Positions 1-38,267 of a DNA stretch of 38,267 bases are shown here, piece after piece. The first letter of the stretch is position 1; the number at the start of each line of letters is the position of its first letter. The translations under genes and the position numbers were made by a program. Origin of the DNA: a virus; IMG/VR virus record IMGVR_UViG_3300025896_000012, positions 1 through 38,267 of that record. The stretch is one strand, 5' to 3'. Below the pieces are notes generated by a model. It made no database searches. It saw nothing but the letters and a program-made list of their open reading frames with translations, and had not been told where the DNA came from.

Positions 1-127
1 CTAGCCAGACAGTAGAATGCTCACCAAGCAACGCTGTAGCAGAAATAGCTGCAAAACTACAAGCTTACCAGGCGGAATATGAAAAAAGTCAAGATTTAGA
101 AGTAGGAATGGAGATTAGCTAGTGGCA
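1..127. repeat. Terminal direct repeat, exact copy of 38141..38267; contig closes on itself (unique length 38,140 bp)
   Basis: Bases 1-127 (ctagccagacagtagaatgc...gagattagctagtggca) recur verbatim as the last 127 bases. 127 is a common assembler k-mer, so an assembly overlap of a circular or circularly permuted genome is the simplest reading. Confidence 0.9.
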
Positions 128-2551
128 ATGCAGACCTGGAACGGTACTAATTATGACACTATGCTCGGTAGTGCGACTATCACCGCAACAACCGCAGGTC
201 TGACATTAGCTGGTATTACTTCATCAGGTGTAACAGCTCCGAACTTAGTCAATAAGATTACAGGCGTATGGATATGTATATCAACACTCCCTGCCAACGG
301 TGGTAACATCACCGCTGAAATCATGGAGTCTGGTGTATCGAAGGCTACTGCTACCATCAACCTGGCCGATGCTCAGTTGGGTATGAACTACTTCCGCTTT
401 GCCACGCCGTATCAGTTCGCCACTCTCACAGCCTCGGCCTATACTTGCAGGCTCAAGAATACTGTCGGTTCGTCTGGTAATGTCCGTACCGCAGCTTCAG
501 GCTTATGGTTCCAATTTACTTATGACACCGCAGGGGCATTAGGGGCTTCAGATGACCTATGGATAGGGGGGTTTAATGATGCTGGTCTCACCGCCAAGAC
601 TTGCACTTTATCAGGCACAGCTAACACCTTCGGTTCAAAAGCTGCTACAAGTATCGGTTCGACCGCTCAGACTATGGGTGCAGCCCTTACAATCGGTTCA
701 GGTGGCACATTCAAACACGATACCGCAGCTAACTGTACAACCACTCTAAAAGGTAGTGTATGGGTAACAGCAGGAGGTGTCTTTGACATACGAGGTTCAG
801 CTACTAAGACTATTATTTCAACATTCATTATTGACTCAACAGCCAACGGCGACCAGGGTATATTCACTGGTGTAACGTCTTACGGTGGTCAGATACTTAC
901 TACGGGAGCAACTTGTGATGTTTACACAACCTACGCCTCTGGTCTAGGTACGGCAGCCAGTCCACTCATTACTCAAACAGCTTGGGATGCTCAGGTTGGA
1001 GACGAGATTGTACTTGGTGGTGCTACGGATTACTTAAAGAATGAGACTCGGTTTATCATAACCCGAAACTCTAGTACCTCATTCGTGCTGAGTAACACGG
1101 CTGGGGGTGCCGAAGCTGCACTAACCCAAACTCACGCAGTCGGTTCATACATGAATAACCTAACCCGAAACGTAGTAATAAAGGCTCTAACCAACACGAG
1201 AGGCTGGTGGATAAACAACTCCTCTAGCGTAAACTCATCTTTCGATTACACAAGAATGGAGTATAGTGACTCTAGCTCTGGTAAATCACTCACACTCACA
1301 CCATCTAGCCTCTCCACATTCGATGGGTTAGTTTTGTACCAAGCCTCAATTACTGGTCGTGGTTGTCTCTTGCTTAGACAGAACGATGCTACAGCCCAAA
1401 CTCACACAGGTATCACGCTATACAACATGGGAGGTTTAAACTATGTTGCTCAGTCAGGGATAAGCTTCTCTGGTTCAAGTAATAAGACCATGAACTACTG
1501 TTTCCAGTACAACGCCCCATCTAGTACGTTCTCGTGTGCCTTGTTCTCTTACGGTGCATCGTCAACTTCCAATGTGATGAATAACTGCCACTCTTACGGA
1601 GGCAATGCAGTAAACTCATCTGCTGGATATGTAATTGGTATCTTTGCCTCTAATGCAAATACATTCAATAACTGTACGGTAAACGGTGCCAGACAGAACG
1701 CAGTCTATCTTGCCACCGCTTCGGGTAACGTGTTCAACAACTGTAACTTTGGTACTATCGGTAGCAACGTAATTGACATGACCGCACTTACAGGTACACT
1801 TAACCAAAACTACTTTAACACCTGTACGTTCGGTTCATCTACACTTCACTCAAACTACCTTAACCAGCTCGATACCAGCATAGCTAAGTTTCAGAATATG
1901 GATGGTAACACCTCTAAACACCGCTGGTACACCAATAAGGGTTCTTGGTGGAGTGCTGGAGCTGGGCTAACAGATACAACTGTTCGTACTGCCTCGTCAT
2001 TATCTCTAGTAAGTAAACCAGAAAACGCTACGACTGGCTCTAGCTGGACATTTAAGATACCTGCCAATCCGACTTCTAACGTGGGTATATTCGGCTATGT
2101 ATACAGAAATGCTACTTTTTCAAGCGGTACATTAAAGGTAGAGTTATTCTTACCAGGTACTTTACTAACAGCCACACCAGATGATACTTACACGTTTGCG
2201 ACAACTACAGGTTCTTGGCTACCGTTCAACATCTCAGCATACTATTCAGGTACGGATTCTCGCTACGCTACAGTAAGAATCACAGGTGTAACTGCTACGG
2301 CAGGGGCATATTTCTTTGTAGACGACTTATATGATGCTGGAACAGGTAATAAGGTGGCTGGTTTTGACCTTTGGGAAGAGGGTCAACCATCGCAGATTAT
2401 GGTTGTAACCGACTTCAGTTCTGCTGTGCCTGTACTCGCTGCTGCTACTACGACAGCGGTATGGTCAGATACTACGACTTATGGGACTGGCACTAAAGGC
2501 AAAACCCTCAAAGACGCTAACGACAACGCAGAATTGGCATCGGTAACCTAG
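122..2551 (+). CDS. Tail spike / tail fibre protein with right-handed parallel beta-helix (pectate-lyase-like) core
   Basis: 809-aa S/T/G/A/N-rich ORF. Repeated units carry NNC signatures (NNCHSYGGNAV, FNNCTVNGARQNAVYL, GNVFNNCNFG) typical of PbH1 beta-helix depolymerases. GTG 122 overlaps the upstream stop (TAGTG); an in-frame ATG lies at 128. Confidence 0.7.
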   Translation: MAMQTWNGTNYDTMLGSATITATTAGLTLAGITSSGVTAPNLVNKITGVWICISTLPANGGNITAEIMESGVSKATATINLADAQLGMNYFRFATPYQFATLTASAYTCRLKNTVGSSGNVRTAASGLWFQFTYDTAGALGASDDLWIGGFNDAGLTAKTCTLSGTANTFGSKAATSIGSTAQTMGAALTIGSGGTFKHDTAANCTTTLKGSVWVTAGGVFDIRGSATKTIISTFIIDSTANGDQGIFTGVTSYGGQILTTGATCDVYTTYASGLGTAASPLITQTAWDAQVGDEIVLGGATDYLKNETRFIITRNSSTSFVLSNTAGGAEAALTQTHAVGSYMNNLTRNVVIKALTNTRGWWINNSSSVNSSFDYTRMEYSDSSSGKSLTLTPSSLSTFDGLVLYQASITGRGCLLLRQNDATAQTHTGITLYNMGGLNYVAQSGISFSGSSNKTMNYCFQYNAPSSTFSCALFSYGASSTSNVMNNCHSYGGNAVNSSAGYVIGIFASNANTFNNCTVNGARQNAVYLATASGNVFNNCNFGTIGSNVIDMTALTGTLNQNYFNTCTFGSSTLHSNYLNQLDTSIAKFQNMDGNTSKHRWYTNKGSWWSAGAGLTDTTVRTASSLSLVSKPENATTGSSWTFKIPANPTSNVGIFGYVYRNATFSSGTLKVELFLPGTLLTATPDDTYTFATTTGSWLPFNISAYYSGTDSRYATVRITGVTATAGAYFFVDDLYDAGTGNKVAGFDLWEEGQPSQIMVVTDFSSAVPVLAAATTTAVWSDTTTYGTGTKGKTLKDANDNAELASVT

Positions 2552-2553
2552 CG

Positions 2554-2562
2554 TGTTATAAT
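2554..2562 (+). promoter_or_regulatory. Extended -10-like element TGtTATAAT
   Basis: gcgTGtTATAATgcgg lies directly after the tail spike stop, 26 nt upstream of ATG 2589. It belongs to the TG-n-TATAAT family listed in the findings. Confidence 0.3.
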
Positions 2563-2588
2563 GCGGTTATGATAATAAGAGGCAGCTT

Positions 2589-2726
2589 ATGAAAACTATT
2601 GAACCGCTAGATTGGGAAGTTATAAATGCTCAGCTAATGGGGAGACCATTAGAAGAAGCTACCCAGATATTTTGTAAACTTATCACTGATAAAGTGAATG
2701 AAGTGGTTGAGGCTTCTAATGACTAG
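2589..2726 (+). CDS. Small hypothetical protein (45 aa)
   Basis: Hand-translated as MKTIEPLDWEVINAQLMGRPLEEATQIFCKLITDKVNEVVEASND. AAGAGG lies 6 nt upstream. Its stop overlaps ATG 2719 (ATGACTAG). Below the size cut-off of the ORF track. Confidence 0.35.
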   Translation: MKTIEPLDWEVINAQLMGRPLEEATQIFCKLITDKVNEVVEASND

Positions 2727-3063
2727 TCAAGAAATCTTAGAAAAAGCTATACAGAAGGCTATTGATAACGGGTGGGACTGGAAAGATTTTCAATGTCGAG
2801 GGTATTTCCCCAATTATCTTGAAGGTGATGCGGTAGTAAAACATATTGCCGAGACTATGCTTGATATGAGATTGTATAGCCTTATATTCAGCCACGACTT
2901 CGCCAAAGCATTATGGGGAGAATCTACAGATTACACGAAGGTTGTGACGAACTACCCCGATACACCGCCTTTGGTCACACTATGGCAGAATGGGTACAAG
3001 TACCACCTACAACAAATGGTAATATCAGATAACCGACTAGAGTATTTAGGCCAGCACATATGA
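2698..3063 (+). CDS. Hypothetical protein (121 aa; alternative start ATG 2719)
   Basis: Long ORF with an ATGA overlap into the next gene at 3060. No motif recognised. Confidence 0.6.
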   Translation: MKWLRLLMTSQEILEKAIQKAIDNGWDWKDFQCRGYFPNYLEGDAVVKHIAETMLDMRLYSLIFSHDFAKALWGESTDYTKVVTNYPDTPPLVTLWQNGYKYHLQQMVISDNRLEYLGQHI

Positions 3064-4148
3064 AAATTCTAGCAATTCATAGTTCTCTGTCTGAGGATCA
3101 AAACAAACGATCAGCAGTCGATATGTGGAGAATATACCGACCACTTCAAGAACTAGCCAAGCACACAAATTGGCAAATAGATCACCAGCCAACCTTTATT
3201 AAAGGTATCGAGAAATACAAGAACGCCAATGAGTTTACCGAAGAAGAACTAGAAAAAGCTTTCAAGACTATTTGTGAGTACGATATAGTCTTTTCTTCAT
3301 ATCACGCAGATCCTACAGCTTTTAGTATGCTTAAAGTGGCTAGAGATCGTGCCGGTACACAGTTTATTATGGATGTCGATGATGACATGTTCTCAGTCAA
3401 TCCCGATAATCCGTTTTGGGTGAAGATGACAGATGAGAAGTGTTATTGGATGCAATGTATGATTCGAGATAACGATTGGATCTCTACAACTACAGAAGAT
3501 CTTGCTAGAGTATTTAGGTTAAGACGCAAGCGCCCAGTAAATACTACGTTTGTGAACCCTAACTTCATAACAGACGAGTACAAAAGAAAGCCTTTTAAGA
3601 ATAAAGACGTAGTTATTGGTTACTTTGGCGGATCGTCACACTACCAAGATCTACATGAAACAGGCGTAGCAGAAGCTATTGAAAAGTTAATGCACGAGAA
3701 TAAGAACCTACGCTTTAAAGCCGTTGGTATGCCACTTGACAAGTATGTGCCTAGAAAACGCTATGAGTTTGTACAGGGTAAACGTGGTGACGGCTGGATA
3801 AAAGAACTTCACCCTAACCTTGCTATGGATATTGCTATAGCTCCACTTCACGATAATATATTCAATCATGGCAAGTCTAACATTAAATGGCAAGAAGCTA
3901 CACGAGCTGGGGCTGCACTCGTAGCATCAAATATAGGCCCGTACAGCCATCTAAAACGTGGAGTAGCTAAACTAGTCGATAATAATACTGAAAGCTGGTA
4001 CAAGGCCTTAAAAGAGCTTGTAGATAGCAAAGAATCACGTGACCAAATGCTAGAAATCGCTACTAAGGAGCTTGAGAACTACCGCTTAGAGAATAACTGG
4101 ACTTACTACAAAAATATGTTTGAAAAAGTAATGGAGGCAAAGAAATGA
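3060..4148 (+). CDS. Putative glycosyltransferase (acidic DxD-type motif, GT-B-like C-terminal half)
   Basis: 362 aa. Contains IMDVDDDMF, and the C-terminal KSNIKWQEATRAGAALVASNIGPY resembles the sugar-nucleotide-binding end of GT1-type enzymes. Clustered with two GT-A-like genes and a sugar dehydrogenase. Confidence 0.5.
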   Translation: MKILAIHSSLSEDQNKRSAVDMWRIYRPLQELAKHTNWQIDHQPTFIKGIEKYKNANEFTEEELEKAFKTICEYDIVFSSYHADPTAFSMLKVARDRAGTQFIMDVDDDMFSVNPDNPFWVKMTDEKCYWMQCMIRDNDWISTTTEDLARVFRLRRKRPVNTTFVNPNFITDEYKRKPFKNKDVVIGYFGGSSHYQDLHETGVAEAIEKLMHENKNLRFKAVGMPLDKYVPRKRYEFVQGKRGDGWIKELHPNLAMDIAIAPLHDNIFNHGKSNIKWQEATRAGAALVASNIGPYSHLKRGVAKLVDNNTESWYKALKELVDSKESRDQMLEIATKELENYRLENNWTYYKNMFEKVMEAKK

Positions 4149-4285
4149 AAAGATTGCTGACGTTGTGGTTTATCAGGAGCATTAGCAAGAGTATGAGTAA
4201 GTATACAAACACATCAGGTGATAGGATCTTACATATGCTTTATATAGAATTTGAAGATCTACATTTTAGAGGAGGGAAGAAATGA
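4145..4285 (+). CDS. Small hypothetical protein (46 aa), translationally coupled on both sides
   Basis: ATGA overlap with the stop of 3060..4148, and ATGA overlap with the start of 4282..4485. Hand-translated as MKRLLTLWFIRSISKSMSKYTNTSGDRILHMLYIEFEDLHFRGGKK. Confidence 0.3.
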   Translation: MKRLLTLWFIRSISKSMSKYTNTSGDRILHMLYIEFEDLHFRGGKK

Positions 4286-4485
4286 CATTACCTTGGGGAT
4301 CAGGTGTTTACTTTGACAAGAATAAACAGCTTTACCATGCTAGAATCTACCGTAAAGGGCGCAACTTTCATATTGGTAGATACCCCACTATAGAAGAAGC
4401 CATTAGCGAACGTAATAAATACAAGGAGATGTTAGATGCAAACAATCAAACCAGCAAGCAATCAGCTATTCTGCAAACCAGATGA
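4282..4485 (+). CDS. AP2-domain DNA-binding protein (stand-alone AP2 of the kind attached to phage homing endonucleases)
   Basis: GVYFDKNKQLYHARIYRKGRNFHIGRYPTIEEAISERNKY fits the AP2 pattern GV..........A.I...G....LG.F.T.EEA. GGAGGG lies upstream. Confidence 0.55.
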   Translation: MTLPWGSGVYFDKNKQLYHARIYRKGRNFHIGRYPTIEEAISERNKYKEMLDANNQTSKQSAILQTR

Positions 4486-4711
4486 AGTAGAAACTATGAC
4501 AAAATCAGGCTTTTTTATAGAGGCTAAATCTGCAGAAAAGCCCCAAACAGCAAATGTCATAAATGTTGGCTCTGAAGTAAAGGGATTCGCACAAGAAGAT
4601 CGCATAGTCTACAAGCCATACGCTACAGTTGACGTTAAACTCGATGGTGTTAAGTATTTTCTGATTGACCAGTCAGATGTGCTAGGGACTGTGGTAGATG
4701 TCAAAGCCTAA
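4436..4711 (+). CDS. groES: GroES-like co-chaperonin (Cpn10)
   Basis: 91 aa. IKPASNQLFCKPDEVETMTKSGFFIEAKSAEKPQTANVINVG aligns by eye with E. coli GroES [42 protein letters not shown]. The C-terminal VKLDGVKYFLIDQSDVLGTV matches the ...ILAIV end. AAGGAG lies 6 nt upstream. Confidence 0.75.
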   Translation: MQTIKPASNQLFCKPDEVETMTKSGFFIEAKSAEKPQTANVINVGSEVKGFAQEDRIVYKPYATVDVKLDGVKYFLIDQSDVLGTVVDVKA

Positions 4712-5468
4712 GATTGGCTTGGGCATATGTTCTTATAACAGACCAGATTATTTAGTGCAATCTATCAAGGGTGTTGAAACTAATCTTTTAGACGTTGTTG
4801 ATTCAGTCTGGATATACAACGATGGTAGTGATAAATATCACAAGTCTGCTTATCAACAGCTTTACAATAAATTACCAAAGGCTATTAGATACCGGCACGC
4901 TCTTAAGAACAAGGGTGTAGCATACGCAAAGAATTGGCTACTTAGAAAGCTTATTAGCGAGGGCTGTGATTATATTTTTTTGCTAGAAGAAGATATAATA
5001 ATTGATTCACCAAAAGCCGTAACTGAATATGTTAGACTTTCAGAACTATCGGGCATAGAACATATGATGTTTGCCCACCACGGACAAGCTAATGTCGGAA
5101 TGCTATACGCTAGTAGTAAGGGAATTGATTTGTATACTGCTGCAGTTGGGGCGTGGTGTATGTACACTAAAAACGCTATTGAAGTATGTGGGTACTTTGA
5201 TGAGAATATGTTTAATGCTATGGAGCATATTGAGCATACCTATCGCATACAAAAAGCAGGATTATGCACACCTTATCCACTGTACCCCGATCTTACGAAG
5301 TCACGAGAATACATGCACGAGATACCAGGCTCTATAGATAATAGCTCGATTAGACCACGGCAAGATTGGCAAGTAAATATACTTAAAGCTCTGTTATACT
5401 GGCAGAAAAAGGATAAAGACTTTCCGTTACAAAGAATGATTGATAAGATTATGGAACAAAATGTATAA
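4698..5468 (+). CDS. Family-2-like (GT-A fold) glycosyltransferase
   Basis: N-terminal GLGICSYNRPDYLVQSI matches the GT2 pattern xxxPxYNxxxxL. The acidic motif FLLEEDIII sits in the DxD position. 256 aa. Confidence 0.65.
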   Translation: MSKPKIGLGICSYNRPDYLVQSIKGVETNLLDVVDSVWIYNDGSDKYHKSAYQQLYNKLPKAIRYRHALKNKGVAYAKNWLLRKLISEGCDYIFLLEEDIIIDSPKAVTEYVRLSELSGIEHMMFAHHGQANVGMLYASSKGIDLYTAAVGAWCMYTKNAIEVCGYFDENMFNAMEHIEHTYRIQKAGLCTPYPLYPDLTKSREYMHEIPGSIDNSSIRPRQDWQVNILKALLYWQKKDKDFPLQRMIDKIMEQNV

Positions 5469-6138
5469 AATAGCTTTACTACTGCCTACCCGTAAACGCC
5501 CTGATAATTTAGTACGGTTTTATGAATCTGTTTCAGAAACCGCAGATGACCCAGAAAGCATACAGATTGTAACTTATATTGACAATGATGATAGCTCTTA
5601 TGATGATATTGAACTCCAAGACTTAATTAAAGTACGAGGTGATAGAGTTGTGCTGTCAGAGATGTGGAACAAATGTTATGAAAAATCAACTGCGCCAATA
5701 CTAGGTCATATGGGTGACGATATCATATTCAGAACTAAAGGCTGGGACACAATACTACTTAATACTTTTAAAGAATATAAAGATAATATTGTTTTCTTGT
5801 ATGGTGATGATGGCGGCCCTCATGTAGACTTTGGTACGCATGGATTTATACACAAAGACTGGGTTAAAGCCACTGGCTACTTTGTACCGCCTTACTTCTC
5901 ATCTGATTATAATGATACTTGGTTAAATGACGTAGCAAAGCTTGTTAATAGACACCGAAGAATAGATATTTACACCGAGCATATGCACCCCGCTTTCAAC
6001 AAAGCACCGCTTGACATTACCCACCAAGAACGCCTTACACGCCACCGTAACGATAAAGTAGATGAATTGTACCGATCTCCTAAAATGTACGAGGAGAGAG
6101 AAGATAACGCACGTAAACTTAGAAAGGTTATGAAATGA
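5461..6138 (+). CDS. GT-A-like glycosyltransferase-related protein
   Basis: KIALLLPTRKRPDNLVRFYESV, TYIDNDD and YGDDGG motifs. ATG 5461 overlaps the upstream stop (ATGTATAA); the track start at 5440 is in frame but less likely. Confidence 0.5.
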   Translation: MYKIALLLPTRKRPDNLVRFYESVSETADDPESIQIVTYIDNDDSSYDDIELQDLIKVRGDRVVLSEMWNKCYEKSTAPILGHMGDDIIFRTKGWDTILLNTFKEYKDNIVFLYGDDGGPHVDFGTHGFIHKDWVKATGYFVPPYFSSDYNDTWLNDVAKLVNRHRRIDIYTEHMHPAFNKAPLDITHQERLTRHRNDKVDELYRSPKMYEEREDNARKLRKVMK

Positions 6139-7358
6139 ACATAGGTGTACTAGGCGCTGGTAAGTTAGGATTGCCGGTAGCTTTAGCAATGGAGAGTAAA
6201 GGGCATACAGTACAAGTGTATGATGTCAATCCAGCCGTTGAAGGCTATTTTAATGGCGAACCATACCCACACCAAGAGGAGTATGTTGCAGATATGCTTC
6301 ACGACAGTCGAATCACTGTTGCTAAAAATGTGGGAGAGTTAGTTCTTGGTAAAGATATAGTATTCTGTGCTATTCAAACTCCCCACGAGCCAAGATTTGA
6401 AGGTACTACTCGACTGCCTGAAGATCGTGCAGATTTTGATTACACTTGGCTCAAAGACGCAGTAAGAGACGTAGTGGAAGCTTCAGACGGCAATACAACG
6501 CTTGCTGTTATAAGCACCTGTTTACCTGGCACATACGAGCGTGAAATAAAGCCTCTGTTATCAGATGATATTGATTATGTGTATAACCCACTTTATATAG
6601 CTATGGGAACAGTTATAGATGATTACTTGAACCCTGAATTTGTGCTTGTTGGTCAAGAAAGCCCTGAAGCGGCAGCTAAGCTACAAGAGTTTTACGGTAC
6701 TTTGCATGAAGCCCCTCATGTTGTGACAGATATCACAACGGCGGAAGGTATTAAAGTATCATACAATACATGGATCACCGCAAAAACAGTCCTTGCAAAC
6801 GCATGGGGCGAGATGTGTGAACGCATGGGAATGAATTTTGACGATATGTACAAAGCATGGACTCTTGCAAACCAACGCCTTATTAGCGCAAGGTATATGA
6901 AAGCTGGTAAATCTGACGGGGGTGGCTGCCATCCTAGAGATAATATAGCTATGTCTTGGCTCGCTGATGAGGCTGGTATGAGCCATAACATATGGGAAGA
7001 TTTAATGACAGCTAGAGAAGATTATGAAGATTGGCACGCTCGATTAGCTATCAAAGCAAGTAAAGAAAACGAGCTACCATTAGTTTTACTAGGTAAAAGC
7101 TTTAAACCAGAAACCAATATAGAGACTGGCTCGCCAGCTATACTTATGGCAAATATAATACGCAATGACTACGGTTACCCGATGCAACATCTTGATGAGC
7201 TAGACGGTATACCACAAAAAGCAGTCTACTTTATAGCCACACAGCACGAGAGGTATAAAGATATTCGTTTCCCCGTAGGTTCTATGGTGTATGATCCATT
7301 TAGATATATAGAAGATCAAGAGGGTGTTACAATTATTAGAATTGGTGGTAGAATATAA
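6135..7358 (+). CDS. Nucleotide-sugar dehydrogenase (UDP-glucose/GDP-mannose 6-dehydrogenase family)
   Basis: N-terminal Rossmann motif MNIGVLGAGKLGLPVALAM. Catalytic-Cys motif GGGCHPRD (family consensus GGxCxxKD). 407 aa. ATGA overlap with the upstream gene. Confidence 0.75.
   Translation: MNIGVLGAGKLGLPVALAMESKGHTVQVYDVNPAVEGYFNGEPYPHQEEYVADMLHDSRITVAKNVGELVLGKDIVFCAIQTPHEPRFEGTTRLPEDRADFDYTWLKDAVRDVVEASDGNTTLAVISTCLPGTYEREIKPLLSDDIDYVYNPLYIAMGTVIDDYLNPEFVLVGQESPEAAAKLQEFYGTLHEAPHVVTDITTAEGIKVSYNTWITAKTVLANAWGEMCERMGMNFDDMYKAWTLANQRLISARYMKAGKSDGGGCHPRDNIAMSWLADEAGMSHNIWEDLMTAREDYEDWHARLAIKASKENELPLVLLGKSFKPETNIETGSPAILMANIIRNDYGYPMQHLDELDGIPQKAVYFIATQHERYKDIRFPVGSMVYDPFRYIEDQEGVTIIRIGGRI
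7346..7354 (+). promoter_or_regulatory. Extended -10-like element TGgTAGAAT followed by the conserved AGGCGGG leader motif
   Basis: tTGgTAGAATataaacatacAGGCGGGCGAGGcactcgATG. Same layout as at 11391 and 32361. Confidence 0.35.
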
Positions 7359-7382
7359 ACATACAGGCGGGCGAGGCACTCG

Positions 7383-8024
7383 ATGGCTTACCAACTTAGC
7401 ACAATCGTATCTAAAGTTCAGCGCAGGATTAGAGATACTGGTTATTCTTCTTCTGAAATTACTGACTACATAAATGACACACAAAATGATGTGTTCAATG
7501 AGTACAAACTGCCGTTCATGCAAGCCACGCAAAACTACGCTACAGTAGCTAACGTGTCTGACTTAACTGATGGTTCTGGGCTGCCCACAAATTATGTTCA
7601 AGCTCTTGAAGTAACTAACTCAAGCAATAAAACACTTACATATTTTGATGTACGTGAACTTGATAATCTCAACACTAATAGCGAGACTAACCCCAGCGGT
7701 TGGTATTTCTTTGCAGATACAATCTATCTTTACCCTACCCCAACAAGCGTACAAACTTTGACTTTAAAGTATTATAAGAGACCTACAGAACTTACTGCAG
7801 ATGCTAGTGTGCCTGAAATACCAGCTGAATTTGAAGAACTACTTGTAGTAGGCGCTGCATATCGAGTAATGCAAGTTAAAGATAACTACGATCAAGCAGG
7901 AGTGCTACAGGCTAAATACGATGAAATTTTGCAGAAACTTGTTATGAAGTATAGTCGCCCACAAGTAGGTAAGCCATCTAATATGAGGATAAACCGCCGT
8001 GCCTTGGGCAAAACGAGTTACTAG
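7383..8024 (+). CDS. Virion structural protein, possibly head-tail adaptor
   Basis: 213-aa ORF opening the tail/neck block. Assigned by position only; no decisive motif. Confidence 0.45.
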   Translation: MAYQLSTIVSKVQRRIRDTGYSSSEITDYINDTQNDVFNEYKLPFMQATQNYATVANVSDLTDGSGLPTNYVQALEVTNSSNKTLTYFDVRELDNLNTNSETNPSGWYFFADTIYLYPTPTSVQTLTLKYYKRPTELTADASVPEIPAEFEELLVVGAAYRVMQVKDNYDQAGVLQAKYDEILQKLVMKYSRPQVGKPSNMRINRRALGKTSY

Positions 8025-9978
8025 ACCAATACCACCAATGGGCAGCCGAGAGGCTACTGTTGAATATAACGATTACTCTGATGGTATGGATTCTTTTGTT
8101 AGTAATGACAAATTCCCTTTAAAAAGCGAGGGGGCTAATAAGTGGCGTGTGGCGCAAGATGCTCGTATTATCACTCTAGGAGAATATGACACCAGAAAAG
8201 GCTTTGACTACCACTCTGAAGCTATGGGGTCAACTCAAGATCAAGCTATAACGTCAACTACAGGAGCTGCAGATAAATCATTTAATACCGTAACCAGACT
8301 AGCGCAGATATTCACAGCGAGTGCTTCGGGCAGAATAAATAAACTAGAAATACGATTAAAAAACGATGCAAGTGCAACAGGTACTATCAGGGTCGAGTTG
8401 TGGACAAACGCAAGCGGCAACCCTGGAACAATCATTGATTCAAGTACGATAGCTGGATCTGACCTTACTTCGTCTTACGCTTATTACACGGCAAGATTTG
8501 TTGGCGCACCTATAGTGACAGCAGCAACTTCATACTGGGTTATTGTATATGTACAATTGACAGGTTCGGGTGATTACAAATGTTCATCAACTACCTCTGC
8601 GACTACAGCATTAGTATCTACAGACAGTGGTGCAACATGGGCTACGACTTCATATGCACTTAATTTTAAACAACACTATGCAACTATAGGGGGTGTTAAG
8701 GGTATTTTTAGGGCATATAAAAGTGATGGTACAAAAGTTACTTTAATGGCTCACGGCACAACATTGTCAAAAGTAGATGAGGTTACCGGCGCACTTACTA
8801 CTATTAAATCAGGGCTAAGTTCTAACGCAACACATTATAGGTTTGTGCTAGTAAATGACATCGTATATTACGTCAATGGATTTGATGGCTATAGGAAATG
8901 GAATTTTACTACTGAATCTCAAGTAAACGCTACAAATTACACGCATATTTGTGTACACAAGGGCCTTATGTTCTTAGTTGAAAGCCTTGATCCTAACAAA
9001 GTAGTGTTTTCAAACTTTGCTGAATATGAGACATTTACATCTACTGACTTTATTTATGTCCCATCACCAAAAACAGGCGATCCTACAAGCGCACTTGTGC
9101 CTCTTAATGGGTTGCTTTTGCTATTCACACTAAACAATAAGTTTATTCTATCTGGCGATGACAACGCTACGTTCTCACTTGATGAAGCACCAGACCAAAA
9201 AGGTACTTATACTCAAGAAACTACAACTGTTGATAAGAACTTTGTCTACTATGTTTCCAATGATGGTATATACAGATCAAATGGATCAGAAGCGCAACTT
9301 ATAAGTAAGAACAATTACAGTGAGATACTTGCAATGCGCACAAAGGCTACAAGTGTACTCTGTGTCAGTAAGGGCCGGTTGTATTACTGGTACGCTCGCC
9401 CTAGCATTGCTTACAATGATCGCTGTTTTGTATATAACTTAAACTATGGAACAGATGTCATTGAAAGCTACGATACAAACGCTTATGTGGCTAGAGCTGT
9501 AAATGCTTTCGGTGATGACAACCACATACTTGCAGGAAGTTCAGTAGTTGGCCAAATAATGTGGCAAGAACTAGAATCGAACGATTACCACAACTTAGGT
9601 GGTGATATTAACTACCTATTACAGTCGCATTATATGACTGCCGGTAGCCCATCTGTTCTAAAAGAGTTTAGGTATTGGCAACCACGATTCGGCGCACAAT
9701 CAGGAAATTACAGTATAAACTGTGAGTATGCTACTGATTTGCGTGACAACTGGCAACTTTATAAATCAGAGAATGTACAGGGTTCTGGGCCTATCTACGG
9801 GTCGGGGATCACTTACGGATCAGGACAGATATACGGCACAGAAGCAGAGCTGCAGTCATACTTATACGTGCCTGGAGAATATCGCCGAATAGCTATTAGA
9901 TATAAACACTTTGCTGCCCGCCAACCCCAATCATTCTTAGGTCATACCTTTAAGATACAATCTAGGAGAATGCGATAA
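7999..9978 (+). CDS. Large virion structural protein, possibly tail tube/nozzle
   Basis: 659 aa. GTG start preceded by GAGGA; an in-frame ATG lies at 8038. Beta-rich repetitive sequence (YYVNGFDGYRKW, YYVSNDGIYRSNG). Assigned by position after the putative adaptor. Confidence 0.45.
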   Translation: MPWAKRVTRPIPPMGSREATVEYNDYSDGMDSFVSNDKFPLKSEGANKWRVAQDARIITLGEYDTRKGFDYHSEAMGSTQDQAITSTTGAADKSFNTVTRLAQIFTASASGRINKLEIRLKNDASATGTIRVELWTNASGNPGTIIDSSTIAGSDLTSSYAYYTARFVGAPIVTAATSYWVIVYVQLTGSGDYKCSSTTSATTALVSTDSGATWATTSYALNFKQHYATIGGVKGIFRAYKSDGTKVTLMAHGTTLSKVDEVTGALTTIKSGLSSNATHYRFVLVNDIVYYVNGFDGYRKWNFTTESQVNATNYTHICVHKGLMFLVESLDPNKVVFSNFAEYETFTSTDFIYVPSPKTGDPTSALVPLNGLLLLFTLNNKFILSGDDNATFSLDEAPDQKGTYTQETTTVDKNFVYYVSNDGIYRSNGSEAQLISKNNYSEILAMRTKATSVLCVSKGRLYYWYARPSIAYNDRCFVYNLNYGTDVIESYDTNAYVARAVNAFGDDNHILAGSSVVGQIMWQELESNDYHNLGGDINYLLQSHYMTAGSPSVLKEFRYWQPRFGAQSGNYSINCEYATDLRDNWQLYKSENVQGSGPIYGSGITYGSGQIYGTEAELQSYLYVPGEYRRIAIRYKHFAARQPQSFLGHTFKIQSRRMR

Positions 9979-10256
9979 TGGCACTTCGACCTATTAGTTC
10001 AGAGAACAGCTATAAGCAGAACTGGAATGAAGTTAACAACATGGTTCGCCAGCTTAATAAGGAGCAGGTGACTAAAACTTACAAGCAAGCTGGTGGCAAC
10101 GCTATTCTTGAGGGTAAATTGCCTTATGAGGGTGGGTATGGCTCACTGTATTACGACCAGAATCAAGTACCTCGTATTCTTATCGGTATCGATCCTGACG
10201 GTGAAATTAACTTAGTTGTTAGTAAACCAGACGTTGATGTATTAAGCTTATTCTAG
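9978..10256 (+). CDS. Hypothetical virion-module protein (92 aa)
   Basis: TAATG overlap with the upstream gene. Lies within the structural operon. Confidence 0.55.
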   Translation: MALRPISSENSYKQNWNEVNNMVRQLNKEQVTKTYKQAGGNAILEGKLPYEGGYGSLYYDQNQVPRILIGIDPDGEINLVVSKPDVDVLSLF

Positions 10257-10257
10257 T

Positions 10258-10971
10258 ATGTCTTTACTTACAAACGCCAATAATGTAGCTTTCAGCTCTA
10301 GATTTGGGGTAGATAAAGTTATTTTTAGACCCCCGCCTGGATCTATATCTGTGCCACAAGCAGCCTCATCTGTAGATGTAGTCGTTGTAACGATCCCTCA
10401 TAACTTAGGGTATACACCATTATGTTTAGGGCAGTTCTCAGATAATAATTTCTCTACATCTTATGAAGTCGGTAACCCACCTTATTTTTACAATGCGTTA
10501 TTTGCAGGGTATGGCCCACAGTTTAACTGTTCAATTGAAGCTGATAATACAAATGTTTATGTGACATTTATCAACTGGGACACTACAAGGACACTCTACT
10601 ATCGGTTAGTTGGACTGATACCATCTGACATAACTAGCTCACCAAAGATGGTCAATGCTGATAGAAATAACTTTTTATTTAATGCTAACGATAACTACAT
10701 GAAACTTTATTTAGAAGATAAACTTGATGTAGTAACAAGCGGTACGGGGATTGATACATACACAATTGTCCATGGGTTAGGCTACAGACCAAGTATAAAA
10801 CTTTGGTCGGTATGGGGGGGCGTATCTCGTATCGCTGGAACAGAGGGACAACTAGGGGCAAGCGGTATATTTACGCTTACATCTGTAGATTCACAAAATA
10901 TGTATATATATGTTGATACATTCTCACCAGAAACAATATCATATTATTATAGGGTGTATTTGGATAACTAA
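10258..10971 (+). CDS. Hypothetical virion-module protein (237 aa)
   Basis: Tightly packed ORF in the structural operon; beta-rich composition. Confidence 0.55.
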   Translation: MSLLTNANNVAFSSRFGVDKVIFRPPPGSISVPQAASSVDVVVVTIPHNLGYTPLCLGQFSDNNFSTSYEVGNPPYFYNALFAGYGPQFNCSIEADNTNVYVTFINWDTTRTLYYRLVGLIPSDITSSPKMVNADRNNFLFNANDNYMKLYLEDKLDVVTSGTGIDTYTIVHGLGYRPSIKLWSVWGGVSRIAGTEGQLGASGIFTLTSVDSQNMYIYVDTFSPETISYYYRVYLDN

Positions 10972-11388
10972 ATGGCTACGACTTTTAACCCCCAACAAAC
11001 AATAATTATGGCGAATGCTCATGATACTTTAAAGAATGACGATTATGAGACAGGCACAGTAACTATACCTGGTAGTGTGGCAGTCGCAGCAGCTAGCATT
11101 GCTTTATATACACAAGACATAGTAGTTGGTGCAAGCGGTTCACTTGCCGATATACGGGTGCAGACAAGCCGTGATATTACACAAGATTACTGGGCTGTCA
11201 CCACACAGACTTTTCAACGTTCTGGAAGTTTAGGAGCATATTCAGTATTTTTTGGAGCATATCATATTAACGCAACAACTATGAGAATGCAAGCGTTTGC
11301 ATCTAATCCGTATGGCTCACCAATGACAGGGCAAGCAGGAGATGAAACATTTACTTTTAAAATTAGGACTTACAAAGCACCATTCTGA
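10972..11388 (+). CDS. Hypothetical virion-module protein (138 aa)
   Basis: The start abuts the upstream stop (TAAATG). Confidence 0.55.
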   Translation: MATTFNPQQTIIMANAHDTLKNDDYETGTVTIPGSVAVAAASIALYTQDIVVGASGSLADIRVQTSRDITQDYWAVTTQTFQRSGSLGAYSVFFGAYHINATTMRMQAFASNPYGSPMTGQAGDETFTFKIRTYKAPF

Positions 11389-11390
11389 TG

Positions 11391-11399
11391 TGGTATAAT
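11391..11399 (+). promoter_or_regulatory. Extended -10 element TGgTATAAT followed by the AGGCGGG leader motif
   Basis: gaTGTGGTATAATgcgcttaacAGGCGGGTCGGGaaaaactaATG. The 12-mer atgtggtataat is identical to that at 32358..32369. Confidence 0.4.
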
Positions 11400-11428
11400 G
11401 CGCTTAACAGGCGGGTCGGGAAAAACTA

Positions 11429-12148
11429 ATGCAACCACGCAGCTTAGACCAGATTATGTCCGAACTTTCTTCGACATATGACCCACAAATTCAACAAGTT
11501 GAAGCTCGTAAAGCACTTATACCTGGGCAAATCCAGGCAGAAGAACAGGGATTAGGCGCTAAACAGGAACAAGCATTTGGTGATATCCTTGGTGGCGCTC
11601 GTCGCAGAGGCTTAGGTTTTTCTGGTATTCCACTAGGAGAGCAAGCTAAATACACCGCAACTGAATACTTGCCAGCATTAGCACGACTTAGGCAGTCTGG
11701 CCGTGAACAAGAGATGTCCCTACAAGATGCTATTTTAGGTATTAACGAAAGACGTGATACTCTTGCTCAACAGCTTAGACAACAAGAACTACAACAAGCG
11801 GAACAAGCCCGCCAATTTAACGAAAATCTTAATCTGCAGAGACAACAATTTGAAGAAAGTAAACGCCAAGCCGCACGATCCGCTGCTGGCGGGTTCAGCC
11901 CATCATTTGGTGCAGCTGGTGGAGCGCAACCATCTACTGCACAAGTTACTCCACAACAGCAAAAAGTATATAATCAAGCTCGTAGCTTATCTGAAAACAT
12001 TGGTAAAACAGCATGGGCTACTAGTGAACTTGATGCAATTCTTAAAAGTGCTGAACGTGGCAATGCAAACGATAAGTTAGCTCTACAATTGTTCTATCAA
12101 TTTAGAGGACAGAACCCACCAGCTAGAGCAGCAAAGGCCATGGCATGA
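11429..12148 (+). CDS. Gln-rich coiled-coil virion protein (possible internal/ejection protein)
   Basis: 239 aa with the QQLRQQELQQAEQARQFNENLNLQRQQFEE segment. Precedes the Gly-rich 602-aa protein. Confidence 0.5.
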   Translation: MQPRSLDQIMSELSSTYDPQIQQVEARKALIPGQIQAEEQGLGAKQEQAFGDILGGARRRGLGFSGIPLGEQAKYTATEYLPALARLRQSGREQEMSLQDAILGINERRDTLAQQLRQQELQQAEQARQFNENLNLQRQQFEESKRQAARSAAGGFSPSFGAAGGAQPSTAQVTPQQQKVYNQARSLSENIGKTAWATSELDAILKSAERGNANDKLALQLFYQFRGQNPPARAAKAMA

Positions 12149-13953
12149 GTCCAGAACAACTAGCATTACTTGAACAAGGCTATCAACAACAGCAATCTAC
12201 TAGGCAAGCTTCTACTCCAGCCCCTAAAAAGAAGCGTAATTTTTGGGTAGATCAAATCTCAACCGCTACAGGAACAATCGGCGGTATAGCTGGTGGTATC
12301 TTAGGTGCAGCTGGCGGAGCTGGTATTGGCGCAGTACCAGGCGCAGCAATTGGTGGTGCAGCTGGTGGTGGTATCGGTGAAGCAATTGAAAATCTTATTG
12401 ATCCTCAAGGCGGTAACTGGGGCAACGTAGCAAAAGAAGCTGCAGTAAGTGGTTTGTTTGCTGGTGGCCCTCTAAATCTAGGTAAAGCAGGACTTAGAGT
12501 AGGCGCTAAAGTTCTTGGTAGAGAAGCTGCAGAGGCTGGAGCTAAAGCTGCTACAAGAACTGTTGCTGAACGAACTTCGCAAAGTCTACTAGGCAAAGCT
12601 TGGGGAATCCGAACTGGAGCTAAAGCTGGTGCAGAAGAACTGACCCCTCAAGCTGCATCTAAGTTACAAAGCTTTGTGCTTAAAGAAGTTGGCGTGCCTA
12701 AAACAGCATCAGCAGATGTTGTAGCTGAACGACTGGTAAACTTTAAAGATCTAGCTGGTAAAAACATTGACGATATTATTAAGGTATCTGACCGAGCAAT
12801 AACCCCCCAAGAAGCTGCTAAATTATCTCAAGGATTTACTACTAAGATAAGCAAAATAGCTGGACTTGACCCAACGAACCCTACAACTCAAACCCTACTT
12901 AATCAAGCAGGAGAAGCTAAAACATTAGGTGATCTTATAGGGTTCAGACGCAATCTTGATGAAGCAATAAACTTTTCACGTAAATCAGCAACACCTGATC
13001 CTGTAACTGAACGAGTAGCACGAGCAATTAGAGGCGAAATTGACGCAACTACATCTAAACTTATCCCCGGACTTAAAAACGCTAACACACAGTACTCACG
13101 TGCAGCACAGGCGCTTGACTTTGTACTCCCAGCAGCCAAATCTCCTCAAGGTATTAAACTACCTGGTTTCTTAGGAAGTGTTGGCGGTGAGGCTGCACAA
13201 TCTGGTAGAGCTGCAGCAGGAAGAATAGCTGGCGCTGTGCCAACATTAGGCAAAACAGCTGGCAAAGTAGCGCAATCAGGGTTTACTGCTAAAAACGCAT
13301 TAGGAGTAGGCGTAAGACAGGCTGGCCGACAATTGTTCAATGGCCAAGCACCTGAAGAACAGATGACACCAGAACAAAGTCTTGAAGAAGCTTTAATGGC
13401 GCAAGGTGATGTAGCTGCACCGCAAGATCAACCACCTGAAATTTACCCACTGGAAAATCTGCGAGCAGATATACAGCGTGATCCTAAAAACGCTCAAGAG
13501 TACCTTAAATACTACGCTTCATTACAAGAAGTCTTTGGCCCTGTAGAACAAAAACCAATGGGCGCAGAAGCTCAAAAACGGGCGCTTACATCACAATCTG
13601 GACTTCGTTCTATCCAAACATTAGAAGATACACTAGCTCGTGATCCTGGGGCTTTCCAACGCCAAGCACTACCGAACCCACTTGGTATTACAGGTAGACT
13701 TACAGGCACTACAGATGTTCGAGCCGCAACAGATAACGTAGTAGATGTACTTGGTCGTCTACGTTCAGGTGCAGCTATTACTGATGCTGAAGCTAAACGA
13801 TTTGCCCGCTTACTACCACAGCCAGGGGATAATCCACAATCTGCTGCCAGAAAAATAGCTAATGTACGAGCTGAACTTGAAAGCTTTATGACACCTGTTT
13901 CTACAGGTGGATTAGAAGATATGTTAATGCAATACCAAGGAGGGGCATACTAA
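12145..13953 (+). CDS. Gly/Ala-rich internal virion (ejection or tape-measure-like) protein
   Basis: 602 aa. The N-terminal glycine-zipper stretch is GTIGGIAGGILGAAGGAGIGAVPGAAIGGAAGGGIGEA, followed by a long A/K/Q-rich helical sequence. ATGA overlap with the upstream gene. Confidence 0.5.
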   Translation: MSPEQLALLEQGYQQQQSTRQASTPAPKKKRNFWVDQISTATGTIGGIAGGILGAAGGAGIGAVPGAAIGGAAGGGIGEAIENLIDPQGGNWGNVAKEAAVSGLFAGGPLNLGKAGLRVGAKVLGREAAEAGAKAATRTVAERTSQSLLGKAWGIRTGAKAGAEELTPQAASKLQSFVLKEVGVPKTASADVVAERLVNFKDLAGKNIDDIIKVSDRAITPQEAAKLSQGFTTKISKIAGLDPTNPTTQTLLNQAGEAKTLGDLIGFRRNLDEAINFSRKSATPDPVTERVARAIRGEIDATTSKLIPGLKNANTQYSRAAQALDFVLPAAKSPQGIKLPGFLGSVGGEAAQSGRAAAGRIAGAVPTLGKTAGKVAQSGFTAKNALGVGVRQAGRQLFNGQAPEEQMTPEQSLEEALMAQGDVAAPQDQPPEIYPLENLRADIQRDPKNAQEYLKYYASLQEVFGPVEQKPMGAEAQKRALTSQSGLRSIQTLEDTLARDPGAFQRQALPNPLGITGRLTGTTDVRAATDNVVDVLGRLRSGAAITDAEAKRFARLLPQPGDNPQSAARKIANVRAELESFMTPVSTGGLEDMLMQYQGGAY

Positions 13954-14357
13954 TGTACACTTGTAAAAAAGGTCATTCCGGACAACCCTACATCACAAAC
14001 CGTGGTGAAAACCAATGTAGGGCCTGTAGATCAGAGTCAGTATGCAGATGGCAAACTAGAAACAAAGAAAAGTTATCTGAAATTAGACGCTTCGGAGGAA
14101 ATAGAGAAAATGCAATAATCAGAGACGGCGAAAAATGTGTCAAATGCAATATGTCAAGGGAAGCCCATAGATTGAAATACGGTAGAGATATCACGGTAGA
14201 CCATATTGATGGTAATGGCAGAAAAATGCTTGCTAAAGACCAAAATAATTCTATGGAAAACTTACAAACACTTTGTTTACCTTGCCACGGGTCTAAAGAT
14301 GTTGCTAGGCGCAAAGTACATAGTAATAAGTGGCTGAAACTTAAGGAGGTTTTCTAA
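13953..14357 (+). CDS. HNH endonuclease
   Basis: DHIDGNGRK...NSMENLQTLCLPCHGSKD matches the H-N-H pattern with a CxxC pair; an N-terminal CRAC...C cluster is also present. TAATG overlaps on both sides. Confidence 0.75.
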   Translation: MYTCKKGHSGQPYITNRGENQCRACRSESVCRWQTRNKEKLSEIRRFGGNRENAIIRDGEKCVKCNMSREAHRLKYGRDITVDHIDGNGRKMLAKDQNNSMENLQTLCLPCHGSKDVARRKVHSNKWLKLKEVF

Positions 14358-14962
14358 TGGGTACTATAGCAGTCTCACTACCGTCAGACGGCGAAACTAT
14401 TGATGTAGCCGATTATAATACACCGGTTACTACAATAGTTACTGAAATAAACGGTAACTTAGACAACGCAAACATTAAAACTGGTGCTGCTATTGCTACG
14501 TCAAAATTAGCAGATGATGCCGGTATAACCACAGCGAAAATAGCCGACTCCAACGTAACGACAGCTAAACTAGCAGATTCAGCAGTAACAGGAGCTAAAA
14601 TATCCACATATAAAGTAGAATTGCAGTCAGTTACAACTAACACTACAGAAAACAGCTTAAAAATACAAACAGGTTGGAACTTTGTTACTGGTGCTGGTGG
14701 AAACACAGTAGAAAAAACTATTACTTTTCCTGTAGGATTTACTGCTATTAAGACCGTAAACCTCGGTGCTTTGGGTATATTAAACGGTTCAGACCCAACT
14801 GCAATTACACAATTTAATGCAGGGTTCGGTGGAAATATATTAATGTTTCACGCATATAATATCACTAACACCGCTATGGTAGTAAGAGCCACTCTAGATA
14901 GTAGTGCTGTTCTTGCAAGCGGTTTACGAGTTGGCTTTACATGGATAGCATACGGAACTTAA
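14357..14962 (+). CDS. Tail fibre-like protein
   Basis: The N-terminal repeats TSKLADDAGITTAKIADSNVTTAKLADSAVTGAKIS are typical of phage tail fibre N-termini. Confidence 0.6.
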   Translation: MGTIAVSLPSDGETIDVADYNTPVTTIVTEINGNLDNANIKTGAAIATSKLADDAGITTAKIADSNVTTAKLADSAVTGAKISTYKVELQSVTTNTTENSLKIQTGWNFVTGAGGNTVEKTITFPVGFTAIKTVNLGALGILNGSDPTAITQFNAGFGGNILMFHAYNITNTAMVVRATLDSSAVLASGLRVGFTWIAYGT

Positions 14963-14971
14963 GGAGATTAT

Positions 14972-15340
14972 ATGGCATATTACACAGCAACATATTCATT
15001 CGGTTCAACAGGACTTAAAACACTCATACTTGACTTGGGTGGTGCAACGCCTAAAGGTCTACGCATCACAATGGGGCCACGCAACAACACCACAGAAAGC
15101 GTACAGCTTTTATCAGTCGGTATGACAGATGGCACAAACACTCACTGTATTGCTACTTGCCCTAGCTTTTCTAAAAAATGGCCGTATACCAGTCAACCTA
15201 ACTACCTTATAGCTCACCACAGTGCATCAGGCACAAAGGTATTTTCTGCTACTTTTGACTCATGGAGTGCTGATGAAGCAGTAATTAATGTCGATACGGC
15301 TAATGCGAACTACCCATTACTCGTAGAGGCATGGAGCTAA
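14972..15340 (+). CDS. Hypothetical virion-module protein (122 aa)
   Basis: AAGGAG lies 5 nt upstream of the ATG. Follows the tail fibre gene. Confidence 0.55.
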   Translation: MAYYTATYSFGSTGLKTLILDLGGATPKGLRITMGPRNNTTESVQLLSVGMTDGTNTHCIATCPSFSKKWPYTSQPNYLIAHHSASGTKVFSATFDSWSADEAVINVDTANANYPLLVEAWS

Positions 15341-15351
15341 GGGATATATGA

Positions 15352-15621
15352 ATGCCAGATTCAGAAGTGCAAGACATCAAAAGAACACTCAGGAGCATAC
15401 AGACAGAGCTTAAAGAGAACAGCAACCTCACACGTCAAACATTTGATGCTGTAAGTGACAGAGTTAGTAAGCTAGAAGTAGCCGAAGCCAAAAGGCAAGG
15501 GAGAGAAAGCGTGTCAAAGCCAGAACAAGTCAATTGGACAAAGATAATTCTCGCAATTATAGGGGTGGCAAGTGCAGCAATATCCCTTGCACTACTACTA
15601 GCACAGAGGCTACTGACATGA
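15352..15621 (+). CDS. Membrane protein with C-terminal transmembrane helix (89 aa)
   Basis: Coiled-coil N-terminus, then WTKIILAIIGVASAAISLALLLA. ATGA overlap with the next gene. Lies next to the lysis genes. Confidence 0.55.
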   Translation: MPDSEVQDIKRTLRSIQTELKENSNLTRQTFDAVSDRVSKLEVAEAKRQGRESVSKPEQVNWTKIILAIIGVASAAISLALLLAQRLLT

Positions 15622-16208
15622 TTCACCATAAAGTAAAGCTCTGGTCATTGAGAAACCGTAATAATATTCTCACTATAGTTATATCTACGTCACTTTTAAC
15701 AGTTCTCATACTCCAAGGTATTTTACTTTCAGCTATCTATGCACAAGCTCGTTCTAATCAGGAAATACTTAGAGGCTTATCTTGCATACTACTTATTTAT
15801 CCACAGGATAGAACAGAAGAAAATGTTACTGCTTGTGTAAAAAGTAACAAGAATGAATCTCATGACTTCTTCTTTACCGCCCCTGACAAATCATTGGAGA
15901 AAAAGCTAGAAGAAGCTAAATCTGATGTCATCATCGCTACCCTAAAGGGAGAAAAAGGTGACAAAGGGGATTCTGGCAAGAATGGCACAGATGGCAAAGA
16001 CGGTACTAACTCGACTTCAACTAAAGAAACAATCGTAAAAGAAGTACCGCTTAAAGGTGAACAAGGCGAAGCTGGAGCTGCTGGTAGAGAAACAGAATTT
16101 AGATATAACGAAACTAAACAGCGCATAGAATGGCGATACATAGGAGATAGTGGCTGGCAAATATTAGTCAAGAAGTGCACCCTCCTTGCTGACTGTGTTG
16201 CACCATAA
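15618..16208 (+). CDS. Membrane-anchored collagen-like repeat protein
   Basis: ATG 15618 overlaps the upstream stop (ATGA). TM segment ILTIVISTSLLTVLILQGILLSAIY. G-X-Y runs GEKGDKGDSGKNGTDGKDGTN and GEQGEAGAAGRE. The track start at 15534 lies inside the upstream gene. Confidence 0.55.
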   Translation: MIHHKVKLWSLRNRNNILTIVISTSLLTVLILQGILLSAIYAQARSNQEILRGLSCILLIYPQDRTEENVTACVKSNKNESHDFFFTAPDKSLEKKLEEAKSDVIIATLKGEKGDKGDSGKNGTDGKDGTNSTSTKETIVKEVPLKGEQGEAGAAGRETEFRYNETKQRIEWRYIGDSGWQILVKKCTLLADCVAP

Positions 16209-16222
16209 GGTATAATGGTACT

Positions 16223-16969
16223 ATGACACTTGACCAATTCAGAAGTGAATCTTTAAAACAAATAACTGTAAGTAAATTCGGTGGTCAAAATAAATGGAAA
16301 GACGGCGGTTATCTAGGGGAGTGCGTGAGCCTTATTAACCAATATTGTTGGAGAGTATTAAACGTTCCTGCTGGCCCATGGGGTCACGCCTATGCTTGGG
16401 CCAACCGTTTCAACCCAAACAGAATGTATTTCACAGAAGTATCAACCGCACAGGCTGGTGATATCGGTGTTTCTGATGGCCCTACAAAAGACGGTCATAT
16501 TTGGATATACCTTGACCGAACAACTATACTAGAACAGAACGGTAAAAAGGCTCGCAGAGTAACCGTCAACCCAACTTATTTGAAAACCACAGCCATATTA
16601 AGACCTATAAAGAAGCAAGGAGGTGAAATGCCAATCACAAAAGAACAAGAAAACGCCTGTGCAGTCATGGCTACAGGTACATACCCCGGCAAGAACTACA
16701 ACTATAAGTTCACAGGCACAACAGACATAGATGGTATGCTCACGTTCTGGCTATCCCAAATGCCACGAATCACCAAAGAAATGGAGAAGCAAGAAGCTGA
16801 CGGCTCTACTGGCATACCCAACGTAATCGGCAGTGGGTATAACTCACAGTTTGTCGGCAAACCCGTCGTCAACACATACCCAGCTATGGCTAATTTTTGG
16901 AACGCACAACCAAAAGCCACTAGCGGTAGTTTTGAAGCAGTAAAAGAAACTTTATATAGAAAGAAGTAA
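16223..16969 (+). CDS. Endolysin, N-terminal CHAP peptidase plus duplicated C-terminal module
   Basis: The CHAP Cys context is GYLGECVSLINQYCW and the His context is KDGHIWIY. The C-terminal half has two similar units (GKNYNYKFTG..MLTFW and GSGYNSQFVG..MANFW). Confidence 0.7.
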   Translation: MTLDQFRSESLKQITVSKFGGQNKWKDGGYLGECVSLINQYCWRVLNVPAGPWGHAYAWANRFNPNRMYFTEVSTAQAGDIGVSDGPTKDGHIWIYLDRTTILEQNGKKARRVTVNPTYLKTTAILRPIKKQGGEMPITKEQENACAVMATGTYPGKNYNYKFTGTTDIDGMLTFWLSQMPRITKEMEKQEADGSTGIPNVIGSGYNSQFVGKPVVNTYPAMANFWNAQPKATSGSFEAVKETLYRKK

Positions 16970-16970
16970 C

Positions 16971-17165
16971 ATGAACAACACAACATTTAACGTATTAGCA
17001 GTAAGAGCATTAAAAACATTTATACAAGCATCACTAGCTACTGTAGCTCTAGGCATTGTTACAGTCGTAGACGTGCCAACAACCAAAGCACTAATAGCTG
17101 GCGCAATTGCAGCAGGTATTAGTGCAGTGATGAACCTGTTTATCCAACCGACTGAGGCAAAATAA
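16971..17165 (+). CDS. Holin (64 aa, two hydrophobic helices)
   Basis: Two helices, ALKTFIQASLATVALGIVTVV and ALIAGAIAAGISAVMNLFI, and a charged C-terminus. Lies immediately after the endolysin. Confidence 0.65.
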   Translation: MNNTTFNVLAVRALKTFIQASLATVALGIVTVVDVPTTKALIAGAIAAGISAVMNLFIQPTEAK

Positions 17166-17233
17166 TGAACGGTGTAGTTGTAACCACACTAGCCATTATC
17201 GGGTTCGTTGCTTTACTTACTTGGATATTCTAG
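17165..17233 (+). CDS. 22-aa hydrophobic peptide
   Basis: TAATG overlap with the holin stop. Hand-translated as MNGVVVTTLAIIGFVALLTWIF. Confidence 0.3.
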   Translation: MNGVVVTTLAIIGFVALLTWIF

Positions 17234-17274
17234 GCTATAATTAAATCCAGAGATTTTTGAACCCTCTAAGCTAG

Positions 17275-17351
17275 AAACCCCGGAATCACTTGTACTCTGA
17301 GTAAACTGTTAAGGATACTCTGTGGTTTAATTGTACAAGGCTGGGGTTTTT
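17275..17351 (+). terminator. Large branched hairpin plus T-run at the end of the late/lysis operon
   Basis: aaacccc (17275-81) pairs with ggggttt (17343-49), followed by ttttt. Inner stems are cttgtac/gtacaag and gagta/tactc. Confidence 0.4.
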
Positions 17352-17393
17352 GGTATAATAAAAACGTTCACTTACAATCGTCCAGATTGATTA

Positions 17394-17456
17394 GGAAGAC
17401 TTCACAAATGTAGAATTTGCACACATCCTAGCAAATTTTACAGAGAAGTCTTTTTT
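17394..17456 (+). terminator. Intrinsic terminator (two-tier hairpin plus T6)
   Basis: aagacttc (17396-403) pairs with gaagtctt (17445-52). Inner stem tagaatttgc (17411-20) pairs with gcaaatttta (17431-40), with one G-U. Followed by tttttt. Confidence 0.55.
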
Positions 17457-17458
17457 AG

Positions 17459-17488
17459 TTGCAAAAATAAAACCACAAGGAGTACACT
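17459..17488 (+). promoter_or_regulatory. Sigma70-like promoter (TTGCAA-18-TACACT) ahead of the first early ORFs
   Basis: Both hexamers were read directly. It lies 28 nt upstream of ATG 17517, which has an AGGTGG Shine-Dalgarno. Confidence 0.4.
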
Positions 17489-17516
17489 AAGACTAGTACT
17501 TAACATAGGTGGAAAT

Positions 17517-17681
17517 ATGGCAGAACAAATAGAGTTCCTAGACGATTTAAAGATAGTAGACGTAAGAGATATGGCTAGACGTGCTGTAGGGGCTGTACAA
17601 GGCTTTCTAGCTTTAGGAACGACTACAGAACTATGTTTGTCTGAACACGCTAACCCTGAACCTCCAGAAGAAGCTAAGTAG
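17517..17681 (+). CDS. Small acidic early protein (54 aa)
   Basis: Hand-translated as MAEQIEFLDDLKIVDVRDMARRAVGAVQGFLALGTTTELCLSEHANPEPPEEAK, with an AGGTGG SD. Explains the region better than minus-strand ORF 17438..17707. Confidence 0.45.
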   Translation: MAEQIEFLDDLKIVDVRDMARRAVGAVQGFLALGTTTELCLSEHANPEPPEEAK

Positions 17682-17682
17682 C

Positions 17683-17853
17683 ATGGAACGCTTCGGGGAT
17701 ATGGCAATCACCGAAGATTTAAAAATGTGCCTTGAGAGCGAAATGCTTGCTGAACTACAAGAGTGCATAGATAGAAACTGGTTTACAGAACAAGAAGCCC
17801 AGCAAGCCTATGCAGACTGGCATAAACAATTTGAGGCAGACTATGGGAATTGA
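17683..17853 (+). CDS. Small acidic early protein (56 aa)
   Basis: Starts 2 nt after the previous stop. Hand-translated as MERFGDMAITEDLKMCLESEMLAELQECIDRNWFTEQEAQQAYADWHKQFEADYGN. Its stop overlaps the next start. Confidence 0.45.
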   Translation: MERFGDMAITEDLKMCLESEMLAELQECIDRNWFTEQEAQQAYADWHKQFEADYGN

Positions 17854-18181
17854 AGTGTCGAGGCATCATTTAATTCACCCAAAGCGGCACTACAAGACAC
17901 CAGTAGAGAAGCGTTTTAGGAACGATAGCGGTTTAATCATACCTATGGTACATCTAGGCCATAGAGAGCTTCATGCAGAGGTTAGACCACCACTGAAACT
18001 TACTCGTGACCAAATGCTAGGGGCAATCTCTATGTTAGAAGAAACACAAATACCATTCGGGCAAGTTGAAAGAGTAGAAGAATTAGCTGCTTATTTACAG
18101 GTCAGATCGGAACGAGAACGTAAAGTAGCCTATAACATTATGCAGCAAGTAGAGTTCTTGCATGATTGGGCTGTTGAATAA
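17843..18181 (+). CDS. His-rich hypothetical protein (112 aa from ATG 17843; track start 17810)
   Basis: ATG 17843 overlaps the upstream stop (ATGGGAATTGA). Contains RHHLIHPKRH and HLGHRELHAEV. Function unknown. Confidence 0.5.
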   Translation: MGIEVSRHHLIHPKRHYKTPVEKRFRNDSGLIIPMVHLGHRELHAEVRPPLKLTRDQMLGAISMLEETQIPFGQVERVEELAAYLQVRSERERKVAYNIMQQVEFLHDWAVE

Positions 18182-18210
18182 TCCGGCAATCTGTAGTAAA
18201 ATACAAAAAT

Positions 18211-18272
18211 AATACCGCCCCTTGTGTGTACTTAATCCTATTAGCAACACACTCGACTTGGGCGGTATTTTT
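18211..18272 (+). terminator. Long hairpin plus T-run after the first early gene block
   Basis: aataccgccc (18211-20) pairs perfectly with gggcggtatt (18260-69). An inner gtgtgt/acacac stem is present, followed by ttttt. Two further small hairpins follow (gcccag/ctgggc at 18284-303; cctgt/acagg at 18308-24, then tttt). Confidence 0.5.
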
Positions 18273-18538
18273 GATAGCAAATAGCCCAGACATAATGCTG
18301 GGCGTGTCCTGTGGTGGGTACAGGGGTTTTGCTTATATATAATATCATGGACTGACGGCCTAAGAAAGTGCGAAAAACATGAAAACCGTTCGTAAGTTTA
18401 ATCTTCTTTATTGGTGACTTATACAAAAATATAAATATGACCGCCAGTATAATGTGCTTTACTTGCCGTAGCTTGTAACTAAGTACAGTATACGCTTGTG
18501 GTTAGGAAAATACCATAATCGACATGTATCGAAAATGG

Positions 18539-18583
18539 TTATCCACTGTTTATAACCTATACGTGCATAACTTCTGTGGATAA
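18539..18583. promoter_or_regulatory. Inverted pair of DnaA-box 9-mers (candidate replication origin core)
   Basis: TTATCCACT at 18539-47 has one mismatch to TTATCCACA. TGTGGATAA at 18575-83 is the exact reverse complement of the consensus. Flanked by two copies of the AT-rich 10-mer aaaaatataa (18425-34 and 18582-91). Confidence 0.5.
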
Positions 18584-18596
18584 AAATATAAGCGCA

Positions 18597-18625
18597 TTGC
18601 CTAAATTTATGCTTTACGGTACAAT
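18597..18625 (+). promoter_or_regulatory. Sigma70-like promoter TTGCCT-17-TACAAT
   Basis: Hexamers at 18597-602 and 18620-25 with a 17-nt spacer. Fires into the structured region 18632-18771. Confidence 0.45.
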
Positions 18626-18749
18626 AGTAGGCATAGAGTTCTGATTCATCTCAAAATCAATCAGAACCCTATACGAAGAATATTTATGTAGGGTCTTGTA
18701 TTGTCGATCGTCTTGGCTTATAATTAAAAGCGAGATGAATCAGACAGAG

Positions 18750-18771
18750 AAGCACCCTACGGGGTGTTTTT
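18750..18771 (+). terminator. Short GC hairpin with tetraloop plus T5
   Basis: caccc-tacg-gggtg, extended by G-U and A-U pairs, then ttttt. Lies 87 nt upstream of ATG 18858. Confidence 0.4.
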
Positions 18772-18857
18772 CAATTACAAATAACTTCGTTCTGCAGGAC
18801 ATAGTTCAAACCACAAACTTTTTAACGAAGGTATCTAAACAGATGCTTGGAGAATAT

Positions 18858-19130
18858 ATGGCAGAACGGATCAACGAACTCATGGCTTCAAAACAGCTGT
18901 CAGCTGAACACCAGAAACCAAAACAGCTGTCAGCTGTAGATAACAAGAAGATCGACCAACTAATAGAGGAGTACAGCGACTTAACCAGAACAGGCCGAAA
19001 CATGGACGGTTACTATGCTAGCACCATTAGAAAGTTCGGTGTTCAACGCTGGATTATTTTAGCTCGTACCGCAAGGCAAGAGGGTAAAGTGCCAGCACGC
19101 TACTTCAATTATTTATTAAAGAACGGTTAG
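18858..19130 (+). CDS. Hypothetical basic protein (90 aa), possible origin-associated DNA-binding protein
   Basis: ATG 18858 is preceded by GGAGA. The track start at 18696 would run through the hairpins and terminator. The C-terminal FGVQRWIILARTARQEGKVPARYF is helix-turn-helix-like. The gene contains the CAGCTG repeat pair. Confidence 0.5.
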   Translation: MAERINELMASKQLSAEHQKPKQLSAVDNKKIDQLIEEYSDLTRTGRNMDGYYASTIRKFGVQRWIILARTARQEGKVPARYFNYLLKNG

Positions 19131-19132
19131 TC

Positions 19133-19161
19133 TTGCTAACGGCTAGCATGTTTGCTATACT
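19133..19161 (+). promoter_or_regulatory. Early/middle promoter family member P1 (TTGCTA-17-TATACT, GCTAGC in spacer)
   Basis: cTTGCTAacGGCTAGCatgtttgcTATACTgtag, then the conserved leader aagctaataggaaagg (19171-86) and ATG 19193. Confidence 0.55.
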
Positions 19162-19192
19162 GTAGTAGTTAAGCTAATAGGAAAGGTTACAA

Positions 19193-19822
19193 ATGGTCAA
19201 AGACAACCAACTAATATCAATCGCTGGGGATAAATTACCTCAGTTTAAAGAACTCGACCAACTATCTGAGTTCCTTAATCAAGATCCACCAGAGCAGTGG
19301 TTGAAAGATCACCCATTCGCAAAAGGTGTTAAGTATCTCCCTATAGATAAAATAGAGCTAATGCTTACTAAGATCTTCCAGGAGTGGCGTGTTGAAGTAC
19401 AACGAGAGGGTCAGTTACTAAACTCAATTTACTGTACTGTTCGTTTGTACTACCTACACCCAACTACGAGAAAAATGGTATGGCAAGACGGTGTAGGTGC
19501 GGTAGCTATTCAAGTAGACCAAGGCAAGAACGCTAGTGATTTAGGTGCTATTAAATCAAACGCTATAATGCTAGGCTTACCGGCTGCTGAGAGTTACGCT
19601 ATAAAAGACGCAGCCGAAAAGATCGGTAAGATATTTGGTGCAGACATTAACCGTAAAGACGTGGTAGACTTTAGCCCCTCTTACGCTGTTGATGATGATG
19701 CCGAACAAAAGATTAAAGCTGCAACCACTGTAGATGAGCTACAGGCGGTTATGGACTCACTAACCCCAGCAGACAAAGCTAAGTTCCAAGAGTTAATGGA
19801 AGCTCAATATGCCCAGCTATAA
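19193..19822 (+). CDS. Rad52/Sak-like single-strand annealing protein
   Basis: YLPIDKIELMLTKIFQEWRVEV and AAESYAIKDAAEKIGKIFG resemble the Rad52-family core (..A.TDALKRA...FG). Followed by an exonuclease partner. Confidence 0.6.
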   Translation: MVKDNQLISIAGDKLPQFKELDQLSEFLNQDPPEQWLKDHPFAKGVKYLPIDKIELMLTKIFQEWRVEVQREGQLLNSIYCTVRLYYLHPTTRKMVWQDGVGAVAIQVDQGKNASDLGAIKSNAIMLGLPAAESYAIKDAAEKIGKIFGADINRKDVVDFSPSYAVDDDAEQKIKAATTVDELQAVMDSLTPADKAKFQELMEAQYAQL

Positions 19823-20690
19823 AGTAATAGAAGCCGAACAACGCAGCCCAGAATGGCACGCTGCCAGGCTTGGTATTATTACAGGCTCAAGAATGAAAGA
19901 TGTTATGGCTATTGGCGCTCGTGGCGGTTACTTAGCTCCTCGTGACCAATACAAAAAAGAGCTTGTTTCCGAACGTCTAACAGGTGAGCGAGCCGATAAA
20001 GACATTTATGTTAATGATGCTATGAAGTGGGGAATATTAAACGAGGGTATCGCAAGAACTAACTACCAGCTCAGAACTGGTAATAAGGTTAAAGAGGTTG
20101 GATTCATGCGTTCAACTCTAGGTGAATATGGCGTAAGCCCTGATGGTTTAGTTGGTGATGATGGTTTGCTTGAGATTAAATGTTTAATGACCCACAACCA
20201 TCTCTACAACATATTTCAAAATGCCATGTCTGTATTCAGCGATGACGATGCAAGCATTCGTGATCTATTACCTAAGGACTACCGAGCGCAAGTTCAAATG
20301 CAGCTCTGGGTTACAGGGCGTGAGTGGTGCGATTTTGTCGGCTACGACAGCCGTTTACCAGTTGGCCTAGATATGTTTGTTGTACGTGTTCCGAGAGATG
20401 AAACATTCATTGAGCTTATGGAAATGGAAACAGACTCATTTATGAAAGAAGTGAGGAGTGATGTTAAAGCGTTCCTACAGTACCTACCTGTTGCCGAGAG
20501 AGCTTGTAAGCAGTGTGGCTCAGTATTTATTGATAAGCTCAGTATGTGCCATGACCCAGAGTGTTACAGCATACACAGTCAAATATTGAAGATACTACAA
20601 GAACCAGAAATAAAGCTTACGAAACAACTCGAAGCCTTGTACATGAATCTTGGTAGTGATGTAGAGGCTGTCAAAGATGCAACTCTTTAA
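19809..20690 (+). CDS. YqaJ-type (lambda Exo-like, PD-(D/E)XK) recombination exonuclease with C-terminal Cys cluster
   Basis: QRSPEWHAARLGIITGSRMKDVM and GVSPDGLVGDDGLLEIKC are classic YqaJ motifs. The C-terminal cluster is CKQCGSVF...CHDPEC. Confidence 0.75.
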   Translation: MPSYKVIEAEQRSPEWHAARLGIITGSRMKDVMAIGARGGYLAPRDQYKKELVSERLTGERADKDIYVNDAMKWGILNEGIARTNYQLRTGNKVKEVGFMRSTLGEYGVSPDGLVGDDGLLEIKCLMTHNHLYNIFQNAMSVFSDDDASIRDLLPKDYRAQVQMQLWVTGREWCDFVGYDSRLPVGLDMFVVRVPRDETFIELMEMETDSFMKEVRSDVKAFLQYLPVAERACKQCGSVFIDKLSMCHDPECYSIHSQILKILQEPEIKLTKQLEALYMNLGSDVEAVKDATL

Positions 20691-21111
20691 CCTATCCATC
20701 CCCCAAGACTACGAAAGAGCAGAAGCCCTATTTGTAGAAATGTGCAAGGATGGTAAGTTTATCGAGTTAGGCATAGCCAAAAAGAAACGTACACCAGCGC
20801 AGAACAGAGCGATCCACGTACTGTTTAACAATCTAGCAGATCAATTAAATGAAGCTGGCCTAGATATGGTAGCAGTGATGAAACATGGTGTTGAAATACC
20901 ATGGACAGGTGACCTAGTTAAAGAAAACCTATGGAAGCCACTACAGCAAGCCATGCTACAGAAAAAGTCAACCACACAGCTTACAACTAAGGATATCGAC
21001 AAAGTTTTTGAAACACTTAACCGTCACTTAGCTGAGAAGTTGAACATAGCGATTGAGTTCCCAAGTATCGAAACGATCATTAATAACCAGAGAGTAAAGG
21101 AGAATGTATGA
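20677..21111 (+). CDS. ninB: NinB/Orf-like recombination mediator
   Basis: 144 aa. RTPAQNRAIHVLFNNLADQL parallels lambda NinB RSLDQNRKLWACLGDVSRQV. KKSTTQLTTKDIDKVFETLNRHL parallels the lambda STSRMRVGEFAELLELIQ segment. Confidence 0.55.
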   Translation: MQLFNLSIPQDYERAEALFVEMCKDGKFIELGIAKKKRTPAQNRAIHVLFNNLADQLNEAGLDMVAVMKHGVEIPWTGDLVKENLWKPLQQAMLQKKSTTQLTTKDIDKVFETLNRHLAEKLNIAIEFPSIETIINNQRVKENV

Positions 21112-21404
21112 GAAAAAATTTAACAGAAGCTAAGTTTAAAGAAGTCAAAAGACACATCGGTATATTTGCTGGATCTAGGAGACTAGCCCATAGGTTCGAT
21201 CTATCAGAAAAAACGATATTGCAGATTAAGGGGTCACCGACATTCTTAGATTATACAGCCAGCAATAAGGCACAGCACCCACCTGTAAAGTTCTCGTTAA
21301 AAGAAGCAGTCTTAGATTTGCACTACAATACATTCAGGAAAAATAACAGTTACATTCCACCTAAGAGCGCACGCTTGGCTATCATAGAGTTATTAAATAA
21401 TTAA
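21108..21404 (+). CDS. Hypothetical protein, possible HTH
   Basis: 98 aa. RRLAHRFDLSEKTILQIKGS is HTH-like. ATGA overlap with the upstream gene. Confidence 0.5.
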   Translation: MRKNLTEAKFKEVKRHIGIFAGSRRLAHRFDLSEKTILQIKGSPTFLDYTASNKAQHPPVKFSLKEAVLDLHYNTFRKNNSYIPPKSARLAIIELLNN

Positions 21405-21413
21405 GGAGTTACC

Positions 21414-21815
21414 ATGACAAATTTAAATCAAAAGGGTTTTGTAGCAGAATCAGTAGCATTTATCGCTATTGTGGGCTTTCTAATCGGTCTAATCGCGTTC
21501 TCCATGTGGGGTTTACCGAAGTACGGTGTATATAGAAGAACTCAAAGGGGCAAAGCAGAACTTGCCGAAGCGCAATTTAGCAAACAGACAAAGCTAGAAG
21601 AAGCAAAAGCGAACTTAGAAGCAGAAAAACTTAATGCTCAGTCAGAAATTGAACGTGCAAAGGGTGCGGCCGAATCTATTAAAGTTGAAGGCGGCCAACT
21701 AACCGATGAATACATCAAATATCTATGGGTTCGTAATTTAGAGAACGGTAAAAGTGAGAAGATCTATATACCTACAGAAGCAGGTCTACCAATCTTAGAA
21801 GCTAGAGGTAAATAG
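21414..21815 (+). CDS. Membrane-anchored coiled-coil protein
   Basis: TM segment FVAESVAFIAIVGFLIGLIAFSMWGL, then a K/E/A-rich coil. The C-terminal YIKYLWVRNLE...IYIPTEAGLPI is faintly SPFH-like. AAGGAG SD. Confidence 0.5.
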   Translation: MTNLNQKGFVAESVAFIAIVGFLIGLIAFSMWGLPKYGVYRRTQRGKAELAEAQFSKQTKLEEAKANLEAEKLNAQSEIERAKGAAESIKVEGGQLTDEYIKYLWVRNLENGKSEKIYIPTEAGLPILEARGK

Positions 21816-21816
21816 T

Positions 21817-22044
21817 ATGGGCTGGAGCAAAGAGAAAAAAGAAGCTAACCGATTAAAACGCATTGAGAAGTGGGGCAGTGAAGAAAACTACCGTAAACAT
21901 ATGCAAGATATAGCCTCATTTCGCCCATCTCAAGAAACGATAGACAAGATGCTTGCTACTCGTGAAGAAAAGGGGATGGACACCGAGTACTTCAAAAAGT
22001 TAGGCCGGCTTGGTGGGAGGCCCCGAAAAAATGACAATTCATAA
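21817..22044 (+). CDS. Hypothetical basic protein (75 aa)
   Basis: ORF starting 2 nt after the upstream stop. C-terminal GRLGGRPRK. Confidence 0.5.
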   Translation: MGWSKEKKEANRLKRIEKWGSEENYRKHMQDIASFRPSQETIDKMLATREEKGMDTEYFKKLGRLGGRPRKNDNS

Positions 22045-22104
22045 GCTATGCAATATTTGCCATCGCAGAATTGTAAAAGGTTCTAAGTATAAGGACTACT
22101 GCAA

Positions 22105-22485
22105 ATGTCCCGACAATGCTTGACCTGCGGCAAACGTGCCTATTCAGACTATTGCGTGCAGCATAAGCCACGCAAGCCCCTTAACAAACTAGGTAAACGT
22201 GGTAAGCAGAACAAGATAACCAGTGATCGGTTTAGGTCAACTCTCAACCCCGATCAGATATACTACTGCTACTTACAAATACACGAATACTGCCCTGTAA
22301 CGCTCACAGCCGATCAAGTAGTACCTGAACACGTTAAATCGAAAAGCGGTTCACCAGAACTACGAGATAGCCTAGAGAACATAAAGAAAGCTTGTACTTG
22401 GTGTAACGGATTAAAAGGCAGCAGATCACTCGAAAACTTAGCTAAAGAATACCCTCACCTAACAAAATACTTGACAAACGGTTAG
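22105..22485 (+). CDS. HNH-family endonuclease-like protein
   Basis: N-terminal CLTCGKRAYSDYCVQH knuckle. C-terminal VPEHVKSKSGSP...NIKKACTWCNGLKG matches the H..N..CxxC pattern. Confidence 0.55.
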   Translation: MSRQCLTCGKRAYSDYCVQHKPRKPLNKLGKRGKQNKITSDRFRSTLNPDQIYYCYLQIHEYCPVTLTADQVVPEHVKSKSGSPELRDSLENIKKACTWCNGLKGSRSLENLAKEYPHLTKYLTNG

Positions 22486-22500
22486 CGAGTATGCTAAACT
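22471..22500 (+). promoter_or_regulatory. Early/middle promoter family member P2 (TTGACA-18-TAAACT)
   Basis: cTTGACAaacGGTTAGCgagtatgcTAAACT, then the leader aagctaataggaaagg (22512-27) and ATG 22533. Lies inside the 3' end of the HNH gene. Confidence 0.5.
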
Positions 22501-22532
22501 TCAAGAGTCATAAGCTAATAGGAAAGGTAAGA

Positions 22533-22784
22533 ATGGCAAAAACAACTGACGAGCTAGTCAAAAAAATAGCACCCAAAACAAAAACACCTAAAAAGAAAGT
22601 AAGTAAAATGAAGAATCAGAACCTTAGAACAATAGTAACCGTAGTAGCAACATTAGCAGTAGTCGGAGCAGTAACCCTGGTAGCCTTAACAGCCTACAAC
22701 AAAGGAGTGAACACTGGCGCAGCTAACGAACGCAAACTACAATCAACTATTCAAGAAGCAGTTGCTAAGCAGTCAAAACAATAA
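22533..22784 (+). CDS. Lys-rich signal-anchor membrane protein (83 aa)
   Basis: ATG 22533 follows the conserved leader; the track start at 22491 lies in the -10 box. TM segment IVTVVATLAVVGAVTLVALTAY. Probably the N-terminal part of a fusion with the following transglycosylase domain (see findings). Confidence 0.55.
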   Translation: MAKTTDELVKKIAPKTKTPKKKVSKMKNQNLRTIVTVVATLAVVGAVTLVALTAYNKGVNTGAANERKLQSTIQEAVAKQSKQ

Positions 22785-22912
22785 AGCCTCAGTTAGCTGT
22801 AGTAGCTAAGGCAGAACTTCAAACTACAGTACCAGCTATTAAACCAACTCCTGTAGGCTGCGAGCCATACAGGAACTTAGTAGCCAAGTATAACTGGAAC
22901 ATTCAAATAGCT

Positions 22913-23161
22913 ATGGCAGTTATGAAAGCCGAATCAGGTTGCAATACGTTGTCCGTTGGTGACACACAGCCGATCAATGGCCTCTTAGCTCCGAGCTGTG
23001 GACTGTTCCAGATCCGCACATTAAAAGGTAGACCAAGTTGTGAAGCGTTAAAAGACCCAGCTACTAATATAGAATGGGCTTACAAAATATCTAACAACGG
23101 CACAAACTGGAAACCTTGGAGTGTGTTTACAAACGGAAAATATATTAAGCATCTCAAGTAG
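22913..23161 (+). CDS. Lytic transglycosylase (SLT/lysozyme-like) domain, N-terminally incomplete as annotated
   Basis: MKAESGCN (catalytic Glu-Ser), CGLFQI and EWAY motifs. The frame is open upstream to 22769 and encodes domain-like sequence (CEPYRNLVAKYNWNIQIAMAV) with no ATG/GTG/TTG. No SD precedes ATG 22913. Confidence 0.6.
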   Translation: MAVMKAESGCNTLSVGDTQPINGLLAPSCGLFQIRTLKGRPSCEALKDPATNIEWAYKISNNGTNWKPWSVFTNGKYIKHLK

Positions 23162-23180
23162 GTGCTTTTTATATTATGTG

Positions 23181-23210
23181 TTGACAAACATGCTAGCCGT
23201 TTGCTATACT
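23181..23210 (+). promoter_or_regulatory. Early/middle promoter family member P3 (TTGACA-18-TATACT, GCTAGC in spacer)
   Basis: gTTGACAaacatGCTAGCcgtttgcTATACTgtag, then the leader aagctaataggaagg (23220-34) and ATG 23240. Confidence 0.6.
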
Positions 23211-23239
23211 GTAGGTACAAAGCTAATAGGAAGGCAAGT

Positions 23240-23452
23240 ATGCAAATCAAAGTAAAGGAAATACCGGCAGAATACATCTTAAATGATGATTGGTTATTCG
23301 AGTGTAGCCACCAAAACACTCATGTAGAAGAAGTAGAAAACGTCTATTGGGTAGGAGATAGCGATCAAAGCTACAACTCTCACATAGTTGTGTGCGATAA
23401 CTGTAACGAAGAAATCGAGAACGGTTTAGAAGATGGCGGTTATTGTGAGTAA
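23240..23452 (+). CDS. Small Cys-containing hypothetical protein (70 aa)
   Basis: ATG 23240 follows the conserved leader; the track start at 23162 would overlap the promoter. Contains the CDNCNEE motif. Confidence 0.55.
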   Translation: MQIKVKEIPAEYILNDDWLFECSHQNTHVEEVENVYWVGDSDQSYNSHIVVCDNCNEEIENGLEDGGYCE

Positions 23453-23609
23453 GTTAGACAACTTCTTTAAGGATCTCAGCTTGATAATCTCACCAGAAGC
23501 AACAAGCAACTGCTGTGATGCCGTACCACTAGGCGAGCTATTTATGCTTACTGGTAGATGCTCAGAATGTTTAGAGATGGGTTTGTTTACGGAGGTTGAA
23601 GATGAATAA
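23445..23609 (+). CDS. Small hypothetical protein (54 aa, GTG start)
   Basis: Hand-translated as VSKLDNFFKDLSLIISPEATSNCCDAVPLGELFMLTGRCSECLEMGLFTEVEDE. Fills an otherwise uncovered 150 nt, with start and stop overlapping the neighbouring genes. Confidence 0.3.
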   Translation: MSKLDNFFKDLSLIISPEATSNCCDAVPLGELFMLTGRCSECLEMGLFTEVEDE

Positions 23610-23820
23610 CCTAACTACAATAGAATCCGCAATGCAAACAGAACTCCTAGCTAACGGCCTAGAAGAACTAATACAAGAGTTCCAGCGCACAGCTAAAGCT
23701 TACCAAATCCCAACCAGCCGTAAAGACACCCTAGCACTCCTAGAACAGTCCATAGCTCACATACGGAAGAATGATGAAAACATTGAAAGTATTAACGTTG
23801 ATGAGGAGATTAAGTTTTGA
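23602..23820 (+). CDS. Small acidic helical protein (72 aa)
   Basis: GGAGG lies 6 nt upstream of ATG 23602 (track start TTG 23596). Confidence 0.55.
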   Translation: MNNLTTIESAMQTELLANGLEELIQEFQRTAKAYQIPTSRKDTLALLEQSIAHIRKNDENIESINVDEEIKF

Positions 23821-24026
23821 GTAAGCTAGATGAAATTTTATCAGAGCTAAATGAAGAAGCTGCTTGGGCTGGCGGTAACGATGAAAGTTTAAACAAAGAT
23901 GAATTGGATGGATATTCTGTTCAAATCAAATCACTTATGCTAGAGCTGATAGGTAGTATAGATGAGAATGGCAGAGAAGCTGAACGTACTCTTGCAAAAT
24001 TAGTGCAAAAGGTGGAGGAACTATGA
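23817..24026 (+). CDS. Small acidic helical protein (69 aa), paralogue of the next gene
   Basis: Begins MSKLDEILSEL and ends KLVQKVEEL. I count 17 acidic versus 7 basic residues. Confidence 0.55.
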   Translation: MSKLDEILSELNEEAAWAGGNDESLNKDELDGYSVQIKSLMLELIGSIDENGREAERTLAKLVQKVEEL

Positions 24027-24214
24027 GCCAACTAGATATTATACTTCAAAAACTAGAACTGACATTTGTTGCTCTAAATGCGGGCATTACTAAAAAAGAA
24101 GCAAAACAGCAAATAAAAACCCTGATGTTAGAAATAATTTTTCAAACAGATTTTGCTTATAAAGACGCAAGTGCATACGCAGAAGTGCTACGCAAGAAAG
24201 TAGAAGAACTATGA
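24023..24214 (+). CDS. Small helical protein (63 aa), paralogue of the previous gene
   Basis: Begins MSQLDIILQKL and ends VLRKKVEEL. ATGA overlaps on both sides. Confidence 0.55.
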   Translation: MSQLDIILQKLELTFVALNAGITKKEAKQQIKTLMLEIIFQTDFAYKDASAYAEVLRKKVEEL

Positions 24215-24309
24215 AAACCGAACTAGAAAAATTCAACCTAGCCTACGAAGATACACCAAGCCAAACAAAACGTAAGCTCACACTAAGCAGATTATTTAAA
24301 AGAAAGTAA
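24211..24309 (+). CDS. Small basic peptide (32 aa)
   Basis: ATGA overlap with the upstream stop. Hand-translated as MKTELEKFNLAYEDTPSQTKRKLTLSRLFKRK. Confidence 0.3.
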   Translation: MKTELEKFNLAYEDTPSQTKRKLTLSRLFKRK

Positions 24310-24318
24310 AGGAACAAC

Positions 24319-24981
24319 ATGGCAAATCTAAAATTTAAACTAACCAACGAAACTAAGATTAACTTTCTGGGAGTCAAGCTATTTCGTATCGAAGCTACTG
24401 TAGACATACCTGCTAGAGCAGTTAAAAAAGGTGAAAAAGGCGGTTGGTTAGAATCAGAAAAAACATCTAATGGCAACGCTAGGGTATATGGCGACGCTTG
24501 GGTATCTGGCAACGCTGAGGTATATGGCAACGCTTGGGTATCTGGCAACGCTAGGGTATCTGGCAACGCTAGGGTATCTGGCAACGCTTGGGTATCTGGC
24601 AACGCTAGGGTATCTGGCAACGCTAGGGTATATGGCGACGCTGAGGTATATGGCAACGCTAGGGTATCTGGCAACGCTGAGGTATATGGCAACGCTAGGG
24701 TATCTGGCAACGCTAGGGTATCTCTTAAAAATGCCTACACAAAAGGTAACTTTGTTTACTCAAGTGATAGTGAAATCAGACCAACAGTTATCGACCAGTC
24801 TAAAGAAGATGGGTTTAATTCAAGCGAAGATTACAAGAATCTACTAGTAGTCGGAGATTACGAGATTAAACCTATTGAACCAGAAGAAAAACCTGCTACT
24901 GAAACAATCGAAATTGCTGGCAAAACTTACGAAGTATCTGACGATTTAAAAGAAGCTCTTAAAAACTTGAAAGAAAAGTAA
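24319..24981 (+). CDS. GNAxVx hexapeptide-repeat (left-handed beta-helix-like) protein of unknown function
   Basis: 220 aa. N-terminal ...KGEKGGWLESEKTSNG, then 14 consecutive G-(N/D)-A-(R/W/E)-V-(S/Y) hexapeptides, then an acidic C-terminus. AAGGAA lies upstream. Confidence 0.7.
   Translation: MANLKFKLTNETKINFLGVKLFRIEATVDIPARAVKKGEKGGWLESEKTSNGNARVYGDAWVSGNAEVYGNAWVSGNARVSGNARVSGNAWVSGNARVSGNARVYGDAEVYGNARVSGNAEVYGNARVSGNARVSLKNAYTKGNFVYSSDSEIRPTVIDQSKEDGFNSSEDYKNLLVVGDYEIKPIEPEEKPATETIEIAGKTYEVSDDLKEALKNLKEK
24472..24723 (+). repeat. Perfect-phase tandem repeat, 14 x 18 bp (ggcaacgctagggtatct consensus)
   Basis: Counted unit by unit. Only unit positions 4, 10, 11 and 17 vary. Confidence 0.95.
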
Positions 24982-25181
24982 TGTACGAACCAGCAACCGA
25001 ACAACAACGCCAACAAGAAGAAAACACCAAAATTCTTACAAGCCTCTACAAAGCAACCCTATTCGCAGTAATTGTATTTATTATCTGTTGGGTAGTTGGC
25101 CTAGCCGTATTCGTACAGACCATGAACCAAATAAAGTCTGACCGTAGTAAGTGTGTTAATTGGTGTGAAAGTAGATTATGA
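24981..25181 (+). CDS. Small membrane protein (66 aa)
   Basis: TM segment ATLFAVIVFIICWVVGLAVFV. TAATG overlap upstream and ATGA overlap downstream. Confidence 0.55.
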   Translation: MYEPATEQQRQQEENTKILTSLYKATLFAVIVFIICWVVGLAVFVQTMNQIKSDRSKCVNWCESRL

Positions 25182-25783
25182 AAATACTTAATCTATACGC
25201 TGGAATTGGCGGCAATCGCAAATTATGGGGGGATGGACATGAGATAACTGCTATTGAATCTGAACAGTACATCGCCGATATATACAAAGAAATGTATCCT
25301 AAAGATACCGTAATTGTCGCAGACGCTCACCAATACCTACTTGAGCACTACAAAGAGTACGACTTTATTTGGAGTTCACCACCATGCCCTACGCATTCAC
25401 GAATGAGGCTGTCACTAGTTAAAAGCAAACCTGTTTACCCAGATATGAAGCTATACGAAGAAATACTGTTTCTAAAGCACTTCTACAAAGGTGATTGGGT
25501 AGTCGAGAATGTTATCCCTTATTACAGACCGTTAATCGACCCTACAGCAGTGCTTGAACGTCATATGTTCTGGTCAAACTTTAATATCTCGGATGATTTT
25601 ACCCAGAAACGTATCTATAAAGGCCGAATAACTGACCAATCAAAAGAAACTCTTGCGGCACAATATGACATTAAACTACCAGAACACGCAAAAAACAAAC
25701 GTAAGCTATTGAGAAATGCCGTTATGCCACAACTCGGCTTACACGTATTCAAACAAAACATTCTAACCAAGGAGCAGCTATGA
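25178..25783 (+). CDS. Mini C5-cytosine-methyltransferase-like protein, copy A (201 aa)
   Basis: Motif I LYAGIGGN, motif IV SSPPCPTHS, motif VI VVENV and a motif X-like LLRNAVMP. Much shorter than canonical C5 MTases. Confidence 0.6.
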   Translation: MKILNLYAGIGGNRKLWGDGHEITAIESEQYIADIYKEMYPKDTVIVADAHQYLLEHYKEYDFIWSSPPCPTHSRMRLSLVKSKPVYPDMKLYEEILFLKHFYKGDWVVENVIPYYRPLIDPTAVLERHMFWSNFNISDDFTQKRIYKGRITDQSKETLAAQYDIKLPEHAKNKRKLLRNAVMPQLGLHVFKQNILTKEQL

Positions 25784-26166
25784 ATGAAGAACTAAAAACG
25801 AAGATAGAACAAATGTTATCCGATGACTTCGCTTGTACTAGAGTATGGGAAGCATGGCAAGTTGGAACAATGACGCAAGATGATTTTGTACAACTTAGCG
25901 AAACAGAACGAGTAGACGAACTCCTAGCCCTCTTTGAATCAGAAAAGGCTAAAGAAGTAGCAGAAGCACGAATAGACGAACTAAGGCTTGTAGATGCCGC
26001 TTACCATCATATTATCGAAATGAAGTCACCTGTTTCAGTCCAATCACTTGTCGATAACAATATTGAACACATTATACTTGACGACCCAAGAACGCAGAAT
26101 GATTTATTTAGGCATGTACAAGACCGTTTAGCCCAACTAACCAACAACCCAAAGGAGAATAAGTGA
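25780..26166 (+). CDS. Hypothetical acidic protein (128 aa)
   Basis: ATGA overlap with MTase A and a GGAG SD. No motif recognised. Confidence 0.55.
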   Translation: MNEELKTKIEQMLSDDFACTRVWEAWQVGTMTQDDFVQLSETERVDELLALFESEKAKEVAEARIDELRLVDAAYHHIIEMKSPVSVQSLVDNNIEHIILDDPRTQNDLFRHVQDRLAQLTNNPKENK

Positions 26167-26588
26167 TGAGTAAAACACCCATATTTGAACACACAGTAGG
26201 CTCTCATTCAGATGATAGAGGTGGTGACTCTGACAGGCGTTGTACTTGCCAAGATGAACCACATAGCCACCTAGATAATGATAAGGACTTGAGACAAGAA
26301 ATACTTTATGAATTTCTCAATCAATTCAAAGAAGATAAATATCTAAGCCAAAGCAACACTGATAAAGCAGTTGAAGCCATTGACCAGTATACCCAATCTA
26401 AGCTAAAAGCATTTGCAGGGGAGATTGAGGAAGCTATTGGTGAATATGAATATCCAGAGCAGCACTTTCCCACTGTTCTACAGGGTGAAAACATTGAAAA
26501 GTACGACAAAGTTACAGCTAGGGATAGGCTTAGAGCTGAACTCAGACAGGCTCTCAAAGCTATAAAGGAAAAGGCAGGTATAGAATGA
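26163..26588 (+). CDS. Hypothetical protein (141 aa; ATG at 26166)
   Basis: GGAG lies 8 nt upstream of ATG 26166. ATGA overlap into MTase B. Confidence 0.55.
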   Translation: MMSKTPIFEHTVGSHSDDRGGDSDRRCTCQDEPHSHLDNDKDLRQEILYEFLNQFKEDKYLSQSNTDKAVEAIDQYTQSKLKAFAGEIEEAIGEYEYPEQHFPTVLQGENIEKYDKVTARDRLRAELRQALKAIKEKAGIE

Positions 26589-27199
26589 AAATACTTAATC
26601 TTTACGCAGGTATTGGCGGCAATCGTAAACTGTGGGGTGATGAGCATGAAGTCTGGTCTGTTGAACTAAATTACGATATTTGGAATGTGTACCAAAAGAT
26701 GTTCCCAAAAGATATTGTTATTGGAAGTGAAGATGCACACGAGTACCTATTAAAGTTCTTTGCAGGTTTCGATTTTATATGGAGCTCCCCGCCATGCCCT
26801 AGTCATTCGAGAATGAGAAAGTCACTGACTAAAAGTCCTCTAGTATATCCAGATATGAAACTATATGAGGAGATAATTTTCTTGAAGCATTTTTGCAAAG
26901 TACCTTGGGTAGTCGAGAATGTAATACCCTACTATAAACCGCTTATAGAGCCAACAGCAACTATTGATAGGCACCATTTCTGGTCAAATTTTGAAATATC
27001 TAACATAGATATTGAACGACAATATAAAGGTAGAATCACTGACCAGAGCAAAGAAACTCTTGCGGCACAATATGGCATTGAGCTGCCAGATGGTACTAAA
27101 GACCAACGTAAGTTACTTAGAAATGCTGTTATGCCAGAGGTTGGTCTACACATATTAAACGAAGGTCAAAAGGCAGCAAGGAGTCGTGTTTATGGGTGA
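26585..27199 (+). CDS. Mini C5-cytosine-methyltransferase-like protein, copy B (204 aa)
   Basis: Same motifs as copy A (LYAGIGGN, SSPPCPSHS, VVENV, LLRNAVMP). Roughly two-thirds identical to copy A by eye, with long identical nucleotide runs. Confidence 0.6.
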   Translation: MKILNLYAGIGGNRKLWGDEHEVWSVELNYDIWNVYQKMFPKDIVIGSEDAHEYLLKFFAGFDFIWSSPPCPSHSRMRKSLTKSPLVYPDMKLYEEIIFLKHFCKVPWVVENVIPYYKPLIEPTATIDRHHFWSNFEISNIDIERQYKGRITDQSKETLAAQYGIELPDGTKDQRKLLRNAVMPEVGLHILNEGQKAARSRVYG

Positions 27200-27359
27200 A
27201 AAAGTAAAGTTTGATAAGTGCTGTATAAGAAAGTGCAAATATCTACCAGAAAGCATAAAGCTATTCGGACTAGACCTGTGTTTTATGCACCAGAAGAAGG
27301 TAGACAGTTGGCTGTTCGATAAGGGATACCATAAGTCTTTTTCTAAGGAGCAAAAGTAA
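27192..27359 (+). CDS. Small Cys-rich protein (55 aa)
   Basis: Hand-translated as MGEKVKFDKCCIRKCKYLPESIKLFGLDLCFMHQKKVDSWLFDKGYHKSFSKEQK. Overlaps MTase B by 8 nt, and its stop overlaps the next ATG (TAATG). Confidence 0.4.
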   Translation: MGEKVKFDKCCIRKCKYLPESIKLFGLDLCFMHQKKVDSWLFDKGYHKSFSKEQK

Positions 27360-27697
27360 TGCACACATCAAACACAGACCAAGAGAGTAAAGACAACAGC
27401 ATGGAGTGGTTATCGAAAGAGTTAGAAGCTTTAGCTGAAGGTTGGAGAAGTTGGACTCACGACCAACTAGACGGTACAAGCTTTATAAAAGACGAACTTG
27501 ACCAGATAGACAAGGTTAAGGCTGAAACAGAACAAGCCATACGCTCTCACCTACTAGCTGATGTAATGAGGGTGAAACCTAGTGGCCACGAAGTAGACCC
27601 AATAGGCAACCCCGACTATAGGTTCTGCAAAGGCTATAACCAAGCACTAGAAGAATGGGAGCAAGCATTTAATGAGCTATTAGGGGGAGATAAGTAA
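27359..27697 (+). CDS. Hypothetical acidic protein (112 aa)
   Basis: AAGGAG SD. TAATG overlap with the next gene. Confidence 0.55.
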   Translation: MHTSNTDQESKDNSMEWLSKELEALAEGWRSWTHDQLDGTSFIKDELDQIDKVKAETEQAIRSHLLADVMRVKPSGHEVDPIGNPDYRFCKGYNQALEEWEQAFNELLGGDK

Positions 27698-28806
27698 TGA
27701 AGATACTTGTAGCTTGTGAATACTCTGGTCGTGTCAGAGAAGCTTTTAGAAAGTTGGGGCATGACGCTTGGAGTTGCGACTTACTACCAAGCGATGACAA
27801 CAGCCCATACCACATACAAGGTGACGTGTTGGAGTTGCTTGATAAAGGTTGGGATATGATGATAGCTCACCCACCATGCACTTACCTGGCGAATAGTGGA
27901 GTGCAACATATGTGGGCTGGTCGTAAAAAAGAGAATGGCAAAAACGTGGCGTTAAAACTATATAACTATCCAAGCCACTTTTCAGACTATAAAGTTAGAA
28001 GAGAAAAATTCCTTAACGAACCAAAGATATTCGAGTTGTTAAAAGGACATGATCATGTTGTTGAAGCATTTGAGCCTGAGGCTACCACGAAGGCTAAATT
28101 GAACAGCGACCATGTTGAAATTGATTTCTACACAATGGAGTTAATGGCTGGAAACCTACAGAACTATCTCGAGAGCCATCCAGACGACTGGAAACTGGAA
28201 TCAAAATTAAAGGTTATTTCGCAAGTGTGTCTAGCACTAGAGCATTCGCACGAAAAGAGAATATTCCACCGAGATCTTTACACGGACAACATACTAGTAA
28301 AAGAAAAAAAAGAACCTCTACACGTTAAAGTTACCGATTATGGTGCAGCAAAAACTCCAAAAATTCCAATTAATACCGCATACGATTTTCTCCTGGGAGC
28401 TAGAAATATTTCTTCCCCAGAGGCCTTAGTTGGCCTAATTTCGGATGATGAAGGTTGGAAAAAGAATGACGTATTTGCCTTAGGTTTACTGATTTATCAC
28501 ATTATCAATAAAGCCCCAAGCTATACTCAGGTAGTACTTATGACCGCTGCACAAGTTACCACTAAAGATCCAAAAGTTAAAGAAGAACACTTAAAAAACA
28601 AGATATTGCCAATGATAAAAAATAATATGATAGTTCCTCTAGCAATTACTGAACTTGGAATTGAAGATGGGAAGAAAAGAAAGATAGAAGCAATCTTAAA
28701 CGACGTCTTTTTGGAAGCGACAAAACTCGATCCCAATGATCGTACTAGCGAAATAAGCTCTATTCGTACTAGAATGGAAGAGTGCTTAGGAGTCTTAAAT
28801 GCTTGA
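27697..28806 (+). CDS. Chimeric protein: N-terminal about 85 aa of a small phage MTase-like (PPCT) family fused to a Hanks-type protein kinase domain
   Basis: The N-terminus is MKILVACEYSGRVREAFRKLGHDAWSCDLLP...MIAHPPCTYLANSG. Kinase landmarks follow in order: VALK, EPKIFELL, FHRDLYTDNILV, VTDYGAAK, SSPEAL, DVFALGLLIY. Confidence 0.65.
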   Translation: MKILVACEYSGRVREAFRKLGHDAWSCDLLPSDDNSPYHIQGDVLELLDKGWDMMIAHPPCTYLANSGVQHMWAGRKKENGKNVALKLYNYPSHFSDYKVRREKFLNEPKIFELLKGHDHVVEAFEPEATTKAKLNSDHVEIDFYTMELMAGNLQNYLESHPDDWKLESKLKVISQVCLALEHSHEKRIFHRDLYTDNILVKEKKEPLHVKVTDYGAAKTPKIPINTAYDFLLGARNISSPEALVGLISDDEGWKKNDVFALGLLIYHIINKAPSYTQVVLMTAAQVTTKDPKVKEEHLKNKILPMIKNNMIVPLAITELGIEDGKKRKIEAILNDVFLEATKLDPNDRTSEISSIRTRMEECLGVLNA

Positions 28807-29938
28807 GACAATCAAGAAGCCCGATAACTTTGTAGGTGAAGCTCTAAAGAAAGAGGGGAATATTTTCCCTAATATTTCATATGCTCAACTATTTTCAAAA
28901 CAAGATGAACTAGAGCCACTTCAAAAATATCAAGACTTAAAAATAAACATCCCCAAAAAACGAGCGGTCACAATTGATTATTCACCCACCGTATTTAGAC
29001 AGCAGGTTAACTACTCATTGGAAAAATTGATTAATCAACCTAAGAACCCAATCATATTAAATGACTTAGGAATGACATATTTTGTTGTAGGTAAGCTGAC
29101 AAAAGCAATAAGATATTTTAAGGAAGCAATAATATCTGATCCTAATTTCTTAGCCGCTGCCCAGAACCTCGCTAAAGCGTATTTAGCGTATGGAAGAATA
29201 GACAAAGCAGTAGAAGTATATTCAGAATTCATCCTTAAAATGAGTTCAAACCCCGATTTAATTCATCAGTATGGAATTTTAATGATTACTATAGGCGATC
29301 TTCCAAAAGCAAAGAATAGTCTAAAACAAATTAGTAGTGATTATGTCAAATATTATGAAGTAACAAATACTCTCGGGCTGATTGAACTTTTGCAAAATAA
29401 CGATGATAACGCCAAGAATAAGTTTGAACAAACAATTGAATTAAATGATCAATATCCAGATGGGTTTAATAACCTGGGTGTAATTTATCTTAAGCGAAAT
29501 AAGTTCTCAAAAGCTCGTGAATTATTTACGAAGGCTTCTAGTGTAAATGAAAAATATAAAGATGGTTATGTTAATACTATTAATTCTTACCTACAAGAAG
29601 AAAAATCAAAAGAAGCCCTAGATTATATTGCCGACCTTAGTTCTGAGTTACAGAGCCATCCTGAAATAGCATTCAAAAAAGCATATATTTATATGCACGA
29701 GAAAGAATTCGAAAAATCTATAGAACTTTATAAAGAGATGGAGTCAAATAATCTTGGTTCTCCTGATGTTCTTAACAATATAGGGCACGCTTACGCATGC
29801 ACAGGTAATCCAGCCAAGCCAGAAGAAATAACCCGATTCCTTGAACTAGAGTTGATACTTATGCCAAGGTATCACTGGGTTAGAAGGCTACATTTAAGAG
29901 CGATTATTAAATATTGGAAAAGTGTTTACGACAAATGA
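28799..29938 (+). CDS. Tetratricopeptide (TPR) repeat protein
   Basis: 379 aa with about 7-8 34-residue units (e.g. LNDLGMTYFVVGKLTKAIRYFKEAIISDPNF, FNNLGVIYLKRNKFSKARELFTKASSVNEKY). The start overlaps the kinase stop by 8 nt. AT-rich relative to its neighbours. Confidence 0.7.
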   Translation: MLETIKKPDNFVGEALKKEGNIFPNISYAQLFSKQDELEPLQKYQDLKINIPKKRAVTIDYSPTVFRQQVNYSLEKLINQPKNPIILNDLGMTYFVVGKLTKAIRYFKEAIISDPNFLAAAQNLAKAYLAYGRIDKAVEVYSEFILKMSSNPDLIHQYGILMITIGDLPKAKNSLKQISSDYVKYYEVTNTLGLIELLQNNDDNAKNKFEQTIELNDQYPDGFNNLGVIYLKRNKFSKARELFTKASSVNEKYKDGYVNTINSYLQEEKSKEALDYIADLSSELQSHPEIAFKKAYIYMHEKEFEKSIELYKEMESNNLGSPDVLNNIGHAYACTGNPAKPEEITRFLELELILMPRYHWVRRLHLRAIIKYWKSVYDK

Positions 29939-30025
29939 ACAATCTAAAATGCTCAGTGTGTAATGAACCGAAACACTCGCTCGATGGCGACAGAACTACG
30001 TGTGGCTCATGCCTAAGAAAAGCCG

Positions 30026-30054
30026 GTTGACAAATAAACGGCTAGCAAGTATAC
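30026..30054 (+). promoter_or_regulatory. Early/middle promoter family member P4 (TTGACA-17-TATACT, GCTAGC in spacer)
   Basis: gTTGACAaataaacGGCTAGCaagTATACTgtagacc, then ATG 30062 only 7 nt after the -10 box. No SD is present. Confidence 0.6.
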
Positions 30055-30061
30055 TGTAGAC

Positions 30062-30499
30062 ATGAAGAAGATAATTCTAGCAACCGGTGCAGCACTATTA
30101 ACCCTCACAGGTGGCGTGTATGCGTTTAATCAACCAGAACCAACACAAGTACCCAGTGTGGTACAAACAGCACCAGAAGCCCCACAAGAACAGCCAGAAG
30201 CGTTAGAAACTCCTACGCCAGAACCTCAAGTAGTTACTACACCTACACCTCAAGCTGCACCAGTAGTTGTAGATACCTGTGCTCAAGACAAAGAAGCTAA
30301 CCTCCGTGATGTAAGGCTCAGACTTAGTTATACACAATCAGAAGCTGAACGTATTAGGGGTGAAGTACGTAAGTTGTACACAGATAAAGGCTTAGTTATC
30401 AACGAAGAATATGTTGAACGAGCTGCACTTGCTAAGTTTCCTTACCTAAAAGACCTAGAGAAGAACGTACGTGATCTAGAAGCTGGATATAATTGCTAA
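30062..30499 (+). CDS. Secreted or membrane-anchored protein with Pro/Gln/Glu-rich linker
   Basis: Signal-like MKKIILATGAALLTLTGGVYA, the linker QPEPTQVPSVVQTAPEAPQEQPEALETPTPEPQVVTTPTPQAAP, and a helical C-terminal domain of about 70 aa. Confidence 0.6.
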   Translation: MKKIILATGAALLTLTGGVYAFNQPEPTQVPSVVQTAPEAPQEQPEALETPTPEPQVVTTPTPQAAPVVVDTCAQDKEANLRDVRLRLSYTQSEAERIRGEVRKLYTDKGLVINEEYVERAALAKFPYLKDLEKNVRDLEAGYNC

Positions 30500-30504
30500 A
30501 ACCA

Positions 30505-30533
30505 TTGACAATATAACCTATCTGTGCTAATAT
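30505..30533 (+). promoter_or_regulatory. Strong sigma70-like promoter TTGACA-17-(TGc)TAATAT
   Basis: Consensus -35 at 30505-10, extended -10 TG at 30525-26, and -10 at 30528-33. Confidence 0.55.
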
Positions 30534-30568
30534 ATAAGCATGGGAATGATCGAAAGATTGCGTACCAT

Positions 30569-30662
30569 AAAGCACCCCAGTGTATCGGAACTCATCAGGA
30601 ACTTATAAGCCTGTGGCAGAACTGCCTTAAACGGAGTCCCATCTATGAAAAGGGTGCTTTTT
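30569..30662 (+). terminator. Long-range stem plus T5 between the promoter and the terminase genes (terminator/attenuator-like)
   Basis: aaagcaccc (30569-77) pairs perfectly with gggtgcttt (30652-60), followed by further Ts (tttt-t run 30658-62). The 74-nt interior contains small hairpins. Confidence 0.35.
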
Positions 30663-30682
30663 ACTTATGCTATACTAGGGGT

Positions 30683-31186
30683 ATGACTAAGGCAGAACTT
30701 AATAATGATGTTGGCGGTAGACCGACAAAGTATTCTCAGGAACTGGCAGACACTATATGTGAGCGTCTTGCAATAGGTGAATCTTTACGAACTGTGTGTA
30801 AACCAGATAGTATGCCCTCAGTGTCTACGATATTTAATTGGTTCAGATCACAAGAGGGGTTTTTGGAACAATACGAGAAGGCTAAGCAAGAATCTGCTGA
30901 TGCTATGGCTGAAGATATACTTGAGATTGCTGACAATCCACAGATGGGTGAAATACGCACTATAAAGCCTGACGGTTCTGTTGAAGTAAAGCAGGATGAG
31001 ATGTTAGGGCACAGAAGATTACAGATAGATACTCGCAAATTCTTAATGGCCAAGATGAAGCCTAAACGTTATGGCGATAGCCTGGATCTTACTACTAAGG
31101 GAGAAAAGCTACCAACACCGATATTAGGAGGGTTAGCCAAAGATGTATCAACTGACGACAGCAACGAAGAAACTATCAAAGCTTAA
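30683..31186 (+). CDS. terS: Terminase small subunit
   Basis: MTKAELNNDVGGRPTKYSQELADTICERLAIGESLRTVCKPDSMPSVSTIFNWF is the common TerS HTH N-terminus. The track start GTG 30524 sits inside the -10 box and lacks an SD. Confidence 0.7.
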   Translation: MTKAELNNDVGGRPTKYSQELADTICERLAIGESLRTVCKPDSMPSVSTIFNWFRSQEGFLEQYEKAKQESADAMAEDILEIADNPQMGEIRTIKPDGSVEVKQDEMLGHRRLQIDTRKFLMAKMKPKRYGDSLDLTTKGEKLPTPILGGLAKDVSTDDSNEETIKA

Positions 31187-32348
31187 GAGTCGAGTAAGAT
31201 TGGTTGCTGGTGGTACATCAGGTGGCAAGACTATTTCTATTGAGCAACTTTTGATTGATGACGGCCAGACAGATAAGAAGCCTACCCTCACATCTATAGT
31301 CTCTGAATCATTTCCTCACCTTAAACGTGGTGCTATGCGTGATTTCTTAGACATAATGCAGACACACGGGTATTTTGAAGATGCTCGTTGGAACAAAACT
31401 GACTATATCTACACTCTACCAAGCGGGAGTAAGATCGAGTTCTTTAGCGCTGACCAACCGAGTAAGGTGCGTGGGCCGAGGCGAGATAGATTGTTTTGTA
31501 ACGAGGTCAATAACATACCAAGAGAAGCCTGGGAACAACTATTGATTCGTACTAGAGAGTACGCTTGGGCTGACTGGAACCCCACATCAGATTTCTATTT
31601 GTATGAAGACTATGGGCTTGATGAAGAAGAACTCAAGACTAACTCATCTGATGCAGACTTTAGCATCCTGACGTACAAAGATAATGAAGCTTTAGAACAA
31701 GCTATTGTAGATGAAATTGAGCGCAGAGCAAATAACGTTAATTGGTTTAGGGTTTACGGCAAAGGGCTTCGGGGCGAAGTTGAAGGTAAGATCTACAAAG
31801 GTTGGAAGGTTGATCTTGATACCATCCCACACGAAGCACGCCTAGAACGCCGAGGGCTAGACTTCGGCTACTCTCAAGACCCAGCTGCACTTGTAGATGT
31901 GTATTACTACAATGGTGGGTATATCTTAGACGAACAGCTTTATCGTAAAGGCATGAGTAACAAGGCTATTGCAGACTTTGCGAACAACCTAGAGAAACCG
32001 AACACTACAATAGTGGCCGATAGTGCAGAGCCTAAGAGTATAGATGAACTCAAACTCTATAACATTGCTGTGCTACCGGCTCAAAAGGGTGCAGGGTCTA
32101 TTAACCAAGGTATCAACTTCATACAAGACCAGCAGATCAGTGTTACTAAACGCTCGGTGAACCTCATTAAAGAGTATCGGAATTACCTGTGGAAGACTGA
32201 TAAAGAAGGGCGCATCCTAGATATACCAGAAGGCGGGAATGACCACGCACTTGATGCAGTTCGTTATGCTCTTAGCTCATTCAATACTCGTACTGACATA
32301 AAAGCTTACAAACCAGCCAACATGGTTCGCCGAAAGAATAGACAATAA
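31143..32348 (+). CDS. terL: Terminase large subunit (compact, about 400 aa)
   Basis: Walker A VAGGTSGGKT, ATPase coupling region ADWNPTS, and C-terminal nuclease motif GNDHALDAVRYAL. Confidence 0.8.
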   Translation: MYQLTTATKKLSKLKSRVRLVAGGTSGGKTISIEQLLIDDGQTDKKPTLTSIVSESFPHLKRGAMRDFLDIMQTHGYFEDARWNKTDYIYTLPSGSKIEFFSADQPSKVRGPRRDRLFCNEVNNIPREAWEQLLIRTREYAWADWNPTSDFYLYEDYGLDEEELKTNSSDADFSILTYKDNEALEQAIVDEIERRANNVNWFRVYGKGLRGEVEGKIYKGWKVDLDTIPHEARLERRGLDFGYSQDPAALVDVYYYNGGYILDEQLYRKGMSNKAIADFANNLEKPNTTIVADSAEPKSIDELKLYNIAVLPAQKGAGSINQGINFIQDQQISVTKRSVNLIKEYRNYLWKTDKEGRILDIPEGGNDHALDAVRYALSSFNTRTDIKAYKPANMVRRKNRQ

Positions 32349-32360
32349 ACATAAGTAATG

Positions 32361-32369
32361 TGGTATAAT
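32361..32369 (+). promoter_or_regulatory. Extended -10 element TGgTATAAT followed by the AGGCAGG leader motif
   Basis: aaTGTGGTATAATcacgatagactAGGCAGGTCGAGactcttcaGTG. Confidence 0.4.
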
Positions 32370-32400
32370 CACGATAGACTAGGCAGGTCGAGACTCTTCA

Positions 32401-34395
32401 GTGGCTAAAAAAGCACCAAAAACTGTTAAAAATCCGACCAAAGCAAAAAAAGAATCTGCGAAGTATGCAGATCAAGAGCTTGTAGACAAAGTAGTAGGTA
32501 TGTTCCAACAATCATGGGACTATGTATCAGGCTCATGGCATCAACGCTGGGAAGACAACTACAACCTCTACAATAACGAACGTGTGAAGCGTGGCTATGA
32601 TGGTATCACCGATACATTCGTACCTATGACATTCTCGACTATTGAGACTATGACATCTGCGCTATTCGGCACTAAACCTAAGTTTGCGTACACTCCGCCT
32701 AAAGAGAAACCAGACCAAGAAACCGACATATTGAACTCGTTACTTGACTATTATTGGGATAAAGACCAGTGGAGTATCAAGTTCATTACGTGGGGGCGAG
32801 GGTTCTTACGTGAGGGCACATCAGTCGTATATCTGTATTGGGATGGTAACTGCCCTAAGCTTATCAACGTACCTATTCGTGACTTTATCATCGACCCTAC
32901 ATTCAACGGTGAAGGTAAACCTAAGTTCATAGGCCGTCGTTACCTCACTACCAAAGAAGAACTTGAAAGCTTTGAGATCGTTGACCTAGAGGATGGTATG
33001 GAAGCCACCACAGAGGGTAAAGACCACGAGAAGAAAGAATCTAAGACCGAAGAAGCAACAGAAGATTCTAAAGAACCTAAGATGCGTAAGAAGTATAAGG
33101 ATCTCGATAAGCTCGGCATCTACAACTCTGACAAAACCACCGACAAAGAGATTAAAGATATGTGGTATGGCTCTACCCTCGATACTCCCGAAGAAAACCA
33201 AGTAGAAGTTATTGAGATGTGGTACTTCGACCCTGAATCTGGTGAAGATCGTGTTGTATCGGTAGCTAATCGTTGTTGCATTATTGAGAATGTAGAGAAC
33301 TGGTATAAGACTAAAGCCCGTGACAACGGTGAAGAATACCCACAGGCTATTAACCCATTCGCATGGTTGCGTGATTATGTAGATGGCTCACTGTTCTATG
33401 CTAAGAGTGAAGTTGACTTTATATCTGACCAGCAAGAACTACTCAACGACCTTACTAACCAGAACATCGACTCTATCACGTACACATTAAACCAGATGTA
33501 CACACTTGACCCTAAATATGCTCACATGATTGACGAAGTAGAGAACTTACCTGGTGCTGTCTATCCATTTGAAGCTGGTACACTCCAACCTATACCTATG
33601 GGCAACGTGCCTCAAGACGCATTTAATGAACGGCTTAACATCAAGAGTGAAATGCGTGAGACTACAGCATCAAACGAGATCGTTAAAGGTGTTGGTGCTG
33701 AAGGTGGATCTATCACAGCCACAGAAGTTAACGCTCAAATAGCTGGTGCTGGTCAACGTATCGGCCTTAAGATCACCCAGATAGAAGATGAAGGGTTCCA
33801 CAAGCTCGCACAGATCGTATTCGCTATGGTTCGTCTTTACGTCAACGAGCCTATGATGGTACGCATTATCGGTAAAGATGGTATACGCTGGGAAGAATTT
33901 GATCCTAAACAGTTTAAAGATGGGGACTACGAACCACGAGTACAGCTTGAAACTTCTGTCAACAGCCAAAAAGCACAAGACGCTGAGAGCGCTAAAGAGC
34001 TGCTTGCTGGGTTCCTTAACGATCCTGGTGTAAATCAAGAAGAACTTAAGAAGATGGTATTTAGAAAATCATTTGATCTCGATCCTGATGAAATCGAACT
34101 ACTTATTGCCCCACAACTACCACCAGAAATGGGGGGTATGCCTACAGATATGCCAATTGATCCTATGGCTGGCGGTGTTCCACCTGTAGACCCAGCGATG
34201 CTAGCTCCTGTGCCTATGCCCCCTGAGATGGCTGCACCGCCAGAACTTGCACTCCCACCAATGGAGCAACCACTTGCTGAGGCTACACAAGAACAGATAA
34301 TCGAAGCGGTTATCGACCCTCTTACCGGCCAACTCGTGCCACTTGACCCAGCCGTTGCTGATGAACTAGCGCTCTTACAGGGTGGTGTACTATGA
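32401..34395 (+). CDS. Portal protein
   Basis: 664 aa immediately after TerL, with a GTG start. Size and position are typical of portals. Acidic insert at about residues 195-245 and a Pro/Met-rich C-terminal tail. Confidence 0.6.
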   Translation: MAKKAPKTVKNPTKAKKESAKYADQELVDKVVGMFQQSWDYVSGSWHQRWEDNYNLYNNERVKRGYDGITDTFVPMTFSTIETMTSALFGTKPKFAYTPPKEKPDQETDILNSLLDYYWDKDQWSIKFITWGRGFLREGTSVVYLYWDGNCPKLINVPIRDFIIDPTFNGEGKPKFIGRRYLTTKEELESFEIVDLEDGMEATTEGKDHEKKESKTEEATEDSKEPKMRKKYKDLDKLGIYNSDKTTDKEIKDMWYGSTLDTPEENQVEVIEMWYFDPESGEDRVVSVANRCCIIENVENWYKTKARDNGEEYPQAINPFAWLRDYVDGSLFYAKSEVDFISDQQELLNDLTNQNIDSITYTLNQMYTLDPKYAHMIDEVENLPGAVYPFEAGTLQPIPMGNVPQDAFNERLNIKSEMRETTASNEIVKGVGAEGGSITATEVNAQIAGAGQRIGLKITQIEDEGFHKLAQIVFAMVRLYVNEPMMVRIIGKDGIRWEEFDPKQFKDGDYEPRVQLETSVNSQKAQDAESAKELLAGFLNDPGVNQEELKKMVFRKSFDLDPDEIELLIAPQLPPEMGGMPTDMPIDPMAGGVPPVDPAMLAPVPMPPEMAAPPELALPPMEQPLAEATQEQIIEAVIDPLTGQLVPLDPAVADELALLQGGVL

Positions 34396-34610
34396 GCGCA
34401 CTAGGCAAATCTTACAAAGCATTCTTTGAAGATACCGAAGCTGGTAAACTATTTATGCAAAACTTAACCGTTATGATAAGCTCTAAACATGAGCAGTCTG
34501 AGAAGAACCCCGAATCTGCTAGAGACAACAGCCAACAAGCCTACGGCATTCGTGAGGTAGAGAACTACATTAAAACTGCAATGGCAGGGAAGGGAGGCAA
34601 ACCTAAATAG
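34392..34610 (+). CDS. Small head-module protein (72 aa)
   Basis: ATGA overlap with the portal stop. Confidence 0.5.
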   Translation: MSALGKSYKAFFEDTEAGKLFMQNLTVMISSKHEQSEKNPESARDNSQQAYGIREVENYIKTAMAGKGGKPK

Positions 34611-34717
34611 TCGTCACTCCGTAAAGGGAAGCGGGTCTAAATTTTATAAATTTAACACCCTGCCTGGTGCACTCGCTTCTCTTTATGGGCAGGGGACTAA
34701 CTAAAAGGAAGGATGTA

Positions 34718-35440
34718 ATGGAAGAACCAACCACAACTCCAGTCGTAGTAGATTATGGCGCTCAAGCAGCACAACCAGCAGATACCACACCAACTGTAGC
34801 GGTAGACGATACCACTGCACCTGTAGAGCAATCTACACCCAACGAGGGAGAGCCAAGCACGCCTAGTGAACCCGTCGCTGAATCAGACGACGACAAGCTC
34901 GCTAAATGGGCGCAAGCTAAAGGCCTTGAACTCGACAGTGAAAACGCTAAGAAAGCGGCTAAGATGGCTCGTGAAGCTGAAAAAGCAATGCACAGCAAAG
35001 CACAGAAAGCAAGCGAACTAGAAAAAGACCTCTCAGCTACGTCTGATGTTATAGCCGAAGAAATAGCAAGTACAACAGGCCAAGATCCTGAACTTCTCAA
35101 ACGTGTACAACGTATGGAAGTCAAATCAGCCGTACAAGACTTTTGGAATCAAAACCCAGAGGCTCGACAACACGAAGCTGCTATGATTCAGGAACTACAA
35201 GCTAAACCTCACTTAGCTGGTGATCTCGAATCACTCTATGCGAACGTATTAGTAAAGTCTGGAAGTATAAACGCTGTTAAGTCCCAGGCGAAGCAAGAAA
35301 CCTTGCAGAACCTAGCCCAGAAACAACAAGCTGCCGTACCCGCTGGTAACGCCACCGTTTCTGGAACACCGAAGCCTAAAGCTTTTGCTGAAAAATCTAT
35401 CGCTGAGATGGAAGCGGAACTTGGATTTGCCAAAGTATAG
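34718..35440 (+). CDS. Scaffolding protein
   Basis: AAGGAAGG SD precedes ATG 34718 (track start 34667 is upstream). Acidic T/P-rich N-terminus, then a long A/K/E/Q-rich helical region. Lies immediately upstream of the capsid gene. Confidence 0.55.
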   Translation: MEEPTTTPVVVDYGAQAAQPADTTPTVAVDDTTAPVEQSTPNEGEPSTPSEPVAESDDDKLAKWAQAKGLELDSENAKKAAKMAREAEKAMHSKAQKASELEKDLSATSDVIAEEIASTTGQDPELLKRVQRMEVKSAVQDFWNQNPEARQHEAAMIQELQAKPHLAGDLESLYANVLVKSGSINAVKSQAKQETLQNLAQKQQAAVPAGNATVSGTPKPKAFAEKSIAEMEAELGFAKV

Positions 35441-35471
35441 TAGCTCTTAATAATTAAATTGGAGCATTATC

Positions 35472-36410
35472 ATGTCTGCACAGACTACTTCTAGCCTTAG
35501 TCAAGAAATGTCTACTTACTACGAAAAGGTTTTCCTTGCTCGTGCTGAGTACGAATATATCTTTAACCAGGGCGCACAAATGCGTACACAGCCAGCTAAC
35601 GAAGGTAAAAGCGTTGTATTTACTCGCCACACCCCACTAGCTACTGCTACGACTGCACTTACAGAGGGTGTAAACCCTGCTGAAGTCAACCTTACAGCTA
35701 CTAACGTAACAGCTACACTTGCTGAATACGGTAACACTGTTAAGATTTCACGATTCTTGGATCTCACATCAATTGACCGAAACAACAAAGAGAAAATCGA
35801 AGTTGTTGGTCAAAACATGGGTGAAACACTTGATGAAATCACTCGAAACGAATTGTTTACTGGTGCTACAACTCAGTTAGCTGGTGGTAAATCTGCCCTT
35901 ACTGACGTTGCTATCACTGACGTACTCAGCGTTGCTGAACTACGAAAAGCAGTTCGTACTCTTAAGCTAAACAAAGCACGTCGCTACCAAGACCGTGTTG
36001 CTCCTTGGATGGGTAAAGTTGGCCCTAACACCAGCTACGACCTAACCACTGATAGCACGTTCCTATCTGCCGACATTTACGATAACGGAGCTGAAAAGCT
36101 TTACAATGGTGAATTAGGTAAGATCTTAGGTGTTCGACTAATCGAAAGCCCTGCTCAATACGAGGCTGTTAATGCCGGTACTTCAAACGCCGACATCTTC
36201 TCAAACTTCGTACATGGTGCAGACGCATTTGGTTGTATCGACCTTATGGGCGACAAGCCACAACTGTACATCATCCCTCACACTAAGATTGACTCTGGTA
36301 ACCCAGCTGGTCGATTCTCACTAGTGTCATGGGCTGCTTCTTATGTCACTAAGACGCTTAACAGCTCTTGGTTAATTGACATCAAGACTGGTGCAACAGG
36401 CCAAACCTAA
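35472..36410 (+). CDS. Major capsid protein (HK97-fold type)
   Basis: 312 aa following the scaffold, with a TGGAGC SD-like element. The N-terminal pattern YYEKVFLARAEYEYIF...GKSVVFTRHTPL...LTEGVNP...ATLAEYGNTVKIS resembles capsid families. A hairpin follows the stop. Confidence 0.65.
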   Translation: MSAQTTSSLSQEMSTYYEKVFLARAEYEYIFNQGAQMRTQPANEGKSVVFTRHTPLATATTALTEGVNPAEVNLTATNVTATLAEYGNTVKISRFLDLTSIDRNNKEKIEVVGQNMGETLDEITRNELFTGATTQLAGGKSALTDVAITDVLSVAELRKAVRTLKLNKARRYQDRVAPWMGKVGPNTSYDLTTDSTFLSADIYDNGAEKLYNGELGKILGVRLIESPAQYEAVNAGTSNADIFSNFVHGADAFGCIDLMGDKPQLYIIPHTKIDSGNPAGRFSLVSWAASYVTKTLNSSWLIDIKTGATGQT

Positions 36411-36423
36411 GCCTTAGCTTAAG

Positions 36424-36432
36424 TGGTATACT
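36424..36432 (+). promoter_or_regulatory. Extended -10-like element TGgTATACT followed by a GC hairpin
   Basis: aagTGgTATACTgggggtagggcaacttgcccccaacc (ggggg/ccccc stem). Confidence 0.3.
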
Positions 36433-36475
36433 GGGGGTAGGGCAACTTGCCCCCAACCAATTAAAAGGAGCAATT

Positions 36476-36541
36476 ATGGCTAAAGTAGCTACAAAGAAAA
36501 TGAAAAAGTGTTCAAAATGTGGTGGTAAAGGCGTTTGCTAA
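36476..36541 (+). CDS. 21-aa Lys/Cys-rich peptide
   Basis: AAAGGAG lies 7 nt upstream. Hand-translated as MAKVATKKMKKCSKCGGKGVC. The stop abuts the next ATG. Confidence 0.3.
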   Translation: MAKVATKKMKKCSKCGGKGVC

Positions 36542-36751
36542 ATGGTAAAGAAGCCAACTATTAACACAACAGAAAATGTAGGCGAACGCCCATCAACAGC
36601 GCCAGCCAAAGAAGTTAAACAAACAGACGAACAGAAAATGTACTCGCTATATGTACAGGGTAGAAACATTCAATCTATTGCAGATGAATACAAAGTTGAA
36701 GCCCAAGCAGTAGTAGAGGTTATACAGTCAACCGAAAGTAAAAGGAAGTAA
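36542..36751 (+). CDS. Small HTH-like protein (69 aa)
   Basis: LYVQGRNIQSIADEYKVEAQAVVEVI is HTH-like. Paralogous in pattern to the next gene. Confidence 0.5.
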   Translation: MVKKPTINTTENVGERPSTAPAKEVKQTDEQKMYSLYVQGRNIQSIADEYKVEAQAVVEVIQSTESKRK

Positions 36752-36753
36752 TT

Positions 36754-36984
36754 ATGGATGATAGCACCAGGGAAAAAATCATCGGCCACTACCAACGTGG
36801 GCAGGGTTCGATTCAAGACATAGCACGTGTATATAACGTATCAGTAGCAGAGGTATTACGTGTTACTGGCAACAATGATCTAGCTACAGTAACGCTAGGC
36901 GGTGATCTCATAGATCAGAGTGAAGCTGGTAACTCACCAATAAACTACGGCGAGAATATACCTGTACCTTTTACGGTGAACTAA
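36754..36984 (+). CDS. Small HTH-like protein (76 aa)
   Basis: HYQRGQGSIQDIARVYNVSVAEVLRV has the same pattern as the previous gene. Confidence 0.5.
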   Translation: MDDSTREKIIGHYQRGQGSIQDIARVYNVSVAEVLRVTGNNDLATVTLGGDLIDQSEAGNSPINYGENIPVPFTVN

Positions 36985-36985
36985 T

Positions 36986-37234
36986 ATGTACGGTAGAACT
37001 GGCGATCTTGAAAAGCTAAACAAAGATAGAAACGATCAAAGCTTGCCAAAGATTGTACGACAGCGTGCAGATCAAGCTCACCAAACCATTGTGGCGCAAC
37101 TCAAAGATAAAAAGCTCATGGGCCTAAGAGAGCAGCTTATAAACGCAGCAAGAGCAAACGACCTAGAAGCGCAACATAAAATACAAATACAGATGCGAGA
37201 ACATACAGGCGAAGATAAGGAAACTGGACAATGA
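36986..37234 (+). CDS. Hypothetical head-module protein (82 aa)
   Basis: Tightly packed charged helical ORF. Confidence 0.5.
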   Translation: MYGRTGDLEKLNKDRNDQSLPKIVRQRADQAHQTIVAQLKDKKLMGLREQLINAARANDLEAQHKIQIQMREHTGEDKETGQ

Positions 37235-37623
37235 GCGTATTTAGAGAAGCCGACACATCTACCCCCACCCCGACTGCACCAAAAGATGCGGCCATTGTAG
37301 ACGCTGGATCACCTGTTGAAACTCACGCACCCGAACTTCTCGCCACTTACCGTGATGATATGGGCAAGCCTTACGTTGCTGAATACCTAGACGTTACTAA
37401 CGTGTGGGATCAGGACAAAACATTGCAGCGTGATGTTGAGGAGATTGAGGGTTACTTACAAGAGCAAGTCAAGAATGGCGTTTTAGATAACTCTACCAGA
37501 GCTGGCAAAGAGTTTTTAAAGCAACTAGAACGTGATGCTGGACTTACTCGCTACGAAAGCGGTGCAAACAGAATACAGAAGTTATTAGCCTACATAGACT
37601 TTAAAAGGGTTGTCAACTCATGA
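37231..37623 (+). CDS. Hypothetical head-module protein (130 aa)
   Basis: ATGA overlaps on both sides. Confidence 0.5.
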   Translation: MSVFREADTSTPTPTAPKDAAIVDAGSPVETHAPELLATYRDDMGKPYVAEYLDVTNVWDQDKTLQRDVEEIEGYLQEQVKNGVLDNSTRAGKEFLKQLERDAGLTRYESGANRIQKLLAYIDFKRVVNS

Positions 37624-38030
37624 GTGCGCCTAACAAATCTGGGTCTAAGTACGTTTGGACTGATCAAGAGCGTGATAATAACTCTCATGATGATAAATGG
37701 GGTGTGAATGCTGTTGAGCTAGTGGGTGAAAATGCTACCGGCACTGCATTAAATAGAGTGGTTGTTAACGATAGCGGTGCATTCAGCACAGCGTCAACGC
37801 CACCGAAATCTAGCGATGAGTACGGTATTAACGCAATCTCTGAAGATGCAACGTATAAGTATTTCTGGTTCGAGGCGGATGACCTCGACTACTACATCAT
37901 GCGTAAGAACAAAACTACCTCTGTGTTTACTTTTACTAAAGGTACTGGAGGCTATACGTCTGTGTATATAAATGAAACATCAGGCCCAACAGGTTCACCA
38001 ACATGGGGCACAAGAGGGGCTACGTTTTAA
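37620..38030 (+). CDS. Hypothetical head/neck-module protein (136 aa)
   Basis: ORF within the operon; beta-rich composition. Confidence 0.5.
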   Translation: MSAPNKSGSKYVWTDQERDNNSHDDKWGVNAVELVGENATGTALNRVVVNDSGAFSTASTPPKSSDEYGINAISEDATYKYFWFEADDLDYYIMRKNKTTSVFTFTKGTGGYTSVYINETSGPTGSPTWGTRGATF

Positions 38031-38043
38031 TTAAGGAGACACT

Positions 38044-38262
38044 ATGAGAGCTAAAATCACAACAAAATCAGAACTAACATTAAACCTAAGTCAACACTTT
38101 ACATTTGACATCTTGGATGATGACGGCAATACAGTCCTCACTAGCCAGACAGTAGAATGCTCACCAAGCAACGCTGTAGCAGAAATAGCTGCAAAACTAC
38201 AAGCTTACCAGGCGGAATATGAAAAAAGTCAAGATTTAGAAGTAGGAATGGAGATTAGCTAG
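38044..38262 (+). CDS. Hypothetical protein (72 aa) immediately upstream of the tail spike on the circular map
   Basis: AAGGAG lies 6 nt upstream. Its 3' part is also present at 1..122 because of the terminal overlap. Confidence 0.55.
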   Translation: MRAKITTKSELTLNLSQHFTFDILDDDGNTVLTSQTVECSPSNAVAEIAAKLQAYQAEYEKSQDLEVGMEIS

Positions 38263-38267
38263 TGGCA
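38141..38267. repeat. Second copy of the 127-bp terminal overlap
   Basis: Identical to 1..127. It carries the 3' end of CDS 38044..38262 and the first bases of the tail spike gene. Confidence 0.9.

Follow-up and report, generated by a model that had tools for sequence, protein, structure and literature searches.

The window (the whole 38,267-nucleotide stretch analysed) is a complete circular assembly of ~38.14 kb with a 127-bp terminal overlap, and is the complete genome of a podovirus-like, uncultured phage of ~38.1 kb. Between the capsid gene block and an SU10-type head-to-tail adaptor gene, positions 3060-7358 hold an island encoding a GT4-like GT-B glycosyltransferase, a small AP2-like open reading frame (ORF), a GroES homologue, two GT-A/GT2 transferases and a divergent nucleotide-sugar 6-dehydrogenase, all on the + strand (the co-orientation is not special, because every gene in the genome lies on that strand). 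All of the ORFs that a preliminary description had assigned to the island were found where it had placed them, on the + strand, and its location of the island within the virion block was borne out. The features considered here are as follows.

122/128-2551, + strand: beta-helix protein of 807/809 aa (p809; AF2 pLDDT 87)
2534..2562, + strand: sigma-70-like promoter match (TTGGCA-17-TATAAT with TG, near consensus), in the gap after the beta-helix gene
2698..3063, + strand: 121-aa ORF (p121), ATGA-coupled to the GT-B gene
3060..4148, + strand: GT4-like GT-B glycosyltransferase, 362 aa (PHROG 7162, 3.8e-25)
4282..4485, + strand: AP2-like DNA-binding ORF, 67 aa (Pfam AP2, 5.7e-6; 27 bits, below the cut-off of 33.3)
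4436..4711, + strand: GroES (Cpn10) co-chaperonin homologue (Pfam Cpn10, 2e-14, above cut-off)
4698..5468, + strand: accessory GT-A/GT2 glycosyltransferase, 256 aa (Pfam PF00535; PHROG 2456, 1.4e-26)
5461..6138, + strand: GT225, a divergent GT-A/GT2 glycosyltransferase, 225 aa (PHROG 14945, 6.1e-36)
6135..7358, + strand: nucleotide-sugar 6-dehydrogenase of the UDP-glucose/GDP-mannose dehydrogenase family, 407 aa (PHROG 9148, 3.9e-69)
7383..8024, + strand: SU10-type head-to-tail adaptor (Pfam PF24175, 3.6e-27), the downstream boundary of the island
35472..36410, + strand: major capsid protein (PHROG 1357, 6.7e-60), which opens the block that holds the island

Pfam, PHROG, PDB and AF2/Foldseek comparisons confirmed three glycosyltransferases and one UDP-glucose/GDP-mannose-dehydrogenase-family enzyme, as initially proposed. 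The 362-aa enzyme matched Pfam Glyco_trans_1_4 below threshold (21.8 against 27 bits), and its AF2 model (pLDDT 91) has a GT-B fold nearest to GT4 enzymes, with MshA (Foldseek E 4.5e-16), PglA, BshA, GlgM, PimA, WbnH and the chlorovirus glycosyltransferase 3oy2 among its structural neighbours. The 256-aa GT2 scored above the cut-off for Pfam Glycos_transf_2 (27.5 against 23.3 bits), has EED at residue 97 in the DXD position, and is 28% identical over 203 aa to the N-terminal domain of Myrna gp234 (E 1e-13). GT225 had no Pfam match of its own, although PF00535 matches are precomputed for many of its 763 homologues. In the dehydrogenase, both the N-terminal (UDPG_MGDP_dh_N, 4.5e-19) and central (3.9e-14) Pfam domains scored above cut-off, GAGKLG lies at residue 7, the cysteine of GGGCHPRD aligns with that of GGSCFPKD in the UDP-glucose dehydrogenase 3vtf, and PDB matches included 3vtf (2.5e-24), 1mfz (1.1e-21) and 4r16 (6.7e-18). 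Its score against NCBIfam TIGR03026 (153.8 bits) fell below the subfamily cut-off of 189.8, so that a uronic-acid donor, previously given as fact, is better treated as a prediction. The island proteins are all soluble, without a membrane segment in any of them; nor was a multi-pass membrane protein fit as a flippase or polymerase, or a priming phosphoglycosyl transferase, seen in the genome. Because membrane segments and flippase/polymerase candidates are lacking, the cassette cannot export a polymer by itself.

The remaining two ORFs, which had been counted into the sugar island, are not supported as sugar enzymes. The GroES homologue (also matched, below threshold, by NCBIfam GroES models) is likely a capsid-folding helper. 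The AP2 ORF aligned with the DNA-binding portions of PHROG families of phage HNH endonucleases (best 2.9e-9) and is probably what is left of an HNH-AP2 homing endonuclease, or a free-standing domain of one, outside the sugar pathway; it does not resemble the HNH gene that occupies the equivalent position in a relative (L038). Translational coupling by ATGA/TAATG overlaps, initially described for nearly all junctions, held as ATGA at p121/GT-B and GT225/dehydrogenase only: three further junctions overlap by 8, 14 and 50 nt (the last between the AP2 ORF and GroES), and a 133-nt gap separates the GT-B gene from the AP2 ORF. The island is packed tightly with the flanking virion genes, terminator-like sites are not in excess, and the upstream p121, without a family match in Pfam, PHROG or NCBIfam, has a 119-aa ORF in the matching position in L042. 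Composition is unremarkable: the low GC content claimed for the island is confined to the two GT2 genes (37.5-38.1%; island 39.5%, genome 41.5%) and equalled by a tail gene (10258-10971, 37.5%), such that the island has no compositional anomaly. The promoter match at 2534-2562 is a possible separate island promoter, with perhaps distinct timing, and serves only as a lead, as the region holds in total just as many promoter-like matches as shuffled sequence would be expected to give.

To place the island in a wider context, we compared it across related phages, which carry a sugar island at the same site, as the preliminary description had suggested checking. The GT-B gene has 322 homologues, many from contigs of ~36-40 kb, and is strictly conserved, with invariant donor-site-like residues. 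It was present in 10 of the 10 capsid-selected relatives whose sequence continues for 5.8 kb or more beyond the capsid gene on its downstream side, always between the capsid and adaptor genes, and its identity tracked that of the capsid protein (r = 0.93, n = 21) over capsid identities from 92% to 30%; even a podovirus at the lower end of this range (MW202801.1, capsid protein 30% identical) still carries it. The GT-B gene thus belongs to the core of a large phage clade that has no cultured member, is inherited vertically alongside the capsid gene, and behaves like part of the core morphogenesis set. GroES adjoins it in five relatives (L017, L022, L042, L046 and L055), and in minimal forms GT-B and GroES lie immediately before the adaptor (L055) or GT-B stands alone, without a further recognisable sugar enzyme (L048). 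Downstream of GT-B the genes concern sugar chemistry throughout, with sets that differ by lineage (NDP-sugar epimerases/dehydratases, an RGP-like protein, a sugar C-methyltransferase, a NodB-type deacetylase, a cytidylyltransferase and further GT2 enzymes). The set found in the window (GT-B, GT2, GT225 and dehydrogenase) recurs in lineages at 53% and 32% capsid identity, and GT225 and the dehydrogenase stay together on different backbones, unrelated ones included, with the GT225 homologue upstream (L001-L008, L057 and L072-76). The accessory sugar genes are thus exchanged horizontally, and the island has two layers: a clade-wide core GT-B, often followed by GroES, and a swappable add-on.

Together, these results describe a soluble, cytoplasmic glycan-building cassette in the head-to-neck morphogenesis block, and we tentatively favour its interpretation as a Corndog-like, non-homologous virion glycosylation system. 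The conservation of GT-B, including its minimal versions, indicates a conserved acceptor; phages as divergent as those of this clade probably meet different host surfaces, which makes a phage protein the simplest acceptor candidate. Under virion glycosylation, the dehydrogenase would convert an NDP-hexose to an NDP-hexuronic acid, the predicted donor; GT225, its fixed neighbour and a proposed uronosyl transferase, would transfer the hexuronic acid; GT-B would add the first sugar to a conserved, co-produced phage acceptor, such as the capsid or another virion protein; and the GT2 enzymes could then lengthen the glycan, with the order of action likewise presumed. Expression would be late, judging from gene position, and the outcome would be a lineage-variable glycan coat on the particle. 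The enzymes, their position in the virion block and the syntenic islands of relatives make virion glycosylation, as first proposed, a reasonable leading hypothesis; the target indicated for it was not supported (see below). Several observations run against virion glycosylation. Clade capsids have short, conserved C-termini and no Ser/Thr-rich tail of the kind expected from the Che8-type precedent; the glycosyltransferases are dissimilar to Che8 gp108-110 and Corndog gp35-38; the GT4 neighbours use small-molecule, soluble-glycan or lipid-linked acceptors, and none is a known protein glycosyltransferase; the near-consensus sigma-70 match could mean separate timing; and in pelagimyophages, genes homologous to those for GT225 and the dehydrogenase are found next to fibre genes, with a published interpretation as modifiers of the host O-chain.

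The main rival, possible if somewhat doubtful, is the host-surface modification that had been offered as the alternative: soluble glycosyltransferases at the inner membrane face would modify lipid-linked or cell-wall glycan intermediates, giving an altered cell surface (for example, one bearing uronic acid) that would block superinfection or keep progeny from sticking to debris. The GT4 neighbours PglA, PimA and WbnH, peripheral-membrane enzymes with lipid-linked acceptors, keep this alternative alive, as do the HTVC008M sugar cluster, with a GT225 homologue at 31% identity and a dehydrogenase homologue at 33%, the interpretation of such fibre-adjacent clusters as O-chain modifiers (PMC7029224; PMC12801897), the glycan-binding beta-helix protein adjoining the island in the window and in L072-76, and hypervariable accessory content, as host-specific chemistry would predict. 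However, a GT-B inherited vertically over the full range of capsid identities is unlike host-specific modules, the membrane and priming functions noted above were not found, and the location of the genes points to expression late in infection, not long before lysis. Among the ORFs scanned none was recognised as an integrase, which leaves no lysogenic state to make seroconversion worthwhile, and the marine-phage readings in the literature are hypotheses rather than experiments.

An improbable third explanation is that there is no dedicated target, the capsid-adaptor gap being a permissive site for sugar-metabolism morons that would alter the host's nucleotide-sugar pools or produce a soluble glycoside. 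The highly variable content after GT-B, the homing-endonuclease-type ORFs that mark an insertion hot spot (AP2 here, HNH in L038) and the small-molecule glycosyltransferases MshA and BshA among the nearest GT4 structures agree with such a site, but the inserts consistently build glycans through sensible pathways (a donor-modifying enzyme plus a transferase), the GT225-dehydrogenase linkage is kept across backbones, and GT-B with its donor-site-like residues is strictly conserved.

The preliminary description had pointed to the adjacent Ser/Thr-rich 809-aa 'tail spike' as the glycosylation target, which we consider quite unlikely. Foldseek matches of the p809 model (capsule depolymerases, phage tailspikes, GH110/GH87 and CBM-like domains) suggest a glycan-binding or depolymerase-like protein. 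It adjoins the island, p809 homologues adjoin the same enzyme set in L072-76/L008, and the quoted Ser/Thr runs are present; yet its Ser+Thr content (25.7%) is close to the 22-24% of the phage's other fibre-like proteins and carries little weight as evidence of glycosylation. Moreover, p809 and its 72-aa partner (p72) form a mobile cassette, conserved over its full length (~808 aa, 47-83% identity). The cassette occurs on at least five backbones, and in L065, L071, L078 and L079 no homologue of the window's island genes was present within ~9 kb of it. Most clade members have GT-B and no p809, and L057 has the same four enzymes (GT-B, GT2, GT225 and dehydrogenase) without it.

Finally, sugar hypermodification of DNA, in which the transferases would glycosylate modified bases against restriction with a uronic-acid donor from the dehydrogenase, is highly unlikely: a weak similarity of the 256-aa GT2 to TAGT that falls short of the threshold (1.2e-3; 19.2 against 27.5 bits), a dehydrogenase homologue (27% identity) in phage SP-15, where such use is suspected, and C5-cytosine-methylase-like proteins encoded at 25-28 kb are outweighed by the ~20 kb between those genes and the island, the lack of a dioxygenase or ThyS homologue among the ORFs scanned, the island's setting amid virion rather than replication genes and a GT-B that is GT4-like, not T4 beta-GT-like, whereas known pathways cluster glycosyltransferases with C5-MT and 5mYOX/TET or with a thymidylate-synthase homologue, and use GT-B enzymes similar to T4 beta-GT (preprint 10.1101/2023.12.21.572611).

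Among known systems, those that glycosylate DNA (T4 alpha/beta-GT and the C5-MT/5mYOX-associated enzymes) share with the island a combination of GT-A and GT-B folds and a weak TAGT-like match. They differ in gene neighbourhood, in GT-B type and in having a 5hmC/5hmU-producing enzyme, which was not found among the ORFs scanned here. Seroconverting Gtr/O-antigen modules are likewise phage-encoded glycosyltransferases, but those are membrane proteins that temperate phages make in the prophage state to change the surface glycan, whereas the island proteins of the window phage are all soluble and no integrase was recognised. Chloroviruses, eukaryotic giant viruses, also encode glycosyltransferases and nucleotide-sugar enzymes, including a UDP-glucose dehydrogenase, and their own enzymes glycosylate the capsid protein; the GT-B likeness to 3oy2 adds to this parallel, although in chloroviruses the dehydrogenase supplies a hyaluronan synthase, embedded in the membrane, for decoration of the host surface, and such a synthase is absent here. 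In pelagimyophages and cyanomyophages (HTVC008M and S-SCSM2R), homologues of GT225 and the dehydrogenase also share one cluster of variable content that adjoins host-recognition genes, with host O-chain modification only hypothesised (PMC7029224, PMC12801897); these are large T4-like myoviruses without a capsid-linked core GT-B, unlike the window phage.

The parallel behind the favoured reading is with mycobacteriophages, whose virions are glycosylated by their own glycosyltransferases, with glycans shown on capsid and tail proteins, according to PMC12363180 and PMC12619734, which cite Freeman et al. 2023; the island is proposed to have a like outcome. Like Corndog gp35-38 and Che8 gp108-110, the island combines several soluble phage glycosyltransferases with a modifying enzyme and, as in Corndog (a methyltransferase and three glycosyltransferases directly upstream of the capsid gene), lies within the virion operon near the capsid gene. 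Neither Che8 gp108-110 nor Corndog gp35-38 showed detectable similarity to the island's transferases in sequence, only the 256-aa GT2 resembling one Myrna domain, and the capsid lacks the Ser/Thr-rich C-terminal tail of the Che8 type. In contrast to those cassettes, the present one belongs to a podovirus-like phage of ~41.5% GC and couples a nucleotide-sugar dehydrogenase and swappable toolkit to a clade-wide core GT-B, an arrangement of one core transferase with exchangeable partners that fits a strain-variable glycan on the virus particle.

The two ends of the window share an exact 127-base repeat (1-127 = 38141-38267), so the window represents a complete genome assembled as a circle of about 38,140 bp, with every sizeable gene on the + strand. 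In the gene order obtained from PHROG and Pfam scans, the sugar-gene island lies between the capsid and adaptor genes, that is, inside the virion block, as the preliminary description had placed it.

Gene order of the window (PHROG and Pfam scans)
starts 30524, + strand: small terminase
starts 31143, + strand: large terminase
starts 32401, + strand: portal
34667-35440, + strand: scaffold-like protein (p257)
35472-36410, + strand: major capsid protein
36986-38030, + strand: three small ORFs
38044-121, + strand: 72-aa ORF across the assembly junction (p72)
122/128-2551, + strand: 807/809-aa protein (p809)
3060-7358, + strand: island
7383-8024, + strand: SU10-type head-to-tail adaptor
downstream of the adaptor, + strand: more virion and fibre-like genes

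Elsewhere lie genes for a YqaJ exonuclease, a CHAP lysin, a Ser/Thr kinase, a TPR protein and short C5-methylase-like proteins. The ORFs scanned included no recognisable integrase, DNA polymerase, dioxygenase or thymidylate-synthase homologue, and the tRNA scan found none. The two C5-methylase-like ORFs (25178-25783 and 26585-27199) are paralogues of about 200 aa, 68% identical, with the cytosine methyltransferase motifs LYAGIGG and SSPPCP; both match only the first 77-79 of 324 Pfam model positions, and would be either minimal or truncated methylases. Between 27697 and 29938, a 369-aa protein in which a Ser/Thr protein-kinase domain is preceded by a methylase-like N-terminus (PHROG 757) is followed by the 379-aa TPR-repeat protein, whose gene falls where the GC content of the genome is lowest (about 33.5%, 28.5-30 kb). 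A 220-aa protein in the early/middle region (24319-24981) carries YdcK beta-solenoid repeats (6.4e-21) alongside a weak match of bactofilin type, and a lysis-type cluster after the fibre genes (15352-16969) combines the CHAP-domain lysin (16223-16969) with small ORFs in which a single hydrophobic segment occurs (in 15352-15621, and at the start of 15534-16208). No near-identical phage emerged when 2500-7500 was compared by megablast with 50,697 phage records; the closest cultured relative by capsid protein was Bacillus phage Page (32% identity). Metagenome bins yielded no host call: complete contigs of the same clade (L053-L058) sit in MAGs named Candidatus Peribacteria, Oleiharenicola, Candidatus Saccharibacteria and Aquaspirillum, assignments that are likely binning artefacts because they are mutually inconsistent.

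The island genes are packed among virion genes, terminator-like sites are not in excess, and promoter and terminator scans gave counts equal to chance. Linkage of nearly all island ORFs by ATGA/TAATG overlaps had been reported; two junctions do overlap as ATGA, but only those two, and there is also a 133-nt gap. Nor does low GC mark the island, as had been suggested: at 39.5% versus 41.5% for the genome it is not distinct, and a compositional island was rejected. As a lead only, a near-consensus sigma-70-type promoter match (TTGGCA, 17 nt, TATAAT, with TG upstream) occurs at 2534-2562, between the beta-helix gene (p809) and the ORFs leading into the island. A perfect 10-bp G+C-rich hairpin without a T-run (36433-36454, GGGGGTAGGG-CAAC-TTGCCCCC) lies 23 nt past the capsid stop codon and is possibly a transcript-stabilising or attenuating element, with a fold z-score of only -1.95.

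All ORFs that the preliminary description listed in the island are present, and their family calls held up in profile searches and a fold model; the set comprises one enzyme that oxidises a nucleotide sugar, three transferases spanning two folds, and a chaperonin cofactor. None of the island proteins has a hydrophobic segment, and all are thus predicted to be soluble; isoelectric points of the transferases, considered as a sign of membrane association, were not decisive. A PDB sequence search with the three transferases returned nothing significant, so fold prediction was needed. The first (362 aa, 3060-4148) matched a PHROG glycosyltransferase family (3.8e-25) and scored 21.8 bits against Pfam Glyco_trans_1_4, below the cut-off of 27. 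Its AlphaFold2 model (38 homologues, pLDDT 91, pTM 0.89) has a two-Rossmann GT-B fold nearest to GT4 enzymes, with Foldseek probability 1.0 to MshA, PglA, BshA, GlgM, HepE and PimA. Given the Pfam score and an incomplete EX7E motif (in KWQEATRAGAAL only the first Glu, the family-invariant E279, is present), the model points to an enzyme that is GT4-like by fold rather than a GT4 member. The gene context of its distant homologues on Desulfovibrionaceae chromosomes was uninformative. The second transferase (GT2; 256 aa, 4698-5468) passes the Pfam threshold for PF00535 (27.5 bits versus 23.3) and has EED at residue 97 as its DXD-type acidic motif. The third (GT225; 225 aa, 5461-6138) has no Pfam or NCBIfam match of its own; it matches a PHROG glycosyltransferase family (6.1e-36), many of its 763 homologues carry precomputed PF00535 (GT2) annotations, and a GDD motif is visible in its sequence.

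The 407-aa ORF (6135-7358) is assigned to the UDP-glucose/GDP-mannose dehydrogenase family by its predicted N-terminal Rossmann NAD-binding domain (PF03721, 4.5e-19, 69.2 bits versus a cut-off of 27; GxGxxG present as GAGKLG at residue 7) and central domain (PF00984, 3.9e-14, 53 bits versus 25.4). Its catalytic Cys motif, GGGCHPRD, aligns with GGSCFPKD of the UDP-glucose dehydrogenase 3vtf, and the upstream K...N (GIKVSYN) with KYASN; the C-terminal nucleotide-sugar-binding domain has no Pfam match, with PDB alignments extending to residue 340-379 of 407. The certainty with which a uronic-acid product had been proposed was not borne out: we assign no donor, because the protein falls below the NCBIfam subfamily cut-off (TIGR03026, 153.8 versus 189.8 bits) and UDP-Glc, GDP-Man and UDP-ManNAc dehydrogenases score similarly against it. 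A dehydrogenase match in 'Aphanizomenon phage Yong-DA' (L077, ON073792.1) was set aside, as the region (8966-33937) resembles a bacterial exopolysaccharide locus with Wzy, Wzc, polysaccharide export, GDP-mannose dehydrogenase and UDP-glucuronate decarboxylase genes; no phage structural genes occur in the 25 kb viewed, and the record looks like bacterial DNA deposited as phage.

The GroES assignment is solid at the level of sequence profiles (PF00166 Cpn10, 2e-14, 53.8 bits versus 21.1, residues 4-85), with NCBIfam GroES models matching below their cut-offs. The AP2 ORF scores below threshold, and what it resembles is the region of phage HNH endonucleases that binds DNA; it has no similarity to the HNH-type ORF found directly 3' of the GT-B gene in a relative (L038), and was rejected as a remnant of that gene. 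HNH-type homing-endonuclease ORFs and an orphan AP2 domain are dispersed through the structural genes of the clade (window 13953-14357, 22105-22485 and 4282-4485; L038 15555-16037; L048 16535-16999), which suggests active intron-less homing.

Comparison with relatives separated the GT-B gene from the genes that follow it. An IMG/VR search with the capsid protein gave 25 loci (49-92% identity), and a GT-B homologue was found in 10 of the 10 loci with at least 5.8 kb 3' of the capsid gene; in these capsid-selected loci it lay between the capsid and adaptor genes wherever the adaptor gene was in view. The GT-B family comprises 322 protein clusters, many of them from contigs 36-40 kb long. Even a Manatee Spring podovirus whose capsid protein is only 30% identical to that of the window shares the layout (capsid, radical-SAM enzyme, glycosyltransferase, dioxygenase, methyltransferase, NodB-like deacetylase, GT-B, tail genes). 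Across 21 genomes, GT-B identity follows capsid identity (r = 0.93), which argues for a vertically inherited core gene. Relatives thus carry a sugar island at the same position, with GT-B followed mostly by sugar genes that differ by lineage.

Genes after GT-B in loci of relatives (L handles)
L048: nothing recognisable
L055: GroES only, then adaptor
L022: GroES, GT2, epimerase, GT2
L042: GroES, epimerase, RGP-like, DUF3431, methyltransferase, deacetylase, GT2
L046: GroES, GT2, sugar C-methyltransferase
L047: epimerase, RGP-like, TOD1/MUCI70-like
L027: two epimerase/dehydratases
L017: GroES, cytidylyltransferase, GT2

The RGP proteins of L042 and L047 belong to PF03214, to which plant UDP-arabinopyranose mutases also belong; our impression is that RGP, TOD1/MUCI70-like and DUF3431 proteins, as in these two islands, are unusual in phages. 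CAP-domain proteins are encoded shortly downstream in L035 and L047. The add-on of the window (GT2, GT225 and dehydrogenase) recurs together with GT-B at capsid identities of 53% (L057) and 32% (L072-76, L008), and wherever the dehydrogenase is at least 46% identical, GT225 is encoded upstream of it, even on backbones showing no further similarity. Neither protein's identity tracks backbone divergence, pointing to horizontal exchange of the genes as a pair.

These patterns can be arranged into a pathway in which the core GT-B enzyme would act first, on a conserved acceptor; the dehydrogenase would supply an NDP-hexuronic acid, to be transferred by its fixed partner GT225; and accessory enzymes would then diversify the glycan. 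Virion glycosylation, proposed in the preliminary description, is a plausible outcome and retains its enzyme set and its site in the virion block, but not its tail-spike target, its GC argument or a certain uronic acid. The main argument for a phage-encoded acceptor is that GT-B is strictly conserved and capsid-linked in very divergent phages, whose hosts, and hence surfaces, probably differ; that the genome showed no multi-pass membrane protein capable of glycan export, and that no lysogeny genes were recognised, adds to it. As counterpoints, the window transferases lack homology to the mycobacteriophage enzymes; a Ser/Thr-rich C-terminal extension is absent from the capsid proteins, which removes a capsid C-terminal tail as the acceptor; the GT4 structural neighbours of the GT-B enzyme are not known protein glycosyltransferases; and late timing of the island is only proposed, a matter on which the promoter-like site may bear. 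In the families of p257 and p130 (37231-37623), compared across relatives L017-L057, the N-termini carry low-complexity stretches of 30-60 residues rich in Thr, Ser, Pro, Ala and Glu, variable in sequence and conserved in composition; as a lead only, these could possibly be O-glycan acceptors, or just disordered linkers.

The acceptor proposed earlier, the 809-aa 'tail spike', fared less well. Its model (pLDDT 87), a right-handed beta-helix with CBM-like sandwich domains, is similar to those of phage tailspikes, capsule depolymerases and GH110/GH87 enzymes, so the label is plausible by fold, but the protein is not a specific partner of the island, because it belongs to a mobile cassette that often lacks island genes, is absent from most of the clade and has an ordinary Ser+Thr content (25.7%, near that of other fibre-like proteins of the same phage). 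The p72-p809 cassette travels on at least five different phage backbones; no homologues of the window's island genes occur near it in L065, L071, L078 or L079, and most clade members have the GT-B gene without p809. Across these backbones p809 is conserved over its whole length (about 808 aa; 47-83% identity), and in L071 the cassette lies within an HK97-type head module, with portal/Mu-F genes on one side and prohead protease/capsid genes on the other. A receptor-binding protein would not usually be so uniform in length or be placed in a head module. A homologue of p136 (37620-38030) often precedes the cassette (L065, L071, L078, L079 and L080 compared).

Remodelling of the host envelope by the island enzymes is the serious alternative. 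In pelagimyophage HTVC008M, genes homologous to GT225 and the dehydrogenase are clustered, some GT4 neighbours of the GT-B enzyme use lipid-linked acceptors, and sugar clusters beside fibre genes have been hypothesised to be O-chain modifiers (PMC7029224). Such a role is hard to square with a GT-B gene that is core and vertically inherited, in a phage where no lysogeny genes were recognised. Glycosylation of DNA is unlikely: in described hypermodification systems, the glycosyltransferase gene is grouped either with C5-MT and 5mYOX/TET genes or with a ThyS homologue, and the GT-B enzyme resembles T4 beta-GT (preprint 10.1101/2023.12.21.572611), whereas here the ORFs scanned include no dioxygenase or ThyS homologue, the methylase-like genes lie about 20 kb from the island, and the GT-B enzyme matches GT4 enzymes instead. 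A target-less 'moron dump' of sugar genes does not explain the pathway-like gene pairs.

Extended to the whole clade, the virion glycosylation reading becomes more tentative. We consider it possible rather than probable that, in this widespread, uncultured, non-actinobacteriophage clade of ~38-kb podoviruses, capsid-linked glycosylation is part of the core genome, with GT-B priming a phage protein and a swapped toolkit writing lineage-specific glycans (here with uronic acid; elsewhere, to judge by the enzymes, with deoxy, methylated or deacetylated sugars), giving exchangeable particle 'serotypes'. To our knowledge, experiments have demonstrated virion glycosylation by a phage's own enzymes only for a small number of actinobacteriophages, whose particles it protects from antibodies. 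If the clade, with its hundreds of protein clusters (many from contigs of roughly 36-40 kb), does glycosylate its own particles, the trait would be an old core feature of a large environmental phage group and not a curiosity, and the swappable toolkit would be a new axis of phage diversity that could influence adsorption, stability and aggregation, as well as how hosts or grazers recognise the phage. Should the target be the host envelope, the island would clearly exemplify the rewriting of surface glycans by a lytic phage that uses nothing but soluble enzymes. Whichever target is true, the GT-B gene offers a simple marker for the clade and the island a defined enzyme set for heterologous tests.

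Among known systems, Gtr-type seroconversion relies on a membrane-embedded transferase or flippase in temperate phages, whereas the island proteins have no hydrophobic segment and no integrase was recognised among the ORFs scanned. Two reports (PMC12363180, PMC12619734) describe mycobacteriophage capsid and tail-tube proteins glycosylated by phage glycosyltransferases. In actinobacteriophage systems the glycans are on capsid or tail-tube C-termini of virions, whereas the capsid C-termini of the window's clade carry no Ser/Thr-rich extension. The window transferases have no significant homology to Che8 gp108-110 or Corndog gp35-38 (BLASTP, phmmer) and none to Myrna gp238; the sole match was that of a GT2 domain to Myrna gp234. 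In Corndog, gp35-38 (a methyltransferase and three glycosyltransferases) lie directly upstream of the capsid gene, and the island likewise lies among virion genes; Corndog is an experimentally backed precedent for the gene organisation. A phage sugar cassette beside virion genes is of a known kind; in the literature searched, we found no description of a clade-wide, capsid-linked core GT-B gene with a swappable sugar toolkit, and this combination appears to be the new feature.

Follow-up and report, generated by a model that had tools for sequence, protein, structure and literature searches.

A methyltransferase–Hanks kinase chimera and a truncated TPR gene in a tailed phage, probably the product of illegitimate recombination

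Genes and junctions at the locus

The window, by which we mean the whole stretch of DNA analysed (38,267 nt), comes from a tailed phage of ~38 kb whose contig closes on itself through a 190-nt terminal overlap. Between the early genes and terS it carries two ORFs of 369 and 379 aa that overlap by 8 nt, as the earlier note described, and that join parts of a DNA methyltransferase (MTase), a protein kinase and a TPR protein. The features of this region are as follows.

27697..28806, plus strand: chimeric ORF of 369 aa, with an MTase remnant (residues 1–84) in frame with a kinase part (residues 85–369)
27697..27946, plus strand: 5′ third of a small (~205–215 aa) C5-MTase-like gene of the phrog_757 family
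27937..27949, plus strand: 5′ recombination junction, where MTase homology stops and kinase homology starts, located by overlapping blastn matches and a three-way base comparison
27947..28806, plus strand: Hanks-type kinase fragment that begins at β3 (VALK) and keeps the native C-terminus (…LNA); it shares 76% identity with residues 60–345 of the kinase P0002
28799..28806, plus strand: kinase/TPR gene overlap of 8 nt, ATGCTTGA, native and providing translational coupling
28799..29938, plus strand: TPR ORF of 379 aa
28799..29818, plus strand: TPR gene fragment, residues 1–340 of a protein that has 566–578 aa in intact operons
29797..29820, plus strand: 3′ recombination junction, where the likeness to the L004 operon ends, in nucleotides at 29796 and in protein at about residue 340
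29819..29938, plus strand: foreign tail of the TPR ORF, 39 codons (EEITRFLELELILMPRYHWVRRLHLRAIIKYWKSVYDK, then the stop), unrelated to the TPR family
29935..30030, plus strand: small putative ORF of 31 aa, a Zn-ribbon with two CxxC motifs (MNNLKCSVCNEPKHSLDGDRTTCGSCLRKAG), at which the phage backbone resumes after the cassette

The start of the chimeric ORF overlaps the stop of the ORF just upstream (TAATG) and is preceded, at a distance of ~8 nt, by a Shine-Dalgarno-like GGGGGAG. Residues 1–84 match the phage DNA-MTase family phrog_757 (E = 1e-26, profile positions 15–106 of 247), which bears out the MTase-like N-terminus proposed in the earlier note. The intact 215-aa metagenomic MTase P0003 (L005, 6740–6992) is 99% identical to the remnant at the amino acid level and 81% at the nucleotide level, and diverges from the chimera after residue 84 (…GRKKENGKN/EERWK…). 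Amino acid identity is 92% for the intact MTase of the syntenic phage L018 and 58–64% over residues 1–84 for the phrog_757 members of cyanophage 9515-10a (gp12), Arthrobacter phage Arielagos (gp20) and Microcystis phage Mae-JY04, with which the chimera shares the motifs MK[IV]LVACEYSG…HPPCT. Alignment with P0003–P0005 confirmed that the N-terminal motifs VACEYSG and PPCT, the latter with the catalytic Cys, are kept in the remnant. Unlike these relatives, the chimera has only the first ~40% of the protein, with the kinase standing in place of the ENP motif and the C-terminal half. ENP (motif VI-like) and this C-terminal half (~120 aa) are present in all full-length phrog_757 members and missing from the remnant. 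A tblastn search of the window with three full-length MTases found only residues 1–85 and, in no frame, the C-terminal half; ~60% of the MTase, including ENP, is thus gone from the window copy. The remnant is predicted to be unable to methylate, given the loss of ENP and of the entire C-terminal half.

Residues 75–288 of the chimera match the Pfam profile Pkinase (PF00069; E = 1.9e-23, 83.6 bits against a cutoff of 31.7), with the match spanning only positions 18–209 of the 263 in the profile. Because the match begins at position 18, the kinase is without β1, the G-loop and β2. Its catalytic landmarks follow in order, namely VALK (K87), the αC glutamate (E108), HRD (D193), N198, DYG (D214) and SSPE (E242); all are at family-invariant columns, and every family-invariant kinase residue is kept. 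The intact 345-aa kinase P0002 matches the window from …SGKD/VALK… to the end, and the first ~59 residues of P0002 (β1, G-loop, β2) have no counterpart in the window kinase. This 59-aa N-terminus of P0002 carries GAGAGGFTTIY, and the GxGxxGF G-loop is present in five of five intact close family members. The residues of the chimera before V85 are homologous to MTase and to no kinase, and a search for a split or rearranged gene found the kinase N-terminus encoded nowhere else in the window. In the AF2 model of the chimera (pLDDT 86.7) the kinase N-lobe opens at β3 (E82–88) with no β1–β2 hairpin, and residues 59–76, which occupy the slot of a would-be G-loop, form the lowest-confidence part (pLDDT <50). 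Foldseek with this model retrieved the kinase domains of PknB and JAK (E ~1e-12). Profile and model agree with the earlier description of a kinase that begins at β3 without a G-loop, and the junction lies precisely where β3 starts.

The hairpin formed by β1, the Gly-rich loop and β2 clamps ATP in every Hanks kinase. Because this hairpin is missing, general knowledge of kinases suggests that the window kinase most likely has no catalytic activity, or a severely reduced one. Its catalytic loop reads HRDLYTDN, with Tyr where Ser/Thr kinases have Lys (HRDLKxxN). The Y-T-D is not peculiar to the chimera: it characterises the kinase family as a whole, and the Tyr is kept in all six close members compared (HRDLY[T/S/L]xN), whereas the distant L008 kinase has HRDLKPEN.

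At the 5′ junction, the MTase and kinase DNA alignments overlap by only ~13 nt, and the joint lies in an imperfect microhomology of ~10 nt, GGnAAnnAnG (amino acids GK(N/D)). The crossover is placed at ~27946/27947, between codons N84 and V85, give or take a few nt, as L004 and L005 are only related to the true parents. GC content steps down from 0.456 in the MTase part to 0.372 in the kinase part and 0.329 in the TPR gene, and is back at backbone level shortly after the 3′ junction. The cassette as a whole (27947–29800) has a GC content of 0.347 against 0.417 ± 0.021 in 650 same-size windows (z = −3.4), the minimum of the genome, which upholds the view that a low-GC cassette was acquired separately and landed in a third MTase-like gene. 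The kinase–TPR pair is low in GC in L004 too. No transposon-type terminal repeats, direct or inverted, were detected above chance at the cassette borders. Both junctions appear to be in frame, an outcome expected by chance in ~1/9 of cases, and translational coupling is intact across three successive gene boundaries.

The 379-aa protein hits many TPR families in Pfam, and its model comprises a disordered N-terminal stretch of ~58 aa, seven complete TPR hairpins and a truncated eighth, consistent with the seven to eight units counted previously. Over residues 1–340 the fragment is 72% identical to the L004 protein by tblastn and 68% in a MAFFT alignment. Homology stops at about residue 340, and the conserved C-terminal ~238 of 578 residues are absent; this region (~240 aa) is collinear and conserved in all intact copies and is not encoded elsewhere in the window. 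The stop codon of the 39-aa tail overlaps the start of the small ORF that follows (ATGA), and for this reason the tail probably represents the 3′ end, in frame, of a phage gene since lost; its model has low confidence, and a homologue search with it found nothing. A homologue search with that 31-aa Zn-ribbon ORF was likewise empty.

Intact kinase–TPR operons and their likeness to defence systems

Operons that combine a kinase (341–367 aa) with a TPR protein (566–578 aa) are present at five other loci, on mobile elements. The earlier expectation that kinase–TPR neighbours recur elsewhere is therefore correct, and the settings are those of mobile elements or defence islands.

L004: kinase of 345 aa and TPR protein of 578 aa, between serine recombinases
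L008: kinase of 367 aa and TPR protein of 566 aa; distant, beside AbiGi and an integrase
L010/L011: kinase of 341 aa and a partial TPR protein
L013: kinase of 346 aa and TPR protein of 576 aa
L014: kinase of 342 aa and TPR protein of 572 aa, in a T4SS/ICE cluster

Downstream of P0002 lies a TPR protein of 578 aa, and the two genes overlap by ATGCTTGA as they do in the window. This kinase/TPR overlap is seen in four loci, and AAATGCTTGA is shared at this position by the window, L004, L010 and L011. Compared with the P0002/P0133-type family, the window copy has the overlapping TPR gene but neither a full-length kinase nor a full-length TPR protein. An exhaustive HMMER search of 1.84 billion proteins recovered four further full-length kinase relatives, none of which has an MTase N-terminus. 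A word-indexed search with the L004 TPR protein returned mostly generic TPR proteins; P0134 alone was informative, and the window TPR protein was not listed. When the 185,579 species-representative genomes of GTDB were scanned with the kinase-family alignment, only generic kinases of 24–26% identity and no close family member were obtained, so that no host or donor can be inferred. Two-gene modules of this kind appear to be very rare and confined to mobile elements.

The two-gene arrangement resembles that of PDC-M71, a PADLOC candidate in which A is a kinase and B a TPR protein; the profiles have 352 (A) and 515 (B) positions, compared with 345 and 578 aa in L004. The mobile-element and defence-island settings of the operon add to this likeness. 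Matches to the A profile range from 2e-12 to 3e-14 among the window kinase and its intact relatives, that of the window (2.4e-12) being partial (profile ~117–297), and matches to the B profile are 9.2e-9 for the window, 2.5e-18 for L004 and 1e-21 for L008. The A and B matches of the window are adjacent but weak, its kinase scores higher with the generic defence kinases MAD6 and PD-T4-6, and the window copy differs from PDC-M71 in missing both the A N-terminus and the B region that intact relatives match best (profile 350–493). By analogy, the kinase–TPR module would carry the hallmarks of a candidate anti-phage system of the PDC-M71 type. A literature search found no paper mentioning PDC-M71, and the DefensePredictor paper was discarded as a source for the module, as its kinases are of the HipA type and different.

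The single-protein anti-phage Hanks kinases PD-T4-6, Stk2, MAD6 of MADS and PglW of BREX have the same type of catalytic domain (profile matches of 2e-27 for PD-T4-6, 1.5e-22 for MAD6, 1e-15 for Stk2 and 4e-12 for PglW). However, their domain architectures differ, none is paired with a separate TPR protein, and the window family is set apart from them by Tyr for Lys in the catalytic loop (HRDLY[T/S]xN). Matches to the NCBIfam models for MAD6 and PglW (60–81 bits) are far below the equivalog cutoffs of 450–990, and none of the named NCBIfam kinases (Stk1/PknB-PASTA, MAD6, PglW, LegK1) reaches its cutoff, the best scoring 75–81 bits. The resemblance to the host-takeover kinase T7 gp0.7 is conceptual only: both are protein kinases that a phage encodes and expresses with its early genes. 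gp0.7 belongs to no kinase–TPR operon.

Origin of the fusion and its possible functions

The cassette site is hypervariable among relatives of the phage. In the syntenic relative L018 the MTase at this site is intact (206 aa); homology to the window stops there at about residue 84 and resumes at terL, and neither the kinase nor the TPR gene was found in any of 80 TerL relatives. Across 5.8 billion proteins searched by word index and 1.84 billion searched exhaustively, the MTase–kinase fusion is represented by the chimeric protein P0001 alone, a single genotype. Megablast of positions 25000–32400 against GenBank phages gave no match, and tblastn of the chimera against phages gave MTase-only or kinase-only matches, none covering at least 80%. 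IMG/VR was scanned with three queries (the kinase, a 112-aa gene upstream and a 145-aa gene downstream) and JGI metagenomes with the last of these; none of the scans returned anything. Sequence that is 100% identical across both junctions does occur in two other assemblies, L006 (ENA) and L007 (JGI); L006 departs from the window sequence 5′ of 26534, which places the fusion in two mosaic backgrounds.

Tailed-phage genomes evolve by mosaicism, through illegitimate recombination and the acquisition of morons. The locus fits this pattern in its joint at a few bases of microhomology, its foreign low-GC DNA and its position at a module boundary 5′ of terS. Unlike the usual surviving mosaic joints, which fall at gene boundaries, both joints lie inside genes and create two in-frame hybrid ORFs; such joints are rarely seen because their products are normally purged. 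The comparisons show the locus to be the outcome of one illegitimate recombination event at the level of microhomology, by which the ~38-kb tailed phage lost the 3′ ~60% of its small C5-MTase-like gene, along with some stretch downstream, and gained in their place 1.87 kb from within a two-gene operon that is foreign and low in GC. The donor operon encodes a Hanks kinase of ~345 aa and, translationally coupled to it, a TPR protein of ~575 aa; it is a rare module of integrative or conjugative elements and resembles PDC-M71. At the 5′ crossover kinase β3 was fused in frame behind MTase codon 84, and the 3′ crossover cut the TPR gene after codon ~340 and attached 39 unrelated codons. Truncation would have crippled the MTase, kinase and TPR genes alike, and what the phage now carries in this hypervariable stretch, between its early genes and terS, is most likely a passenger without function.

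We have high confidence in the origin and anatomy of the locus as reconstructed here. The account as a whole, one illegitimate recombination event followed by carriage of a non-functional passenger, is on balance probable, and the odds that the locus is now a functionally inert scar lie a little above even. The earlier note had read the region as an organised sensor-kinase module with a new fused architecture. The MTase–Hanks kinase chimera is real and the low-GC cassette is separate, but the window holds an internal fragment in which kinase, TPR and MTase are all truncated, and the reading as an organised module is not supported. Given these truncated parts and the single genotype, the fused architecture is a side effect of that one recombination event.

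Since they inherit the start and ribosome site of the MTase as well as the native kinase/TPR coupling, both ORFs are probably still expressed. Counter to the interpretation as a scar, they are open over 2.2 kb with no sign of decay, and 2.2 kb of dead DNA would be unexpected in a 38-kb phage unless the event were very recent. Relative-rate tests comparing window-specific with intact L004 substitutions revealed no excess in the window (9–12 versus 6–13 for the kinase; 14–19 versus 8–17 for TPR). The MTase remnant differs from P0003 at one of 84 residues while synonymous sites are saturated (pS 0.77), which renders dN/dS uninformative. Open ORFs, substitution rates and in-frame joints are equally compatible with recency and with continued selection; the event is most likely recent, with neither amelioration nor decay. 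Since no decay is detectable, a retained role may still be possible, for example as a dominant-negative decoy.

Such a decoy, in which a kinase-dead kinase body and the N-terminal two-thirds of its TPR partner are kept by selection and block the intact kinase–TPR module of a host through inactive hetero-complexes, seems unlikely, even though several features would suit it. The intact operon resembles both PDC-M71 components and sits beside AbiGi and an integrase (L008), in a T4SS/ICE context (L014) or between serine recombinases (L004), and the slot upstream of terS is typical for accessory genes. What was lost is the ATP clamp and the TPR C-terminal region, while the kinase C-lobe and C-terminal helical extension, the native coupling and the conserved N-terminus of the TPR protein are kept. 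The intact ORFs, unaccelerated rates, in-frame junctions and two mosaic backgrounds also point this way, but every such signal of selection is equally explained by recency. Moreover, PDC-M71 is a candidate system only, no paper was found on it or on the operon, the lack of close family members among the species-representative genomes leaves a cognate host system undocumented, and the fusion exists in one genotype only.

We regard as improbable a functional new kinase, in which the MTase-derived N-terminus replaces β1, the G-loop and β2 or adds a nucleotide- or DNA-binding module, and which, together with the TPR protein, would give the phage a sensor-kinase with which to take over the host or exclude superinfecting phages. 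The catalytic residues are all present save the G-loop, the kinase core is modelled confidently, and the MTase remnant adopts a partial Rossmann-type β/α fold in which a stretch with Gly and Ser, LANSGVQHMWAG, immediately precedes β3; Hanks kinases are also encoded by other phages (phrog_2361, and the kinase-only tblastn matches in phages). However, the would-be G-loop segment is the poorly modelled stretch of residues 59–76, homologous to the MTase catalytic loop and to no kinase, and the position of the junction is that of a random crossover at the GK(N/D) microhomology. In addition, truncation of the TPR partner would be needless in a designed module, and no database searched held a second example.

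An assembly or gene-calling artefact, a contig joining a phage to an unrelated element, might be suspected from the metagenomic data, the abrupt GC change and the unique gene combination, but it has a negligible probability and is rejected, because both junctions recur identically in L006 and L007, contigs from different assemblies, one with a different upstream background, phage backbone flanks the cassette on both sides within one self-closing contig, and the ~10-nt junction microhomology is far under assembler k-mer sizes.

As it stands, the recombination product is a single genotype with a fusion that is probably inert. It provides a fully reconstructable case of a hybrid gene, with parental relatives, a syntenic ‘before’ state (L018) and both junctions identifiable, and it brings to light a very rare module in which a ~345-aa Hanks kinase, with Tyr for the catalytic-loop Lys, is paired with a coupled ~575-aa TPR protein. 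If the truncated copies were under selection, they would suggest a simple way in which defence genes, once captured, can become dominant-negative genes against defence; were the decoy reading true, the phage would have truncated a defence operon that it had captured and so made from it an inhibitor of that same defence.

A scan for promoters and terminators remained at background level, and the single notable site, TTGACA-17-TATACT, is located at 30027–30055, 5′ of the 145-aa gene.

Parents and junctions of the chimeric gene

The methyltransferase (MTase)-like N-terminus fused to a protein kinase and followed by a TPR gene, as described in the earlier note, is real. The two reading frames, which overlap at ATGCTTGA, are as follows:

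27697-28806, plus strand: chimeric ORF (MTase part, then kinase part), 369 aa
28799-29938, plus strand: TPR ORF, 379 aa

Residues 1-84 of the chimera belong to the DNA-MTase family phrog_757 (PHROGs; E 1e-26, profile positions 15-106 of 247), residues 75-288 match Pfam Pkinase with 83.6 bits (cutoff 31.7) and the downstream ORF matches many Pfam TPR families. The start of the chimeric ORF overlaps the upstream gene (TAATG), and a ribosome-binding-like GGGGGAG accompanies it. Its Pkinase match begins at profile position 18, past the β1/Gly-loop/β2 segment, and the β1-β2 hairpin is also absent from the AlphaFold2 model (pLDDT 86.7), in which a partial Rossmann-like β/α unit (residues 1-58) and a low-confidence stretch (59-76) precede a kinase that begins with β3 (82-88), followed by αC, β4 and β5. 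Foldseek matched this model to PknB and JAK kinase domains. The TPR protein model has about 58 disordered N-terminal residues and seven complete repeats, the second helix of an eighth being built from low-confidence tail sequence.

A search of 5.8 billion proteins gave three key matches, the window protein itself (P0001), an intact 345-aa kinase (P0002) and an intact 215-aa MTase (P0003), and on sequence grounds relatives of both parents can be identified. Residues 1-84 are 99% identical to P0003, which then continues …GRKKENGKN/EERWKLMEEG…, whereas P0002 is 76% identical to the window protein from …IKSGKD/VALKLYNYP… through the C-terminus and has its own 59-residue N-terminus with a canonical G-loop, IGAGAGGFTTIY. 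The switch at about residue 85 proposed earlier agrees with alignment against full-length MTases, where P0003 homology stops at residue 84 and the kinase starts at V85. At the DNA level, homology to the MTase locus (L005) spans 27697-27949 and homology to the closest intact kinase operon (L004) spans 27937-29796; these overlap solely in an imperfect GGnAAnnAnG microhomology, and the 5′ crossover falls at ~27946/27947, where codon N84 meets V85. The L004 kinase gene shares the same 8-nt overlap with a downstream gene for a 578-aa TPR protein, to which the window copy is 68% identical (MAFFT; 72% by tblastn over residues 1-340). This homology ends at residue ~340 and 39 unrelated residues follow, for which no homologues were found. 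The TPR stop codon shares an ATGA with the start codon of a small downstream ORF that has two CxxC motifs, so the 39-codon tail may be what is left, in frame, of the 3′ end of a lost phage gene. Nowhere else does the window encode the missing C-terminal half of the MTase, the N-terminus of the kinase or the C-terminus of the TPR protein, and no transposon-like repeats flank the cassette.

The phage locus and the acquired cassette

The cassette (27947-29800) has a GC content of 0.347 against 0.417±0.021 in 650 same-size windows (z=-3.4), a significant trough and the lowest value in the genome; by 3-mer distance it ranks in the top 2%. GC falls stepwise from the MTase part (0.456) through the kinase part (0.372) to the TPR gene (0.329). 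The low GC noticed earlier in the TPR gene holds, and the proposal of a cassette acquired separately into a third MTase-like gene is correct.

Neither the kinase nor the TPR gene was present in any of 80 IMG/VR relatives identified through TerL (54-70% identity). One of these, the syntenic L018 (TerL 68%), carries a complete MTase of 206 aa at this position, then three small ORFs, terS, terL and portal. Its homology to the window ends at MTase residue ~84 and picks up again at terL, which marks the MTase-terS interval as a hypervariable accessory slot.

An assembly artefact is effectively excluded, as ENA contig k141_1282135 (L006) and JGI contig Ga0075464_10001442 (L007) are 100% identical to the window across both junctions. 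L006 is 100% identical over 26545-38077 and carries unrelated genes (its positions 1-1197) upstream of 26534; the fusion is therefore present in a second mosaic background. This boundary, immediately ahead of the second MTase paralogue, points to very recent mosaic exchange between phages circulating together. Bases 1-190 exactly repeat 38078-38267, so the window closes on itself as a complete genome, circular or terminally redundant, of ~38,077 bp; both contigs end at window coordinate 38077.

Several neighbouring genes were also annotated. Two paralogous C5-MTase-like genes of ~200 aa (25178-25783 and 26585-27199; MKILNLYAGIGGNRKLWG…SSPPCP) belong to phrog_363 and match only the N-terminal part of Pfam DNA_methylase (the first ~77 of 324 positions); they differ in family from the disrupted MTase, giving three MTase-like genes within 2.6 kb. 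The two-CxxC ORF (29935-30030, 31 aa), a putative zinc ribbon starting in the ATGA overlap, had no homologues in GenBank phages. A gene for a 145-aa protein (30062-30499) lies directly upstream of terS and follows a near-consensus promoter-like site (TTGACA-17-TATACT, 30027-30055). The N-terminus of the protein (MKKIILATGAALLTLTGG…) resembles a signal peptide or that of a lipoprotein, its linker is rich in Pro, Glu and Thr, and its C-terminal domain contains Cys. This protein, for which the IMG/VR and JGI scan found no relatives, might serve as a superinfection-exclusion or surface moron. The terS ORF (30524-31186) is listed with a GTG start and 220 aa, as in L007, and is called as 167 aa in L006; because the calls differ and the Sf6-type terminase small-subunit domain covers residues 70-188, its true start is uncertain.

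The intact kinase-TPR module

Exhaustive HMMER searching of 1.84 billion cluster representatives revealed only four further full-length kinase relatives (P0253-P0256; 341-346 aa, 33-41% identical), none with an MTase N-terminus. A TPR gene of 566-578 aa follows the kinase at every locus with downstream sequence.

Kinase-TPR pairs at other loci (kinase + TPR protein)
L013: 346 + 576 aa
L014: 342 + 572 aa
L010 and L011: 341 aa + partial TPR orthologue
L008 (distant pair): 367 + 566 aa

In L004, two large serine recombinases flank the pair and a ParB-MTase is nearby; the pair adjoins a T4SS conjugation cluster, a PLD protein and a Fic protein in L014, and an HTH gene, AbiGi and an integrase in L008. 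Where intact, this operon is conserved yet very rare, and it resides on mobile elements; recurrence of kinase-TPR pairs in mobile-element and defence-like contexts, which the earlier note proposed to look for, is seen in L004, L008, L010, L011, L013 and L014. The L004 pair (4662-7428; GC 0.367 against 0.425 in its surroundings) also looks like horizontally acquired cargo, given this lower GC and its position between recombinases. In PADLOC, the kinases match PDC-M71A and the TPR proteins PDC-M71B, the two components of one candidate defence system. For the kinases, scores against two generic defence kinases, PD-T4-6 and MAD6, exceed those against PDC-M71A; no match reached NCBIfam cutoffs. The part of the TPR proteins that best matches PDC-M71B is their last ~240 residues, which all intact copies retain in collinear, conserved form and which the window copy has lost.

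All intact close kinase members share GxGxxGF, VALK, HRDLY(T/S/L)xN, D(F/Y)G and SSPE. The catalytic-loop Y-T-D singled out in the earlier note is present, but because HRDLY(T/S/L)xN is common to the family, the Tyr that replaces the catalytic-loop Lys found in Ser/Thr kinases is a family hallmark rather than a peculiarity of the chimera; it occurs throughout the alignment of P0001, P0002 and P0253-P0256. For the same reason the substrate class (Ser/Thr, Tyr or non-protein) is uncertain. A conserved helical C-terminal extension of ~80 aa ends in …LNA in four of six members. A word-indexed search with the L004 TPR protein missed the window TPR protein at 68% identity, which is a called gene on L006 and L007 with no Pfam match on record; the index appears to have a gap here.

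Functional status of the truncated genes

All three genes are truncated. What had been read as a fused sensor-kinase architecture is an internal fragment of a two-gene operon, and the fusion is an accidental by-product of its capture. Without ENP and all sequence beyond it, the MTase remnant presumably cannot act as an MTase, and 40% of the conserved length of the TPR partner is gone. The kinase is most probably inactive, since the ATP-clamping hairpin present in all relatives is missing.

Several observations argue against a long-dead pseudogene: both ORFs are open, every family-invariant residue is retained, relative-rate tests against L004 detect no acceleration, and the MTase remnant differs from its nearest relative at one of 84 residues even though synonymous divergence between the two is saturated. 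Either the event is very recent when set against the available comparators or selection continues, alternatives that a single genotype does not separate. We favour a recent, probably inert recombination product; its origin by recombination seems very probable, while its inertness is only somewhat favoured. The alternatives still in play are a dominant-negative decoy, which is unlikely, and a functional neo-kinase, which is somewhat less likely again. As a recombination product, the locus is another instance of phage mosaicism and a rare new member of the kinase-TPR class of candidate defence modules; its significance would rise substantially only if selection is found to maintain the truncated pair as an anti-defence decoy.

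Between window 27697-27948 and L005 6740-6992, 83 of 84 residues are identical at just 81% nucleotide identity and with synonymous sites saturated; this extraordinary conservation implies that the N-terminal half of this MTase family is under unusually strong constraint across phages.
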